IMG/VR virus record: IMGVR_UViG_3300032007_000001
Reading direction: 5' to 3' (one strand)
Source of the DNA: a virus
Taxonomy: Duplodnaviria; Caudoviricetes
DNA: 64,000 bases
The translations under genes were made by a program, and so were the position numbers. The notes under the pieces were generated by a model that did not search any database, was not told the DNA's origin, and saw nothing but the letters and a program-made list of their open reading frames with translations. Positions 1 through 64,000 of this stretch are shown piece by piece (the first letter of the stretch is position 1; every line of letters starts with the position of its first letter).

Positions 1-140
1 CATTAAACTTCCAAAAAAATTTTTGCAAACATTTTTTGACGATGATGCCAAAAAAATAGAAAAAATATTAAAAATGCCAGAAATAAAAAATGAAACAATA
101 TTATTGAAATACGGCTTATAAAAAGAGATGATTTATTCAT
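1..140 (-). CDS. Partial small membrane protein running off the window start
   Basis: ATG at 140 overlaps the stop of the upstream ORF; reads MNKSSLFISRISIILFHFLFLAFLIFFLFFLASS (hydrophobic stretch) with no stop before base 1. Confidence 0.45.
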
Positions 141-420
141 CTCTTTTTATTTTCCCTATTGATTCGTGAAGATATATGTCAAATACATATCCATTTTCAT
201 CAACAATAAAAAATCTTCCATCTGTTGTATAGATTTTATAATTTAATTGCTGCAATTTGTTTGACTTTATTCCTTCTTCTATTTTATTGATTCTTTGTTC
301 ATTGTCTCTTTTTACATTGTTATTCATATGCGAAATCACAAAATATAAAAAGCAAAACATAATTACAAATGCTGAAATCAATAAAAAACTATCAGAATAT
401 TTTCGAAAAAAACTTTTCAT
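133..420 (-). CDS. Small membrane-anchored hypothetical protein
   Basis: 95 aa ORF, N-terminal TM segment FLLISAFVIMFCFLYFVI, in co-oriented run. Confidence 0.6.
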   Translation of the reverse strand: MKSFFRKYSDSFLLISAFVIMFCFLYFVISHMNNNVKRDNEQRINKIEEGIKSNKLQQLNYKIYTTDGRFFIVDENGYVFDIYLHESIGKIKRDE

Positions 421-429
421 AATTTTTCC

Positions 430-771
430 TCAATCATCTTCATTACGCCCAATATATTTGACATATGCAAATTCATCAGAAATATACATCGCTAAATTCA
501 ATAAATCTTCTTCTTCATATCCAAATTCTTTTTTATAAATGTCGTAACCGTCATTAACATATTCTTTAACTCTAAATTTTGATGATTCTGACATATCTAT
601 ATGTTCAAATTCGTTTGTAATATTGATTGACGGTCTTCCTTCATTAAAATTTTCATGGTTTAATATTTTTTCCATTATTTTTGCTACAGAAGGATTAACC
701 TTATCGTTGTGGATAGCAAATATATAAGATGAACTGCTTGAATTTGTAACAAAATCGGTTCTAAATTTCAT
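430..771 (-). CDS. Conserved phage hypothetical protein (RxDFVTNSSSSS family)
   Basis: N-terminus MKFRTDFVTNSSSSSYI is a recurrent large-phage motif; SD AAGGTG upstream. Confidence 0.75.
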   Translation of the reverse strand: MKFRTDFVTNSSSSSYIFAIHNDKVNPSVAKIMEKILNHENFNEGRPSINITNEFEHIDMSESSKFRVKEYVNDGYDIYKKEFGYEEEDLLNLAMYISDEFAYVKYIGRNEDD

Positions 772-872
772 AATTTATCACCTTTACTCAAAAAAATCGT
801 AATATTTCAACACAATGTATATCATTAAAATATACCAAAATATACCTGCTACTAGAAGCAGTACAATAATCA

Positions 873-1118
873 TTATATGTAACGCTCCATTTTTTTGTAT
901 TCTAAAAATTTTTTATTTGTATTACTATTTTCTTTCAACATATTTCTTATTTCTTCTCTTACTATGCGTCTTATTTCATGTTCTACCAATTGTGGAAAAT
1001 GAAATTTTTGTTCTTCAACTTGGTCTAAGCCATCAGAATTCTCTATTACAGAATCCTTCATGGCTTCTTCTATTTCTTTCGCTATTTCTGCTAAATCATA
1101 CCAAGTTTTAGAATCCAT
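873..1118 (-). CDS. Hypothetical acidic protein
   Basis: 81 aa, starts 1 nt after the stop of the TS-like gene. Confidence 0.55.
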   Translation of the reverse strand: MDSKTWYDLAEIAKEIEEAMKDSVIENSDGLDQVEEQKFHFPQLVEHEIRRIVREEIRNMLKENSNTNKKFLEYKKMERYI

Positions 1119-1119
1119 T

Positions 1120-2106
1120 TTACTTCTTCAATTCTTTGTACCTATCTAACACATACTTAAATTCATTATTAATGAATGGATGGAATAATTCAAGGAAATC
1201 ATTTCTGTTTCCATTTTTCCTATAATTATACATTGCCAAAAATGCAGCATTACTCTGCCAATATTTGTCTTTAATGTTTTCTATCATTTCAAAAATATGT
1301 TTTAAGTTAATTTCGTTTGTAAGTTTTCGCGTTGTTTGTTCAACATTCAAGAATGTCTGTACATCATCATTATTAAAAGAATTATTGAATGGAATATATT
1401 CATCATAAATATCTTTATGTTCTTCATTTACAATATCCTTGCACCAATCCATTTGTTCTATATATAAATGCAAAGAATCAACAACATGTGTATATATACC
1501 AACTTCAATTCCCAAACGATTCGCCATAATTTTTTGCAATACTGTAAAATTAAAAACATCATATGGATAGCCAAACATAATATCATTGCTGCGCATCAGT
1601 ACTAAAAGATTAAGCTTATCATTTCTAATTGAAAATCTCATTAAATTCGTACAAGGTTTGTCTTTCGTTTCTTTGAAATCTTTATTTGGGTCAAACAATA
1701 CAATTGTACCTTGACGAGAATTCTTATCATTTTTCAGAAGTTCGATTACATTTTCAAATTGATTGACTTCATGTTCACTATATCTAAAAATACGTTGCCC
1801 ATATGCACCATTCAATGTCATTCCATCATCGCTGAAATTCATCCAGTTTTTATTATAATGCGCTATATGATGTGCATCATTGCTTCCTTGCAAAATCCAA
1901 GCTAATTCTCCAAGCATAAAACCATAATTAAGTTTCCTGGCTGGACTCAAGATTACATTTTTAAGAGGTTCTTTAATGGTTATACTAGCCGGAGTTATTT
2001 CGAGTGTTTCTATGCCTCGTGGTGCAATTTTCTTACCATTATTTATTAGTTCATTAATCAAATAACTGTAAGAAGAAGGTATTGTATCAAATTCAAATGT
2101 TTTCAT
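1120..2106 (-). CDS. Thymidylate-synthase-superfamily enzyme, predicted dCMP hydroxymethylase (or related dCMP-modifying enzyme)
   Basis: Motifs ELAWIL, AYGQRI, SRQG, catalytic PC, RSNDIMFGYPYD, SLHLY; Asp at the position of E. coli ThyA Asn177 as in dCMP-specific enzymes; SD AGGAG. Confidence 0.85.
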   Translation of the reverse strand: MKTFEFDTIPSSYSYLINELINNGKKIAPRGIETLEITPASITIKEPLKNVILSPARKLNYGFMLGELAWILQGSNDAHHIAHYNKNWMNFSDDGMTLNGAYGQRIFRYSEHEVNQFENVIELLKNDKNSRQGTIVLFDPNKDFKETKDKPCTNLMRFSIRNDKLNLLVLMRSNDIMFGYPYDVFNFTVLQKIMANRLGIEVGIYTHVVDSLHLYIEQMDWCKDIVNEEHKDIYDEYIPFNNSFNNDDVQTFLNVEQTTRKLTNEINLKHIFEMIENIKDKYWQSNAAFLAMYNYRKNGNRNDFLELFHPFINNEFKYVLDRYKELKK

Positions 2107-2182
2107 AAAAATACTCCTAACAACAAAAAGAAAAATGGAAGAAAAATATCTTCCATTTATTCTATGAAATCAAAAACATTTC

Positions 2183-2965
2183 TTAAATAGCAAGTATTTT
2201 TGTTGGCATTAATTGGTCATCTACATTTAAGCAATCTTCAAAATGTACAACGTCTCCAAGCCTAAGACTTGAACCATAACATCCACCAGCGCCATCATAT
2301 ACGGCTATATATTCATTATTCCCATAAATAATTAATTGTCCTTCTTTTAATTCCAAAAGATTATTTGGGAAATCCCTTCTAGTACTTAACAAATTTGTAA
2401 CTAAATCATTTATCCTACTTGTTCCTTTTAATACTTCTTGCCTAATCAACAAACTATACGTAGAAGCTATTGACATGGCAACTTCCATATATGTTGTCCT
2501 TGGATTTACATTTGGTACAATATTTTTAGCTTTTGTTTTAAGATATCCTTTATATACCAATGATTGGAATGTATTTTTTGATGTATTCAAAAGTTCCCAA
2601 ATGCCCCACGTATTGTTTTCGATATCGCCAGTTCTAACATATATTTTGCCAATTTTACTAGTATCTACAATATCATCAACAACATTCATAATTTGGAATG
2701 ACATATTCCCACAAGCAAAATGAAAAAGAGTTCCTCTTGTACAAAACATTTCTGATATATTTTGGCTTGGAATAATAGAGTACATCATTATCCCATTGAG
2801 TGGCCAAAGTCCAGGACCGTCTTCTTCTGTTGTTATATCAACTGGAAAAACGCTTTCATTTACGAATAAATTATAAATATAATCAACTTTTTCTTTCGTT
2901 GATTCTCTCATTTCATTTAAGTCATTATATAACTTCTTTAATGAAAGTTCTTTTTGTGCTGCCAC
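2183..2965 (-). CDS. Hypothetical protein, possibly virion-associated
   Basis: 260 aa GTG-start ORF with SD AGGAGG; IYVRTG...WGIW resembles fibre knob-type motifs (weak). Confidence 0.6.
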   Translation of the reverse strand: MAAQKELSLKKLYNDLNEMRESTKEKVDYIYNLFVNESVFPVDITTEEDGPGLWPLNGIMMYSIIPSQNISEMFCTRGTLFHFACGNMSFQIMNVVDDIVDTSKIGKIYVRTGDIENNTWGIWELLNTSKNTFQSLVYKGYLKTKAKNIVPNVNPRTTYMEVAMSIASTYSLLIRQEVLKGTSRINDLVTNLLSTRRDFPNNLLELKEGQLIIYGNNEYIAVYDGAGGCYGSSLRLGDVVHFEDCLNVDDQLMPTKILAI

Positions 2966-2966
2966 A

Positions 2967-3923
2967 TCAGCACCTCCTATTTCTTATGCAATTATTGAAT
3001 TCAATAAATTCTTCAAAATCATCTGGATTCAAAGTATCAACTTGTATATTTGTAATTAATGAATTTGTAAGTTCATCATCTATACCACTGCTATATTCTC
3101 CACAGTATACCAATCTTTTTATACCTGAAGAAATAATCATTTTTGTGCAATTAGTACAAGGTTTGCATGTTACATATAATGTAGCATCTTTAATATTAAT
3201 ACCATTCATAGCTGCTTTTGAAATTGCATTTGCTTCAGCATGCTGAGAACGGCAATTGTGCACAATCAATCCAATTCTATCGTTCATATCTATTGCAAAA
3301 TTATTTGTTTCTGGAACTTCTAAATCGTATACCGGAAAAACGCCATTTAATTTTTCAACAGCTATGACTTTATTATGAATCAACGTAAATTCATCATTAA
3401 ATGCAAACATCCTACAAACATCATTTGGTTTTAAGTTAATAGCCTGTTTATATGATAAATCTTGCATCATAATTCTATGGTCACTTGTGCATTTGATTGC
3501 TTTTCTATTTTCAAAAACAATCTTTACTATATCATCTCTTTGACCAGTCAAATGAGGATTCGTTGCTTGTGCTGGAACAACATTACCAGTAAGTTCATCA
3601 ACAGAATATAGCCAAACATCTTCATTTGTTTTTGCAAGTTCTTCCATTGATTTTAATTGTCCATCTAACAATCTTACATAATTATCTCCAGTCAAACAAA
3701 GTTCTTGTCTTTCACCTGAAGGAATATGCAATTTCTCTCTTATACATAATTCGTGATTATCAATACAATGTTCCATGCCAGGCAACGCACCATTATAGCC
3801 AGCACTTAATTGGATTTTATCTCTAGCTATAACGCTACCGACTTGTCTCCTAAAGCACGTTGAACGTGAAGCATACATAAAAGCAATCTTCATAAAAAAA
3901 TGGTCAATATCTTCTCTAATCAC
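2967..3923 (-). CDS. dCMP deaminase (ComEB family) interrupted by a mini-intein
   Basis: RSTCxRRQVG, GYNG, HAEANAI and PCxxC zinc motifs; 148-aa insertion before CRSQHAE. Confidence 0.92.
   Translation of the reverse strand: MIREDIDHFFMKIAFMYASRSTCFRRQVGSVIARDKIQLSAGYNGALPGMEHCIDNHELCIREKLHIPSGERQELCLTGDNYVRLLDGQLKSMEELAKTNEDVWLYSVDELTGNVVPAQATNPHLTGQRDDIVKIVFENRKAIKCTSDHRIMMQDLSYKQAINLKPNDVCRMFAFNDEFTLIHNKVIAVEKLNGVFPVYDLEVPETNNFAIDMNDRIGLIVHNCRSQHAEANAISKAAMNGINIKDATLYVTCKPCTNCTKMIISSGIKRLVYCGEYSSGIDDELTNSLITNIQVDTLNPDDFEEFIEFNNCIRNRRC
3255..3698 (-). mobile_element. Mini-intein (148 aa, no homing endonuclease)
   Basis: Starts CLTGD (block A), CTSDH (block B TxxH), VYDLEV..NNF (block F), ends VHN followed by extein Cys. 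Confidence 0.92.
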
Positions 3924-4627
3924 AAAACCACTACCTTTTCCGGTTTAATGATATCAATCTGTTTTTGTACGTCTCTATCAATAGTAATCCAAGCATTATC
4001 ATAGTGTAAACTTGGACAAACAATACGAGTAGAGTCATCTTCATCATTTACAATATACATTGTAGTTGCATTAACATTACCGCGTGGTACTTTTTCCCAA
4101 TCTTTCGTCAATGCTTGCATAACACTGTATTTATCTATTGCTGCCAAAGTTCTTTCCAATGTTTGTTGGTTATTAAATTTTGACGTATTAATTCTGACAT
4201 AAGGCAAATGTTGAATATGCATAAATTTTTCAAAATTCTCTTTTTCTATACCAAGATGTTCTGGTCTCATAAAATCTTCACCACGACGAGCAATACGTCT
4301 TCTAACATCGCTTGGCGCAGCATGAACATAAATAAAAAATGGAATATAATCCAATCCATACATTTTATTTTCTAATTCTAACAAATATTCTGCTGTATAT
4401 CCACGATAAATCGGCGCATAAATCCATTCACCTTCGTGAAATCTATCCAATAGATAATCGCTATTTTTATCCATATTATCCAAAAAACTAAAATATTGGT
4501 TCCTTCCGTCTTCCATATCTTTTGGATTTGAAAAATGTTGAGTTTTTAATCCTTCAAAATAATCTATTAATTTGTGACATAACGAAGTTTTTCCTGCACA
4601 ATTTACTCCAGATACAATCAAGAACAT
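3920..4627 (-). CDS. dNMP/thymidylate kinase-like protein with short C-terminal extension
   Basis: P-loop SGVNCAGKTS, DRFH.GE.IY motif, lid RRIARRGE; stop overlaps the deaminase start. Confidence 0.85.
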   Translation of the reverse strand: MFLIVSGVNCAGKTSLCHKLIDYFEGLKTQHFSNPKDMEDGRNQYFSFLDNMDKNSDYLLDRFHEGEWIYAPIYRGYTAEYLLELENKMYGLDYIPFFIYVHAAPSDVRRRIARRGEDFMRPEHLGIEKENFEKFMHIQHLPYVRINTSKFNNQQTLERTLAAIDKYSVMQALTKDWEKVPRGNVNATTMYIVNDEDDSTRIVCPSLHYDNAWITIDRDVQKQIDIIKPEKVVVL

Positions 4628-4664
4628 ATAACCACACTCCTTATGGTTATATTCTATAAAAAGA

Positions 4665-4691
4665 AAAAGAGTAGATTTTTCTACTCTTTTT
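4665..4691. terminator. Intrinsic terminator hairpin
   Basis: AAAAAGAGTAGA-TTT-TCTACTCTTTTT. Confidence 0.7.
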
Positions 4692-4696
4692 ATATA

Positions 4697-5944
4697 TCAA
4701 TCTGCCAATTGTACAATTCTATACGCGCACATATTGTCTGTTGGTACAGAATACATACTTAAAACGTTAAAATGTCCAGAATCATCATACGCAGAAATAC
4801 CAGCCTCATAATCATCAAGCAAACATATTTTGTTTTCGCAATAATGACTCGACGAATTATCCAAAACATCATTTCCTATAAATATATCACTCATGTCATA
4901 ATTATTTGTTGAATTAAATAAAAAACTCATTACATGACTACCATATTTATACGGTATGGATGTATCAATAATTTCGTTCGAACCATCATTTTTTAATATT
5001 TTATATGTTTGTCTATCACATTCAAATCCATATAACCAACACCGCGATGTATAACGAAGATTGTCTGGTTTGTGTCCAAAAATATCGTATATATTGTGAT
5101 ATTTTGTAGCGAAACCATCATCTTCCATATATTGCTCGTATTCTTCGTATTCTTCATTTTCAATTAACATTTGTAATTCTTCTTCTGTTTTTTCTTCAAT
5201 ACGAATGTCACTCCATAAATTATAGGCACCATATTCAACAAGTAACAATCGTTGTAATAAAGAATGGTCATAAATTGAATACATATTATAACCAGAATTT
5301 CCGTTGCTATTTAATGATAAACATGCATTATACGCATCTTGATAAGAAGTTGTATCTATATCGGACAATCTTATTGACCCTGGTAAATTATTTGTTTTTG
5401 ACGAAAGAAATTTTGCTATTCTTAATTTATGCGGTTGCCCATCGTTTCCGATAAATGCTGGGTGTACATGAAACCCATCTGCATAACCGTCTGCTATCCA
5501 ATAACATACTTTTCCAGCATATGTTCCACTCTGTATAGTCTCTGTCTTTACATATGTAATAGGTATTTCTACAAAATCTCCTACTGATGTTGTTACATTT
5601 CTCATATTGGAATATGTACCATGAGAATATACTTCATTTAAGTTAGCAAACGTTTCTTTATCATATCTAATTCTATCAACAGATTGTGTACTAGTCAATA
5701 CAGCTCCAAGAATATGTTGTGCCTGTGGAACCACAATCGGTACTGTATATTTGGGGACAAAATAATATTTTCCCATTGATTTAACATAAATACCAAGATT
5801 ATTATTATTAACATTATTTACTTGCGTAGCAGCCAAAGGAGATATTACGCCATTATTTCCTTGCCACAATACTCTTGGATATTCATTGTTTTCTGCTATC
5901 CTTACTTCTATTCCTTCTATTGTAGTTGTTGACACTATCATCAC
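4697..5944 (-). CDS. Putative virion receptor-binding protein: shared N-terminal anchor + C-type-lectin/FGE-like C-terminal domain
   Basis: N-terminal ~60 aa nearly identical to 55221..56927; HPAF, LQRLLLVEYG, YHNIYDIFG and terminal AYRI resemble Mtd/CLec-fold fibre tips. Confidence 0.6.
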   Translation of the reverse strand: MMIVSTTTIEGIEVRIAENNEYPRVLWQGNNGVISPLAATQVNNVNNNNLGIYVKSMGKYYFVPKYTVPIVVPQAQHILGAVLTSTQSVDRIRYDKETFANLNEVYSHGTYSNMRNVTTSVGDFVEIPITYVKTETIQSGTYAGKVCYWIADGYADGFHVHPAFIGNDGQPHKLRIAKFLSSKTNNLPGSIRLSDIDTTSYQDAYNACLSLNSNGNSGYNMYSIYDHSLLQRLLLVEYGAYNLWSDIRIEEKTEEELQMLIENEEYEEYEQYMEDDGFATKYHNIYDIFGHKPDNLRYTSRCWLYGFECDRQTYKILKNDGSNEIIDTSIPYKYGSHVMSFLFNSTNNYDMSDIFIGNDVLDNSSSHYCENKICLLDDYEAGISAYDDSGHFNVLSMYSVPTDNMCAYRIVQLAD

Positions 5945-5974
5945 TTCTCTATTATATTTATATAAATTAAATAT

Positions 5975-6004
5975 AAAAGAACTAATCGTTTGATTAGTTC
6001 TTTT
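5975..6004. terminator. Intrinsic terminator hairpin
   Basis: AAAAGAACTAATC-GTTT-GATTAGTTCTTTT. Confidence 0.65.
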
Positions 6005-6009
6005 ATTTC

Positions 6010-6585
6010 TTAAAAAGCTTCTGCTTTATATACCAATTTATAGATTTTCTTTCCGTAAGAACCACTGCTGAAACTCAATGAATGAATTCCTGATTCAACA
6101 ACATAATCAACATAACCATCTGGATTTTGAGCATTAGTTTGTTCAGTTTCTGAACTCATACTATTTGGAACAGCTACACCGTCTGGCGAATATTCCAAAT
6201 TGCCCTCAATACCAAGATATCTGACTTCTAAATGACGATTTACATTATCCATATTTTCGCCATAGTAATCAGCTAATGTTGGAGCAATATGTTCACTAAA
6301 TCCTTCTATATCATCTAACAATACTTCAGATTCAACTGTATCTAAAGTAAATGTAATTTCCCAATCTTCTTGTGGTGTAACAACTGGTATTAGCTCACCA
6401 TTTATATAAAAATACTTATTATCAGCTTTCAAATAAAGTCCTAATTGTTGATTATTTACCTGCTGCACCTGTTGTGCAGCAACAGCAAATTCCCCTTCGT
6501 TATCTTGGAATATAGCTCTTGGATACGTTGTAGTATCGTCGTTAGCTAATACCGTGACATTAAAACCGTGAAGTTCTTTAATCAT
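6010..6585 (-). CDS. Acidic protein carrying the shared N-terminal anchor domain
   Basis: TTTYPRAIF...VAAQQV...LGLYLK..NKYFYI matches three other proteins in the window. Confidence 0.75.
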   Translation of the reverse strand: MIKELHGFNVTVLANDDTTTYPRAIFQDNEGEFAVAAQQVQQVNNQQLGLYLKADNKYFYINGELIPVVTPQEDWEITFTLDTVESEVLLDDIEGFSEHIAPTLADYYGENMDNVNRHLEVRYLGIEGNLEYSPDGVAVPNSMSSETEQTNAQNPDGYVDYVVESGIHSLSFSSGSYGKKIYKLVYKAEAF

Positions 6586-6658
6586 GTTATTTCACCACTG
6601 TTTATAAAATTTTAATTATTACCTTCTTTCCTTTTTGGCTTTCGTATTTGTTATAAAA

Positions 6659-7057
6659 TTATTTATCCTCTAAAAGGTCTGGTCGCCTTGTAGATTCGCT
6701 ACTTGATGTATCTTTATAAGAATAATCAATAGAATCACTATCTATTTCTTCATTCATTTTATCCAAATCTTCTTTGGAATGCAATGTATCATCCTTTATA
6801 ATCTTATCAAGATGTCCTTCTAGTAAAACTCTATCATTTGTAGCATTTTGTTTTATATTATTTTCATACAAGAAATACTGTAATATACTCTGGTCCCAAT
6901 TTGAAAAATGGTCTCTCATCCAAGTACGAAATAATTTGCCTATTTTATCCGTTTCAATTGGGTCATCTTCGTGTATATCTAAAACATATTTCATTGTTAG
7001 TATTATACTTTTTCTTTTTCTTCTTGGTTTTCCAAGACGTTTCATTTTTTCTTCCAT
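6659..7057 (-). CDS. Hypothetical protein with basic MKRL-type leader
   Basis: MEEKMKRLGKPRRKRKS then acidic body. Confidence 0.7.
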   Translation of the reverse strand: MEEKMKRLGKPRRKRKSIILTMKYVLDIHEDDPIETDKIGKLFRTWMRDHFSNWDQSILQYFLYENNIKQNATNDRVLLEGHLDKIIKDDTLHSKEDLDKMNEEIDSDSIDYSYKDTSSSESTRRPDLLEDK

Positions 7058-7074
7058 ATTAAAAACCTTCTATC

Positions 7075-7560
7075 TTATCTAAAATCATCATCATTAATTA
7101 GAATGCAATCATTATATTGATAGATTTTTTCATAATCTGAATCCAAACTTTTTGTGTAATCAATTAAACTTTCAAAATCACTTAATGGGGCATCTTCCAT
7201 TTTCTTATAATATTCTTCTATTGGCATATCATCTGTTATATGATATTTCTTTCTTAATTCATCCCATTTTAATGGCATAATTCCATAATCATCAAATAAC
7301 ACTAATGCATAATTCCAATCATTATAAGAATCTATCTCTTTAATTTGACCGAAATTCAATATATCATGAATATACATTTTAACAGCTTGCATTGGATTGT
7401 TTGTCTTATAAACATTAAATCCATTAAATACATCGCCATTTCTATAATTTTCTAAATTAAATCCATAATTAACGACATCATCATAATCGTCACCATCTGC
7501 TGGAGTTAATCCTAATACTTTTTCAGCAAAATCTTCATTATCTAATTTTTCAAATGCCAT
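7075..7560 (-). CDS. Hypothetical acidic protein
   Basis: 161 aa ORF with SD AAGGA. Confidence 0.7.
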   Translation of the reverse strand: MAFEKLDNEDFAEKVLGLTPADGDDYDDVVNYGFNLENYRNGDVFNGFNVYKTNNPMQAVKMYIHDILNFGQIKEIDSYNDWNYALVLFDDYGIMPLKWDELRKKYHITDDMPIEEYYKKMEDAPLSDFESLIDYTKSLDSDYEKIYQYNDCILINDDDFR

Positions 7561-7602
7561 TTTATATCATTCCTTGTCATACATTTCTCTATAACATAAT
7601 AA

Positions 7603-8148
7603 TTAGAGGTAGGAAAATAAATAATTGTAAATTTTTGCATATGTTTCATTAGAATAATGAATGCCATCTATAGTATCAAATCCATCATTTTTCAAAAAAT
7701 TGTTACTATTTAGAATCATGATGTTGCTTAAAACGTTTTCTTTTACATATATATTAAATGCATCTATTTCACTATTTTTTATTGAATATCCGTATGCTTT
7801 TTCTTTTAATTCTTCAACTGGATTGACTGTCATAAAAATAACTCTTTCGAATCCATTCTTAAATAAATCGTTTATAGCTTCTACGTGTTTTTGCTTGGCT
7901 AAATCATTAACTCCAAGATTATAAATGATTATAGTATCATCTCTTGATAATTGCATTATGTCACTTCTATTTTCCCAATAAAAATTATACCCTACACCAA
8001 TTTCGCAATAATAAATATTTTCATCGTCACCAAGTGCTTCTCTCATTGCAACGAATCTACTATCACCAATAAAGCAATAACTTTCGGCATTGCAATAACT
8101 TACAATTGACATTAAATACAACAAAACAAAAACAATTTTTTTAATCAT
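7603..8148 (-). CDS. SGNH/GDSL hydrolase with signal peptide
   Basis: FIGDSR (block I), NLGVND (block III), DGIHY (block V); N-terminal signal-like MIKKIVFVLLYLMSIVSYCNA. Confidence 0.8.
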   Translation of the reverse strand: MIKKIVFVLLYLMSIVSYCNAESYCFIGDSRFVAMREALGDDENIYYCEIGVGYNFYWENRSDIMQLSRDDTIIIYNLGVNDLAKQKHVEAINDLFKNGFERVIFMTVNPVEELKEKAYGYSIKNSEIDAFNIYVKENVLSNIMILNSNNFLKNDGFDTIDGIHYSNETYAKIYNYLFSYL

Positions 8149-8220
8149 TATAAAGCCTCACTTATTTTTTAATTTATTGTATCAAAAACAAAAAAATGCA
8201 TTATCGTTTTTAAAAAATTA

Positions 8221-8258
8221 AAAAAACTATTTACATTTCTATTTATTTTTGATATAAT
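8221..8258 (+). promoter_or_regulatory. Early sigma-A-type promoter
   Basis: AAAAAACTA-TTTACA(8230-35)-17 nt-TATAAT(8253-58) with extended -10 TG. Confidence 0.8.
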
Positions 8259-8282
8259 GTAAAAAATAGGAGAATTATCAAT

Positions 8283-8603
8283 ATGAAATCAACAAAATTT
8301 GTAGAAAAAGATTTTACATTAAAAATTATGTATTGCTACAATAAAAATATAAAAGACGATTTTTGTATGTGGGAAGCTTATTCAAACACAGATACAAAAA
8401 GCAAAGCTGCTGGTGGAATGTCTTTATATATATTTGATGCATTCAACATTCAAAAAATAAAATTAGAAGTTAGAAGAGCGATATTGTTTTGTAATGAAAC
8501 AAACAATTTTGAAATATATTTATTGAACCAACATTTTGACAAAGTATTTGAAAATGTCAAAAATTTTTTGACGAATAAAGCTTTAGAAAGAATAGGGTTA
8601 TAA
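8283..8603 (+). CDS. Hypothetical early protein
   Basis: SD AGGAG, own promoter and terminator. Confidence 0.7.
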   Translation: MKSTKFVEKDFTLKIMYCYNKNIKDDFCMWEAYSNTDTKSKAAGGMSLYIFDAFNIQKIKLEVRRAILFCNETNNFEIYLLNQHFDKVFENVKNFLTNKALERIGL

Positions 8604-8607
8604 AAAT

Positions 8608-8639
8608 AAAAAGAGAGGAATAAATCCTCTCTTTTTTTT
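8608..8639. terminator. Bidirectional terminator between convergent genes
   Basis: AAAAAGAGAGGA-ATAAA-TCCTCTCTTTTTTTT. Confidence 0.8.
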
Positions 8640-8641
8640 AT

Positions 8642-10060
8642 TTATGCTTTTTTCTTTCTTTTTGACTTTTTGAATTCTTTAATGTCTATTTCCTTATTGC
8701 CTTCGATAATACCGAATATATTCTTTTCGTACATTTCTCTTACACCGAAAACAACAATATTCTTATCTTTATATTCATTGTATAATTTGAGATATTCGTC
8801 AACAAATTCATCATCAATCAAATGTTTAATAATATCTTCATCTGTTTTGAATTTGTTTTTGTCATGTCCTAAATCAAGAATTTCTTGCAACATCTCCGGA
8901 ACAACTTCATCAGCTGAAAATTCCATGTTAATGACTTTATAGCCATTTTTAATCATTTCTTTTTGTTTTTCTACGTCTTTGCTTAATTCAACGATTTCTT
9001 TTGCTGTCTTTTCCAAATCATTCTTATCATTAACCAACATAAATGGATGTTTTAAGTTATAGTCATAATACGTTTCACCAGTTGTTCTGATAAGATGATT
9101 GTGTTTTGCCCAATCAATATCAAATACAGGAATTGCGCCGGCATTGCAATATTCCATCATTGCACATTCCCAACGGTCAGAATACTCAGATTCCTTAAGA
9201 TGGAAACCAGAAAAAGCAAACATAGAATTTGATAATTCCTTCATAGCATCGGCATGAACATATTCTTTATATACCTCTGCACAACCTTTTTCATTTGGCT
9301 GAGGACCCTTATTTGGGTCTGTCATGTCAATACAGTATGGATTATCATAAATATCATCTTTTGCTCCACGAGATTTTTCCATTCCCATTACTTTTACTTG
9401 AAAATCTGGGTCAAACTTCTTAATATATGGAGCCATATTCAAAAGTCTAGATGGGTCTTTTGTTGTTGTCCAACGACCACAGAACATAATCTTCTTGTCT
9501 GTGTGAGGATTCTCATTCCTAAATTGCTTCATTTCTTCAAAGTCAACGCAATGAGTCATGCGCAATACTCTATGTTCTGCTTTTTTACTTGGGAACATAC
9601 CCTCCATAGACCTATTAAACCAAGTATTGGGACCGTAACCATAGATAATATCCATATTATTCATAATGCCAACCAAATATGGAATCTTATCAATAAATGT
9701 TTTATGGAGTTCATACGTAAATCCAACTTTAATAGGCTTCGTTACGCCCTTAACAATCTTTTCATAAAAGTTTCTTGCATAAGAATGACTAAATTTAGCA
9801 TAAGGATAACTCCAAAACATGACAACATCTTTTTCGTTCAACTGTTTTTGAATGTCATCTAAGTCCTTTTCTTTATATCCAACATAATCAAATTTTTGAG
9901 AATTGTGACGAGACATTTTTTTGCCAACATGAGCAAAAATTTGCAAATCTATCCCATTACGTTGACACCACGTCCAAATTTCTACAGCGCATCTTGTACA
10001 TCCAACGCCATCAATAGCTCTACCAAGTACTATAGCAAATTTTGCATTCTTATAATCCAT
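8642..10060 (-). CDS. DNA alpha-glycosyltransferase, homologue of T4 alpha-glucosyltransferase (GT-B)
   Basis: Colinear matches to T4 Agt as recalled: GRAIDGVGCTR~ARGLEGCGVTK, CGRWTTTKD~IGRTTTWKG, MGMEKS~EGLERS, WECAMMEYCNAGAIPVF~LEYTHLELGACGTIPVF, DKNDLEKTAKEIVELSKD~DENDMESTFERIKELSSD. Confidence 0.85.
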   Translation of the reverse strand: MDYKNAKFAIVLGRAIDGVGCTRCAVEIWTWCQRNGIDLQIFAHVGKKMSRHNSQKFDYVGYKEKDLDDIQKQLNEKDVVMFWSYPYAKFSHSYARNFYEKIVKGVTKPIKVGFTYELHKTFIDKIPYLVGIMNNMDIIYGYGPNTWFNRSMEGMFPSKKAEHRVLRMTHCVDFEEMKQFRNENPHTDKKIMFCGRWTTTKDPSRLLNMAPYIKKFDPDFQVKVMGMEKSRGAKDDIYDNPYCIDMTDPNKGPQPNEKGCAEVYKEYVHADAMKELSNSMFAFSGFHLKESEYSDRWECAMMEYCNAGAIPVFDIDWAKHNHLIRTTGETYYDYNLKHPFMLVNDKNDLEKTAKEIVELSKDVEKQKEMIKNGYKVINMEFSADEVVPEMLQEILDLGHDKNKFKTDEDIIKHLIDDEFVDEYLKLYNEYKDKNIVVFGVREMYEKNIFGIIEGNKEIDIKEFKKSKRKKKA

Positions 10061-10123
10061 AATTTTCTCCTCTCTTAAATTAAAGATTTATTTATCATAA
10101 TCATTAAAAATGATTTTGTTTTT

Positions 10124-11104
10124 TCAATACCCATTTGGATGTTTGCTATGCCAACGCCAAGCTGTTTCTATAATATGTTCTATATTTGTATATTTGGGAT
10201 TCCATTTCAAAATATTTTTTGCTTTTTCATTAGAAGCAACCAACTCTGGCGGGTCTCCAGGACGGCGTTCTGACATTTTTATTTTTATTTCTTTGCATGT
10301 TACTTTTTGAGCAGCTAAAATAATTTCTTTTACAGAAAAACCATTCCCATTTCCAAGATTGAAAACGTTACTTTCATTTCCGTTTCTTAAATAATCCAAT
10401 GCCAAAATATGTGCATCAGCTAAATCCATGACATGAATATAATCTCTTATACAAGTTCCATCTTTTGTATTATAGTCATTTCCAAAAATATTTACATATT
10501 TCCTTTGACCGAGAGGAACTTGCAATACCAACGGAATCAAGTGCGTTTCATATTTATGGTCTTCACCAATGGACCCATCTTCAATTGCTCCAGCAGCATT
10601 AAAATATCTAAGCGAAACGTATTTGATATGATGTATTTCATCTACCCATCTCATCATTTTTTCCATTATAAGTTTTGATTCGCCATAAGGATTTATTGGA
10701 TTCGTTTCGTTTTTTTCAAAAATTGGAAGTGTTTTTGGTTCTCCGTATGTTGCACATGTTGAAGAAAATACTATTTTATCTGTTCCATGTTTTACCATTG
10801 CTTCCAACAAAACCTGCATTCCATATACATTGTTATTGAAATACTTCAACGGGTTTTTCATGCTTTCAACAACCAATGCGTCAGCAGCAAAATGTACAAC
10901 AGAATTTATCTTATTTTCAGTAAAAACCTTATCAAGAATTTCTTTATTACGAATATCTCCTTGATAGAATTTTACATTTTTAATTGCTTCTGTATGTCCA
11001 GTAGATAAATTGTCTATTACAATTACATCTGTATCTCTTTCCAATAATTGATGTACTGTATGAGAGCCAATATATCCCGCTCCTCCGCAAACCAAAACAG
11101 ACAT
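10124..11104 (-). CDS. galE: UDP-sugar 4-epimerase (GalE/Uxe family)
   Basis: GGAGYIGSH, FSST, YGESK (YxxxK), LRYFN, DGTCIRDYIHV, RRPGDP; start reset to ATG 11104 right after the uxs stop. Confidence 0.92.
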   Translation of the reverse strand: MSVLVCGGAGYIGSHTVHQLLERDTDVIVIDNLSTGHTEAIKNVKFYQGDIRNKEILDKVFTENKINSVVHFAADALVVESMKNPLKYFNNNVYGMQVLLEAMVKHGTDKIVFSSTCATYGEPKTLPIFEKNETNPINPYGESKLIMEKMMRWVDEIHHIKYVSLRYFNAAGAIEDGSIGEDHKYETHLIPLVLQVPLGQRKYVNIFGNDYNTKDGTCIRDYIHVMDLADAHILALDYLRNGNESNVFNLGNGNGFSVKEIILAAQKVTCKEIKIKMSERRPGDPPELVASNEKAKNILKWNPKYTNIEHIIETAWRWHSKHPNGY

Positions 11105-11105
11105 A

Positions 11106-12053
11106 TTACTTACCAACTTTCTTAGCAAAATATTCTATCGTTTTTATAAGACCATCATGAGAAGAAATTTTTGGTTCCCAATTCAATTTCTTTTTAGCTA
11201 AAGAAATATCTGGACAACGTTGCATTGGGTCATCCTTTGGAGATTCACAATAAACGATTTCAGATTTTGAATTTGTAAGTTCTTTAATCCACTCTGCAAG
11301 TTCTTTTACTTCATATTCTTCTTGATTACCAATATTGACTGGACCAATAAATCCATCTTCTGAATTCATCATTCTTACTATGGCTTCAATCAAATCATCT
11401 ACATAACAAATACTTCTTGTTTGATGTCCATCGCCATAAATTGTTATTGGTTTTCCAGTCAAACATTGTGTAATAAAATTTGAAATTACTCTGCCATCAT
11501 TAACATCCATATATGGACCGTATGTATTGAAAATACGAACAATTTTTACATTTGTGCCATACATTCTATTATAATTGAATATTAATGATTCTCCAACTCT
11601 TTTGCCTTCATCATAACAAGAACGTAAGCCATTGCAATTGACATTTCCCCAATAACTTTCTGGTTGTATTTTAATTCTTGGGTCTGGGTCTCCATATACT
11701 TCACTTGTACTTGTTTGTAAAAATTTAGCATTATATTTTTTTGCTAAATCAAGCATATTCATTACACCAAGAAAACATGTTTTCAAAGTAAAAACATGGT
11801 CTTTTTGATAATGAGGCGGGCTTGCCGGACATGCTAAATTATAAATTTCATCAACTTCAATATCAATAGGTTCTATGATATCATGTTGAATAAATTCAAA
11901 ACGATTATTATTCAATAAATCTTTTATATTTTCTTTTGTTCCTGTATATAGATTATCTAAACATATGATGTAATCGTCTGTTTCTCTTAATAATTTTCTG
12001 CAAAGATTTGTACCAAGAAATCCAGCACCGCCAGTTACAAGAATTCTTTTCAT
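11106..12053 (-). CDS. uxs: UDP-glucuronate decarboxylase (UDP-xylose synthase)
   Basis: LVTGGAGFLG, IYNLACPASPPHYQ, STSEVYGDP, RSCYDEGKR, RIFNTYGP, DGRVISNFI, QTRS, DDPMQRCPDI are UXS signatures. Confidence 0.93.
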   Translation of the reverse strand: MKRILVTGGAGFLGTNLCRKLLRETDDYIICLDNLYTGTKENIKDLLNNNRFEFIQHDIIEPIDIEVDEIYNLACPASPPHYQKDHVFTLKTCFLGVMNMLDLAKKYNAKFLQTSTSEVYGDPDPRIKIQPESYWGNVNCNGLRSCYDEGKRVGESLIFNYNRMYGTNVKIVRIFNTYGPYMDVNDGRVISNFITQCLTGKPITIYGDGHQTRSICYVDDLIEAIVRMMNSEDGFIGPVNIGNQEEYEVKELAEWIKELTNSKSEIVYCESPKDDPMQRCPDISLAKKKLNWEPKISSHDGLIKTIEYFAKKVGK

Positions 12054-12055
12054 GA

Positions 12056-13345
12056 TTAAGCTCCAATCTGATAGTATGTAAATCCGTTTTCTTGCATTTC
12101 TTTTTTATTATAAAGATTTCTTCCATCAAAAATAATTGGATTATTTAATAAATGTTTCATTTTCTCTTTATCTGATTTGATAAAATCGTTCCATTCTGTA
12201 AGAATGATTAAAGCATCACAACATTGTAACGCGCTATACATATCGTATGTATAAATTACGTTATCCAAATAAAAGTCAGCTGTTTTCATTGCCTGCGGGT
12301 CATAAGCAAAAATTTCTGCACCACGTTTTTGAAGTTCGTTTATAACGACAATAGACGGAGCTTCTCGCATATCATCTGTTTCTGGCTTAAATGCCAATCC
12401 CCAAACAGCAAAACGAATACCTTTCAAATCATTACCAAAATGTTTCAATACTTTCTTTACAATCAACATTTTTTGATCTTTATTTACCTCTTCAACAGCT
12501 TTTAAGATTCTTGAATTATATTTAATGTCTTTACTTGTTTTAATTAATGCTTGTACATCTTTAGGGAAGCAACTTCCACCATATCCGCAACCAGGATTTA
12601 TAAATTTGAATCCAATCCTCGAATCCATTCCCATTCCTTTACGAACATAATTTATATCTGCACCAACTCGTTCACAAATATTAGAAATTTCGTTAATAAA
12701 CGAAATCTTGGTTGCCAACATTGCGTTTGATGCATATTTTGTAAGTTCTGCACTTCTAATATCCATCAATACGAATTTTTCGTCCGGTACAAAATCATAT
12801 AATTTTCTCATAAGTTCAGATGAACTATCACATCCAACCACAACTCTATCTGGATTTAAGAAATCATCAATTGCAGAACCTTCTTTTAAGAATTCCGGAT
12901 TTGAAACAACATGAAAAGGAATTTCAACGTTTCTAGCAAAAAGTTCTCTTTTTATAATGCTCTTTACTTTATCAGCCGTTCCAACTGGAACGGTTGATTT
13001 ATCTACTACAGTAATTTCTTTTTCAATATTTTGTCCTATTTCTTTTGCAACGCCAAGAACATATTGCAAATCCGCACTTCCATCTTCGCCCATCGGAGTG
13101 CCAACAGCAATAAATGCAATATCACAATTTTTGATTTCTTTTATATTGGTTGAAAAAGAAATATGTTCTTTATTTTGTTCAATTAATTCTTTTAATCCTG
13201 GTTCATAAATTGGAATCTCACCATTTTGCAATTTCTTAATTTTTTCTTCTACAACGTCTATACATATAACGTTATTTCCTTTTGAAGCAAAACATACACC
13301 AGTAACAAGACCAACATATCCAGTTCCAATAATAGCTATTTTCAT
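12056..13345 (-). CDS. ugd: UDP-glucose 6-dehydrogenase
   Basis: IGTGYVGL, AVGTP, KSTVPVGT, SNPEFLKEG, KYASN, GYGGSCFPKD, LAFKPETDDMRE, DGRN; start reset to ATG 13345 (SD GGAG). Confidence 0.95.
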   Translation of the reverse strand: MKIAIIGTGYVGLVTGVCFASKGNNVICIDVVEEKIKKLQNGEIPIYEPGLKELIEQNKEHISFSTNIKEIKNCDIAFIAVGTPMGEDGSADLQYVLGVAKEIGQNIEKEITVVDKSTVPVGTADKVKSIIKRELFARNVEIPFHVVSNPEFLKEGSAIDDFLNPDRVVVGCDSSSELMRKLYDFVPDEKFVLMDIRSAELTKYASNAMLATKISFINEISNICERVGADINYVRKGMGMDSRIGFKFINPGCGYGGSCFPKDVQALIKTSKDIKYNSRILKAVEEVNKDQKMLIVKKVLKHFGNDLKGIRFAVWGLAFKPETDDMREAPSIVVINELQKRGAEIFAYDPQAMKTADFYLDNVIYTYDMYSALQCCDALIILTEWNDFIKSDKEKMKHLLNNPIIFDGRNLYNKKEMQENGFTYYQIGA

Positions 13346-13541
13346 TAAATCATCTCTCCAATTTTTGTTTGTATAGCTTTTCTCAATTATTCTATTTGTT
13401 TTGAAACACAATCTGATTTTTGTTTTTTGATTTTCATTAAAAGAATAAATAAATTTTTGTAAAATATCGCTATTCATATAAAATTTCTTGTATTAATTTT
13501 TCTATTTTTTTATAGAGCATATAAACTGGCGGTGTATAAAT

Positions 13542-13817
13542 TTGAAGAGATTAATTAAAGCAAACAATCAAAATAGTTTTGATGAAAACATTGACGAAAT
13601 GTCATCAAAATTATATAAACTAAAAGAAACGTACGAAGATATATCGTACGTACATGAAAGATATAAACAATATATAAAAAGTGAAATGAATAACAAAGAA
13701 GAACAATTAATTACATTAAGAAACAATATGAAACAAATGCTAAAAAGTAATGAAAAATATATTTCCGAATATGAAAATATCATTAAAAATTTTATAAATG
13801 ACTTGGAGGAAAAATAA
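13542..13817 (+). CDS. Small coiled-coil protein, MKRL-leader family
   Basis: TTG start, MKRLIKANN. Confidence 0.7.
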   Translation: MKRLIKANNQNSFDENIDEMSSKLYKLKETYEDISYVHERYKQYIKSEMNNKEEQLITLRNNMKQMLKSNEKYISEYENIIKNFINDLEEK

Positions 13818-14125
13818 TGAAACGTTTAATTAAAGCTGAATCAATGAATGATGTTAAAGTTAACGAACTTAAACAATCCGTTATACAAATAATTAATAAT
13901 TCTACATTTGATGACTTACAAGAACTTGCTAATACATTACATGAAATTTATCATGAATTTTTAGTTGATAATATGGATGATATGATAGAAGAAGAAAAAC
14001 AAGAACTTAACAAATGGATGATAAAAAAATTAAATGAATCTGCAAAAAAATTAGTATCTGCAGCTGAAAAACTTAGAGATAGCGCAAATAGTTTAGTTGA
14101 TGTTGAATTAAAGAAATCATATTAA
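13817..14125 (+). CDS. Small acidic protein, MKRL-leader family
   Basis: MKRLIKAES; TAATG overlap with previous gene; SD GGAG. Confidence 0.8.
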   Translation: MKRLIKAESMNDVKVNELKQSVIQIINNSTFDDLQELANTLHEIYHEFLVDNMDDMIEEEKQELNKWMIKKLNESAKKLVSAAEKLRDSANSLVDVELKKSY

Positions 14126-14135
14126 GAGGTTAATT

Positions 14136-14456
14136 ATGAAACACTTAAAAAAACAAGCTGGTATTGATTGGATAGACACAACAGAAATGGATAGATGTCT
14201 TGAAAAATTAGAAAGAATTTTAGATAAAGACGAAACATTCAAAAGTTCGTTTAAGGAATCCAATGACAAATTAATAAAAGAAATGTTTGCTATTGAAGAC
14301 AATTATGATAAAATCAAAGAACAAAAAGATAATTTCGATAAAGTCATTCATAATTTCAAAAAATATCTATCTCAATTAAGAACTGCCATTGAAGATTATG
14401 AAGAATCAATAGAAAACATTTTTGAAGATGCTAGAAAACATGGTGAGAATGTATGA
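14136..14456 (+). CDS. Small acidic protein, MKRL-leader family
   Basis: MKHLKKQAG; SD GAGG. Confidence 0.8.
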   Translation: MKHLKKQAGIDWIDTTEMDRCLEKLERILDKDETFKSSFKESNDKLIKEMFAIEDNYDKIKEQKDNFDKVIHNFKKYLSQLRTAIEDYEESIENIFEDARKHGENV

Positions 14457-14686
14457 AACATTTAATAAAAAAAGCAGAAGAACAATTTACAGTAACGAAA
14501 GAACAATTGGAAACATTAGATAAATTAGCCGATTGTTTAGAAAAATTGGTAGAATATTGTGAAGATGAAAAAACCGGTGATTGGTTCAATAATGAAATAT
14601 TAGCTGGAAAACTTGGACGATGTTGGGGAATGTCAATAGATGAAATGGCTGCTGAGATAAAAGGTTTTATTGACGAAAACAAATAA
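14453..14686 (+). CDS. Small acidic protein, MKRL-leader family, GDWF paralogue
   Basis: MKHLIKKAEE; C..EKTGDWFNNEIL; ATGA overlap. Confidence 0.8.
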   Translation: MKHLIKKAEEQFTVTKEQLETLDKLADCLEKLVEYCEDEKTGDWFNNEILAGKLGRCWGMSIDEMAAEIKGFIDENK

Positions 14687-14691
14687 GAGGT

Positions 14692-15510
14692 ATGAAAATG
14701 AATTTAATTAAGAATAGACTTATAAAAATGGCTGGCGACAAACCATTTAGTGTTAAGTACAAAGACCATAGACCTGAAAATGAAAATGTTAGAGAAGAAG
14801 CATTAATTAAATATGACGTTTTATTCAATGTTAATGCAAAATTGGCCGGTGGAGCAACAGCTGATTTCTCACTTCCAGAAATGAAAGATACAGCCATTCA
14901 ATTGAGAAACGTTATGTGTGCTCAAATTAATGAAATGAATGGAGTGTCTTTCCAAGATAATATCGTAGATACTGTAACTGGAGTTATTGTACAAAACATT
15001 TCTGATAATTACTTAAAAATGTTAGAAGGATATGAAGGTAAAAAAACAACTTCTATATTTAAGCGCACAACAGCTAAATTATCTGGTGTAAGAGATGATT
15101 CTATTTTTAATAACCAATTCAAAGTTCATTTTGAAATAGAATTAGCTACTGGTAACATCACAAAAGATATTGCAGAAAATATCAAAAAAGCATATGAAAC
15201 AAGTAAAAATCATTGTTCACAACAAATTTGCAAGAGACTAAGTGATTTATATAGATGGGAAAAGACAAATAGCAGAGGACTTGAAGAAGTAGAAAGCGTC
15301 AGTATTAAATATCAATCTTTCTTAAATTACGATTTCAAGGAATCTATAGAAGAAAAACCTAAAGAAATGTCAGAAGATGAAAAATTTGAAGAAGTTGATA
15401 GACTTATTAAAAATTATTCAATAATGACAAATGCACCATGTCCAAAAACAGTTAAAAAAGAAATATGTTTAGAACATGGTGTTGACCCAGTATGGTTTAA
15501 TGCAGCATAA
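14692..15510 (+). CDS. Hypothetical protein with leader variant
   Basis: 272 aa; N-terminus MNLIKNRLIKMAG; SD GAGG. Confidence 0.8.
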   Translation: MKMNLIKNRLIKMAGDKPFSVKYKDHRPENENVREEALIKYDVLFNVNAKLAGGATADFSLPEMKDTAIQLRNVMCAQINEMNGVSFQDNIVDTVTGVIVQNISDNYLKMLEGYEGKKTTSIFKRTTAKLSGVRDDSIFNNQFKVHFEIELATGNITKDIAENIKKAYETSKNHCSQQICKRLSDLYRWEKTNSRGLEEVESVSIKYQSFLNYDFKESIEEKPKEMSEDEKFEEVDRLIKNYSIMTNAPCPKTVKKEICLEHGVDPVWFNAA

Positions 15511-15540
15511 CAAAAGGAGAGTTTTTACTCTCCTTTTGTT
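15509..15540. terminator. Bidirectional terminator closing two convergent leader-family operons
   Basis: AACAAAAGGAGAGT-TTTT-ACTCTCCTTTTGTT. Confidence 0.8.
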
Positions 15541-15550
15541 ATTAGATGTT

Positions 15551-16147
15551 TTATTTTTTATTATATAAATCATATTTGATTACATCTAATGAATTATAAA
15601 TTTCGTGAACTGCTTTAATCATTTCCATACGTCTATCGCGACGTTCTGGTGTATCTTGTGGAAGCATTTTTAAGCTTTTCTCAAATTCTTCTGTTTTACT
15701 ATCTAATTCATTAAAAATTTGCATTACTTTCAATAAAGTATCGTCGTTGTTTGCTTTTTTAACAATTTTTTTTCTTTTCTTTATTCTTGCTGTTTGATAA
15801 TTATAATTATCACCAAGATTTTCTGTATAGGCCTGTTCCAATTTATTGATTAATGTTTCACCAAAATGAGATAATGTATATAAAACAACGTCATCTTTTG
15901 TCATTTTATTTGTTTTAGCTATATTATCAACTGTCTGTTCTTCATATAATTCTTCATATGCAACGTTATATGCTTCTGAATTAATTTCTTCAGCTGAATT
16001 ATCAAATGGATTCATTTCTTTTACAAGAGAAGATACCTTGTTATAAAGAGATTCAATACAATTCTTTAAGATTGCCGATATATCATCTCTAAATTTTAAA
16101 AAATTTGCTTTTTTAATTTTTATTTTTCTTTTTCCTAATCTTTTCAT
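15551..16147 (-). CDS. Two-module protein with N-terminal and internal KKA leaders
   Basis: MKRLGKRKIKIKKANF...RIKKRKKIVKKANND; start reset to ATG 16147 (SD GAGG). Confidence 0.75.
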   Translation of the reverse strand: MKRLGKRKIKIKKANFLKFRDDISAILKNCIESLYNKVSSLVKEMNPFDNSAEEINSEAYNVAYEELYEEQTVDNIAKTNKMTKDDVVLYTLSHFGETLINKLEQAYTENLGDNYNYQTARIKKRKKIVKKANNDDTLLKVMQIFNELDSKTEEFEKSLKMLPQDTPERRDRRMEMIKAVHEIYNSLDVIKYDLYNKK

Positions 16148-16160
16148 TGATTTTACCTCA

Positions 16161-16388
16161 TTATGAATCTGCTTTTTTATCAATTTCTTCTAACAAAGAA
16201 TTTTTGATTTTTGTTATTTCATCTAACATATCATCAAGTTTTTTGCAAATAGATTCTCTATCTTCTGAATCAGAATATGCAATCGCTCTAAATTCTCCAA
16301 GAGCACCAGCTATATTTACGTATTCTTTTCTTATTATAGATTTATTTCTATTTGGATTCCAAACAGCTTCTTTTTGTAATCTCTTCAT
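16161..16388 (-). CDS. Small protein, MKRL-leader family
   Basis: MKRLQKEAV; start reset to 16388 (SD GGTG). Confidence 0.75.
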   Translation of the reverse strand: MKRLQKEAVWNPNRNKSIIRKEYVNIAGALGEFRAIAYSDSEDRESICKKLDDMLDEITKIKNSLLEEIDKKADS

Positions 16389-16404
16389 TATAATCACCAT
16401 AAAT

Positions 16405-16650
16405 TTATTCAATTAAATCGTTAATTTGAACAACCATAAGGTCCAAATCTCTTGAAATATCAAGTTGTTTTTCTAAAATTTCATGTTTGAACCAATCGCC
16501 CCAAATCAAATCATCGCATTCTTGTGATACCTTGTCCAAAGCTTTACAAAGACTTTCCAATGCTTTTACTTGACTACTTGACATTCCGTATAATTGGTCT
16601 TTGTTAGGAACAAATTCACCTGGTGTATCAGCAACTTTCAATCGTTTCAT
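16405..16650 (-). CDS. Small acidic protein, MKRL-leader family, GDWF paralogue
   Basis: MKRLKVAD; ECDDLIWGDWFKHEIL; SD GGAGG. Confidence 0.8.
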   Translation of the reverse strand: MKRLKVADTPGEFVPNKDQLYGMSSSQVKALESLCKALDKVSQECDDLIWGDWFKHEILEKQLDISRDLDLMVVQINDLIE

Positions 16651-16656
16651 ATCAAA

Positions 16657-16860
16657 TTATGCCTCCAATATATTTTTGGACACTTCTTTTAACGATTTTT
16701 TAATTTCATTAATTTTATCCATATTTTCTTTATCTTCAACAAATTGAGAAATTTGATTAATTGCGTCAATTGCTTTATTATATGATTCTTTTGTAATTCT
16801 TTCTATATCGTCTTGAGTAAAAAAATCTTTTAACCCAGCTTTTTTATTTAAGTGTTTCAT
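16657..16860 (-). CDS. Small protein, MKRL-leader family
   Basis: MKHLNKKAG; SD GGAGG. Confidence 0.75.
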   Translation of the reverse strand: MKHLNKKAGLKDFFTQDDIERITKESYNKAIDAINQISQFVEDKENMDKINEIKKSLKEVSKNILEA

Positions 16861-17075
16861 GAAATGTTCTCCTCCAAAACTTCGTTTATATCGTTTATAA
16901 TGTTATCCAATGGTCTTGAAATTTTAAGTTTTTTTGTAAGAACTTCATCCTTAAACCAATCACCATTTTTCGTATAACATTCATAATCAACTTCTTGCAA
17001 TACGTTGCGTAAATTAACTAATGTATCAAATTGACTATCGCTCAATTCATAATTATTTGCAATCAAACGTTTCAT
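16857..17075 (-). CDS. Small acidic protein, MKRL-leader family, GDWF paralogue
   Basis: MKRLIANN; ECYTKNGDWFKDEVL; start reset to 17075. Confidence 0.75.
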   Translation of the reverse strand: MKRLIANNYELSDSQFDTLVNLRNVLQEVDYECYTKNGDWFKDEVLTKKLKISRPLDNIINDINEVLEENIS

Positions 17076-17086
17076 TATTATTCTCA

Positions 17087-17422
17087 TTATTCTATCCAAC
17101 AACGTATATGTAAATTGTTTGAACGTCGTTGAGCCATAGTATTCATTACATCTTCATTAAAAACAAAAATCTTAGCCATTGCTCTCCAATGGTCATATTC
17201 TTCTTTTATGATTTCATTCTTACAATCTTTTTTCAGATAAAAAGTATCTCCTTCTTGATATCCTGAACCCTCATGCACCTTGACTAAAGGACCATCATCC
17301 AATTTATAATATATTTCATCATTTATAGTTTTTGTTGGCATTCCAGATACTTTTTTATCCTTATGATTCCAAAATACTGTACATTTATTTGTAAGAGTAA
17401 ATGGTAAATGAGACAAAGACAT
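17087..17422 (-). CDS. Hypothetical protein
   Basis: 111 aa, SD AAGGAGG. Confidence 0.7.
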   Translation of the reverse strand: MSLSHLPFTLTNKCTVFWNHKDKKVSGMPTKTINDEIYYKLDDGPLVKVHEGSGYQEGDTFYLKKDCKNEIIKEEYDHWRAMAKIFVFNEDVMNTMAQRRSNNLHIRCWIE

Positions 17423-17480
17423 GCTTCTACCTCCTTATACGCTTTTCTAAAACAAAATAAGGAAATGGAAGCACGTTATC

Positions 17481-17840
17481 TTATAAATCGTCCAATAATG
17501 GAAAAATTCTTCTTATGTGTGGATGAAATTCATATTTTTCGTTTCTTGGCTGTCTCTGTACGTCATGTATTCTTTTTTTACTTTTTTCAGATAATATTGT
17601 TTTGTTCTTTTTGACATCTTCCACAATATCATTTAACAATGGGTCAATTAAATCATTATTTTCAGCATAAGCAATTACATTTACCATCTTGCAAAAAATA
17701 TCAGAAGACAAAATAATTTTCTTATTATCCAATACAATATCGGGCTTATTTTCCAATTCTTTCTTAAATTTTTCTTCTTGTTCTGTAGCAAATTCTTCAA
17801 TTGCTTTTTCAATTTTTACTTTCAAATCCTCTTTTGTCAC
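17481..17840 (-). CDS. Hypothetical protein
   Basis: GTG start, SD AAGGAGG. Confidence 0.65.
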   Translation of the reverse strand: MTKEDLKVKIEKAIEEFATEQEEKFKKELENKPDIVLDNKKIILSSDIFCKMVNVIAYAENNDLIDPLLNDIVEDVKKNKTILSEKSKKRIHDVQRQPRNEKYEFHPHIRRIFPLLDDL

Positions 17841-17929
17841 AAAATCTTCCTCCTTAAAAAATAGAAGAGAATTCTCATCCTCTTCTATTTTAATAAAAAT
17901 ATTGTTCTTTTTAAGTCATATCAAAATAA

Positions 17930-18157
17930 TCATATGTTACATGCTTTCAATTTTTCATATACACCATCACGTTTAAGATAATCAATAATAAAATTTATTG
18001 TTGTTTGTTCTCCTTCCTGAATTTGGTTTTCGTTGAGAAACATTGCATCACCATTAGCCAAACGTTTTTTCCACTTCTCAACTTCTTTTAATCTAAAAAC
18101 AAAATTATGAAGACGTGGTTCTTGAAGTTTTCTAAACATATTGTCACAACCTTTCAT
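17930..18157 (-). CDS. Hypothetical protein
   Basis: Follows pnkp; true start may be the downstream MFRK codon (SD AAGGT). Confidence 0.55.
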   Translation of the reverse strand: MKGCDNMFRKLQEPRLHNFVFRLKEVEKWKKRLANGDAMFLNENQIQEGEQTTINFIIDYLKRDGVYEKLKACNI

Positions 18158-18162
18158 TTATT

Positions 18163-20757
18163 TCACAATCTCGGGTCAAATGATTCTGCTCGTTTTTCAT
18201 CCATAATGAATTTTGCAAACAAACGTTTCATTGCATTGTTTGATTCACTAATATCATTATAATGAATAGCAAGCATTTTCAATCCACAATGCCATTCTTT
18301 CCAAGACATATCCAATTTTTTCTTTATGGATTTGCGTTCGTATAATTTATTGCTCTTAAATGGATTTTGATAGTCATATCCATAAACAATTGATAAATAA
18401 TTTGGATTACGAACTTTCATATAAGGAACAACATGTTTTACATGTAAATCATTAGGTTTCATGACTATGCCTTCAAATTTCTTTTGTTCAGTATAATATT
18501 TGAATTTCTCAATGCAATCATTAATATCACTTTCTTTTGTCAAATCATATAAATTACATTGGTCTTCATTTAATATATTGAACATCTTTTCATTTGTCAT
18601 ATCAAAAGTCTTATCAAGATAATAACATACTTCTTTATCATCTTTCATGACAATTTTCAAAACAGCAAATGGTTTATAGTCTATTTCACCTTTTGACCCA
18701 TAAATATGAAGTTGTTCATTATATGAATCTGCTAATTCTTGTTTTTTATCTTCATCAATATGTCCATGATATTCATAAATGGTATTGAAAGAAGAATAAT
18801 TGGAATCTCCAATTTTTGCAATCAATTCTTTTTTAGACATAGAATTTTTATCTTCCAAAAAAGTAGACTCTTTCATTTTGTTTAGCAGTTCGTTATAATG
18901 TTTTTCAAAATTGGTTTCTTTTAAGAATTCATTCTCTTTTGAAACATTATCATAAACCAATTTGAAATCATTAATCAAACCTTGACCAAGAGCACTCCAG
19001 GGCATCAATTCTCCGTCTAATATAACTAACCTCACTTTATCAAAAAAGTCATTCTTGTACTGTTTGAGCCTATCTCGCATCTTTTCATAAATTGGTTCAA
19101 GATTTTCAATCTTAATCTTATAACCATTCCTTGAAACACAATAACAATCATCATTGTTTTCAAACAAGTACATATTACAACGAGAACCCATATATTTAGG
19201 CTGCATGCAGACTTTGAAAACATTGTGAGATTTGAAATACTCAATTGCAGATTCAATGCTTTCAAGCTTATCATTCATCTTATCACATGGAGACATTGTA
19301 CCAGAAATAAAATTGACTTTATCATTAAGCATATGATTAAGCCGTGCTTTTTCAGAATCTGTCATATCATCAATATTGACTTCTTCATTCACATCTTCTG
19401 ATTTTCTATAAGGCTTAATGACAAATAATTCGTCTTCTTTATTTTGATGTGAAGCAACTGATTTAATATACAGCTTTCTATCTCTTCCAACTTCTGCAGA
19501 AACGAGTCTCCCACCAATGACGCACGCTCCATCAATCAAAATCCTATTATTGATATGAATGCCAGGAGTAGAAGTTTGTACGTGACCAAAAATATGATAA
19601 ATATTTCCAATATCTCTATCAAACAAATTCATTTGTTCGTCAAATTCTTCCTGCAAAGATTCTCTCATATCTTGTTGCATGAAATATCTTTGACGAGCAC
19701 AAGACCTACTATCAATTTTTCCAAGATACATTGCATTACAAGGAGAATGCGTTGCAATGAATTTATCGTTCATTACAAAAGGCAATGTATTTTCAAATAC
19801 TTTTATAAACTTTTCTTTATACTCATCAGTAATGATATCAAATGTATTGAACCACGGTTCAGAAATATGTTCCAACCCCTGCGTCAATTCCTTGTATAAG
19901 CGATTTTCATGATTGCCAACCGTTATCTTAATTGAATCTGAATTTTGATAACAAAATTCAATCATATCAAAAATTTTTGGACCCTTATCAATATAATCAC
20001 CATTTACAATCAAAAGTTTATTATGCTTATTTTCTACGATTTTATGATTTTCTACTTTAATATCACTTTTGTCAAGCAATTCAACAAACTCATCATAACA
20101 ACCATGAACATCTGAAATAACCAATGCTTCTTGTTCATTATTAACAAAACACTCTTGCAATTTTTCATGCATAGAAAAAGACAATTCTGGAAAAGATTTC
20201 TCAAAATTGTTTTCTTTAATCTGAATGCATTGACGAACAACTTTATTTTTTTTCAAAGAAGACGCCGAAATTTCACGCATTTTTGTAACGTCTTTTTGCA
20301 TCAATCTTGAAAAAGGAACATGTAAATGATACTCTTCAAATTTTTTATAATTGAAAAGCAATGCCACTACATTATAATGATTTTTTTCAGCAATATCAAG
20401 AATTTCTTTTCTGAAATTTTCATTTGTTCCTTTTGTATCAACGATAATAAATTCTGAATTTACAGGGAAAGATGATGCTGCATCTACATGTTTATAAAGC
20501 ATTTCGAATGCCATTTTACTTACTGCCATCATACCATCATGATTACGGCCCAAATCGTTACCAAGCAAAACCCTACGAATATCGTCAGAAGAAATATAGT
20601 TAATTGAAACTTTTTCTCTATTTTTAATTGGAGAGAGTTGTTCCAATTTTGGAATCAAATGATTTTTACAAAAATAAGTCTTTCCACAACCAGAAGGACC
20701 AATCGTCAAAAATATAGTATGAGGAAGAATATCATATGTTACTCTCTCATTATTCAT
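18163..20757 (-). CDS. pnkp: Bacterial-type polynucleotide kinase-phosphatase-ligase (Pnkp)
   Basis: N-terminal P-loop GPSGCGKT; metallophosphoesterase DVHG, GDYIDKG, GNHE, FGH; ligase motifs KYMGSR, DGELMPWS, EGIVMKP, KVRN..YL.IVYG; C-terminal DPRL. Confidence 0.93.
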   Translation of the reverse strand: MNNERVTYDILPHTIFLTIGPSGCGKTYFCKNHLIPKLEQLSPIKNREKVSINYISSDDIRRVLLGNDLGRNHDGMMAVSKMAFEMLYKHVDAASSFPVNSEFIIVDTKGTNENFRKEILDIAEKNHYNVVALLFNYKKFEEYHLHVPFSRLMQKDVTKMREISASSLKKNKVVRQCIQIKENNFEKSFPELSFSMHEKLQECFVNNEQEALVISDVHGCYDEFVELLDKSDIKVENHKIVENKHNKLLIVNGDYIDKGPKIFDMIEFCYQNSDSIKITVGNHENRLYKELTQGLEHISEPWFNTFDIITDEYKEKFIKVFENTLPFVMNDKFIATHSPCNAMYLGKIDSRSCARQRYFMQQDMRESLQEEFDEQMNLFDRDIGNIYHIFGHVQTSTPGIHINNRILIDGACVIGGRLVSAEVGRDRKLYIKSVASHQNKEDELFVIKPYRKSEDVNEEVNIDDMTDSEKARLNHMLNDKVNFISGTMSPCDKMNDKLESIESAIEYFKSHNVFKVCMQPKYMGSRCNMYLFENNDDCYCVSRNGYKIKIENLEPIYEKMRDRLKQYKNDFFDKVRLVILDGELMPWSALGQGLINDFKLVYDNVSKENEFLKETNFEKHYNELLNKMKESTFLEDKNSMSKKELIAKIGDSNYSSFNTIYEYHGHIDEDKKQELADSYNEQLHIYGSKGEIDYKPFAVLKIVMKDDKEVCYYLDKTFDMTNEKMFNILNEDQCNLYDLTKESDINDCIEKFKYYTEQKKFEGIVMKPNDLHVKHVVPYMKVRNPNYLSIVYGYDYQNPFKSNKLYERKSIKKKLDMSWKEWHCGLKMLAIHYNDISESNNAMKRLFAKFIMDEKRAESFDPRL

Positions 20758-20759
20758 TT

Positions 20760-21233
20760 TTATTCTCCTTCCTGAATTTTATGCTTTTCTGCAAATGCGT
20801 CAATATATTCTTTCATTTTATTATCTATAAATATTGCGTCTTTAAAAAATTCTGTACAAATATTAACAACATTTTCAGCTTCAGCAATAAACAAATACAT
20901 AAGCGTATGCCATAAAACATCGTTTTGTTTTTGTGTTGATATTCCGTTTTGTTCTCCATACATACATATCATTGAATTTTCATCATGAGAATCAAATTTT
21001 GCAATAATATCTTTTGATTTAAAATCAACAACAATCTGTAGTTGTCCTGGAAAATCAACGACAATCATTAAATCATCAGCTAACTTAGAATCAGAAAAAG
21101 AAAATATTTTTTCTTTCATTATTTCTTTTGCTTCACTAGCAGCCATAAACAATTCTTCTGAATTATACGATTTTTGATTAAATTTATAAAAATCACTCGA
21201 ATGTTTCCCGCCATACGTAATTTCATACACCAT
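20760..21233 (-). CDS. Hypothetical protein between hen1 and pnkp
   Basis: 157 aa, overlapping or abutting both neighbours. Confidence 0.75.
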   Translation of the reverse strand: MVYEITYGGKHSSDFYKFNQKSYNSEELFMAASEAKEIMKEKIFSFSDSKLADDLMIVVDFPGQLQIVVDFKSKDIIAKFDSHDENSMICMYGEQNGISTQKQNDVLWHTLMYLFIAEAENVVNICTEFFKDAIFIDNKMKEYIDAFAEKHKIQEGE

Positions 21234-22536
21234 TTTCTGTTCTCTCCTTTATAACAACCAAGAGAGTCGTTGAAATATCATCAACTTCGTCACCAATATT
21301 TTTCAATGAATATTCAAAATTTGTATCTTTCAAAAGATTTTCAAAATAACTTTCTGTTTCTTCTTTATTCATTTCAAATTTATGGTCAGGATGACGCATT
21401 TCATCATCTTTTAAGTGATAGAATTTATTAAAGTCTTTATTTGGCGTTGTAATAAGCAATTTCTTGCAATGTTTATCTTTGAAAAATGTTTTGAATAACC
21501 TATCCATGTATTCTTTTTCATTATGTTCAAAAACTTCAGAAAGAATAACAATATAATCTCTTGTTACACCATGCAAAAAGAAGTCCTCAACACTCTTAAG
21601 GACCACTACATTTTTCAAATTATCTCTTTTAATTCTTCGTTCAACCGATTGTCTTGCTTTTTCATCAATATCAATAGCATAATATGTATTCGGATTTTTT
21701 TCAGCCAAACGAGTATACATGCCTTCGCCACAACCGACATCCACTATTGCTTTATCATGCGTTATTTGACTTGCAATTGTAGAATATCTGCAAAATTGAT
21801 TTTCAAATGGCGAAATATTCAACTTGTGATTTTTGTCTTTATTTATTTCTTCTTTGATTTGATTAAATTCTTCATTCTTACGAATTCCTAAGAATTTTAT
21901 CATATATTTAATGTAATACGGTGCCGAAATAATATTTGCTGCTTTTACCATTTTTTTGACAATATCAATTGTTTTTTCCATTTCAACCGAATCAAATTTT
22001 GCAATAAACCACACAAATAAATAAGTAAAATTAAGCAATTGATGAAATGTTTTGTTTTTTACATTAATTGTAATTGAATAATTATTGTAATATTCTTCTT
22101 CATCAACTGGTTCATGTTTCAATTTATTAAATGTTACATAAAAATCATCAAAATACTCAAGCAAACTCATCACTTTATTAAAACGTTTTACTTCCATGGA
22201 ATTGATATATAAAGTATAATCGCCTGTGTGGTCATATTGTTTTACTTTACCAAGCGCACCAGAAAAAAATGTCTTTAAGATATTTGAAACGATTACTGGA
22301 GAATTATATCTTGTATAATCCAAATATTCAAATTCTTGAGACATTTTTTTAGCAAAACTGATTTCGTCCGCATCATCAAAAAACACTACGTTATATCTAT
22401 TTTCAGATGAATAATACCCAAAGGCATAACCTTTGCGAATTGCTTTCGCAGTCATGCCAGTTAATGGATTTTTTTCAACAATAAATGAAAAATCTTTTTC
22501 ATTTGAAATGATTGAAATTGCTCCCATATATTTCAC
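21223..22536 (-). CDS. hen1: Hen1 3'-terminal RNA 2'-O-methyltransferase
   Basis: N-terminal FSFIVEKNP...EYLDYTRY ligase-activating region; SAM motif VDVGCGEG, EVFEH, ITTPN, RHPDHKFE. Confidence 0.88.
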   Translation of the reverse strand: MKYMGAISIISNEKDFSFIVEKNPLTGMTAKAIRKGYAFGYYSSENRYNVVFFDDADEISFAKKMSQEFEYLDYTRYNSPVIVSNILKTFFSGALGKVKQYDHTGDYTLYINSMEVKRFNKVMSLLEYFDDFYVTFNKLKHEPVDEEEYYNNYSITINVKNKTFHQLLNFTYLFVWFIAKFDSVEMEKTIDIVKKMVKAANIISAPYYIKYMIKFLGIRKNEEFNQIKEEINKDKNHKLNISPFENQFCRYSTIASQITHDKAIVDVGCGEGMYTRLAEKNPNTYYAIDIDEKARQSVERRIKRDNLKNVVVLKSVEDFFLHGVTRDYIVILSEVFEHNEKEYMDRLFKTFFKDKHCKKLLITTPNKDFNKFYHLKDDEMRHPDHKFEMNKEETESYFENLLKDTNFEYSLKNIGDEVDDISTTLLVVIKERTENGV

Positions 22537-23234
22537 TCACCCTTAAACTTGTTTCGAATTTTATCCCATTGTGCTTTATTTACGGCTGTATTACAATATG
22601 TTTTTCTTACCGATTCAATTGAAACGTCTTCCAACGGTTGCGATTTCTTTTTTTCTTTTTCATCTTTTTCGTGTCGTTGCAAAGAATTATTTACATTTTC
22701 ATCATACCATTTTGCAATAATCGTTTCATCACATGGCGGACAATTTTCTGGATGTCCATCATTTATACTTGGAATAATTTTTACATTCTCTTCCCAAAGG
22801 TTTTTAAGCAAATCTATAGCTTCTTGTCGTTCAAATCCAAAAGGCATTTGTATTTTCTTTATATTGTTTATATCTTCATTTGAATTAATGATTGGAGCAC
22901 CGCCAGATGTCAAAATAACTGCTGCGCCAGTTGTTGTACGAAGCAATCCCCATAAATTATCATTCATTTTACAACGTATGAATACGTAATTTGAATATGG
23001 AGATTTTTCTTTTCTTATTTTTGCTTTTCCGCCTTCTTTTTTTGATTTTACAAAAACATACTTAATCGGCACATAATATTCAGCTATAAGATTTTCAAAT
23101 TCGGTTCCCATTACAGCTTCTTTTACATTTCTTACGTATTGTTCTTCCATATTAAATGTTGTAACAATTGTATACCATTCATAATTATTTGCAAGGTTTT
23201 TCAAATTCATTAAAACTACTTTTTTCGCAGCCAA
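22533..23234 (-). CDS. NusG-family (NGN domain) transcription factor lacking a recognisable KOW
   Basis: WYTIVT..N.E, YYVP, PYSNYVFIRCKM..NLWGLLRTTTGA; C-terminus unrelated to KOW. Confidence 0.8.
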   Translation of the reverse strand: MAAKKVVLMNLKNLANNYEWYTIVTTFNMEEQYVRNVKEAVMGTEFENLIAEYYVPIKYVFVKSKKEGGKAKIRKEKSPYSNYVFIRCKMNDNLWGLLRTTTGAAVILTSGGAPIINSNEDINNIKKIQMPFGFERQEAIDLLKNLWEENVKIIPSINDGHPENCPPCDETIIAKWYDENVNNSLQRHEKDEKEKKKSQPLEDVSIESVRKTYCNTAVNKAQWDKIRNKFKGE

Positions 23235-23235
23235 T

Positions 23236-23631
23236 TTACTTTACCTCTTTCTCTTCTTTTGTTTCTCCGATTAAGACCTGATAACGTTTGAAGAGCTGGT
23301 TTACACATGCGCGAGATACATTGTATTTTCTTGCTATTGATGCAATCGTATAACCTTTGTCAAGCATTGATTTAATCATATCATATGCCAATTTTTGCGA
23401 CAATGTTGGGATATTACGAGAATTCAAAATTTTAACGGCACCAACCTCTTCAATCGCTGCATCAATCGTACCAAAATATTGACTTAGTTTATTATACTCA
23501 GTCCGATGAAGATTCCTAAATGATGTAATGTTAATAACACCATCATTATCCATACATTCACGCAACATCTTAATTACCTTACTTCGTCCTTCTTCTAACC
23601 TTTTTGTCTTGAGTTCGGTTTTCATTTTCAT
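23236..23631 (-). CDS. HTH DNA-binding protein
   Basis: GYTIASIARKYNVSRACVNQLF helix-turn-helix. Confidence 0.75.
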   Translation of the reverse strand: MKMKTELKTKRLEEGRSKVIKMLRECMDNDGVINITSFRNLHRTEYNKLSQYFGTIDAAIEEVGAVKILNSRNIPTLSQKLAYDMIKSMLDKGYTIASIARKYNVSRACVNQLFKRYQVLIGETKEEKEVK

Positions 23632-23660
23632 ATCTCCTTTTTATATATTTATTTTAGATA

Positions 23661-23694
23661 GCATAAGCCGTGAGTTTTTGCTCACGGATTATGC
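23661..23694. terminator. Hairpin / probable terminator after the vWA gene
   Basis: GCATAAGCCGTGAG-TTTTTG-CTCACGGATTATGC (one mismatch). Confidence 0.55.
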
Positions 23695-23713
23695 TAAACC
23701 TAACATATTTTTT

Positions 23714-25159
23714 TTACACCTTGATTTGGGTATGTCTACCAAACGGCGGGTCATTGCCCTTTGTAGTAAAAATCCAAAGAACAGGCGTACCTTTAGTAAT
23801 GCTTTCTGGCGGATACGGGCACTCGCCATCAGTCATAATAATAATGCCTTTTACATCATTGTACTTTTTGCGATTGGCATTAACATATTTGAATACTGCT
23901 TCAAACGATGTGCCACCGCCGCCAACAGGCATAATCTTAGAAATATCTCCATACACATCATCAAAATTGTATGTTTTCTTCTTCACATCATAATCAAAGA
24001 AGTGAAGAATACCATGCAAACGCTTTTTGAACTGATTGATAGCACCTTGGATTTCACTATAGCAAACAGTAATTTCCTCTGCAGACATCGAACCAGATGT
24101 ATCTACGAAAAAAAGCAAATCCTTTACAGATTCCTGTTTATCGTTAAAATCGGGAAGCATAATACCATCAAAATCATATCGACGGTCTGGAGGAGCAAAC
24201 GAATAATCGTTGATTTCCTCTTCAATAAAATCACGAAGCAACGCTTTCCAATTCTTTTGAGGCTTGGTAAGCTCGTTGATATGAAGTTTGAGAGAACCTG
24301 GGTCAATTCCGCGACGCTTCAAATCTTCAGCTGCCTGCATAAGATTTGAACCCCACTCCATCTGTTTTTCGTTCTTAGTGGATTGGTCGAGTTTGTCAGC
24401 CTTGTCCCACATCTTATGATTGGAAGGTGCTTTATAAGTTTTACCATTTACCTTATACGTACCGCTATCACCATTGCCATTACTGTTGCCGTTATTATTG
24501 TCCTGGTCATCGCCATTACCATTACCAGAACCATTCTGATTATTGCTCTTGTCATTTCCCGAACCATTACCATTCTTATTGTTCTTTTGATTGCTTTTTT
24601 GGTTACTGTTGGAACTTTGACCAGAACCGCCATTAATAAAAGATTTTCCTTGGCTGGAAGAATTTTGCTTCTTTGCATGTTTTTCCAAATATGCATATAC
24701 TTCTTCAGCAGACATATTGGCAAAAGTCTCGTCAAAAAGAACTTCTTTAGGCATTTCCACTTTTTCGTTTTCACGAATTTCGCGTTTATTTGCATTGCGT
24801 TGATATGCACTAATAACTTCGTGAATAGCATTATTCACAACAAAATCGCATGCCATATTCCAAAGTTCTGGTTGGCGATGATTACGACGCCACATATGAG
24901 CCAATGCGACATGAAGAATTTCATGAATAACAACAAAATTAAGCTGAGGAACTGTATGATTTTCCACAAACTTTTCGTGATAAATAATTTCCTCACCATC
25001 AGTAGCCATTGTCGGCATACCCATAGCTTCAAGTTCCTCATTACCAAGCCTTACGTTAAGATGAACAAGCAAACTAGAGAAAAAACCAAAATTCAAAATA
25101 ATATTGGTACGAGAAATGGACATTTTCTCTTTTGCACTAATCTTCTTAGCAGTTGCCAT
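23714..25159 (-). CDS. DUF2201-type metallopeptidase-like + vWA domain protein
   Basis: TMATDG, HEILH (HExxH), WNMACD, N/G-rich linker, MIDAS VDTSGSM, GGGGT, MTDG. Confidence 0.88.
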   Translation of the reverse strand: MATAKKISAKEKMSISRTNIILNFGFFSSLLVHLNVRLGNEELEAMGMPTMATDGEEIIYHEKFVENHTVPQLNFVVIHEILHVALAHMWRRNHRQPELWNMACDFVVNNAIHEVISAYQRNANKREIRENEKVEMPKEVLFDETFANMSAEEVYAYLEKHAKKQNSSSQGKSFINGGSGQSSNSNQKSNQKNNKNGNGSGNDKSNNQNGSGNGNGDDQDNNNGNSNGNGDSGTYKVNGKTYKAPSNHKMWDKADKLDQSTKNEKQMEWGSNLMQAAEDLKRRGIDPGSLKLHINELTKPQKNWKALLRDFIEEEINDYSFAPPDRRYDFDGIMLPDFNDKQESVKDLLFFVDTSGSMSAEEITVCYSEIQGAINQFKKRLHGILHFFDYDVKKKTYNFDDVYGDISKIMPVGGGGTSFEAVFKYVNANRKKYNDVKGIIIMTDGECPYPPESITKGTPVLWIFTTKGNDPPFGRHTQIKV

Positions 25160-25184
25160 GACACTACCTCCTTTATTTATCCAT

Positions 25185-25220
25185 ATTATACCATAATTAT
25201 GACTATTTGTAAATAGTTTT
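25185..25220 (-). promoter_or_regulatory. Early promoter for the vWA gene
   Basis: Minus strand AAAACTA-TTTACA-17 nt-(TGG)TATAAT. Confidence 0.8.
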
Positions 25221-25246
25221 TTTCACTTTTCATACACATCTTATTA

Positions 25247-25272
25247 AAAAAGAGGGGCAATATTTGCCCCTC
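25247..25272 (-). terminator. Terminator after the AAA ATPase
   Basis: Minus strand GAGGGGCAA-ATA-TTGCCCCTC-TTTTTT. Confidence 0.75.
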
Positions 25273-25285
25273 AATTTTCTTTGAG

Positions 25286-26506
25286 TTAAATAATGTCTGC
25301 AACTGCCTTGGTGGCAGCTTCAAAAGTCTTAGCCATGCGAATGAAGTTTTTGAAGTCCGGAGTAACACCAGAGTAAATATCAGACATAACCCATGCCTTG
25401 AATTCAGTATTCGGCAAGGAAGAAATGTAAGTACCAACATTCTTTAGGTTATTCATAATCTGAATCTGTGTTGCCTTGGACTTAATATCCTTCACACTCT
25501 GGCTATACTCAGTGACACGAGATGCAATCATTGCACTAAGAGCATGGAGAATATCAAGGCGGTCAGCAAAGGACGGGTCTACTGTCTTTACCTTACCGCT
25601 GACAATATCAGCATAATTCGGCAGGTAGCGATACACCTTAAGATATGTACGGAACTTGAGAGCAATGCCCATGCCAACGCTACCAGCAACACACTTGAAA
25701 AGCGAATTGAGTTTTGCATGAGCAGGAGAATCGTTGACATGCTGCTTTTCGGCTGCATTGACATCTGTAAGCAACTGAGAAAGATTGAATGACTTGCAAT
25801 AACTATCAACCATCTCCCAAGACCGCGGCGTCGCAAAAGCAACGTCATCATTGTCTGAATTGAATTCATTGAGGTCGTCGGGCTGGCTATCAAGGTAACC
25901 AATGATGAGAGGCTCAATACCCTTCTTATATGCCCAAATCTTCCAATCCTCGATATTGCTGATAACTTCATAGTGCGTCATGCGGTTTGCCAAAGGCTTC
26001 GGCATGGTATAAGCCACTGCTTTATCCGTAACACGGTTACCAGCACAAACCACGAAGCAGTTATTGGGAAGCTGGAATTCACCAATACGTTTATCCAAAG
26101 CAATCTGATAAGCTGCAGCCTGGACAGACGGAGGAGCCGCAGAAATCTCATCCAAAAATAGGATATGGATTTTCTTATCGCTCGGGTCCATCTGAAAAAT
26201 CTCAGGCTGGAGCCAACGAGTAACTTCGTTGTCATTGTCATCCTTAGCCTTGGACGGAATACCACGCAAATCGATAGGATTCATCAAAAGCAAAGAAACA
26301 AGATGAACCTCAACCTTCTTACCAGTGGTTTCCTCAAGGACACCGGCCAACTGCTTAATGGCCTGAGACTTACCAACACCAGGCTGTCCCCACAGCATCT
26401 TGGTCGGCTGACGGGAAAAATCTCCCTTGTAAAGTTCGGTGAAAAGATTAATCATTTCACCTGGAGTAACCGTAAAATAGTTTTTGTTCTCTTCGCGCTT
26501 AGCCAT
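25286..26506 (-). CDS. MoxR-like AAA+ ATPase (partner of the vWA protein)
   Basis: Walker A GQPGVGKS, DLRGIP, Walker B ILFLDEI, CAGNR, LANR, TPRSW. Confidence 0.9.
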   Translation of the reverse strand: MAKREENKNYFTVTPGEMINLFTELYKGDFSRQPTKMLWGQPGVGKSQAIKQLAGVLEETTGKKVEVHLVSLLLMNPIDLRGIPSKAKDDNDNEVTRWLQPEIFQMDPSDKKIHILFLDEISAAPPSVQAAAYQIALDKRIGEFQLPNNCFVVCAGNRVTDKAVAYTMPKPLANRMTHYEVISNIEDWKIWAYKKGIEPLIIGYLDSQPDDLNEFNSDNDDVAFATPRSWEMVDSYCKSFNLSQLLTDVNAAEKQHVNDSPAHAKLNSLFKCVAGSVGMGIALKFRTYLKVYRYLPNYADIVSGKVKTVDPSFADRLDILHALSAMIASRVTEYSQSVKDIKSKATQIQIMNNLKNVGTYISSLPNTEFKAWVMSDIYSGVTPDFKNFIRMAKTFEAATKAVADII

Positions 26507-26557
26507 ACTTAGTACACCTTTCCTCTCTTTGATTGTTTTGTTTTATCTTATAGCCGT

Positions 26558-26593
26558 ATTATAACATAAATTGTTTTGTTTGTAAATAGTTTT
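26558..26593 (-). promoter_or_regulatory. Early promoter for the AAA ATPase
   Basis: Minus strand AAAACTA-TTTACA-17 nt-(TGT)TATAAT. Confidence 0.8.
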
Positions 26594-26604
26594 TTTCAAA
26601 AAAT

Positions 26605-26973
26605 TTAGCAACATTCTTTTTCATACAATTTTTGTGCTTTAATTAATTTGGATAGATTTATTTCAGCCAATGTAAGTTCATATGACGCAGAATCATTATC
26701 TTCCATACCAGAGTATTCAAAATTTTCTTGTGCTAATTTATAGCGCATTTTTGCTTCTTGCAATTCTTCATTTGTAACTTTCTTTGGAGTAACGTGTTCT
26801 ATTGCGTCTCTAACATACTGTTTGGTATGACTTAAAGAATCTCTAAAATTTCTTCCCTCATCACCAATTCCAATATCTTTTGAATTTCTTAAAAAATTAA
26901 GCATCCCCATCATTCCCTTTCTCTTAAATTTTACAATATGATTATATAAAAAACAAAATAGTTTTGTAAACAT
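26605..26973 (-). CDS. DUF2508/YaaL-like small protein (true start probably near MGMLNF)
   Basis: EELQEAKMRYKLAQENFEY...DSASYELTLAE..LSKLIK resembles the Bacillota YaaL pattern. Confidence 0.55.
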   Translation of the reverse strand: MFTKLFCFLYNHIVKFKRKGMMGMLNFLRNSKDIGIGDEGRNFRDSLSHTKQYVRDAIEHVTPKKVTNEELQEAKMRYKLAQENFEYSGMEDNDSASYELTLAEINLSKLIKAQKLYEKECC

Positions 26974-27101
26974 TTAATAACAAAAATTCAAAGCTTTTTG
27001 TTATGCAATTCAAAAACACACATTTTGTATTACATATTCTTTTTAAGAAGATACATAAATTAAATATAATATTGATAGAAACAAGAAATGGAGTGAAAAA
27101 A

Positions 27102-27500
27102 ATGATTGAATACATTGTTGATGAAGATAATAAAATAATCAAATGCAGAATGTATGGAGATGAATTTAAGTATTTTCTTATCAAAAAAATAAAGAAAATG
27201 AAAAAAGGATTAAAAAATGATATCATCAATATTGATGAATCAAAATACGAACTTCCTGGTATATATTTTGGAACATCCAAATATCACAAAGAAGAAGAAA
27301 AAGAATTTGATATAGAATATGGAAAGAAAATAGCAAGAAAAAAAGCATACAAAAAATTCTATAAGAATATTATTTCAAAATTAAAGAATATGAGAAGCAA
27401 CATAAATAAATTCAATGAAAATTTATTGCTCATGTATTTCTATTATGAACATATTCATGAAGATATTGAAGAAATGTTAGATAAAACATTAAAAGATTAA
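27102..27500 (+). CDS. Conserved phage hypothetical protein
   Basis: Start reset to ATG 27102 (SD GGAG); GTSKYH..EFDIEYGKKIARKKA motif. Confidence 0.7.
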   Translation: MIEYIVDEDNKIIKCRMYGDEFKYFLIKKIKKMKKGLKNDIINIDESKYELPGIYFGTSKYHKEEEKEFDIEYGKKIARKKAYKKFYKNIISKLKNMRSNINKFNENLLLMYFYYEHIHEDIEEMLDKTLKD

Positions 27501-27574
27501 GTATTTTATAAAAGTGAGGATAAACACCTCATTTTTCTTCTTGAGCGATAAATTTTACCGCAGGAGATGAATGC

Positions 27575-27868
27575 ATGGGAATTGCTATAACAGTAACATT
27601 TATGTTACTTATGTGGCTATATTTTAGTTTTTATTATGAAGAATCTCAAATTATACCAGAAATGATGATTTGCGTGGACACAAACATCTTTTATGATATA
27701 GGTAGAGATAAAATAATAATAAAAATTCCTTTTAAGAAAACAATATTTTTGCCAGAAATTTTTAGACGTAATCACAATCCAGTCTATTTGAATAGGAAGA
27801 CATATCAATTTTATGAAGATTATGTAATGGTAAATTATAATAGTAAAGTTTTATTGAAGAAAGGATGA
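27575..27868 (+). CDS. Small membrane protein
   Basis: N-terminal TM; SD AGGAG. Confidence 0.6.
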   Translation: MGIAITVTFMLLMWLYFSFYYEESQIIPEMMICVDTNIFYDIGRDKIIIKIPFKKTIFLPEIFRRNHNPVYLNRKTYQFYEDYVMVNYNSKVLLKKG

Positions 27869-28476
27869 ACTTCATGGAAATCACTCAAGAAGCTTTTAAA
27901 AAAATGAAAAAAAGATATGTAGACCTCTTAAAGTCTACAAAAAGAGAAAACATTGAAGCCCTTATTGCTTTTTTGGAAAAGAATGATTTTTTTGATGCTC
28001 CGTCATCAATGCACTATCATTCTGCCTTTAAGCATGGGCTTCTTTTACATAGCTTAAACGTTTATGACCAGCTTTGCGAATTATGTAAAATTTATAATAA
28101 AGACGATGAAATCAATGAAGATACAATTATTATATCTTCATTATTACACGATATCTGCAAAACGAGTTTTTATAAAACCGAAATGAGAAACAAAAAAATC
28201 AATGGAGTATGGAAAGAAGTTCAAGCCTATACAATACATGATGTATTTCCTGCTGGCCACGGTGAAAAATCGGTTATGATAGCTCAACAATTTATTAAAT
28301 TATCTATGCAAGAAATTCTTGCAATCAATTGGCACATGGGAGCATTTGATATTCGTTGTGGAGATTATCAAGGAAAAACAGCACTTAGCAATTCAATGGA
28401 AAGATTCAAATTGGTAACGTTGCTTAATATGGCTGACGTTGCTGCTACTTACCTTATGGAAGAAAGGGAAGATTAA
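27865..28476 (+). CDS. HD-domain phosphohydrolase
   Basis: FFDAPSSMHYH, GLLLHSLNV, LLHDICK, GHGEKSV, AINWHMG. Confidence 0.88.
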   Translation: MNFMEITQEAFKKMKKRYVDLLKSTKRENIEALIAFLEKNDFFDAPSSMHYHSAFKHGLLLHSLNVYDQLCELCKIYNKDDEINEDTIIISSLLHDICKTSFYKTEMRNKKINGVWKEVQAYTIHDVFPAGHGEKSVMIAQQFIKLSMQEILAINWHMGAFDIRCGDYQGKTALSNSMERFKLVTLLNMADVAATYLMEERED

Positions 28477-28477
28477 A

Positions 28478-28933
28478 ATGATTGAATTCTCCGGAAAATA
28501 TGCAATGCTTTCAAATTTTTACGATAATCAAATTACATATAACAAAATAACGTATAAAAATAATGAGGCTGCATTCCAAGCTCAAAAAACAGATTCAGAT
28601 AAAATAAGGAAACAATTTTCTCGCATGTTTCCGTCTGAAGCTGTAAGAAAAGGAAAAACATTACAATTAAGAACTGATTGGAATGACGAATTAGCTGAAA
28701 AAATCATGTATGAAATCAATAAAATAAAATTTTCTCAAGAACCATTTAAGACATTATTATTAGAAACCAAAGATGAAGTATTAGAAAATAGAAATGGTCA
28801 TGGCGATATCGTATGGGGTATTTGCGATGGCAAAGGCGAAAATAAGTTAGGAAAAATATTAATGAAAATAAGGACTGAACTACGAGATGCAGGAAAACAA
28901 TCAGACCCAGGAGAAAAAGAAGAAAACCAATAA
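28478..28933 (+). CDS. NADAR-family N-glycosidase
   Basis: LSNFY, EAAFQAQK, LRTDW, KFSQ, LLET, WG...GENKLGKILMKIR; start reset to ATG 28478. Confidence 0.9.
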   Translation: MIEFSGKYAMLSNFYDNQITYNKITYKNNEAAFQAQKTDSDKIRKQFSRMFPSEAVRKGKTLQLRTDWNDELAEKIMYEINKIKFSQEPFKTLLLETKDEVLENRNGHGDIVWGICDGKGENKLGKILMKIRTELRDAGKQSDPGEKEENQ

Positions 28934-29582
28934 TAATTGGACTTTGATTTACAAACTATATGAAGAATTAAATCCTAAACAAAAACAAAATTTTCTTAAA
29001 AGGTTTGGATTGTTTGAGGCAAATTTTCTTAATTTAGACCTCGAAGCTAAAATCAAAAATATCAATAAAGAAATTAGATACAACATCAATGATTCTGAAA
29101 CAAAAAAGATTTTATTTAGTTTGGAACATTTCGTAAATAATAGCAAAAAGGTTGTATTGTTAAGAGGAGAATCATTAAAAGATAGAATCATTGGACAATG
29201 CGATGGATTATATGATATTGTTGATTCGGTTGATGATGAACATTTATTAATATTAGTACAAAGCGATACAAATCCTGAAAAAGAATTAGAATATCTAAAA
29301 GAAAGAAAAGAACAAGGATTTTGTCAAGCAGACCTTATAACATTAGATTATCACTTAGTAAAACAACTTATTCCTAAATTATTAGAAATTTATAGAACTG
29401 TATCAAAACATATACCTAATAATATGTCATTCAACGAATGGGATAACATATTAAAACAAATTGCTTGGTTTTGTAATGAATACGTTACATTATTCAAAAA
29501 CGATGATGGCAGCGATGAATATAAAAATAAATTAAAGGAAGCAAGAAAACATTTTATAGACCATTTTATGGATTTATGGTAA
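28887..29582 (+). CDS. Hypothetical protein
   Basis: 231 aa ORF followed by a terminator-like hairpin at ~29600-29628. Confidence 0.7.
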   Translation: MQENNQTQEKKKKTNNNWTLIYKLYEELNPKQKQNFLKRFGLFEANFLNLDLEAKIKNINKEIRYNINDSETKKILFSLEHFVNNSKKVVLLRGESLKDRIIGQCDGLYDIVDSVDDEHLLILVQSDTNPEKELEYLKERKEQGFCQADLITLDYHLVKQLIPKLLEIYRTVSKHIPNNMSFNEWDNILKQIAWFCNEYVTLFKNDDGSDEYKNKLKEARKHFIDHFMDLW

Positions 29583-29639
29583 AAATTCTTTGAATAACAA
29601 AAAGGTTGGATTTTCCAATCTTTTTTTTGTTTTTATATA

Positions 29640-29668
29640 TTTACACTTATGAAATTCTATTGTATAAT
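29640..29668 (+). promoter_or_regulatory. Sigma-A-type promoter
   Basis: TTTACA-17 nt-TATAAT upstream of 29731. Confidence 0.7.
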
Positions 29669-29730
29669 TCATACAGTGGTACAAAAGATAAAACAATAAA
29701 ATTAAATTTGTGGAAAGAAGGTAAACATTT

Positions 29731-30969
29731 ATGCCAACTAAACTTCGGGGGAAAAATAGGTACTATCATATGTTGGATTTACCAGGAAGCATGCCTAGTA
29801 CTGGACTCATCCAATATCATAGAGAAATGGCTCAACGCATGTTGAAAAGAACGTTGAAACCAGACGAATGCGTTGTAAGAAAAGATGGCGACAGGAGTAA
29901 TGACAGGATGGAAAACCTTATGGTATTCGCAAGCAAGGGTGGAGCACGTCGTTATTACTCAAAACATAGCCAAGAATTTCTTTTTAGAAGAGAAGATGGA
30001 GTATATGACTATGATTGGGAAGCAATAAACCAGCAAAAACAAAAGACATCTGAAAATTATAAAAACAAAATGAATAAACTCAAAGAGCGAAACGAAAAGA
30101 TTAATGTCTTTATTAAAGACAATCCAAATTGCACGTTGGAAGATATCGCAAATAATTTTTTCAATGGAAAAATCGCTACAGCGAGAAATCATCTTTACAC
30201 GCATGATATTAAATTGACAAACATCAATTATAGCAACTCCAATAAAGGTGTTGAAAAAATTCGTTCGATGACTCGTGAAGAGCTTATTCTGTATTTGAGT
30301 ACTCATCATGTTTCTGGTAAAGAATTAGCAGAAAAATTGGGAACAAACTATTACTCAATTGCAAATGCTCTTTCTGAACGTGGTATATCAACTATTGGAA
30401 AACATAAAAAATTCAAACATCTTACTCGCCAAGCTATTATTGATGCTATGGCATCAAAACCTTCAAAACAAAAACTTGCTCGTATGCTTGGTGTATTTGA
30501 AGAAAACCTTGAGGTTGAGTTATGGAAACTTGGCATTAAACATGGATATAAAATGGTGTTCGTAAAAGGCCATTATGAAATGCCAAAAGAAGAAGATTAC
30601 GAAAGCAATGAAATTGAGCAACAAAAGAGTGAAATGACAATAGCTGAACACGAACAGCCTATTGAAGACGTTGTTTCTGAAGTTCAAGATATTAATAAGG
30701 AAAACAAATTTACTCTTGACGATGCTTATAGTATTGGACTTACGTTCAATGATATTAAGTTCCTTACGCAAAAAAGCACAAAAGACCTCATTGACAGTAA
30801 AAATATTGATATTAGTATGGACAATATCAATACATTCATTGAAATGCGTAAGATATTGACAAGAGAAAATATCATTGCATTGTACAAAGCTGGTCATTCT
30901 ACGAATGACATTGCTGCAATTTATGGATATAATGGGATGTATGTACGCCATATCGCAGATACAATTTGA
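29731..30969 (+). CDS. Degenerate HNH domain + multiple HTH DNA-binding protein
   Basis: YHREMA...LKPDECVVRKDGDRSNDRMENL (HNH_3 pattern without HH); several HTH-like segments (TLEDIAN, SGKELAEKLG, SKQKLARMLG, STNDIAAIYG). Confidence 0.7.
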   Translation: MPTKLRGKNRYYHMLDLPGSMPSTGLIQYHREMAQRMLKRTLKPDECVVRKDGDRSNDRMENLMVFASKGGARRYYSKHSQEFLFRREDGVYDYDWEAINQQKQKTSENYKNKMNKLKERNEKINVFIKDNPNCTLEDIANNFFNGKIATARNHLYTHDIKLTNINYSNSNKGVEKIRSMTREELILYLSTHHVSGKELAEKLGTNYYSIANALSERGISTIGKHKKFKHLTRQAIIDAMASKPSKQKLARMLGVFEENLEVELWKLGIKHGYKMVFVKGHYEMPKEEDYESNEIEQQKSEMTIAEHEQPIEDVVSEVQDINKENKFTLDDAYSIGLTFNDIKFLTQKSTKDLIDSKNIDISMDNINTFIEMRKILTRENIIALYKAGHSTNDIAAIYGYNGMYVRHIADTI

Positions 30970-30980
30970 AATTTTTTGAA

Positions 30981-31017
30981 AAAAACTATTTACTTTTTCT
31001 GTTGAATATGGTATAAT
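30981..31017 (+). promoter_or_regulatory. Early promoter
   Basis: AAAAACTA-TTTACT-17 nt-(TGG)TATAAT. Confidence 0.8.
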
Positions 31018-31067
31018 ACACTCAGTCAAAGATAAAACAACTTTACAGGCAAAGGAGAAAAGAGATT

Positions 31068-31928
31068 ATGCTGAACAGACTTGCACGTTTTAAGATTCCC
31101 GTTTGGACTCGTTATGAGGTTTTGAAGCCTAAGGGAAATTCCTATAAGAAACCTGAACTCGTTGAGGTTGGTCGAAAAGATGTCATCAGTCGTATGTATA
31201 CTCGTGGCGACAATGATTATGTAGAGCGTTTGATTATCGGCCATGATGATTTGTTCATCACTTTTGAAGACCAGAAGAACGGCAATTATGTCTGGACCAT
31301 CGACCCCAACTACATGTTCAAGCAGCGTTGTAAGATGAGCGATTTTGCAACGAGTGATGCTTGCAAGGAATTTGAGGAAAAGCATAAGATGGCTATGGCA
31401 TTTGAGAAAATGTCAAAGGAACAGGAAGCGAGTCTTGCTGATGAACCGCTTCAGCAGACAAACAATCTGCGACTCACGGTAAGCAAGGGCGATATCACAT
31501 ATGATTGCCCGACTCATATGCAGTATATTTCCATTGACCAACATTGCTACTATGCGGTGCTTGATGAAAACAACGAAATCAAACTCGTTGACATCGAGTA
31601 TGACCAGCTTCCCTATTACAATAACACCAATTCCTATGCAACGTATATCAACATTCCCAAGGAGCGTATGTATATCGTTGTAAACGATGCAGATTACCAC
31701 GAAACTGAAGAACAGAATTGGTGTGTGCTTTTCCTTGACGGTAAAGAAGTTGCTCCTGATATGGATAAGGTTATCACCAAGGAAGACCTCGTAAAACGCA
31801 TGAATACTACAATCAGAGACAACATTGCAAAACAGGAGATTACTCCTGACCAGTTCCTCAACCTGAACGATGAAGATGTAGAATTTTACATCGACATTAA
31901 GGAGACTGAATCCCCTGTAGAGGAATAA
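31068..31928 (+). CDS. Hypothetical early protein with elevated GC
   Basis: 286 aa, SD AAGGAG, own promoter and terminators. Confidence 0.8.
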   Translation: MLNRLARFKIPVWTRYEVLKPKGNSYKKPELVEVGRKDVISRMYTRGDNDYVERLIIGHDDLFITFEDQKNGNYVWTIDPNYMFKQRCKMSDFATSDACKEFEEKHKMAMAFEKMSKEQEASLADEPLQQTNNLRLTVSKGDITYDCPTHMQYISIDQHCYYAVLDENNEIKLVDIEYDQLPYYNNTNSYATYINIPKERMYIVVNDADYHETEEQNWCVLFLDGKEVAPDMDKVITKEDLVKRMNTTIRDNIAKQEITPDQFLNLNDEDVEFYIDIKETESPVEE

Positions 31929-31952
31929 TGGTAAACCAACTTACGTAGAGGA

Positions 31953-32073
31953 AGGAGACGCAATTTCCCCCAAAATTGCGCCTCCTGTTTTTCCCCTAAA
32001 CCTCATTTTCCCCAACTTTTTTCCACATCTTTCCTTTCTGTAAGGGACGGCAAAAAATGCCGTCCCTGTTTTT
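31953..32073 (+). terminator. Two tandem intrinsic terminators
   Basis: AGGAGACGCAATTT..AAATTGCGCCTCCT-GTTTTT and AGGGACGGCA..TGCCGTCCCT-GTTTTT. Confidence 0.7.
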
Positions 32074-32102
32074 CATAAAATAAACAGAAAGGATGTGAAA
32101 TT

Positions 32103-32348
32103 TTGGAATTAAGAGAATTAACGTCACAAGAATTCATAATATTGCAAAACAAATTTCCTTCTTATGTAATATTAGCTGGTAGAACATTTTCAAATTTAAC
32201 AGTAATATTAGTAATGGAAAATCAAGGATGCTTTCAAGTTTTCTACACAGAAAATAATTTCAAATCCTTCGATGTACATAAATATAGAACGTTAAAAGAT
32301 GCATTTGAAGATTATGATAATGCATATGTCATGGAACAAAACTTCTAA
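32103..32348 (+). CDS. Hypothetical protein
   Basis: TTG start, SD AAGGA. Confidence 0.6.
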   Translation: MELRELTSQEFIILQNKFPSYVILAGRTFSNLTVILVMENQGCFQVFYTENNFKSFDVHKYRTLKDAFEDYDNAYVMEQNF

Positions 32349-32415
32349 CGTCTCACCAGACATTGACAGAAGTGATTTCATAAATCATTAATATAGAAAT
32401 ATATGGAGGAAAAAC

Positions 32416-32790
32416 ATGAAACAAGAAATTACATTAGATGAATTCACATTAAAATTTTATGATACAGTAAATTCATTCAATCGTTCTACTATCTTAAATT
32501 TTAATTTAACAATGGGGCATGATATCAATAAAGAAATCATATTAGCATCACAAGGAATTGAAACGCCAATAAAAGACCTAAAATCTATGCAAGAAGCATT
32601 TGACATGATAATGACAATGCTTGGCATAGAATTTTGTAAGGTTGACGATTTGCAAAAATATTATGATTTCTTTGCTCCACACGTAAAAGAAATTCTATCG
32701 AATTATTGTATAAGAATAAATTCTGATGAGGATATTTTGGATGTTAATCCATTGTACATAAGAACAAAATTTCTTGAACAAAATTCTTAA
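32416..32790 (+). CDS. Hypothetical protein
   Basis: SD GGAGG. Confidence 0.7.
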   Translation: MKQEITLDEFTLKFYDTVNSFNRSTILNFNLTMGHDINKEIILASQGIETPIKDLKSMQEAFDMIMTMLGIEFCKVDDLQKYYDFFAPHVKEILSNYCIRINSDEDILDVNPLYIRTKFLEQNS

Positions 32791-32793
32791 AGT

Positions 32794-32827
32794 AAAAGAG
32801 AGAACATTAAGTTCTCTCTATTTTTTT
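32794..32827. terminator. Bidirectional terminator
   Basis: AAAAGAGAGAAC-ATTAA-GTTCTCTCTATTTTTT between convergent genes. Confidence 0.7.
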
Positions 32828-32829
32828 AA

Positions 32830-33366
32830 TTATGGATTTGTTGACGGATTTTCGTTATTTGATGGATTTGATGGATTTTGAGGGTCCTGTTGCTGATTAT
32901 TATTGTCTGGTTCCTTTGGTTGTTCTGTTTGTTCTTCTTCAACTACATCTGGAATATCATAATTCTTTGTTGGAATTGGTCCACCAGAATAATTCATATT
33001 CTTCATTGCTGGAACTACTTCATCATCAGCTTCTTTTACAACAGCTGAACCAGAACTTAAAATAGCTGGATTTTCTTGTACTTTAGCAGTTAATGCTGTT
33101 GTGAATTCTGTAATCAATGCATTATATGCATCTATCTGCATTTTTGTTTTATCAAAATCGTCTTTCTTTGCTTGTTCTTTGAGCTTATCAATAAGTTTTT
33201 CAAACAAAGCATTAATTTCTCCAGAATAAGTCTTGCCAGAAACTTCAAATCCTTCATGAACAGCCTGTGGTTCAATTGTTTCTACTGGTTTTTTTGGACG
33301 ATTTGTAATATAATCCATATTTTCATCCATTACGAACTGGTCTGCTTTTGAATCTAAATTTATCAT
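32830..33366 (-). CDS. Hypothetical acidic protein with disordered N/P/Q-rich tail
   Basis: Start reset to ATG 33366 (SD GGAGGAGAAAGGA). Confidence 0.7.
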   Translation of the reverse strand: MINLDSKADQFVMDENMDYITNRPKKPVETIEPQAVHEGFEVSGKTYSGEINALFEKLIDKLKEQAKKDDFDKTKMQIDAYNALITEFTTALTAKVQENPAILSSGSAVVKEADDEVVPAMKNMNYSGGPIPTKNYDIPDVVEEEQTEQPKEPDNNNQQQDPQNPSNPSNNENPSTNP

Positions 33367-33406
33367 ATCCTTTCTCCTCCGAAAAAATTTTCTACCTTCG
33401 TCTATT

Positions 33407-33748
33407 TTGTTTAAAATTGTCGAAGGTAGGTGGTACCATGTGAAATATGTTATCAACACCAAACAAAGAATTTATGTTGATGAGAACAAAATAACAATAG
33501 TCATATACAGACGTTTTGCAATGACCATCAAAAAAGATACTTACACCATCATTTTAGAATTAGATGGTGATATCATATATAGAAAAAAATTTAGAAAAAA
33601 ATTCTTTGAATCTTTTAGAAAAGATGTTTCTATATTGTTAACTCAAATTTTTATTGAGCTGCTATTATTTGAATACCACGATGAAGTAATGGATATTTTA
33701 TCAAAAAATTGTTCGTATATCCAAAAGGCATTCGACCAATTTGTATAA
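33407..33748 (+). CDS. Hypothetical protein (start uncertain)
   Basis: ORF ends at a bidirectional terminator. Confidence 0.55.
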   Translation: MFKIVEGRWYHVKYVINTKQRIYVDENKITIVIYRRFAMTIKKDTYTIILELDGDIIYRKKFRKKFFESFRKDVSILLTQIFIELLLFEYHDEVMDILSKNCSYIQKAFDQFV

Positions 33749-33776
33749 AAAAAGAGAGGATTTAATCCTCTCTTTT
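33747..33776. terminator. Bidirectional terminator
   Basis: AAAAAAAGAGAGGATT-T-AATCCTCTCTTTT. Confidence 0.75.
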
Positions 33777-33792
33777 CTATTTCTAATTTCCA

Positions 33793-34254
33793 TTAGAACA
33801 TATCTTCATGTTTCTTCAAATATTCAATAACTTCCTTGTCATCTGTTTTATATAACTGCATTGTACACATGAGACTTTGCACGAGAGCAGAATTTGAATA
33901 ATCAATTTTTTCATCATCGCTTGATTCTTCATCCAATGTTTGACCATTCAATTCTGGCATCAGCACACAGTCATGTAAATGATAGTCATTTTTAAGCAGT
34001 TCATATAATCCATTGAGAAATTGATTTGTTTTGCCAAGAGCCACAATATCATTTGTTTCGTTGTCATAATAAAATCTTACATTTGGATGTACCAACGTAA
34101 GACCGCATATCATATCTGCCAAAACAGAAGGATTTTCATACATATCATCATTCGTAATGATTTTGCCAAAAAAGAATCTATGTTTTCCTGAAGTCATAAA
34201 CTGCAAAAGCTCTTTTACTGTATGCATACCGTCTGCTGTTGTATAATCTCTCAT
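33793..34254 (-). CDS. Hypothetical protein
   Basis: Start reset to ATG 34254 (ATGA overlap, SD AAGGAG). Confidence 0.7.
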   Translation of the reverse strand: MRDYTTADGMHTVKELLQFMTSGKHRFFFGKIITNDDMYENPSVLADMICGLTLVHPNVRFYYDNETNDIVALGKTNQFLNGLYELLKNDYHLHDCVLMPELNGQTLDEESSDDEKIDYSNSALVQSLMCTMQLYKTDDKEVIEYLKKHEDMF

Positions 34255-34661
34255 TTTTCTTCTCCTTTCGTCCAATACCCATACATGGATTTATTACCAC
34301 AATCCCACATATCATAGAAATAACCATCTTCACAAGCTACAAGATGATTAGCTACGACCATAACAGTTTTCTGTTTATGTTGATGAGCAAATTGTTTTAC
34401 TATGGGACGTTTTGTTCCTTTTTTATTGCTTACACCAGTATAAACAAACCCCATATCTCTCAAAACTGCTTCATACACCGGTTTATCATCCGGCATATCT
34501 TGAAGTTCTCTTCCTTTTTTAACAAGAAGGTCATACGTTTCAAGCCAAGATTTGTCAAACGCTTTACAAAGTGCTCTTACTACACAATCTCCATAATTGT
34601 CTCTAATATCTTTTTCATTCGGTTGAAAGTACTTGAAATTCCTCGATTTATTTCCAATCAA
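34251..34661 (-). CDS. Conserved phage protein, putative papain-like Cys-His-Asp hydrolase
   Basis: PN...GDCVVRAL, NHLVA, YFYDMWD. Confidence 0.65.
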   Translation of the reverse strand: MIGNKSRNFKYFQPNEKDIRDNYGDCVVRALCKAFDKSWLETYDLLVKKGRELQDMPDDKPVYEAVLRDMGFVYTGVSNKKGTKRPIVKQFAHQHKQKTVMVVANHLVACEDGYFYDMWDCGNKSMYGYWTKGEEK

Positions 34662-34686
34662 TTATCCCACATCCTTTCTTTTTTAT

Positions 34687-34715
34687 ATTATACCATACTT
34701 TTCAATAAATGTACA
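34687..34715 (-). promoter_or_regulatory. Sigma-A-type promoter
   Basis: Minus strand TGTACA-17 nt-(TGG)TATAAT. Confidence 0.6.
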
Positions 34716-34769
34716 CTACCTATTTACAATCAAAACTAAACAAAAATTAAAAAATAAATAGAATAATTT

Positions 34770-35489
34770 ATGATGAATAAATATATTGAAGAAAACAAAG
34801 AATATGTAAATAATTTATACGGCAATCTTGGAAAAGATGGCAGAGAATATCTCAAAAAACGCGGTATTACTGTGCCTACTGCTAAGTTTTGGGAACTTGG
34901 CTTTTCTCCAAGAAATTTCATTCCAGAAATATATAAAAATGATACAAACTTTATGTATAAAAAAATGAACGGAAGAGTAACAATTCCAGTATATGATAGC
35001 AATGGTGTATTGATTGGAATTTCTGGAAGAAGCGTATATGACGATATTAAGCCTAAATATATGCATTATGTTTTTCCAACAAGAAGCACTTTATTTGGCC
35101 TTTGGCAAAATCAAAAAGATGTAATAAGAGAAAATGCTATTGTATTCGCCGAAGGACAATTTGATATTATTACAGCTTGGCAAAATGGATTGCGTATAGC
35201 TGTTTGTACTTTTGGTGCTCATTGTTCTGAAACGCAATTCGCTATAGCTTCAAGATATACAAATAGAATAAACATTTTATATGATAAAGATGAAGCTGGA
35301 GAACTTGGAACACAAAAAGCATTAAAAATAAATACTTACGGAAAAGTAAAAGTAAAATCTATTGGTTATTTAATGTTAAAAGATGATGATTTAGATTCTT
35401 GGATTCAAAGGAACAGTTATCAAAAAATATTAAATGCAATTAATTTCTCTAAAATTGATTATGTAAAGAGTAAACTATCTAAAATTTAA
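34770..35489 (+). CDS. DnaG-type primase catalytic core (TOPRIM) without zinc-binding domain
   Basis: YLKKRGI, LGFSP, GRVTIP, GISGR, PKY, EGQFD, YDKDEAG. Confidence 0.85.
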   Translation: MMNKYIEENKEYVNNLYGNLGKDGREYLKKRGITVPTAKFWELGFSPRNFIPEIYKNDTNFMYKKMNGRVTIPVYDSNGVLIGISGRSVYDDIKPKYMHYVFPTRSTLFGLWQNQKDVIRENAIVFAEGQFDIITAWQNGLRIAVCTFGAHCSETQFAIASRYTNRINILYDKDEAGELGTQKALKINTYGKVKVKSIGYLMLKDDDLDSWIQRNSYQKILNAINFSKIDYVKSKLSKI

Positions 35490-35544
35490 TGCTAACACTA
35501 TTTTATATTTGTAAGGATTAACTTAAACAGGTGGTTTTGTATAG

Positions 35545-36966
35545 ATGATAAAGAATTATGTGTTAGACACCAATGTCCTGTTACAGAATCCCAATGCATT
35601 ATTTGCATTTGAGGAACATAATGTAATCTTACCTGAAGTTGTTATAGAAGAATTAGACAATTTCAAAAAAGGACATAGCGAAATCAATGTCAACGCAAGA
35701 GAAGTAGCAAGAAAATTATGTGCTCTCAGACAAAAAGCTGAAAAAAGTTTATTTGAAGGAGTACAACTTGACAATGGAGGAATGCTTTACATAAAAAACC
35801 CATTCAAACAAGGTGAATCTTTTGTTCCCAAAGGATGGGAAGATAAAAAACGAGACAACGACATATTAAATACCTGTTTAACACTTCAAAAAGAAACAAA
35901 TGAAGTAGTTATTTTAGTTACCCAAGACATATACTTAGGAATCAAAGCTGATTATTTACAAATCAAAAACGAACAATTCAGAACTGATTCTGTAAAAAAT
36001 ATAGATGAACAATATCAAGGTTACATAGATTTATGCGTATATGAAGATGATTTCGAAGAATTTGTAAAAAATAAAACCATTGACATTTCAAAAGCTTTCC
36101 TTATAGAAGGAGAAAACGAATACAAAGAAGTTTACGATTTTGAAAAATATCCAAACGAGTTTGTTATATTACATTGTGCAAATAATTATTTGAAAAAAAC
36201 AATACTTGGAAAGATTTCAAAGGATAAAAGAAGTATTGTAAGACTTCAATATGAAAATGCGCATCCATTTGGTATAACACCAAAAAATACAATGCAATAT
36301 TTCATGCAAGAAGCTTTAATGGCACCAGTAAAAGATATTCCATTGGTATTAATAAAAGGACCAGCTGGTACTGCTAAAACGTTCTTCACAATGGCCATTA
36401 TATTGGAAAGATTATATGAAGGTAACAATCCTGATAATTTCAGAAAAGCATTGATTTGTCGTCCAAATCAATTAATGGAAGACGATTTAGGATATTTACC
36501 AGGTACAGAACAAGAAAAAATTGACCCATTAATGCGTTGTATATTTGACGCAATGGAAATATTGGTAGACAGCAATAAAGAAGAAAGATATAAGAATGAA
36601 AAAGAATTGCAAGGAAAAATTAACGATATTTTAGATAGAAATATTATTGATATGCAAGCAATAGGTTATTTAAGAGGCAGAAGCGTATCTGCTAGCATAT
36701 TGTTTGCAGATGAAATCCAAAATAGTAGTCCAAACACAGCAAAATCAATTATAACAAGAGCTGGCGAAGGAACTAAAATCATTATGTGTGGTGACCCAAA
36801 TCAAATAGATAATCAATATCTGGATTCACGTACAAATGGTATTAGCTATGCAATAGAAAAAATGAAAGATTCTCCATTATGCGCTGTTATTACAACGTCA
36901 GAAAAAGACGCAAGCCGTTCCGAACTTGTAAAAGATGCAAATATGAGATTCAACAGAAAGGATTGA
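35545..36966 (+). CDS. phoH: PhoH2 / YlaK-like PIN + PhoH ATPase
   Basis: VLDTNVLL, VIEELD, RDNDIL, VTQD; GPAGTAKT, LGYLPG, YLRGRS, DEIQN, ITRAGEGTK, GDPNQID. Confidence 0.92.
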   Translation: MIKNYVLDTNVLLQNPNALFAFEEHNVILPEVVIEELDNFKKGHSEINVNAREVARKLCALRQKAEKSLFEGVQLDNGGMLYIKNPFKQGESFVPKGWEDKKRDNDILNTCLTLQKETNEVVILVTQDIYLGIKADYLQIKNEQFRTDSVKNIDEQYQGYIDLCVYEDDFEEFVKNKTIDISKAFLIEGENEYKEVYDFEKYPNEFVILHCANNYLKKTILGKISKDKRSIVRLQYENAHPFGITPKNTMQYFMQEALMAPVKDIPLVLIKGPAGTAKTFFTMAIILERLYEGNNPDNFRKALICRPNQLMEDDLGYLPGTEQEKIDPLMRCIFDAMEILVDSNKEERYKNEKELQGKINDILDRNIIDMQAIGYLRGRSVSASILFADEIQNSSPNTAKSIITRAGEGTKIIMCGDPNQIDNQYLDSRTNGISYAIEKMKDSPLCAVITTSEKDASRSELVKDANMRFNRKD

Positions 36967-37322
36967 AAAATTTGGAAAACGAAGATTTAGTCAATGACGT
37001 AGATATAACAAAACGTTATGATAATGAATGGGAAGACATATATCATATTAAAATTATTGACAGCGATTACATTAATAATTCCAAATTGGACGAATTTGAG
37101 TGGTGCTATTTCTTAATGAATAGTACAAAGTATCAATTGATACCAAATTATTCAAAACATAAGGATTTAGATTACTCAATTCCTGAAGAAATGGAAACAA
37201 GAGCAATGAAAATAAATAGAGATATTTTCTCCACAGCAGATAAACATGAGAAAAAAATATTGGAAGAAAAAAGAGGGTATATGCCAACCAAATATATCTT
37301 AAATTATAGATGTAAACAATAA
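36879..37322 (+). CDS. Hypothetical protein (true start probably near 36970)
   Basis: Fills the gap between phoH and the fibre gene. Confidence 0.5.
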   Translation: MRCYYNVRKRRKPFRTCKRCKYEIQQKGLKNLENEDLVNDVDITKRYDNEWEDIYHIKIIDSDYINNSKLDEFEWCYFLMNSTKYQLIPNYSKHKDLDYSIPEEMETRAMKINRDIFSTADKHEKKILEEKRGYMPTKYILNYRCKQ

Positions 37323-37333
37323 TCGGTGATAGT

Positions 37334-39586
37334 ATGACTATTAATTTCAATGATATAATTAACTATGGTAATGCAAAATTCAAAGTAGTAAAAATAGCTA
37401 CAAGCAACGATATAGAAACAATTAATAATAAAATAAATTCTATTGATAAAAACAGAAAAAATTCTACAGTTTATTCAATAAATGATATTGCATTTTCACC
37501 GAGTTTACCGTCCTATTTGGTTCTGCTTTGTTCAGAAGGTGGAACGACCGCAGCAACCGAACCTGACTTCTCCGAAGCGGAGGAAAATGAAACGGTTACT
37601 GACGGCACGGTTGTCTGGACGTACAAGAACATTCTTAGCGACAATGGTGGTGGCGGTGTCCCATTAGCTGCAATCATTCCTTGGGTGGATGACGTAAATA
37701 CTGTACCAGCGGGATTCTTGCTGTGCGACGGTAGTGCCGTATCGCGTACTGCGTATCCCGATTTGTTTGGAGCTATTGGCATGAAGTACGGTGCTGGCGA
37801 CGGCTCTACAACGTTCAATGTTCCCGATTTGACTGATGCCGCAATCCTCAATGGTAGCTACGACAAGACAACGTTCACGACAGCTGGTTCTGCTACGTTT
37901 ACTGCACCGAAAGATGGGTATTACAAAATTACTGTAAAAGGTGCAGGCGGTGGCGGTGGCGGAAGCTATGGGTCTGGTTCAAGTTATTCCTATTCCGGCG
38001 GGGGCGGTGGCGAAGGGGGCATGACGTTTGCGTTGGAACATCTTAGCACTGGCGATACAGTTTCTGTAGTCGTAGGAGCAGGAGGAGCAGGAGGCGCAGG
38101 AAACGCAAACGGGTCAGACGGCGGAGATACAACGGCAACAGTTAACCTTAATACCTATACTGCTGGCGGCGGTAAGGGTGGATTTAGGTTTAGTGGTACG
38201 ACTGGAGAAAGCGGCGGTGGTGGAGGGACTGGAACTATTGCGGGCGCAGCTGGAGGCGTTCCCCACATATATCAAGGGAATAGTTCGGCCGGAGAATCGG
38301 GTGGAGGTGCTGGCGGCGGTGCTGGTATAGTTAATGTAGCTGGCAAAAACGGAACGAAAGGCGGCGGTGGTAGCGGTGGTGGTGGTACTTATACTTCTAG
38401 CGCTAAAGGCGGTGGCAACGGCGGCGACGGTTATGTGTGGATAGAGTACATCGGCACGGCTTCGCAGTATCTCATCAAATATACTTCGACTGTCGTTGAT
38501 TCTGAGGTTTCTGCGGCAACCTCTGCAAGCGAGGCTAAAGCAGCGGCGCAAGCTGCTGAATCTTACGCTGGCTCTGCGGGAATCCCTGTCGGTACGCTGT
38601 TCCCCTATGCCGCTGACACGCAGACACCGCCCACGGGCTTCCTGTTCTGCAACGGGCAAGCGGTTTCGCGGACTATGTACGCTGATTTGTTTAGTGTGCT
38701 TAGTACGACATGGGGCGCGGGTGACGGCTCCACGACGTTCAATCTGCCACGTTCGGAAGATTTGGTGCTTCAGGGCGCGGGCGCGACGAATCCTGTGGGA
38801 ACGTATAAGAGCGCAGGGTTGCCGAATATCGAGGGCAGTCTGCACTCTAGTTCATCGCTTTGGATTGTAAACATGCCTCCTGCTGGAAGCACAGAAAGTG
38901 GAGCGCTTTCTGTTACAAGAGGTAGCGTGAAGGACTTTTCGGGTACGTCAAGCACGGTAAACTGGCCAACAGACTTAAATTTTGATGCTTCTCAGGCAAA
39001 CGCCATATACGGCGCGTCTGATACCGTCCAGCCCCCTGCGGCTTGCGTGAAATTCATCATCAAAGCCTACGACGGCGTAACGCCGACGAGCGCAGGGATT
39101 GATTTGTCGCAGTATGCTTCTGATTTGAGTAATAAGGCTGACCGTAGCTTGTCGAATCTCGACGGAAATGGCGAGCAGAAGCTAACAGACACGATGGAAA
39201 GCGTTGTGTATGAAGACGGATTTGCCATTATCTATCTGAACGGCGGGAGTGAAAGCATCCCTGCAAATATTGTGATAAACAGCAGATACGTTGAAGCTAA
39301 TCCGTTCCCGGGGTATTTAGTCGGGTGCTGTGCAGAGGTTCAAGTTAACGATGAGTGGGGAAACCCGGGTTGGTGTTCCTATAGCACAAACGCGCAGGCT
39401 GTCGGAGTTGTTGCGAATCAGCTTGACGACAACTCGATTGTTGTGCAAACAGGAGCGGCAAATCAATACCTTGTATTTCCAAGCGAGAATGCGGGAAATC
39501 CATTTGGACTAACTACTGCAATAACAGGGCCGCTACCATGCCGCGTAAAGGTTTGGAAAGTCGGAAAGGTGGCGAATAACGCATGA
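37334..39586 (+). CDS. Tail fibre with two tail-collar domains and a glycine-rich domain
   Basis: Two P.GFLxCxGxAVSRTxYxDLF...GAGDGSTTFNxP collar motifs, Gly-rich block, AGLPNIEG, C-terminal NPFPG...PCRVKVWK tip; much higher GC from ~37500. Confidence 0.9.
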   Translation: MTINFNDIINYGNAKFKVVKIATSNDIETINNKINSIDKNRKNSTVYSINDIAFSPSLPSYLVLLCSEGGTTAATEPDFSEAEENETVTDGTVVWTYKNILSDNGGGGVPLAAIIPWVDDVNTVPAGFLLCDGSAVSRTAYPDLFGAIGMKYGAGDGSTTFNVPDLTDAAILNGSYDKTTFTTAGSATFTAPKDGYYKITVKGAGGGGGGSYGSGSSYSYSGGGGGEGGMTFALEHLSTGDTVSVVVGAGGAGGAGNANGSDGGDTTATVNLNTYTAGGGKGGFRFSGTTGESGGGGGTGTIAGAAGGVPHIYQGNSSAGESGGGAGGGAGIVNVAGKNGTKGGGGSGGGGTYTSSAKGGGNGGDGYVWIEYIGTASQYLIKYTSTVVDSEVSAATSASEAKAAAQAAESYAGSAGIPVGTLFPYAADTQTPPTGFLFCNGQAVSRTMYADLFSVLSTTWGAGDGSTTFNLPRSEDLVLQGAGATNPVGTYKSAGLPNIEGSLHSSSSLWIVNMPPAGSTESGALSVTRGSVKDFSGTSSTVNWPTDLNFDASQANAIYGASDTVQPPAACVKFIIKAYDGVTPTSAGIDLSQYASDLSNKADRSLSNLDGNGEQKLTDTMESVVYEDGFAIIYLNGGSESIPANIVINSRYVEANPFPGYLVGCCAEVQVNDEWGNPGWCSYSTNAQAVGVVANQLDDNSIVVQTGAANQYLVFPSENAGNPFGLTTAITGPLPCRVKVWKVGKVANNA

Positions 39587-39684
39587 AAATCTACGCAGTA
39601 GTTGGAACAGCACGGCAAACTATCATCGTGTGCAACGTGCGGTACAATCCGCAAGAGAACGAAGTTCTAACGCATAACTACTAA
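39583..39684 (+). pseudogene. Truncated remnant of the donor's downstream gene (probable fibre chaperone)
   Basis: ATGA overlap with the fibre stop; MKIYAVVGTARQTIIVCNVRYNPQENEVLTHNY*, GC-rich until ~39670 then AT-rich. Confidence 0.55.
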
Positions 39685-39714
39685 GCAAAGAACAATAAAA
39701 ATAAATATAAAACG

Positions 39715-39755
39715 AAGATGGACCGATATACCATTAAGCATATCGGTCCATCTTT
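39715..39755 (+). terminator. Long hairpin / terminator after the fibre cassette
   Basis: AAGATGGACCGATAT...ATATCGGTCCATCTTT. Confidence 0.7.
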
Positions 39756-39859
39756 CAATTAGAGAGGAGGCTTTCAAATAGTCGAGAGTGTAAAAGGAGG
39801 ATTATTATGTTTACAAATGGGGAAAAAAGATGTTTGGAGGTTTCCATTAGATAAATACA

Positions 39860-40351
39860 CTAAAATCTGTCATCATATTCCTGGTCTGCTTTATAATAAA
39901 AATATTCTATTTCATCTGCTTTTCTGCATTCGTCTGGATAATTTTCTCTTAAATAATCTATCATATCTTCTTCCATTTTTGAAAAAGATTTTTCTACATT
40001 ATCGGTATATCCATTTTCAAGAATAAATTCTTTAATTGTCTTGCAACCGAATTGTTCTAATATTTTTTCAATTTGTTCATCATTTAATTCATCTAAACCA
40101 GTCGCTTCACACATATATTCATATACATATGAATCGGAAAAATCATCCATATAATCTTCATATAACTCTGCAATTTCTTTTTTGGGTTTACAATATTCCC
40201 AATCAATTAAATCATGGTCATCATAATACTCTTCTGCAAAATGTTCTGCGCCATGTTCGTATTCTTTCTGAGCTGCTTCTACTAATTTTTGTTTATCTAT
40301 TTTTTTAATTAATTCATTAAAATTTGCATCTGCTTTTTTCAAACGCTTCAT
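39860..40351 (-). CDS. Highly acidic protein, MKRL-leader family
   Basis: MKRLKKADAN then D/E-rich body. Confidence 0.8.
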   Translation of the reverse strand: MKRLKKADANFNELIKKIDKQKLVEAAQKEYEHGAEHFAEEYYDDHDLIDWEYCKPKKEIAELYEDYMDDFSDSYVYEYMCEATGLDELNDEQIEKILEQFGCKTIKEFILENGYTDNVEKSFSKMEEDMIDYLRENYPDECRKADEIEYFYYKADQEYDDRF

Positions 40352-40363
40352 ATTCTAACCACC

Positions 40364-40609
40364 TTAAAGAATTTCAAATACTTTATCATTAAAAACCTTA
40401 TATGACGAACCGCAATTCTGACAGTATATAATTCCTTCTTTTGTTTTAAGCGGTTCATATCCACATTCTACACATTTTCGTTCAGATTTTATAGATGCTG
40501 AATCCAATTCATTCAATTGTATCATATCTTCAGCTTCATTATGTGTAAGTTCAACATTAACGTAATTTTTTTCACCTGGTATCGTTGCCTTTTTAATTAA
40601 ATGTTTCAT
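40364..40609 (-). CDS. Zn-ribbon protein, MKRL-leader family
   Basis: MKHLIKKATI; CVECG...CQNCG. Confidence 0.75.
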   Translation of the reverse strand: MKHLIKKATIPGEKNYVNVELTHNEAEDMIQLNELDSASIKSERKCVECGYEPLKTKEGIIYCQNCGSSYKVFNDKVFEIL

Positions 40610-40650
40610 AACATCATTCCATTTATTTTTATTCTCTAAACAAAATAAAA

Positions 40651-40848
40651 TTAACTATCAATTTTTTTATTTGCATCTTTTAAAGTTTTTAATAAAGTAT
40701 CATCTTCTAAATAAAAATAATCTCTTCCTGGGTCAAATCCTATATTTTGCAATAATTGAAAAAATCTCCAATCTGGTACTTTGTCCCACAAAATTGCAAA
40801 TTCATTTAGTATTTCACCAATTCTTTTTGGGTCTCTCATTTCTTTCAC
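40651..40848 (-). CDS. Small conserved phage protein (RDPKRI...PDWRFxQ, YihD/DUF1040-like)
   Basis: MRDPKRIGEIL...WDKVPDWRFFQL...YLEDD. Confidence 0.7.
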   Translation of the reverse strand: MKEMRDPKRIGEILNEFAILWDKVPDWRFFQLLQNIGFDPGRDYFYLEDDTLLKTLKDANKKIDS

Positions 40849-40889
40849 CTCTAAATATATTCTACTATAAAAAAATACTTTTTTTAATT

Positions 40890-40921
40890 AAAAAGGACAA
40901 AACATTTAATTTTGTCCTTTT
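40890..40921. terminator. Terminator hairpin
   Basis: AAAAGGACAAAA...TTTTGTCCTTTT. Confidence 0.65.
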
Positions 40922-40927
40922 ATATAA

Positions 40928-42475
40928 TTAAGCAAATATAATAGTAAGAGTATTATCTCCTTTAAGTAATTGAGAAGTAATTTGAGACCTAATGCTATTA
41001 TTTACATTAGCTAATGTTACTTTAGTTACGGAAGAATCTTTGAACATATCACTTATTCTATTAGTATTGATTATGCTACTGCAATCAATAATCCAAGGGA
41101 ATTCAGAAGGTAAAGAAGTACAATAATAAAACATCCTATACATATTAGTTACATTATTAGTATCTAATTGTGGTATGGAAGTAAGTTTAGTACAATTAAA
41201 AAACATCTCTTTCATACTAGTTACTTTACTAGTGTTTAGGTTTTTAAATATATCTTCATTACCAGTAAGTTTATTACAATCATAAAACATACTGCCCATA
41301 TTAGTTACGCTACTAGTATCTAATTGTGGTATGGAAGTAAGAGAACTACATTCATAAAACATACAATACATATTTGTTACCTTGCTGGTGTCTAATTGTG
41401 GTATAGTAGTAAGATTATCACAACGAACAAACATTTCCTTAGTAGTAGTTAAATTACTACTATTTAATTTATCAGGTACAATAATCATAGTATGATAAAT
41501 AGAAGGATATAATTGGCTCATTTCATAATTACTGTCAGTTAATATTATGATAGCAATAGTAGCTTCACTTGCACTAACAGTAGTATTACCAGTTATAGTA
41601 CCAGAAGAAGCAGATAAAGTACCTGCATTATATCCTTCTGCTCCAGCTACTGTAGCAGTCCAAGTAGTACCATATTCAACAGTAAAGTTCTGGTCTGAAG
41701 AAATACTTGTTACTGTTACTGGAGAAGAATCCGGCTCTGTATATGTTAATGTTATTATTTGATTTGTTGTTCCGGCAATCGTTAATAATACTTGAAAATC
41801 AACATTAACACCAAGTGTTACAGATGATGGAGCATTATAATTATTATCTCCTAAAGCGCTTATTGTAACATTAGAAGAACCGGTTTTATGTCCAGTAAAT
41901 GTAATTATATTATTATTAATTGTAGTTGTAACTACATCTGTATCACTAGATAAAGCTGATATAGCACTATTGCTAGAATGATTAGCTGTAATAACATCTG
42001 TATTATGACTTTTTGTTAAAGATATATTATCTTTACTTAATCTTATACTATCATCAGCTTTATTTATTGTCCAAGATATTGTAATTGGGTCGTCTGTTTC
42101 GTCTTGCCATACATATCCTTCTACTGGAGTAAATGTAGCAGAATATGTTCCAGCATTTATTTCAGCTTGGAAATTTGTTAAAATCAAATGCATATCGTCA
42201 TAAGACATCCATTCTGGTGTTTTTGCATTTCCATCATATGTTAAAGTTCCTGATTGAGATGGCACACCATTCACACGACATGTCGTTTTCGTTACATAAA
42301 AATATTCATTATCTTTTTTTATGTACATTCCAATTTTTGTATTATCTATAGCATTTACTTTCGTAGCTGCTACTTCATATCCTCCGAATTTTACTCTTGG
42401 ATATGTAGTTGTATCATTACTATCTATTAATAAACAACTTATACCATTAATTTTTTTATATCCCACTACTTTCAC
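40928..42475 (-). CDS. Modular adhesin: shared anchor + Ig-like modules + BspA/DUF285-type leucine-rich repeats
   Basis: N-terminal TTTYPRV anchor; PSQSGTLTYDG..NAGTYSATFTP; IPQLDTSxVTNMxxMFYxCxxL repeats. Confidence 0.8.
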   Translation of the reverse strand: MKVVGYKKINGISCLLIDSNDTTTYPRVKFGGYEVAATKVNAIDNTKIGMYIKKDNEYFYVTKTTCRVNGVPSQSGTLTYDGNAKTPEWMSYDDMHLILTNFQAEINAGTYSATFTPVEGYVWQDETDDPITISWTINKADDSIRLSKDNISLTKSHNTDVITANHSSNSAISALSSDTDVVTTTINNNIITFTGHKTGSSNVTISALGDNNYNAPSSVTLGVNVDFQVLLTIAGTTNQIITLTYTEPDSSPVTVTSISSDQNFTVEYGTTWTATVAGAEGYNAGTLSASSGTITGNTTVSASEATIAIIILTDSNYEMSQLYPSIYHTMIIVPDKLNSSNLTTTKEMFVRCDNLTTIPQLDTSKVTNMYCMFYECSSLTSIPQLDTSSVTNMGSMFYDCNKLTGNEDIFKNLNTSKVTSMKEMFFNCTKLTSIPQLDTNNVTNMYRMFYYCTSLPSEFPWIIDCSSIINTNRISDMFKDSSVTKVTLANVNNSIRSQITSQLLKGDNTLTIIFA

Positions 42476-42536
42476 TCCACTTATAAAAAATCTTTACATA
42501 AAATAAATAAAATAAATATAAAAAGGAAATATAACG

Positions 42537-42830
42537 ATGAAAAAATTTACAATAGATTTGTCTAATGCTAAAGAAAAACAAGAAAAAACAATGACAATAG
42601 AAGATTATATATTTTTATATATGAAATCTTTCGTTGAAAAAGAATTTGTTGCATTAACAAAAAAATATAAAAATTTGGACCAAAGAAATATAAAAGAAAA
42701 ATATAAATGTTTTGGAGAAATGGAAATGTTATTAAAAGTTGGCCAAAACATTGGAATGTTCAACAATTTTACATCTTATAAAGACTTAAAAGACCAAATA
42801 GATGGACTCATTGAATTCATGCAGCAATAA
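42537..42830 (+). CDS. Hypothetical protein
   Basis: SD AAGGA. Confidence 0.65.
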   Translation: MKKFTIDLSNAKEKQEKTMTIEDYIFLYMKSFVEKEFVALTKKYKNLDQRNIKEKYKCFGEMEMLLKVGQNIGMFNNFTSYKDLKDQIDGLIEFMQQ

Positions 42831-42888
42831 ATCAAAACATTGCTGCTTTTTTATTTTTTCTATAGACAAGCATAAGGAGGTGTTGTAT

Positions 42889-43290
42889 ATGCAAATCATA
42901 TATGTTTCTTATCCATTAAAATATTTTTATTTACGAAATAGAATCTATAAATTTGTTTTAGACAATAAAAATTTTCCAATTGATATGTTCAAGATTTTCG
43001 ATGTTGTGTTAGATGATATTAATGACAGTAAATATTCTGCTCTTATAGCAGATATGAAAAAAAATATCATACCAAAATGTGACGAAATATGGGTATTTGA
43101 AGAAATACATGATTTCATGTTAGAAGATATTACAATAGCTAAGAAAAAAAATGTTCCTATTAAATATGTAACATTGGAAACAATAGTAAGATTTATTACT
43201 CCAGAAGAAATTAAATTTAGTAAATCTTTATTAAAAAGATATAATACTGAAGATTTACAAAAGATGATTGAAGTTAAATTTGCCTCTTAA
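42889..43290 (+). CDS. DUF4406/deoxyribosyltransferase-like fold protein (degenerate)
   Basis: IYVSYP...KCDEIWVF...AKKKNVPIKY; start reset to ATG 42889 (SD AAGGAGG). Confidence 0.6.
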   Translation: MQIIYVSYPLKYFYLRNRIYKFVLDNKNFPIDMFKIFDVVLDDINDSKYSALIADMKKNIIPKCDEIWVFEEIHDFMLEDITIAKKKNVPIKYVTLETIVRFITPEEIKFSKSLLKRYNTEDLQKMIEVKFAS

Positions 43291-43434
43291 AAAGAGGCTT
43301 TTTTATTTATCTAAAAATTTTTTCAAAAAAATTTTAATTTTTTTGTGAAATCTTTTCTTTTTTTAAAATTTTTTGTTATAATCTGAATAGGAACCACCGA
43401 AAAACAATAAATTTTTTTAGAGGAGGCTGAAAAA

Positions 43435-43959
43435 ATGAAAGCAGCAGGAACAAAAACAAACAAAACGGTGAAAGGGGCAATTGCAATGACGAAGTACGAA
43501 AAAAAGAAACAACTGAATGGGTACAAATCTATGAGGGACCTGGAAAGAGCAATGGGGTTGAGACTCGATAGCATAAGCCAATGGATGAGCTACCACAACA
43601 TACACGACCTCAAAATCGCTCTCAAGTGCATCAAAAAACCCAAAAAGGTAACAAAACATAGGGAACCAATCGAATACAAAGGAAAAACGTTTGAGACGAA
43701 AGCATCTTTAGCAAAATATCTCAACATTGACAGTAGGAAATTGTGCTCGTATTTATCGAAACACAAAGGAACAAACATTGAAGATGCAATCAAAAACCTC
43801 AAGAGTGGTATGCATTGTTGCACATTCAACGGGAAGAAATACAAAAACAAGGTAGAAATGTGTAAGGATTTGGGCATCAACATTTGTGCATTCAGATACT
43901 ACTACAATATAAAGAAGTTGCCAGTCAAAATCGCAGTCAAGATATGTTTGGGAAAGTAA
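43435..43959 (+). CDS. Basic DNA-binding protein with repeated NUMOD-like HTH modules
   Basis: NGYKSMRDLERAMGL, YKGKTFETKASLAKYLNI, FNGKKYKNKVEMCKDLGI. Confidence 0.65.
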   Translation: MKAAGTKTNKTVKGAIAMTKYEKKKQLNGYKSMRDLERAMGLRLDSISQWMSYHNIHDLKIALKCIKKPKKVTKHREPIEYKGKTFETKASLAKYLNIDSRKLCSYLSKHKGTNIEDAIKNLKSGMHCCTFNGKKYKNKVEMCKDLGINICAFRYYYNIKKLPVKIAVKICLGK

Positions 43960-43967
43960 TTAAATTG

Positions 43968-43998
43968 AAAAAGAGGAGCTTAATTGCTCCTCTTTTTT
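43968..43998. terminator. Bidirectional terminator
   Basis: AAAAAGAGGAGC-TTAATT-GCTCCTCTTTTTT. Confidence 0.8.
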
Positions 43999-44000
43999 AT

Positions 44001-44750
44001 TTAGTCAATCATATATTGTAAAATATTTTCAGTTAATTTCATCTTAAACGAATTCTTTTGATGGAGTTCTTCTATTCTCTTTTTTGCTTCCATATTTTCT
44101 ATTTTACCAGTCAATAAATACTTATCCAAAACATCATATGAAAAACCAAGATTTTCTTCATCTGTTTTTCCAGTCAATCCATCACTTGGAGGTTTTAATA
44201 AAAATTCTTCTGGTATTCCCAAACATCTTCCAATCTGTATAACTTCCCATACAGTTAAATTGAATAACGGTGCAAAATCTCCAACACCGTCTCCATATAA
44301 TGTACTATATCCTATATATCTCTCTGAAAAATTGCTTGTATTCACAACCAATGCATTTGAGCTTTGAGCAACAGCATACAATACAGACATGCGAAGACGT
44401 GGTGCTAGATTTATTTTTGTTTGTTCCGTCAAATTAACATCTTGTTTTTGAATCTGTTCAAGTATTGTCAAATAAGACATCGCAATATTTACAATATATG
44501 GTTTTATATCCAAATATCTGCAAATATCTCCAGCAGTGTCCATATCATTCATAATACCATTTGGAATAATAACACCCAAAACTCTGTCTTTCCCAACAGC
44601 TTCAACGCATATTTTGGCAGTAACTGTAGAATCTTTTCCTCCAGAAATACCAATAACTATATTTTTATTATTCTTCTTAAAAATATCTCTAACCCATTCA
44701 ATAACTTCATTTGTAGTTTTCTCTATATTCATTGGATACGCCTCCCACAT
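44001..44750 (-). CDS. nadE: NH3-dependent NAD+ synthetase
   Basis: GISGGKDS, NLAPRLRM, NFSE..IGYSTLYGDG..DFAPL, KPPSDGL..KTDEENLGFSY. Confidence 0.92.
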   Translation of the reverse strand: MWEAYPMNIEKTTNEVIEWVRDIFKKNNKNIVIGISGGKDSTVTAKICVEAVGKDRVLGVIIPNGIMNDMDTAGDICRYLDIKPYIVNIAMSYLTILEQIQKQDVNLTEQTKINLAPRLRMSVLYAVAQSSNALVVNTSNFSERYIGYSTLYGDGVGDFAPLFNLTVWEVIQIGRCLGIPEEFLLKPPSDGLTGKTDEENLGFSYDVLDKYLLTGKIENMEAKKRIEELHQKNSFKMKLTENILQYMID

Positions 44751-44810
44751 TATTATTTTATAATAAATTCAAAAAAATTAACATAACGTATAACAAAAAG
44801 GCTGAAAAAT

Positions 44811-45245
44811 TCAGCCCTTAAATTTGTCGCTTATCTTTTTGGCGATTTCATCATTTATTCTATAATCAATTACTAACACCTGTATTTTACTATCCAATAT
44901 CTTAAATATCATATCTTGAGTTAATTGCTTATCATTAATCACATCTGCAATTTCCAAATTTTTTAACTTATTATGAGAAAGAATATACTTCAATGCATTC
45001 AATCTCTTATTCCCATCTAAAACATTATAAATATTACCTTTTTCATGAAAAATCAAAAATTGCAAAGGAATATTTAATAATAAACTTTCTGCTATTTGAC
45101 TAGCAAAATTTTCATCAATTTCTGTTTTGTTCATATTGATTTTATTTGCTGTCATTAAACGCATTAATTGGTCAACTGTAAAATTAACAATATCAACTCT
45201 TAAATTGTTGGCTAATTCTTTTACTTGTTTTGTTAAATTATCCAT
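44811..45245 (-). CDS. Stand-alone DUF262 (GmrS-N/ParB-like) domain protein
   Basis: SQIAESLLLNIP and VLDGNKRLNAL (cf. S.LI.SIL.G.P and IDGQQRL). Confidence 0.7.
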   Translation of the reverse strand: MDNLTKQVKELANNLRVDIVNFTVDQLMRLMTANKINMNKTEIDENFASQIAESLLLNIPLQFLIFHEKGNIYNVLDGNKRLNALKYILSHNKLKNLEIADVINDKQLTQDMIFKILDSKIQVLVIDYRINDEIAKKISDKFKG

Positions 45246-45256
45246 AAAAACATCCT

Positions 45257-45784
45257 TTACATTCCAAAATTCTTTATAAATTCTTTTTTTGTTTTTTCAA
45301 TCAGCGTTTCTTTATTCATCGGCCTATCTAAATAAAATCTAAATTTATTTTTTATTTCATAATTTTCTTGAACTGTAACATCTAATTGCATAAATTTATA
45401 AAAAATTTTTTCATTTATATTGACATAATCAAATCTTTTGCGTAATATTTTTTCAATTTCATCAGAATAATATGATACTTTAAAACATTTTGTTCTTATA
45501 ACATAATAAAAATCAGAATATGTTTTCGCATATGAATCAATATAATCATAATCATAATTTGGTTCTTCACCAGAAATCAATTTATTGGTTTCAAAAACAT
45601 TAAAAATGGTTTTCATCAAAAACATTGTTCTTTTTATAATTTCTTCATCGCTTAAATATCTTCTATCTACTTTTTCACAACGAAAAACTTTTTTGTCGTT
45701 ATCAAAAATAACAACATCCAAATATTTTTTTGTTATATTTAATTGTGCTAAAAAATTTTCATACATTAATTTTTTCTTACTCAT
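45257..45784 (-). CDS. Hypothetical protein, paralogue of the neighbour
   Basis: KKYLD...LMK..F..FETNK..SGE...LDR shared with 45787..46314. Confidence 0.7.
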   Translation of the reverse strand: MSKKKLMYENFLAQLNITKKYLDVVIFDNDKKVFRCEKVDRRYLSDEEIIKRTMFLMKTIFNVFETNKLISGEEPNYDYDYIDSYAKTYSDFYYVIRTKCFKVSYYSDEIEKILRKRFDYVNINEKIFYKFMQLDVTVQENYEIKNKFRFYLDRPMNKETLIEKTKKEFIKNFGM

Positions 45785-45786
45785 AA

Positions 45787-46314
45787 TTAATTTCCAATCC
45801 TTTTCTTAAAAAAATCAATAAATTCTAATCTAAAATCATTTTTTGTTCGAATTCTATCCAATGGCAAAGGAATTGTTTTTATCGGAGATTGATTATAATG
45901 CAATGTAATAAGGTATTCTTTTTGCACATTATTTGAAAAAACATTTAATTTACAATCACTCATAAACGAAAAAATATATGACATTTGAACATAAATATCA
46001 TATTTACTACTAATATCAATAAAAAAATTAGTATGTACAAACAATTTTTTACATTCGCTTCGCACACTTTTTATAACATTAAAACCTTCACCATAAAGTT
46101 TTTTGTTTGTTTCATATATAAAATAAAGTTTTTGCATTAGCGACATTGCTAATGCTTTTATTTTTCTATCATCATTTTTTGAACAATAAATATTTTTTCC
46201 TTCAACTATCAATAAATCATCACATTTTACATTAATATCAAAATATTTTTTGTAAAAATGGATTGTAGTTACAAGATTTTCAAATTTGAATTCAAATGCT
46301 TTCATATCTCTCAC
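45787..46314 (-). CDS. Hypothetical protein, paralogue of the neighbour
   Basis: KKYFD...LMQ..Y..YETNK..YGE...LDR. Confidence 0.7.
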   Translation of the reverse strand: MRDMKAFEFKFENLVTTIHFYKKYFDINVKCDDLLIVEGKNIYCSKNDDRKIKALAMSLMQKLYFIYETNKKLYGEGFNVIKSVRSECKKLFVHTNFFIDISSKYDIYVQMSYIFSFMSDCKLNVFSNNVQKEYLITLHYNQSPIKTIPLPLDRIRTKNDFRLEFIDFFKKRIGN

Positions 46315-46321
46315 CGATTAA

Positions 46322-46356
46322 ATTTTATCACAAATAAAAAATTTTGTAAATACTTT
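46322..46356 (-). promoter_or_regulatory. Early promoter
   Basis: Minus strand AAAGTA-TTTACA-17 nt-(TGA)TAAAAT. Confidence 0.65.
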
Positions 46357-46424
46357 TATAACTATTCTTATGAAAGCAATTATTTTTATTTTATTTTATA
46401 GAGAAACAAGTGAGGTGACAAAAT

Positions 46425-46967
46425 TTGCTGCCTAATAGAACCGTATTTTCGCCAAATTTGGTTTATCCAAGAATGACTTATTATACGAGAGTTGTTGATA
46501 ATCAAACCGGCGAACAAGTTTTTCCTTGGTTAAGTACATCTAGAAATAAAAACATTTTTTATGGATGTGTCGATGCAATAAATGGCGGAGAAAGCGACTT
46601 TATAGTAGAATACGACATATATAATAATGAACCTTATGCTTGGGACGGACAAGGCGCATCTCTTACAGCAATGAATGCAGTAGAATGTAATTTATACATA
46701 GATTTTTCGTCTGAATGTAGAAATATAGGTAATTTCTTCTATTGCCGTTGCGTAACATACGACCCGCATGCTGAATGGGAAGCAATCACACCAGCTCATC
46801 CAAAATATACTAAAATTCAAGGAGCAGCATCTCCAGATTTTGGTACTATTCTTGGAGTTGGTGACCATGCCGTTATACAAACAAAACTGATGTTAAAAAA
46901 GAATACTACAATTTGTAAAGAAATGTATAATTTCCAATTGCGGTTCAGTTATAAATATAGAAGGTGA
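46425..46967 (+). CDS. Probable virion structural protein
   Basis: First gene of the neck/tail operon; TTG start, SD GAGG. Confidence 0.65.
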   Translation: MLPNRTVFSPNLVYPRMTYYTRVVDNQTGEQVFPWLSTSRNKNIFYGCVDAINGGESDFIVEYDIYNNEPYAWDGQGASLTAMNAVECNLYIDFSSECRNIGNFFYCRCVTYDPHAEWEAITPAHPKYTKIQGAASPDFGTILGVGDHAVIQTKLMLKKNTTICKEMYNFQLRFSYKYRR

Positions 46968-46968
46968 T

Positions 46969-47748
46969 ATGATGCCAATTAAAGAATTAGCTAAAAAATC
47001 AATCACCTTTGATTGCTATTTTATGCCATTAGGAATGGAAAGCGATAGAAATCCTTTATTTGCATCATTTAAGAATGAACCGCATCCAGAAGAATTAATT
47101 TTATTCATGGACAATAAAGAAATTGGTAATTATTCTGATATTGATTTTCAAAGATATTCTTTGCGTCCCGTTATCGGTTATATAAAAAATGGTGATAAAA
47201 TTTACAAAAATGCAAAAGTCAATTTTGTAAAAAAAGGAGAAAAACGTTTTGCTAACATTTATGCAGATACTTGTTATACAAATTCTGCTGGTATGTACAA
47301 AGCTTATATAACTCCAGGAACATATGATATTGAAGTTATTTTTAATAATAACAAATATATAAATAAAGACCAAGAAATAAAAAATGGTTTAGCATATCCA
47401 TTTTATGTTTTTGTTAAAGCCGCCATCAAAAATCATGTCAAAGACACTGTGACATTTACAAATTCGGAGTATATATACATATCAAATTACTTAAAAGACG
47501 AAGCTGATAGGCCTCTTCCAAATGCAGAAATTATTGTATATGATGAAAGTTATATTTACGCATATGTTTTGACAAATAAAGATGGCAGATATACATTCGC
47601 ATTGAAGCCAGGAACATATAATGTACTTATTCGTTCTAAAGATAGAAACGCAAAACATTCAAAAATAGAATTAAATGGACATAATGGATTTGATGAACAA
47701 TTAAAAAAAGATAATTTGTTTTCAAAAGAAGCTATGATTTTATTGTAA
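46969..47748 (+). CDS. Probable virion protein with two prealbumin-like (carboxypeptidase-regulatory) beta modules
   Basis: TNSAGMY..YITPGTYDI and TNKDGRYTFALKPGTYNV. Confidence 0.7.
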   Translation: MMPIKELAKKSITFDCYFMPLGMESDRNPLFASFKNEPHPEELILFMDNKEIGNYSDIDFQRYSLRPVIGYIKNGDKIYKNAKVNFVKKGEKRFANIYADTCYTNSAGMYKAYITPGTYDIEVIFNNNKYINKDQEIKNGLAYPFYVFVKAAIKNHVKDTVTFTNSEYIYISNYLKDEADRPLPNAEIIVYDESYIYAYVLTNKDGRYTFALKPGTYNVLIRSKDRNAKHSKIELNGHNGFDEQLKKDNLFSKEAMILL

Positions 47749-47761
47749 AGGGGGTTAGTCA

Positions 47762-48601
47762 ATGAACATTATTTTTCAAAAACAATTACCACCTCCTGAA
47801 CATATTATGATTTCATATGCTAGAGACCAAAAACATCTAATCATAACATGGGAAGAAGTAAGAAACCCAGATAAATATGTAATCAATAAAACAATAAAAA
47901 AAGTACTATATAACGTTTACAAAGGTTCTTCTCAAAATGGATTGTTCTATAAAATAAACGATTTGCCATTACAAACAAATCGTTTTGAAGATAAAGACAT
48001 CAATGTAAATCCAAACATAATGAATTGGTACAAAATTTCCTCTGTATACGAAGATGAAAATGGAAATTTTATTGAGGGTGAATCTTCAAGGCCATCAACA
48101 TTTAGAATTAGAAATACAGATAAATGGTTCTTCAAAATAAATGAAAGAAACTATTGGATTTTGAAAAACACTGGAATGTTGTTTGATTTATATACAAGAA
48201 AATATGATGGTGAAAGATGTCCACAATGTTATGATGAAATAAGAGGACGGTCTGGAAGTAATTCTTGCGACATGTGTTATGGTACTGGTTGGGTTGGTGG
48301 ATATGACCCAGCATTCCAATTATATGTAAGACTGAAACCAGTAGAACAATATCTCGGCGTTTCAAATCAAATGTTTGTAAATGAAAATAGTCCTGGTGCT
48401 TGGACAATTTCAGACACAATCATAAAAAATAGAGACATTTTAATTTCTCCAGACGGAACGTTTTATCAAGTAATAGCTCATCAAGTCAATCAGGCTGGTG
48501 GATATTTATTCCATCAAGAATTAAGATTAAAGGCTTATGACCCATTAGACGTCATATATAAAATGAAAAGAACCACACTTTATCCAAAAGAATTTGAATA
48601 A
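47762..48601 (+). CDS. Neck / head-closure-like protein (FN3-like + Cys cluster)
   Basis: ITW..YNVYK..FED..WYKISSV; GERCPQC...SCDMCYGTGWVGGY; position upstream of the sheath. Confidence 0.65.
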   Translation: MNIIFQKQLPPPEHIMISYARDQKHLIITWEEVRNPDKYVINKTIKKVLYNVYKGSSQNGLFYKINDLPLQTNRFEDKDINVNPNIMNWYKISSVYEDENGNFIEGESSRPSTFRIRNTDKWFFKINERNYWILKNTGMLFDLYTRKYDGERCPQCYDEIRGRSGSNSCDMCYGTGWVGGYDPAFQLYVRLKPVEQYLGVSNQMFVNENSPGAWTISDTIIKNRDILISPDGTFYQVIAHQVNQAGGYLFHQELRLKAYDPLDVIYKMKRTTLYPKEFE

Positions 48602-48676
48602 ATATATAAATTAAAATTCAAAAAACAATCTATTATTTAAGTAGGAGAAGATTTATCCTTTAAGGATTGGTTAGAA

Positions 48677-49339
48677 ATGATAGTAGAACATGCAGAAAGA
48701 CATATAAAAGATGTCATAATTTCATTTCTTCGGTTATATTTCAGAAATCCTAAAAACTATATGCATAAACTTCCTCGGCAAATACCAAAAGATTATTTTG
48801 CGAAAGCAGTATTCTTTGATACAGAACCCGAGGAATTAAGAGAATTTCCATTAGCGATAATAACAACATTCTCTGGCACAATGGTTACTGCTGGATTGTC
48901 TGATTTTTGCCAAGAAATTAAAGACCCGCGTTCTGGAAGTATCATTGCTTACCGCTATCAAGGCTTTTATGAGTTCGGAGTCCAAATAGACATTGGATGC
49001 AAGAATACATTAGAAAGAGAAACGTTTGCTGATTTAATAGCTAAAGCATTAAGATTTTCTTTGAGAAGATTCATTCAAAATCAAGGAATAATCATTAAAA
49101 ATGTTAGCTATAGCAACGAATCGACAATAGACTACAATTCAGATAAGATATACATAGCATCTATCAAATTAGATACATGGTCTTCTTGGATTGAAGATGT
49201 AGAATTACTCGATCCAAACGAATTCTCTCTCAAAGGTTCTATGTCTGCTACAGGCGATGATACTACCGATGCAAAAAGCTATATAAACACCAATGCAGAT
49301 GATTATCGGCATAATGGTGAAGATAAATCAGATTCTTAA
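48677..49339 (+). CDS. Tail terminator / completion-like protein
   Basis: REFPLAIIT motif; immediately upstream of the sheath. Confidence 0.6.
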   Translation: MIVEHAERHIKDVIISFLRLYFRNPKNYMHKLPRQIPKDYFAKAVFFDTEPEELREFPLAIITTFSGTMVTAGLSDFCQEIKDPRSGSIIAYRYQGFYEFGVQIDIGCKNTLERETFADLIAKALRFSLRRFIQNQGIIIKNVSYSNESTIDYNSDKIYIASIKLDTWSSWIEDVELLDPNEFSLKGSMSATGDDTTDAKSYINTNADDYRHNGEDKSDS

Positions 49340-49362
49340 TAAATGGAAGGAGGTCATTAGAC

Positions 49363-51516
49363 ATGCCTTATCGCGTACCAGGTGCGTATGCGCGTTTTAT
49401 AAAAACCGCCTCGCCAGTCAACAACGTAGGAGCAACACGTGTTCTCGGTCTTGTCGGTACAGGTGCAAACTACTTCGAAGTTTACAACGAAGCAATTAAA
49501 AAATCACATTCGCAAAGCTATGACCAACTCTCTCAGAACAACGTATTTGAGATTATCTCTCTTACAGACCGTGCACTTTCAAACGGTTCAATCGTTAGAG
49601 GGTCTACAATCTACGAAGAGGGCGTTGCTTACGAGCTTAAAGACGGAAACAAGATTGCTTGGAATACAATTGCTCCAGCAGAACTTTCAGTTACTGCTGC
49701 TACTCCAACAGAAGCATCAATTCAGTTGAAAAATCAAGTTACAGCTATTATCAATGACAACAACGAATATCTCGTACAAGATGGTAGCTACACACTCGAA
49801 ATTTCTTATATTGAAGATGCTTGGGACCATTCAGAAACAAACCATGTCAATGTTGGTTGCTATAGAGTAATCAATAATCAGACAAAACAAATTGTTGGTG
49901 AATGGGGAGTAAGTGGAGAATGGAATGAAGAAGCAGTCCCAGGATTAAAACTTAAGATTGAAGACGTATTTGTTCCGAATTCTGAAGGTGAATCCATAAC
50001 AAAAGTTGGGGACGCTGTAATCATTACGACAAAAGCTCCAAAAACAGAAATTGAAGCAAATGTTTCTTTCAACGAAGAAGTTATTGGATATAATCCAGCA
50101 TTTGCAAAATCATTCATGTGTCTCAATGAATCAACAGCTGCTAATGACGCAGAAAAAGAATATTTCATGATAGTTGATTCAGAATCAATCACAAATGGCG
50201 ATTATGAAATTGTTTATACATCTTCATCTCCTCAAATGATTGAAATCAACAATGTAAGCGAAGATTTTGATACTTCTCTGAATCCAATTTACTCTGGTGA
50301 AGTTGGAACAGTTGCAGAATATCTTAACATTATCCCTGGCATTACATTCATTCTTAATGAAGTTAGTGAAGAAGTAAATGTTGGCGATACTGTCGGTATT
50401 CATGTTCAAGCTCCAACTCGTGGAGATGCAATCGCCGAAGATGATGTTTACTACATCTCTTATAAGTACAAGAAAGCAGAAGAAGATTACGACCCAATCC
50501 TCTATTACAACTACGACGATGTTATTCAGGCTTATGGCAACTACGATGTCACGGCATCTGGTGTTGTTATCAACTCATTAACGCTTGCTGCAGAACTTGC
50601 ATTTAGAGCCGGTGTCAATCCAATTGTTTGCGTACAGGCTAAGAATGATTCAGATTACGAAATTAAGAAAGCAATTGATAAACTGACAGCAGATGTTGCT
50701 GGTGCTGAAAATGTTAATATTATCGTACCTCTTACAACGTCACCATCTGTTGGTTCATATATGCAAGACCACGTTGATTTTATGTCGTCTGAACAGGGTG
50801 CACATGAACGTATGTGCTATCTTGGAGCATATCCAAAACAGCCAATCAATAAATTTGCAACAGCCGCTGATAAAACAATCGGTATGAAACAACAGGCTGA
50901 AGCTTATAGCGATGAACGTGTTGTTTATTGCGTTCCTGGCCGTGTTACTTATGATATCAAGAATCTGCAAACAGGCAGAATCAATACAAGAACTCTTCCT
51001 GGTTGCTATCTTGCTCTTGGTGCTGCTACAATTGCTCTTACTCAAGACGTTGCAGAACCACTTACAAGAAAGAAGATTCGTTGTGGATTTGGCGATTTAT
51101 TGGATGTTTATACAGAAACAGAAAAGAACGCTTTGGCAGAATCCGGTTGCTGTGTAATTGAACAAAAATCGTCAGGTATCAGAGTACGTCATGGTATCAC
51201 AACCCAGGATGACGAAGTTAATACAACTGAAATTACACTTATTCAAATCAAAGACTATGTCATTGCCCAATGCCGCAAATCTTGCGATGCTCTTTACATC
51301 GGTATCAAGAATCTGCCTGGCAGAAAAGCAGACATCCAATATACAATTTCATCAATTCTTTCGCAATTCATGTCACAAGAAATTATTCTTGGATATCAAG
51401 GACTTTCTGTAAAAGATTCTCCAGACGACCCGAGAGAAGTCCTCGTAAACTTTGAAATCGAAGCAGTATATCCGTTGAACTATGTAACTATTACGTTCGG
51501 TTTCGCTGCTACCTAA
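49363..51516 (+). CDS. Contractile tail sheath protein
   Basis: N-terminal Y..PGAY, GLVG, AEPLTRK, VRHGITT, EIT...IKDY, C-terminal AVYPLNYVTITF. Confidence 0.9.
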   Translation: MPYRVPGAYARFIKTASPVNNVGATRVLGLVGTGANYFEVYNEAIKKSHSQSYDQLSQNNVFEIISLTDRALSNGSIVRGSTIYEEGVAYELKDGNKIAWNTIAPAELSVTAATPTEASIQLKNQVTAIINDNNEYLVQDGSYTLEISYIEDAWDHSETNHVNVGCYRVINNQTKQIVGEWGVSGEWNEEAVPGLKLKIEDVFVPNSEGESITKVGDAVIITTKAPKTEIEANVSFNEEVIGYNPAFAKSFMCLNESTAANDAEKEYFMIVDSESITNGDYEIVYTSSSPQMIEINNVSEDFDTSLNPIYSGEVGTVAEYLNIIPGITFILNEVSEEVNVGDTVGIHVQAPTRGDAIAEDDVYYISYKYKKAEEDYDPILYYNYDDVIQAYGNYDVTASGVVINSLTLAAELAFRAGVNPIVCVQAKNDSDYEIKKAIDKLTADVAGAENVNIIVPLTTSPSVGSYMQDHVDFMSSEQGAHERMCYLGAYPKQPINKFATAADKTIGMKQQAEAYSDERVVYCVPGRVTYDIKNLQTGRINTRTLPGCYLALGAATIALTQDVAEPLTRKKIRCGFGDLLDVYTETEKNALAESGCCVIEQKSSGIRVRHGITTQDDEVNTTEITLIQIKDYVIAQCRKSCDALYIGIKNLPGRKADIQYTISSILSQFMSQEIILGYQGLSVKDSPDDPREVLVNFEIEAVYPLNYVTITFGFAAT

Positions 51517-51536
51517 TAAGAGAGGTGAAACGGTAA

Positions 51537-52190
51537 ATGGCGGACAAGTTGGAAAACGTAATTGACGGTACTAAAGCAGCATTTCCTTCTAAAGTAAATA
51601 AAATGCTGAATACCCAAAGAGCAACTGGAATGCCTGAAATTGGTGATAATAGTGCCACGTTGCCTATTACATCAACGAACGTAGAAGTTTATGCTAACAA
51701 CATGCGAGTTGGCATAGTTCAGGAATTTACACCTTCTGAAAGTCGTACTATTACTCCGATACAAGAACTTGGTACTGAGGGAGTTGTCCAAATGCTCCCT
51801 CAAAATACCAACGGTGGTACAATTTCTCTCAGAAGATTTGCTCTTTTCAATTCAACATTGGCAAATGCTATTGGTTTAACCAGAACCGGTCAATTCATGC
51901 CAGCAAATGATAGTGATTATGTATATGGTACAGCATCTACTATGGATTCTGCATCAAGGACGTATGGTAACCCCTTCAAAACATTAAAAGACCAGCGCGT
52001 TCCATTGGAATTCAAGGTAAAAGTTCGTCTTCCAGACGACCAAAACGATTCTTACCATGTAGATACATATATTGATTGTTGGTTACAACAGTATGGTAAA
52101 TCATATGCTACAAATCAGATTCAAATTACCGAAACAGCAACTATTTCCTATAGTGATGTATACGGTGAAAAAATTTCTAGCACGAGCTAA
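51537..52190 (+). CDS. Tail tube protein 1
   Basis: Follows the sheath; VGIVQEFTPSESR..IQELG, TYIDCW, ETATISY. Confidence 0.8.
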   Translation: MADKLENVIDGTKAAFPSKVNKMLNTQRATGMPEIGDNSATLPITSTNVEVYANNMRVGIVQEFTPSESRTITPIQELGTEGVVQMLPQNTNGGTISLRRFALFNSTLANAIGLTRTGQFMPANDSDYVYGTASTMDSASRTYGNPFKTLKDQRVPLEFKVKVRLPDDQNDSYHVDTYIDCWLQQYGKSYATNQIQITETATISYSDVYGEKISSTS

Positions 52191-52203
52191 GAGGTGAGAA
52201 GCA

Positions 52204-52923
52204 ATGGCAATAACTAATCCTGGTTATGATGCTAATACGCATTTTAACTATTTCGAACAACACGATGCTGTAAATTCCAATATTGCTAATACTTCTACAA
52301 ATACTCATCGTGCTACTAGAAATGATATTAGAACAGCTGAGAATGATTTCAACCCACAAACGGCGTTTGATAATTCATTACTCACAACTTCTACAAATAC
52401 TTTCATCTTTGCTAATGGTTCAATTGTTGGCATGGTTCAAAGCTTCAATGTCAGCGAATCAAGAGGCGTAAATAAATTACAAGCCATTGGATGGGAAGGC
52501 GTTGTACAAGCTGTTCCAGAAAACACGAAAGGTGGTTCATTGACTATGTCTCGCATAGCATTATATGAATCACAAATCTGGAATGCTCTTGGCTTAACAA
52601 CTTCTGGACGTCCATTTAACCAAATTGGTGCAAAAGTATATGATGCTGAAGCCGAAGGAGATACTTGGGACCAAAGTTCAATGTCACCAGAATCAATTGA
52701 TGCTAGAGCATATAAAACAGCTACGAATTTGGTATTTAATACTTTACGTCAACAAAAAGTTCCTCTTGAAATCCAAGTCAAGACAAGAGCTCATGGTAAA
52801 GAAGAAAAATATTGGGTAGAAACATACATTGATTGCTGGCTTTCAAGCTATAGAAAATCTTATAGCGTCGGCAGCATTACAGTTGCTGAAGATGTCACGA
52901 TTATGTACGGAGACACATATTAA
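52204..52923 (+). CDS. Tail tube protein 2 (paralogue)
   Basis: VGMVQSFNVSESR..LQAIG.EGVVQ, VPLE, TYIDCW, EDVTIMY. Confidence 0.8.
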   Translation: MAITNPGYDANTHFNYFEQHDAVNSNIANTSTNTHRATRNDIRTAENDFNPQTAFDNSLLTTSTNTFIFANGSIVGMVQSFNVSESRGVNKLQAIGWEGVVQAVPENTKGGSLTMSRIALYESQIWNALGLTTSGRPFNQIGAKVYDAEAEGDTWDQSSMSPESIDARAYKTATNLVFNTLRQQKVPLEIQVKTRAHGKEEKYWVETYIDCWLSSYRKSYSVGSITVAEDVTIMYGDTY

Positions 52924-52924
52924 T

Positions 52925-52951
52925 AAAAAGGAGGATTTATTCCTCCTTTTT
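52925..52951. terminator. Bidirectional terminator
   Basis: AAAAAGGAGGA-TTTAT-TCCTCCTTTTT. Confidence 0.8.
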
Positions 52952-52954
52952 ATC

Positions 52955-53767
52955 TTAATTTGATACTGCACTTCCAGATGGCAATGTATCTAACAATTCA
53001 TTCCCAATATCTTTATATTTTATAGTTTGATATATATAAGAACTTTTACAATGAATATTTAAGGAACTCCATTCACCAAGCAATTGATAATACAAATTAC
53101 ATTCTCTATTTTCTTTACCGGAAGAAGTTGTTCTTGGTTTATAATAAGCATATAATCTTGGTTTTATGACGTTATTGCCGGTAAATAATGTTTTAAAATG
53201 TAAACTATCACCAATAGTGTCAGCATTAATGCCAGTAAGACAAAACTTGGCGTAATCTTCATGAAAACCATTACCGGTATTATTATTTTTACTGCAATAT
53301 GATACATCTATAAAAACACCAAAATCTCCAGATATATCATAAATTGTTAATAATTTTAAGTATTTGTTGTTTGTATTAGCCGCTGTTAAATGAAAAACAA
53401 CATCTATTTCTCTAGAATCATCACTTTTATAAGAATTATAACAACTATTATTCATTGGGTCTGTGAATGTTGTATATTTATGAGTATGATTTATAATTGC
53501 ATATGTATTTTCTATACTATCTAATTTTGTTTTATCTACACTACTCATCATTCCATTACTAGATGCAGTTACTATATTATGTATATGATTAACATCTGCT
53601 GCATTAATAGAATTTCTTAAAGAATCAGCATTATCTATAGTCTTATTTATATTTTTCATATAAGAAGTTATATCTTCTATTTGGTCTACTTCTGTTTCTA
53701 AATGATGTAATTCTTGAGAATTTGTAGATGGATTGGGTAGATATAGTTTAGATTTTCTTGTAGTCAT
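52955..53767 (-). CDS. Short fibre-like protein
   Basis: HIH..TASSNGMMSSVDKTKLD..NHTH fibre-shaft motifs; start reset to ATG 53767 (SD GGAGG). Confidence 0.65.
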   Translation of the reverse strand: MTTRKSKLYLPNPSTNSQELHHLETEVDQIEDITSYMKNINKTIDNADSLRNSINAADVNHIHNIVTASSNGMMSSVDKTKLDSIENTYAIINHTHKYTTFTDPMNNSCYNSYKSDDSREIDVVFHLTAANTNNKYLKLLTIYDISGDFGVFIDVSYCSKNNNTGNGFHEDYAKFCLTGINADTIGDSLHFKTLFTGNNVIKPRLYAYYKPRTTSSGKENRECNLYYQLLGEWSSLNIHCKSSYIYQTIKYKDIGNELLDTLPSGSAVSN

Positions 53768-53848
53768 ATTTTTCCTCCATTTTTTTATCTCTATATAAAA
53801 AATAAAAAAAATTAAGAGCATAATTTTTATGCTCTTAAAAATCAACAA

Positions 53849-54301
53849 TTAATATTGTACCTTAAAAAACGATTTACTATCTTTGTCAAAAACTGCAAAT
53901 TTACCAGTAATAGTAAAGTCAGTTATCCAGCGCCATTCACATTTTGCTGTATCAACAGCTTTACCTCCATTAAGTACCATTATAGTTACGTGTGCTACTT
54001 TATTTTGTGAATAATGATTTTTGTCTTTTATTTTTATGCCAATATTTGTAATTTCATCTTTTTCGTTTTTTAATATTCCAACTGCAACTACTTGAAGAGT
54101 AACTTCTTTTTCAAGAATATCACTTGTATAAATCTCTTCTCTTTTTGGCCTAAAAATACAAGTCATATGCACTTCATTTTTTGCATATGACAGAAATTTA
54201 CGTATTGCTGATATTGTAGAAAGAACATCTAGAATCTTTTTTAATGATTTTTCACTTATCAAAATGCCTTGGAATATTATATCTCTCCAAAAAATCTCCA
54301 T
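53849..54301 (-). CDS. 2H-phosphoesterase-family protein
   Basis: Two HxT motifs (VHMTC, AHVTI) ~60 aa apart, followed by GGKAV. Confidence 0.7.
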   Translation of the reverse strand: MEIFWRDIIFQGILISEKSLKKILDVLSTISAIRKFLSYAKNEVHMTCIFRPKREEIYTSDILEKEVTLQVVAVGILKNEKDEITNIGIKIKDKNHYSQNKVAHVTIMVLNGGKAVDTAKCEWRWITDFTITGKFAVFDKDSKSFFKVQY

Positions 54302-54318
54302 TTATTTTTCAACTCCGG

Positions 54319-54507
54319 TTATTGAATACTGCATGCTTGTTCTATATATATTTTATCAAATTTTTTCGTAAATATATTTATATCTGTTGGAGCATTCAAC
54401 GCTGCAAGAGCGCGAGATATTCTTAATGCAGATTCTGCATCATCCATAGCATTTGCACCATCATATGCATATTCCAACATCTCTCTAATTTCTTTCAATG
54501 AATCCAC
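54319..54507 (-). CDS. Hypothetical protein
   Basis: SD GAGGAG, operon context. Confidence 0.55.
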   Translation of the reverse strand: MDSLKEIREMLEYAYDGANAMDDAESALRISRALAALNAPTDINIFTKKFDKIYIEQACSIQ

Positions 54508-54509
54508 AT

Positions 54510-54713
54510 TTATTCTCCTCTCTTTTCAACCTCTACTTTCATAACCATACCAGTAATTACTTTTGTAAAATCGTCCAAATTTAATTCAATAATTTCCCTA
54601 TTTCGTTTTTCGTCTCTAATTTCAATAACCATTTTTTCATTTGAAGACCTTGTAATAGATAAATACGCTTCTTTCTTCACTTTTCTCATCCTTTCGTTAT
54701 ATGTTTCCAACAA
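54510..54713 (-). CDS. Hypothetical protein
   Basis: Operon context; true start probably MRKVK overlapping the upstream stop. Confidence 0.55.
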   Translation of the reverse strand: MLETYNERMRKVKKEAYLSITRSSNEKMVIEIRDEKRNREIIELNLDDFTKVITGMVMKVEVEKRGE

Positions 54714-55126
54714 ATCGGACCAAAACCACGTTCAATGGATTCGTCATCATCGAGCTTTCTACCGCAGCAAGCGCAACGCCCATGATGAATCATAACCATC
54801 GGATGAGGAAGTTTGTTATTTCCTCTATTGATAGCATAAATTATGCCCTTGATGGCCGGTGCTGTGTTATCAAGAGTACCTTTCTTACCTTTGCTATAGA
54901 AAAAAGTTCCATTTTCAAATTTACAAATATATCCGGCATACACGAAATCATGACCATTTTTTACTTTTACAAAAAACAATTCTTTGCCATTTTCAGATTT
55001 CTTTTTACTCTTATTTACCTTATATTTATATTCGATATTCGAAACAACGTTTTTGATAGTAAATTCAGCTTTTCCACCAAAAATAAAATTCTTTGCCGTC
55101 TTTACTTCATTCGTCATTTTAATCAT
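54686..55126 (-). CDS. DUF6011-like Zn-binding protein
   Basis: HHGRCACCGRKLDDDESIERGFGPIC. Confidence 0.75.
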   Translation of the reverse strand: MIKMTNEVKTAKNFIFGGKAEFTIKNVVSNIEYKYKVNKSKKKSENGKELFFVKVKNGHDFVYAGYICKFENGTFFYSKGKKGTLDNTAPAIKGIIYAINRGNNKLPHPMVMIHHGRCACCGRKLDDDESIERGFGPICWKHITKG

Positions 55127-55147
55127 TCCTTTCTATTTTATGGTTAT

Positions 55148-55183
55148 ATTATACCATAAAACAAAGGAAATGTAAATAGTTTT
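55148..55183 (-). promoter_or_regulatory. Early promoter
   Basis: Minus strand AAAACTA-TTTACA-17 nt-(TGG)TATAAT. Confidence 0.8.
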
Positions 55184-55187
55184 ATGC

Positions 55188-55219
55188 AAAAAAAGAGGAG
55201 AAAATTTCTCCTCTTTTTT
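55188..55219. terminator. Terminator
   Basis: AAAAAAAGAGGAGAAA-A-TTTCTCCTCTTTTTT. Confidence 0.75.
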
Positions 55220-55220
55220 A

Positions 55221-56927
55221 TTAAAAAAATTCTATAATCATATCATTATTATTTTTAAGCAATTGAGATGTAATTAATGGTCTTACATTATTTTTAACAT
55301 TCTTAAACGCAACTTTTTTAACAGAAGACCCATAAAACATATTTTTCATACGAGAATTAAGGCTATTATTATTATCCAAGTCTATGCTGCTACAATCTAT
55401 AACCCATGGAAATTCTTCTGGAAGAGACGAACAATTATTAAACATATTATTCATATTTCTAGCAGAACTAGTATCTAATTCTGGAATTGTTTCCAATGAA
55501 GAACAAGCATAAAACATTTCAACCATATGTCCAACTTTACTAGTATTCAATTGCGGTATAGATACAAGATTCTCACAATAAGAAAACATATTCCCCATAT
55601 CTGTAACATTTTCTGTATTTAATTGTGGTATATTTGTAAGTTTATTACAATTATAAAACATATTATTCATGTTTGTAACTTTATGTGTATCAAATTGCGG
55701 TACAGATATTAAATTATCACATTCATAAAACATTTTTTGCATATCTCTAACATTTCTAGTATCAAATAAAGGAACAGTGGTTAAACTTTTGCAATTATTA
55801 AACATATCGCTCATATTTCTTACTTTTTTAGTATTTGAAAATAATGGAAGATTATTTGACGTTAATTTTTCACATCTTACAAACATATGACACATATCTA
55901 TTGTATTGTCTGTATATAATAAAAGTCTATCTTGATTATTTACTGTAATTGATTGTAAATTTTCACAATATTCAAACATTCCATGCATATCAACAGTACA
56001 AAACGTATCAAATTGACTATCTAAATTTAATATACTTATATTTTGGCAATATCCAAAATAAAGAGGCATATTTTTAGGCATACAACTTCCGATTGGATCA
56101 AAAAAGAAAGTAGCTAATGAATTCACAGAACATAAATATTCCATCGCCATATTTTCAGCTTCTTGAATGTCCATTTCATATGGATTTTCTTCCAAAACCA
56201 TTACCATAGCACATCTAATTGCCCATTTTGATAATCCCAAATAACCAAATTCATTTCTAACTACATCATTAAAATAATCTTCATATGACAAATCGCTGAA
56301 TTCTATATTTAAGTTATCTGTTCCACTTAATAATTGAGAATTAATTTGAGATTTTAAGCTGGAACGAACATTATTTAATTTAACATATCTAACAGAACTT
56401 CCCTTAAACATATCTTTTAACATATTTACATCAGAGATATTATCACAACCAATTGGCCATAAAAGCCTTTCCGGAAGAGATTGACAATTTTCAAACATAT
56501 TTTTCATATTTGTAACATTATCTGAATAAAAATATGGGATTTCTTCCAATTCATAACAATTCTTAAACATCTCTTCACATGTTGTTAGAGACGAAGCATT
56601 TAAGACTGGCAAATCATTACAATATGTCATTGTTTGATATGATTGCGGATAAAAATCGCTCATTTTATATTTATTATCATAAATATAAATTTCTTCAGCA
56701 TCATTTTCATTTATATAATCTCTTAACATCTGTTCTACATATTTAGGAACAAAATAATATTTTCCTTGTTGTTTAACATAAATACCAAGATTATTATTAT
56801 TAACATTACTTACTTCACTAGCAGCCAAAGGAGATATTGTTCCATTTGCTTCTTGCCATAATACTCTTGGATATTCATTACTTTCTGCTATTCTTACTTC
56901 TATTCCTTCTATTGTCTTTGTAGACAT
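55221..56927 (-). CDS. Modular adhesin: shared anchor + two BspA/DUF285-type LRR modules
   Basis: N-terminus near-identical to 4697..5944; ~24-aa xPxxDTxxVxNMxxMFxxCxxL repeats; cap shared with 40928..42475. Confidence 0.8.
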   Translation of the reverse strand: MSTKTIEGIEVRIAESNEYPRVLWQEANGTISPLAASEVSNVNNNNLGIYVKQQGKYYFVPKYVEQMLRDYINENDAEEIYIYDNKYKMSDFYPQSYQTMTYCNDLPVLNASSLTTCEEMFKNCYELEEIPYFYSDNVTNMKNMFENCQSLPERLLWPIGCDNISDVNMLKDMFKGSSVRYVKLNNVRSSLKSQINSQLLSGTDNLNIEFSDLSYEDYFNDVVRNEFGYLGLSKWAIRCAMVMVLEENPYEMDIQEAENMAMEYLCSVNSLATFFFDPIGSCMPKNMPLYFGYCQNISILNLDSQFDTFCTVDMHGMFEYCENLQSITVNNQDRLLLYTDNTIDMCHMFVRCEKLTSNNLPLFSNTKKVRNMSDMFNNCKSLTTVPLFDTRNVRDMQKMFYECDNLISVPQFDTHKVTNMNNMFYNCNKLTNIPQLNTENVTDMGNMFSYCENLVSIPQLNTSKVGHMVEMFYACSSLETIPELDTSSARNMNNMFNNCSSLPEEFPWVIDCSSIDLDNNNSLNSRMKNMFYGSSVKKVAFKNVKNNVRPLITSQLLKNNNDMIIEFF

Positions 56928-57026
56928 ATCATCACCTTTCCAATTCTTTAATTAAAAACATTTTATCATCAATACAATGTTTTTATAATTAAGCATTAAC
57001 GATAAAATTAAAGTCTTTATCGTATG

Positions 57027-57599
57027 TTATCTATATACCCACATTCTGGACGCGAAAGACCTCATTGTAATTCCTCGACCCATACCAGCGCCAGCAGCTG
57101 ATGATATAATACCAGTACCAACTGGACGAGTAATGCTTTGTTTTGCTGATTTAATACTATCATCATAAGCTGCTTTCATCTGACCAATAAGAGCAAGATA
57201 TTTGCCAGAAAGGTCGATAGAAAGACTGATTCCATTATCTGAATAAGAAAAGGCCTCTCCAGCTTGCCATGTTGCTTCACTTAAAATTGCAAAAATATAT
57301 GCTCCCATTATAATACAACCCTCTATACTAAATGGGTATGTATTAATTGTAAAACTTGTTGGAGCACCACCAGAAGTATTAAAATTACTTATAGACAATT
57401 GTATAAATATTAAAAGCTGTTCATCTGTCCAACGAAGACCATAATCTCTTTCTACTAAAGTATTCAAAGAACGATGAGAAAATTCTGGAGCATCTTTTAG
57501 AAGAGCTCTTAATTTGTGTAATAATTCTTTTTCTCTATCAGTAATTGCCGAAATTGTAGAATCATTAAGAGATTCTAAAATAATAGCCATGAATTTCAC
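57027..57599 (-). CDS. Head-tail connector-like protein
   Basis: LRALLKD...WTDEQL, FSYSDNGISLSID pattern typical of connector/adaptor proteins. Confidence 0.55.
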   Translation of the reverse strand: MKFMAIILESLNDSTISAITDREKELLHKLRALLKDAPEFSHRSLNTLVERDYGLRWTDEQLLIFIQLSISNFNTSGGAPTSFTINTYPFSIEGCIIMGAYIFAILSEATWQAGEAFSYSDNGISLSIDLSGKYLALIGQMKAAYDDSIKSAKQSITRPVGTGIISSAAGAGMGRGITMRSFASRMWVYR

Positions 57600-57647
57600 C
57601 TCTCTTATATAAAAATAAAACTATTGGTTATTTATAAAATAAAAATT

Positions 57648-57677
57648 AAAAAGGAGAGATTTAAGTCTCTCCTTTTT
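57648..57677. terminator. Terminator
   Basis: AAAAAGGAGAGA-TTTAAG-TCTCTCCTTTTT. Confidence 0.75.
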
Positions 57678-57678
57678 C

Positions 57679-58521
57679 TTATATTCTTAAATTACAACAA
57701 TCATTTGGATTTTTATTTACATTATTTTTCCAATATTCATATGCCTCAGATTCATCTTCGCAAACGCTTAATTCCTTAAAACCTTTAATTCTAGATAAAT
57801 ATTCTTTTTTCTTTTCTAAAGGCAAATGATTATATCTGCTTTGTTTGACTGTATAATCTGAAAAATCTATATCAAACCATTTCTTTATCCAAGAATTAAC
57901 ACGTAAAAATTCTATTAAAATTTTATCACATTTTATTTGTGACAAAATATTTGTATCAATAAATTCTGGAATATATGGACTCAACCTAACCGAAACATCA
58001 AATCCATTACTTTGTAACGTTTCTATCGCTCTTATACGTTGACTTGGTAAACTAGCTTTTTCATATTGTAATTTTTTATACGTTGCATCATCAGTACATG
58101 TTAATGTTACTTGTATATGCGCTAATTTTTTATCCATTAATTCAAGATATTCTTTATCTGCTATTATATGACTTTTTGTAACGATAAGATAATTAATGTT
58201 ATTTTCGTTTAAGCATTTGATTGTTTCGTATGTTACTCTTGCAGTTTTTTCAAGTGGCTGAAAACAATCTGTCATTCCACCAAGTCTAATTGCATTTATT
58301 CCATTTAATTTTTTTATTTTTTTCTTAATTTTAGAAATATCAGCAATTGACGGTTCTTCACTATCCCATAAATTTCTAAAACTTAATAATGATTTCGCAT
58401 AACAATAACTGCAATCGTGTTGGCATCCACAACCATATGTATCTAACCTTGTTGGATAATTACATTTATTCCCTTCATTTCCTCCAACAGTCTTAAAAAA
58501 ACTCTTAAATTCTTTTCCCAT
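57679..58521 (-). CDS. Radical SAM protein, spore-photoproduct-lyase-like
   Basis: LDTYGCGCQHDCSYCYA (CxxxCxxC), GGMTDCFQP.E, IVTKS, VRLSPYIP. Confidence 0.85.
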   Translation of the reverse strand: MGKEFKSFFKTVGGNEGNKCNYPTRLDTYGCGCQHDCSYCYAKSLLSFRNLWDSEEPSIADISKIKKKIKKLNGINAIRLGGMTDCFQPLEKTARVTYETIKCLNENNINYLIVTKSHIIADKEYLELMDKKLAHIQVTLTCTDDATYKKLQYEKASLPSQRIRAIETLQSNGFDVSVRLSPYIPEFIDTNILSQIKCDKILIEFLRVNSWIKKWFDIDFSDYTVKQSRYNHLPLEKKKEYLSRIKGFKELSVCEDESEAYEYWKNNVNKNPNDCCNLRI

Positions 58522-58624
58522 TATATCATTCCTTATTAAAAAAAACTTTGTATTATATTTATTTTATTTATGTAAAACAAAGTTATTTTATGATTGAATA
58601 AATATATAAATTGGAGATACGAAT

Positions 58625-59698
58625 ATGTTAGAAGAAATAGAAAAATATAATGAATCTGTATCGGAAGAAAAAGAAATACATGAAATGTCAGACTTAAAAA
58701 ATGAACTTATAAACTATGGATACGATGAATACGAAATAGAAGATATATATTTATTGAATGAAATAAGACCAGAATATTTTGATGAAGATGATGAATATTT
58801 TTGGTGGGCGGATAATGGATATTTGTACAGTGGAAACGAAAGTGATGTTATTGCTTTAATTGGAAACAATGAAGACACAAAAGAATCAAATACTCTATAT
58901 AGATATGTTATTGATATTGATGGTAAAGAATATGGATTTATACGTGGAATAGATGAAATTATGGAAAAAGGTGAAATAACAGAAGATAGTAAAGAAATTC
59001 AACGTATAAATTCATTATTATCAAGAATGACTGTACCAATGATAAATGATTTACAAGAAGAAAAAAGATGTTATTTCACTGAAAAAGGAAAATCTTTTTA
59101 TAAAGGAATCATTCAACAAATAAGTGATATATTAAATGAACTTGGATATAAAGTAAAAGAGATAACAAAAGAAACTAATAATTTTATAAAAATAGACAAA
59201 TATCAAGTATTGGCGAAACACTTAAAAAATAAAAATGGAGTGAAAACAATGCACCTTATTAAAAAAGCAAACGATATTTTCTCAAATCAAAAAGAATTAT
59301 CTGAATATTTCTTAAAAGATTTATTAGAAGATGAAATAAAAAATGATATTGAAGAACGATTAAATTCTAATGGAAGATTTAGCAATGATTTTATTTATTT
59401 TGAACCACAAGAAACAGCAAAAATATTTACAAAAGATTCATTAAAATTTAAGAAAGCATATGAACTTATAACAGAAAATGAATATGAAGATTATCCAAGA
59501 TTGGGAGAATGTAAAATAGAAATAAATATTGATACAGTTGATGAAGATAATTTTTCTTTTAAAGAAATGCATGAATTAACTGTATTTAATGAAGAATTAG
59601 ACCGTATGTTATATGATTTAATTATTGATTTTTTTGAAAACAATGAACAAATTATTAAAGAAAAATTCAAAGAAATTACTAAAAAAAATCTTATATAA
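58625..59698 (+). CDS. Acidic protein; apparent fusion with an internal leader-family module
   Basis: Internal in-frame ATG 59249 with SD GGAG, reading MHLIKKAN. Confidence 0.7.
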   Translation: MLEEIEKYNESVSEEKEIHEMSDLKNELINYGYDEYEIEDIYLLNEIRPEYFDEDDEYFWWADNGYLYSGNESDVIALIGNNEDTKESNTLYRYVIDIDGKEYGFIRGIDEIMEKGEITEDSKEIQRINSLLSRMTVPMINDLQEEKRCYFTEKGKSFYKGIIQQISDILNELGYKVKEITKETNNFIKIDKYQVLAKHLKNKNGVKTMHLIKKANDIFSNQKELSEYFLKDLLEDEIKNDIEERLNSNGRFSNDFIYFEPQETAKIFTKDSLKFKKAYELITENEYEDYPRLGECKIEINIDTVDEDNFSFKEMHELTVFNEELDRMLYDLIIDFFENNEQIIKEKFKEITKKNLI

Positions 59699-59726
59699 AA
59701 AAGAAGCACTTAATGTGCTTCTTTTT
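59697..59726. terminator. Bidirectional terminator
   Basis: AAAAAAGAAGCAC-TTAAT-GTGCTTCTTTTT. Confidence 0.75.
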
Positions 59727-59731
59727 ATTTC

Positions 59732-60757
59732 TTATTCTTTAGCTTCTAATGCCGCGACTTTAGTTTCTAATTCTTCTATTCTTGAAATTAAAGCACTAAT
59801 ATCTGGAATATCTCCCTTAACAGCTATCTCACGGTCACTCGAGAGGCTGCTAGAAGACGCTGAATTCTTTGTGTAATAAATACCATCTACTTTGGAAATT
59901 TGAAGTCTCGTGCCTTTTCCAGATGTTTTGTCAGCTGCAGATAATTCAATGTCTGCACTTTCGTTTTCAGAAACACCAATATAGTCTTTTATATTGCCGT
60001 TAATACTTGAAATGTTTGTTAATGAATCTTTTTCAATAAAATTACTAACATCAGGAATATCGTCAGAATTTGCTTTATTTGCTAACATTGATTTTATTTC
60101 AGTATCATCATATAATTCATCTTTTGTAGCAAAATTACTAACATCGGGAATATCATTTGAATTTGCTTTTTCAGATAAAAGATTATCAATTTGAGCAATT
60201 GTATAAACAGAATCCTTATTAGCTTCTAAATCTAACAATTCTTGAATTCTTTCAGCCGAATAAGTATCTACTTTCTTATAAACATCTTCTAAATTTGCTT
60301 TTGCTTCCAATAATGAAATGACTTCTGTTTTTGTATAAACATTATTTGCATCAGCTTTTTCTATTAATGAAGCTTTTATTTCGGTATCATTATATAATTC
60401 ATCTTTTGTAGCAAAATTACTAACATCTGGAATATCGCTTATATTTGCTTTTTCAGATAATGCATTTTCAATATTTTCTTTTGATAAAGTTTCGTTTTTA
60501 GTAAAAACGTCATTTGCATCGGCTTTTGCATTAATTAATGCTCTGATTTCAGTATCATCATATATAGAAGCCGAAACATCTGCTTTTGTTGCTAACCCAC
60601 TTAAATCAACATTTAAGGTATCATGAATAACTTCTTTAACAACTGTTTCCTTTACAACGTTAACAACAGCTTCTTTAGCTGCTTCTATTTTATTGTCATT
60701 TCTTGTTGACATTGCTTGGACAACGCCACCAACTAAACTAGAAATTGTTTCTGCCAA
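59732..60757 (-). CDS. Repetitive fibre-like structural protein
   Basis: Repeats KANxxDIPDVSNFATKDELYxDTEIK and KAxxxxVYTK. Confidence 0.75.
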   Translation of the reverse strand: MAETISSLVGGVVQAMSTRNDNKIEAAKEAVVNVVKETVVKEVIHDTLNVDLSGLATKADVSASIYDDTEIRALINAKADANDVFTKNETLSKENIENALSEKANISDIPDVSNFATKDELYNDTEIKASLIEKADANNVYTKTEVISLLEAKANLEDVYKKVDTYSAERIQELLDLEANKDSVYTIAQIDNLLSEKANSNDIPDVSNFATKDELYDDTEIKSMLANKANSDDIPDVSNFIEKDSLTNISSINGNIKDYIGVSENESADIELSAADKTSGKGTRLQISKVDGIYYTKNSASSSSLSSDREIAVKGDIPDISALISRIEELETKVAALEAKE

Positions 60758-60862
60758 TTTATTTCACCTCATAAAAATATAAAAAATAACTCTTCCTTAA
60801 ATTTAATACATCTATACTATAAAAAAAATTGTCAGAAATTAATCTGACAATTTTTTCATTTG

Positions 60863-63800
60863 TTAAAGGAGTACTATACCAGAACCAAGTTCAAGTGATT
60901 CAACATGCAATCTTCCAGCTGTTGATGTTAAGTATACGTTTGTATCAAATACCTGCGTACCTGTATTTGTAACGTTAGAAGTTGTACCAGTAAGATATGC
61001 AGCTGTTGTATTTGCAACTTCGCTCTTTACATTCATATCTGTAAACAACGCATTTTCTGGTACAGCCGTTTGAACAGTTAAATTATTAACCTTTGCAGCA
61101 TTTGAAGCAGTTGCTGTAGCATCCAATGGAGTAAATCCTAATGCATCGGTAACATTTGTTCCAGTTACACTAATTGTACCATCAGATACAGTAACATTGT
61201 TGCCAATCTTAACTCCACCAAGTGTAGAAGCTGTCGCTTCTGGTAAAGTATAACTTGCTGCATTTTCGTCAATTGTATCTAACTTAGCCTTATCAGCAGC
61301 AGACATCAAACCGGCATTTGAAGCGGTTGCTTCTTCATAAGTTGTATCAGTAAATTTAGCATTTGCTGGTACAGCTGTCTCTACAGTTAAACCGTTAACC
61401 TTTTCAGAATCTTTAGCAGTCTCTGTCTTGCCAAGTTTAGAACCAATTAATTCTGTCACGGTTGTAGCAAAATTTGGATTATTACCAAGAGCCGTTGCCA
61501 GTTCATTTAATGTATTAAGAGTATCTGGTGCAGAATCAACTAATGCATCAATAAGTTCTTGTACATTCTGAGTTGTCGGTGGTTCATAACCGAGTGCCGT
61601 AGTAACATTGTTTTTGTTTATTGAAATTGTACCTTCAACATTTGTAATATTACTACCAATCTTAACTCCACCCAACGTTGAAGTATCAGCTGCTGGTAAA
61701 GTATATTCTCCAGCACCTTCACCAATACCATCTAATTTAGCCTTGTCTGTAGCCGACATTAATCCGGCCGTTGTTGTAGTAGCTTCTTCGTACGTTGTAT
61801 CTGTAAATACTGCATCTGCGGGAACAGCCGTTTCAACAGTAAGACCATTAACCTTTTCAGCATTAACAGCGGTTTCTGTTTTTCCAAGCTTATTAGCAAG
61901 CAATCCAGTAATTGTAGTAGCGAAATTTGGGTCATTTCCTAATGCATCAGCAACTTCTTTCAAAGTATTCAATGTTTCTGGTGCAGAATCTACAAGACCA
62001 GCAACAAGTTCCTCAACTCTTGAAAGCGTTGGTGGTTCATAACCCAAAGCAGTAGTAACATTTGCTTTATTTACTGAAATTACGCCATTTGTATTTGTAA
62101 TGTTACTTCCTACTTTAACGCCGCCAAGTGTTGTGTCTGTAGCTTCTGGTAATACATAATCACCGGAACCGCCAAGACCATCTAACTTAGCTTTATCTTC
62201 AGCAGACATCAAACCGTCTGTAGAAGATGTTGCGACTTCATATGTTGTATCAGTAAATTTGGCTCCAGCCGGAACTGCTGTTTCTACAGTTAAGCCATTT
62301 ACTTTTTCAGAATCTTTAGCAGTCTCTGTTTTACCCAATTTATTTGCAATTAATCCAGTAATTGTAGTAGCAAAACTTGGGTCATTGCCAATAGCGTCAG
62401 CAAGTTCTTTTAATGTATCTAACATTTCTGGAGCAGAATTTACAAGATTACTTACTAACGTTTCAACATTTTGTGTTGTTGGCGGTTCATATCCTAAAGC
62501 TGTTGTAATATTAGTTTTTGTAACACTGATTCTTCCACTTTCAGAAGTTATGTTATCGCCAATTTTAACACCGCCAAGGACAGTAGACGTTGCATTTGGA
62601 AGAACATATGAATCGTCTCCACCACCACCGCTATAACCGCCTTCCGGAACACTATCAAGTTTAGCTTTATCAGCAGCACTCATAAGTCCGTCTGCTAATT
62701 GCGTAGCAACGGTATAAGTAGTATCTGTAAACTTAGCGTCATTTGGAATACCATTTAATTTAATTTTATCATCAAATGACATTAAACCAGATTCTGTTTC
62801 TGTTGCTAAACCATATGTAGTATCTGTAAATACTGCATTTGCTGGAACTGCTGTTTCTACGGTTAAATTATTAATTTTCGCCGCATTAACAGCCGTACCG
62901 TCTTTATCTAATTTATTATTTATTTCATCCCATATATCATCAAAAGAAACGCTTTGAACTGTATTTGCTATTTTCTCTAATGTATTTAATTCTTCTGGAG
63001 CATTTCCAACTAATGCATCAATTGCATCTTCTCTTACTGGTGTATATCCTAATGCCTGTATAACATTATCATTTGTAATACTAATAGCTCCATTTATAAC
63101 AGAAACATTATTGCCAATTTTAACGCCACCATAACGAGAATTGTTAGCTACTGGTAATACATAATTATTAGCACCTTCGCTAATACTGTCTAATTTGGCT
63201 TTATCAGCAGCAGACATTAAACCTGAAACTTCTGTAGTTACTTCTTCATAAGTAGTATCTGTAAATTTAGCATTAAATGGAACTGCTGTTTCTACTGTTA
63301 AACCATTGACTTTTTCAGAATTTTTAGCTGTTTCTTCTTTTCCAAGCTTTTCTCCAATCATTGCCATAATTGTCGTTGAAAAGCTTGGGTCATTTCCTAA
63401 TGCCTCTGCTAATGCATTTAACGTATTTAATGTTTCTGGAGCAGAATTTACAAGATTCGCTATACTTTGGTCAACCTGTTGTTTGGTTGGTGGTTCATAA
63501 CCAAGAGCCGCTGTTACGTTTTCTCCAGTTAAACTAATAACACCCTCAGTTCCCGTAATGTTTTGTCCAATTTTAATTATACCAAAATCATCAACAGTTG
63601 CTATACTATCATTATCTAATTTTGAACTAATAGAATTATTAATTTCTTCTTTTAAGTCATCTATATCTTTTTTTACAACAATTTCTCTGTTGTCAATTAT
63701 TTTATTTTCGCTTTCATTTTTAAGATAAAAAATACCTCTATCATTAGAAACAATGATTTTACTTCCCAAATTTGTTTCATTATTTTCAGCAGCAATTACC

Positions 63801-64000
63801 ATATCAATCGGCAATGTACTTTGTTTTGAAAAAGTAATATCTGTTCTTACATTTTTAAGAGCATTAAAACCTTTAAATAGCATTAATTTATTTTGATTTG
63901 ACATATCAATAAGTTTCATGCTATTATCTTCATCAACATGAGAATATCTAAATGGGCCATTACCATCATCTGAAAAAATCCTACTATTTCTGACATAATT
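60863..64000 (-). CDS. Long fibre protein with ~150-aa tandem units (5' end lies beyond the window)
   Basis: Units YxLPxA...LGGVKIG / ALGYEPPT / APETLNTLxELAxALGNDPxFATT / KVNGLTVETAVPxxAxFTDTTY / GLMSAADKAKLD; frame stays open from 63919 to 64000 (NYVRNSRIFSDDGNGPF...). Confidence 0.85.
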   Translation of the reverse strand, partial: NYVRNSRIFSDDGNGPFRYSHVDEDNSMKLIDMSNQNKLMLFKGFNALKNVRTDITFSKQSTLPIDMVIAAENNETNLGSKIIVSNDRGIFYLKNESENKIIDNREIVVKKDIDDLKEEINNSISSKLDNDSIATVDDFGIIKIGQNITGTEGVISLTGENVTAALGYEPPTKQQVDQSIANLVNSAPETLNTLNALAEALGNDPSFSTTIMAMIGEKLGKEETAKNSEKVNGLTVETAVPFNAKFTDTTYEEVTTEVSGLMSAADKAKLDSISEGANNYVLPVANNSRYGGVKIGNNVSVINGAISITNDNVIQALGYTPVREDAIDALVGNAPEELNTLEKIANTVQSVSFDDIWDEINNKLDKDGTAVNAAKINNLTVETAVPANAVFTDTTYGLATETESGLMSFDDKIKLNGIPNDAKFTDTTYTVATQLADGLMSAADKAKLDSVPEGGYSGGGGDDSYVLPNATSTVLGGVKIGDNITSESGRISVTKTNITTALGYEPPTTQNVETLVSNLVNSAPEMLDTLKELADAIGNDPSFATTITGLIANKLGKTETAKDSEKVNGLTVETAVPAGAKFTDTTYEVATSSTDGLMSAEDKAKLDGLGGSGDYVLPEATDTTLGGVKVGSNITNTNGVISVNKANVTTALGYEPPTLSRVEELVAGLVDSAPETLNTLKEVADALGNDPNFATTITGLLANKLGKTETAVNAEKVNGLTVETAVPADAVFTDTTYEEATTTTAGLMSATDKAKLDGIGEGAGEYTLPAADTSTLGGVKIGSNITNVEGTISINKNNVTTALGYEPPTTQNVQELIDALVDSAPDTLNTLNELATALGNNPNFATTVTELIGSKLGKTETAKDSEKVNGLTVETAVPANAKFTDTTYEEATASNAGLMSAADKAKLDTIDENAASYTLPEATASTLGGVKIGNNVTVSDGTISVTGTNVTDALGFTPLDATATASNAAKVNNLTVQTAVPENALFTDMNVKSEVANTTAAYLTGTTSNVTNTGTQVFDTNVYLTSTAGRLHVESLELGSGIVLL
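61030..63600 (-). repeat. About 5.5-6 degenerate ~450-bp coding repeats
   Basis: Recurring DNA such as GTTGTATCAGTAAATTT, TTTTCAGAATCTTTAGCAGTCTCTGT and GGTTCATA. Confidence 0.8.

Follow-up and report, generated by a model that had tools for sequence, protein, structure and literature searches.

Genes for UDP-pentose synthesis beside a T4 Agt-family glycosyltransferase in a rumen megaphage, and the putative pentosyl-5-hydroxymethylcytosine that they predict

The ugd-uxs-galE-glycosyltransferase operon

The window analysed here is a 64,000-nucleotide stretch of the 504 kb genome of a rumen (cattle-gut) megaphage. It contains a minus-strand unit of four genes, ugd, uxs, galE and a glycosyltransferase (GT) gene, separated by 2, 1 and 63 nt, respectively, and flanked by two terminators (Table 1). 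The ugd ATG at 13345 is preceded by a GGAGAG ribosome binding site, and terminator-like sites number 11 in the region, against 4.0 ± 2.2 in shuffles. The four genes are one transcription unit. Farther downstream, the same strand encodes a kinase, a thymidylate synthase (TS) homologue and, between them, a dCMP deaminase split by an intein. The original prediction had named all seven genes and the terminator that closes the operon; their positions, strand and tight packing are as it gave them, and profile and structure-sequence matches confirm its identifications of the kinase, deaminase and TS homologue.

Table 1. Features of the region, in window coordinates
Feature	Position	Strand	Basis or remark
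TS homologue, predicted 5hm-dCMP synthase	1120..2106	-	cytosine-nucleotide hydroxymethylase signature
260-aa conserved protein	2183..2965	-	always between deaminase and TS homologue
dCMP deaminase with 148-aa mini-intein	2967..3923	-	dCMP_cyt_deam_1 and Intein_splicing; intein ~3255-3698
P-loop dNMP-kinase-like protein	3920..4627	-	phrog_761, E 6e-20
Variable filler between GT and kinase	4697..8148	-	ORFs 7603-8148, 7075-7560, 6010-6585, 4697-5944; gene 6659-7057 separate
132-aa protein, basic N-terminus, acidic C-terminus	6659..7057	-	always between GT and kinase in relatives
Intrinsic terminator closing ugd-uxs-galE-GT unit	8608..8636	-	12-bp stem, then T run
T4 Agt-family DNA GT (retaining GT-B), last operon gene	8642..10060	-	PHROG, PDB, fold
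galE-family UDP-sugar 4-epimerase	10124..11104	-	TIGR01179, PDB 2c20
uxs, UDP-glucuronate decarboxylase (UDP-GlcA to UDP-xylose)	11106..12053	-	human UXS1 match
ugd, UDP-glucose 6-dehydrogenase (UDP-Glc to UDP-GlcA), operon gene 1	12056..13345	-	Pfam, TIGR03026, PDB 2y0e
Terminator-like hairpin upstream of ugd, end of preceding unit	13629..13651	-	terminator scan

The first gene product has all three Pfam UDPG_MGDP_dh domains, scores 460 bits against TIGR03026 (cut-off 190) and matches the UDP-glucose dehydrogenase 2y0e at E 1e-138; against the TuaD equivalog it scores 520 bits, under the 700 cut-off, so that the subfamily cut-off is the one reached. By its sequence the second is a bona fide, intact and conserved UDP-glucuronate decarboxylase: it aligns end to end (residues 2–312) with human UXS1 (4gll, 2b69) at E 4e-101, keeps the catalytic motifs TSE, YDEGK and RIFNT, and is 74% identical in relatives, while its next best PDB match reaches only E 9e-36 and ArnA and UDP-apiose/UDP-xylose synthase (6h0p, 6h0n) about E 1e-21. 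The third belongs to the GalE family (TIGR01179 458 bits, cut-off 262; PDB 2c20 at E 3e-125), with the catalytic T/Y/K/N intact (T124, Y149 and K153 are present) and Leu as gatekeeper. We propose that it interconverts UDP-xylose and UDP-L-arabinose; GalE enzymes are promiscuous, and the pentose role given to this one is a guess. We know of no sequence signature for UDP-Xyl/UDP-L-Ara 4-epimerase activity, and the gatekeeper Leu is uninformative in this respect. The enzyme set predicted for UDP-Glc to UDP-GlcA to UDP-Xyl, and on to UDP-L-Ara, is thus complete beside the GT gene. The only sugar SDR genes found in a search of the whole 504 kb genome are uxs and galE themselves. A uxs-ugd-galE trio is also present in an alphaproteobacterial MAG, with an epimerase that is 54% identical.

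The last operon gene had been called a T4 alpha-glucosyltransferase homologue, and this is upheld by its matches to the alpha-glucosyltransferase family phrog_2888 (E 5e-70 over residues 3–398) and to T4 AGT PDB chains (E 3e-9 over 7–364) and by its fold. In a Foldseek search with its AF2 model (pLDDT 95.9), ranks 1–9 are all T4 AGT (E 6e-25 to 8e-22; TM by target 0.81–0.89 for the nine chains), and the next family, the GT4 enzymes, follows at E 2e-12 or worse, a 10^12-fold poorer E-value. Its score against Pfam PF11440 is 16 bits, below the cut-off of 25 (relatives carry precomputed PF11440 matches), so its family membership rests on the PHROG, PDB sequence and fold evidence. R196 and K201 of the GRxxxxK loop do not vary across 64 family members, and nor does E298, which aligns with T4 E306. 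A search of the 504 kb gave no GT2 or GT1_4 family GT, no T4 beta-GT homologue and no second AGT-family gene, which leaves this enzyme as the only consumer of the cassette product found among the phage's own genes.

The GTs that are accompanied by the three sugar genes differ from their relatives next to the invariant Glu298, where they alone have Cys299 (Tyr in 78% of the family, Cys in 0 of 112 others), and at Tyr116, a position otherwise always His in the subfamily. Of the ten changes at conserved columns that are private to them, six fall within residues 285–301, a clustering for which the test was chosen after the data had been seen, in GTs that make up a single clade. Cys299 and Tyr116 hint at a changed donor, as a correlation only, and simple drift within the lineage could also account for the private substitutions.

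Four filler ORFs between the GT and kinase genes have no counterparts in the relatives L002 or L003 and no family matches; relatives have mobile DUF7487 genes in this interval instead. The 132-aa protein gene situated among these ORFs is 81–84% identical in L002 and L003, above the identity of the surrounding enzymes, and family searches with it gave no match. The 260-aa protein is 48–50% identical in relatives, with no family match and no lead from an Atlas search.

Nucleotide genes and the predicted base

The best PDB match of the TS homologue is the CMP hydroxymethylase MilA (E 8e-37, versus 1e-17 for TS), and among phage proteins it is closest to the dUMP hydroxymethylases of SPO1-type phages. 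It has D143, C146, D169 and D177 (E. coli ThyA numbering), the same as T4 gp42 and MilA, and the C/D/D signature recurs in three relatives and in phage G gp319; as controls, N177 is present in SPO1 gp29, and the ThyA of this genome has L143 and N177. In cytosine hydroxymethylases Cys146 is accompanied by Asp in place of N177, which sets a cytosine substrate, and by Asp or Glu in place of L143, which gives water access and a hydroxymethyl product, whereas 5-hydroxy-dCMP synthases of the RB69 gp48 type are marked by Asn in place of D169 (PMC13326640). The original prediction had allowed either 5-hydroxymethylcytosine (5hmC) or 5-hydroxycytosine (5hoC). D169 is retained in the TS homologue and all relatives, so 5hoC was rejected and the D143/D169/D177 residues predict 5hmC as its product.

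A canonical ThyA and a dUTPase_2/gp56-like NTPase are encoded elsewhere in the genome, an arrangement as in T4. The mini-intein of the dCMP deaminase sits just before the HAE zinc motif, and alignment with the intein-free L002 protein gives Cys1, a terminal HN and a +1 Cys. The kinase is a homologue of phage G gp315 (E 9e-40) with a weak match to YorR of the SPbeta prophage, and 5hm-dCMP is its proposed substrate.

Sibling phages and known modification systems

The original prediction had called for a search for conserved ugd-uxs-galE-agt order in other phages, and this order was recovered in two further lineages, three in total, whose GTs are about 70% identical (ugd is split in one sister contig). 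Other siblings have the same core and GTs that are 59–65% identical, and lack the cassette at exactly that spot; one of these, a 416-kb genome that is 99% complete, keeps the core GT and has no ugd or uxs anywhere. The sibling modules differ in one respect only, whether the cassette stands immediately upstream of the GT gene or is missing. The siblings that lack it have retained the GT, so enzymes of this family can function where no cassette is present. We note that uxs also occurs alone, far from any GT, in another huge phage.

The closest named homologues are in the Bacillus phage G module gp306–gp319 (GT 39%, TS homologue 49% and kinase 37.5% identical), which shares the core of GT, kinase, deaminase and TS homologue as well as the D143/D169/D177 signature. 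In phage G, two Agt-type GTs flank a different cassette, which encodes the nucleotidyltransferase gp309, the HAD phosphatase gp310 and gp311. The 504 kb genome has no homologue of any of the three, and ugd, uxs and galE are all absent from the phage G module. Different sugar-nucleotide genes likewise adjoin the AGT-type GTs of other family members, and by gene content the pattern in phage G and the siblings is that of a swappable donor cassette. Our literature search found no published account of phage G DNA chemistry.

T4 makes glucosyl-5hmC with gp42 dCMP hydroxymethylase, gp1 kinase, gp56 dCTPase, cd deaminase, td TS and alpha-GT. The present phage resembles it in the D143/D169/D177 TS homologue with a canonical TS alongside, the dCMP deaminase, the gp56-like NTPase and the Agt-family retaining GT. 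It differs in that its TS homologue is of the MilA/SPO1 branch, its kinase is not detectably gp1-like, and its GT is only about 18–23% identical to T4 Agt, has a C-terminal extension of roughly 70 aa and shares an operon with a UDP-pentose pathway, of which T4 has none.

The arabinosyl-5-hydroxycytosine of phages RB69, DLP3 and HY126 is likewise a pentose on a C5-oxygenated cytosine, made with a TS homologue, phage-encoded sugar activation and DNA GTs (PMC13326640, PMC6024577). As the original prediction held, the route there is another one; Lee et al. 2026 (PMC13326640) confirm this and show that the base also differs: it is 5hoC from a D169N flavin-dependent synthase, whereas D169 is kept and 5hmC predicted here. 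Their sugar is D-arabinofuranose from ribulose-5-P (isomerase, kinase/pyrophosphorylase and HAD phosphatase) rather than a pyranose pentose from UDP-GlcA decarboxylation, and their transferases differ from the Agt-type GT. In Shewanella phage Thanatos, too, cytosine bears a pentose-type sugar and UDP-xylose is made by a phage enzyme, in that case a UDP-xylose pyrophosphorylase acting on xylose-1-P, and the adduct is reported as a deoxypentose (PMC12838424); Lee et al. included the Thanatos TS homologue in their tests of D169N (5hoC) enzymes (PMC13326640). The bacterial and plant UDP-xylose/UDP-L-arabinose pathway uses the same three enzyme families (Ugd, Uxs and Uxe) in the same chemical order, as in Sinorhizobium meliloti (Gu et al. 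2011, as cited in PMC6024577), but its products feed polysaccharide and glycan GTs, whereas the only linked GT here is of a DNA-modifying type. Thomas et al. 2018 (PMC6024577) raised the Uxs/Uxe route as a possibility and found no such genes.

The putative pentosyl-5hmC pathway and its alternatives

By this gene content, the gp42/MilA-type TS homologue would make 5-hydroxymethyl-dCMP, which the phage's own kinase would phosphorylate, the gp56-like NTPase would probably help to deplete dCTP, and 5hmC would be polymerised into phage DNA, to an extent that we infer to be a replacement of cytosine. After replication the single Agt-family retaining GT would decorate the hydroxymethyl group, and in the cassette lineage it would draw not on host UDP-glucose but on a UDP-pentose that the co-transcribed cassette supplies locally: Ugd would convert UDP-Glc to UDP-GlcA, Uxs this to UDP-alpha-D-xylose, and the GalE-type 4-epimerase would equilibrate the latter with UDP-beta-L-arabinopyranose. 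We consider the chances slightly better than even that the DNA base is alpha-D-xylosyl- or beta-L-arabinopyranosyl-5hmC. The latter is somewhat more likely because all three cassette genes are kept together, and UDP-L-Ara is the sole product that needs all three enzymes, which counts in its favour as the donor.

The most serious alternative, though an unlikely one, is that the phage makes ordinary alpha-glucosyl-5hmC from host UDP-glucose and uses ugd-uxs-galE as an auxiliary metabolic cassette to reshape the UDP-sugar pools of the host or, through host transferases, surface polysaccharides (for example in superinfection block or receptor change). The GT family owes its name to glucose transfer, T4 and the siblings need no cassette (the siblings presumably work on UDP-Glc), other phages have uxs and ugd with no DNA GT close by, and ugd-uxs pairs are common polysaccharide genes of gut bacteria. 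However, three lineages have the cassette at the same place in the operon of the GT itself, Ugd would drain the UDP-Glc that such a GT requires, the genome searches gave no second phage GT that could use the cassette product, and the private GT changes near the active site are confined to the cassette-bearing enzymes.

Transfer of glucuronate, galacturonate, galactose or a sugar mixture, with Uxs only tuning pool sizes, seems improbable. Ugd alone yields UDP-GlcA, UDP-Gal or UDP-GalA can be formed by enzymes of the GalE family, and the gatekeeper Leu points to a spacious pocket in the epimerase, but an intact, conserved Uxs would be pointless or counter-productive for such donors. Least probable, and very unlikely, is that DNA is not the target, the MilA-like enzyme hydroxymethylating CMP for a small molecule or RNA and the GT acting on a protein or metabolite. 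The best solved relative of the TS homologue, MilA, is indeed a CMP (ribo) hydroxymethylase of antibiotic biosynthesis; against this, the gene is linked to those for dCMP deaminase and a dNMP-kinase-like protein in every relative, its phage homologues of the SPO1 type act on dUMP, and the GT fold is specifically that of the base-flipping DNA enzyme AGT.

Our literature search found no published description of pentosyl-5hmC made by this route, in agreement with the original prediction. It is about an even chance that this would be the first DNA with a pyranose pentose on 5hmC made via a captured bacterial UDP-GlcA-decarboxylation cassette, and that sibling megaphages swap the donor cassette beside one Agt-type GT and so change their DNA glycan, the GT having been retuned by a few substitutions around the invariant Glu, above all Tyr to Cys at 299. 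If the prediction is true, pentosyl-5hmC DNA should resist restriction enzymes, CRISPR nucleases and type IV enzymes specific for glucosyl-hmC.

The ugd-uxs-galE-glycosyltransferase operon and its genome

The genes ugd, uxs and galE (the cassette) and the T4 Agt-family glycosyltransferase (GT) gene all lie on the minus strand where the original prediction had placed them, and their intergenic gaps of 2, 1 and 63 nt agree with the tight packing it described. The ugd and GT genes are each preceded by a good ribosome-binding site. Hairpin terminators bracket the set, one shortly before ugd and the other shortly after the GT gene, which suggests a single transcription unit. The expected nucleotide genes follow on the same strand, and encode a P-loop kinase, a dCMP deaminase and a thymidylate synthase (TS) homologue, along with a conserved 260-aa protein. 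Matches of Uxs to ArnA-type and UDP-apiose/UDP-xylose synthase enzymes are about 80 orders of magnitude worse than that to human UDP-xylose synthase. The cassette could not be traced to a bacterial donor; Uxs shares about 60% identity with proteins of very diverse bacteria, and one bacterial MAG has the same ugd/uxs/galE trio, whose epimerase is 54% identical and has the T124/L299 pattern in common. The leucine gatekeeper residue of GalE was rejected as a pentose-versus-hexose marker because it does not discriminate.

The window corresponds to bases 289438-353437 of a 504,279-bp IMG/VR virus record (G+C ~29%) that CheckV rates complete. The public runs that contain this stretch are bovine-gut metagenomes, and relatives 90-97% identical to it are found in a sheep-gut run. 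Of the DNA runs with small shares, two serve as evidence here, and these hold 90-97% identical relatives. In a bovine-gut metatranscriptome from another study, contigs at 100% identity cover the TS homologue, GT, uxs and both cassette gene junctions; the library may contain DNA, and these contigs document presence only, and neither transcription nor co-transcription. When the locus was compared by megablast with 50,697 phage records, no match was obtained, and the closest named homologues of the module proteins are those of Bacillus phage G, a 497-kb phage.

Several other genes deserve mention. Relatives share the 132-aa protein, whose N-terminus is basic and whose C-terminus is acidic, at 81-84% identity, and it is more conserved than the flanking GT, kinase and TS homologue. 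The 260-aa protein has a conserved C-terminal motif; in every close relative, though not in phage G, it keeps its place between the deaminase and the TS homologue, and it may belong to the pathway as a component so far overlooked. For both proteins, searches of Atlas, Pfam and PHROG gave no leads and no family match. The window also encodes an RNA-repair pair, bacterial-type Pnkp (phosphatase plus ligase-like adenylyltransferase) and Hen1 (N-terminal domain plus methyltransferase), and two large DUF285 proteins. An ARAGORN tRNA-Pro call inside the G+C-rich gene of a glycine-rich tail-collar protein is probably false, since Rfam shows no tRNA there; the Rfam scan of the whole window found nothing.

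Features of the module, its genome and related loci (G000:C1, the whole 504-kb phage genome; L003 and L006, loci of relatives; L005, Bacillus phage G)
Feature	Location	Strand	Remarks
ugd	12056-13345	-	three UDP-glucose dehydrogenase domains; solved UGD match E 1e-138
uxs	11106-12053	-	end-to-end alignment with human UDP-xylose synthase, E 4e-101; catalytic motifs intact
galE-type gene	10124-11104	-	above GalE equivalog cut-off
GT	8642-10060	-	phage alpha-glucosyltransferase PHROG E 5e-70; T4 AGT crystal chains E 3e-9
132-aa protein	6659-7057	-	
Deaminase	2967-3923	-	mini-intein at 3255-3698
260-aa protein	2183-2965	-	
Pnkp and Hen1	18163-20757 and 21223-22536	-	RNA repair
tRNA-Pro call	37644-37741		probably false
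Tail-collar protein gene	37334-39586		
DUF285 proteins	40928-42475 and 55221-56927	-	Mycoplasma-type repeat
Canonical ThyA	G000:C1:247528-248328		outside window, 42 kb upstream
gp56-like NTPase	G000:C1:429731-430513		outside window; dUTPase_2 family; found by T4 gp56 dCTPase, E 2e-7
gp309 nucleotidyltransferase, gp310 HAD phosphatase, gp311	L005 8441-10870		
Split ugd	L003 5432-6729		two ORFs
DUF7487 genes	L003 8653-9987, 11495-12049; L006 5892-7595		

The predicted modified base

Residue rules for TS homologues have been set out by Lee et al. (NAR 2026; PMC13326640); numbered as in E. coli ThyA, Asp177 denotes selection of dCMP, Asp or Glu at 143 a hydroxymethyl rather than a methyl product, and Asn169 the flavin-dependent 5-hydroxy-dCMP synthases of RB69-like phages. 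By alignment, the window TS homologue, three relatives and phage G gp319 all have D143/C146/D169/D177, as does T4 gp42 once its D179 is aligned with N177, and the best solved relative, MilA (E 8e-37), carries Asp at the equivalents of 143, 169 and 177. The controls are as expected, N177 in SPO1 gp29 (a dUMP hydroxymethylase) and L143/D169/N177 in the second, canonical ThyA of the same genome. This ThyA and a gp56-like NTPase complete a T4-like nucleotide scheme, though they are far from the module. Together with these two genes, the TS homologue residues indicate that a putative T4-type scheme for 5hmC is encoded, and they do not support 5-hydroxycytosine. The latter, offered as an alternative in the original prediction, is rejected given that D169 is retained in the window enzyme and its relatives. 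The gene observation of the original prediction is confirmed, and its pentosyl-cytosine reading is supported in part (5hmC scheme, Agt-type GT and UDP-pentose enzymes).

We note that a mini-intein of 148 aa (Cys1, terminal His-Asn, +1 Cys) interrupts the deaminase directly ahead of its catalytic HAE zinc motif; the intein is present in relatives L003 and L010 and absent from L002 and L009.

Relatives with and without the cassette

The ugd-uxs-galE-agt synteny that the original prediction proposed searching for is found in two lineages besides the window's. Cassette-bearing GTs thus comprise three lineages, the window with a 97% identical twin, P0002 (71% identical to the window GT) and P0003 (70%), in all of which ugd-uxs-galE is directly upstream of the GT gene and the cassette enzymes are 65-75% identical. 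Two further lineages, P0004 (64-65%) and P0005 (59%), have no cassette at the corresponding spot, whereas the flanks are the same: one side is bordered by a sigma-like gene, and the other has a 118-136-aa gene, kinase, deaminase, 259-aa gene and TS homologue; no ugd or uxs was found anywhere in the P0004 genome (416 kb, 99% complete). In phage G the core is kept, but the space between the two Agt-type GTs is taken by a nucleotidyltransferase, a HAD phosphatase and gp311, for which the window's genome has no homologues; they recall AfhE/AfhF-type sugar-activation enzymes of arabinosylating phages. The DNA of phage G may likewise bear a sugar as yet uncharacterised. Among distant members of the GT family, a TS homologue adjoins the GT in all three contigs examined and sugar-nucleotide genes in two. 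The simplest reading of these gene orders would be a conserved 5hmC-plus-Agt core with an exchangeable donor-supply cassette. The uxs of LR756500 (462 kb) was rejected as further synteny because it is an isolated gene flanked by recA-like and dnaB-like genes.

In L003 ugd is split, reflecting either an assembly error or cassette decay; it is intact at 427 aa in a second contig with the same GT. DUF7487 genes, one of them fused to a REase_MTES_1575 nuclease domain, occupy varying positions around the GT in relatives and appear to behave like mobile homing-endonuclease genes.

The glycosyltransferase and its predicted sugar

Homology of the GT to T4 Agt, as originally proposed, is borne out by sequence (PHROG and AGT chains) and by fold. 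An AlphaFold model (pLDDT 95.9), for which 64 family members were used, has T4 AGT chains as its nine best PDB matches (TM by target 0.81-0.89), and other retaining GT-B enzymes have E-values at least 10^12-fold worse. The family is rare, with 130 representatives among 1.84 billion proteins. The main rival to a pentose is plain glucosyl-5hmC, the cassette serving for host-surface or sugar-pool manipulation, which we consider unlikely. Searches of the 504-kb genome for a second AGT-type gene, a T4 beta-GT homologue or a GT2 or GT1_4 transferase were negative, and uxs and galE were the only two sugar SDR genes found. Of the phage-encoded enzymes found, therefore, the DNA GT alone could use the cassette product. 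Across 116 aligned family members, the invariant Glu (E298 here; E306 in T4, probably an active-site residue, as is D115) is followed by Tyr in 78% of non-cassette members and in 15/15 members of the phage-G-like subfamily, cassette-free siblings included. The four cassette-bearing proteins alone have Cys there, and at residue 116 they have Tyr in place of a subfamily-invariant His. Six of the ten private changes at subfamily-conserved columns fall within 285-301, a stretch picked post hoc (hypergeometric P ~3e-4). These changes fit a retuned donor pocket, and their tie to the cassette remains a correlation because the four proteins are one clade; the literature examined gave no published sugar-pocket residues of T4 AGT for placing Cys299 and Tyr116.

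It is probable that the phage makes glycosylated 5hmC DNA, and on balance we favour the cassette's pentose as the sugar. Ugd and Uxs would make UDP-alpha-D-xylose, which the GalE-type enzyme could equilibrate with UDP-beta-L-arabinopyranose (Sinorhizobium Uxe interconverts UDP-xylose and UDP-L-arabinopyranose; Gu et al. 2011, as cited in PMC6024577). We lean towards L-arabinopyranose over xylose, since only UDP-L-Ara needs all three genes and these are kept together in every cassette-bearing lineage. AGT is a retaining enzyme, so alpha-D-xylosyl- or beta-L-arabinopyranosyl-5hmC would be expected.

As the original prediction had stated, RB69, DLP3 and relatives use another sugar route and other transferases, attaching D-arabinofuranose from ribulose-5-phosphate to 5-hydroxycytosine (PMC13326640). 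Thanatos uses a UDP-xylose pyrophosphorylase (PMC12838424), and the Uxs/Uxe route was raised only as a possibility for RB69 by Thomas et al. 2018 (PMC6024577). Neither a UDP-glucuronate-decarboxylase route nor xylosylation was reported for phage DNA in full-text literature searches, in keeping with the prediction's view that this combination is not known to have been described. Judged from its genes, the finding would be a variant of the known glycosyl-5hmC modification. The susceptibility of phage DNA to individual restriction, type IV and CRISPR nucleases, and to DNA glycosylases, depends on the identity of its sugar. DNA glycosyltransferases serve as 5hmC labelling tools, and a pentose-specific one could be useful in this way. 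If true, xylosyl- or L-arabinopyranosyl-5hmC would be a new natural DNA base derivative with a new donor route (Uxs/Uxe), and the sibling GTs with and without the cassette (59-71% identical to the window GT) would be a natural system for the evolution of donor specificity.
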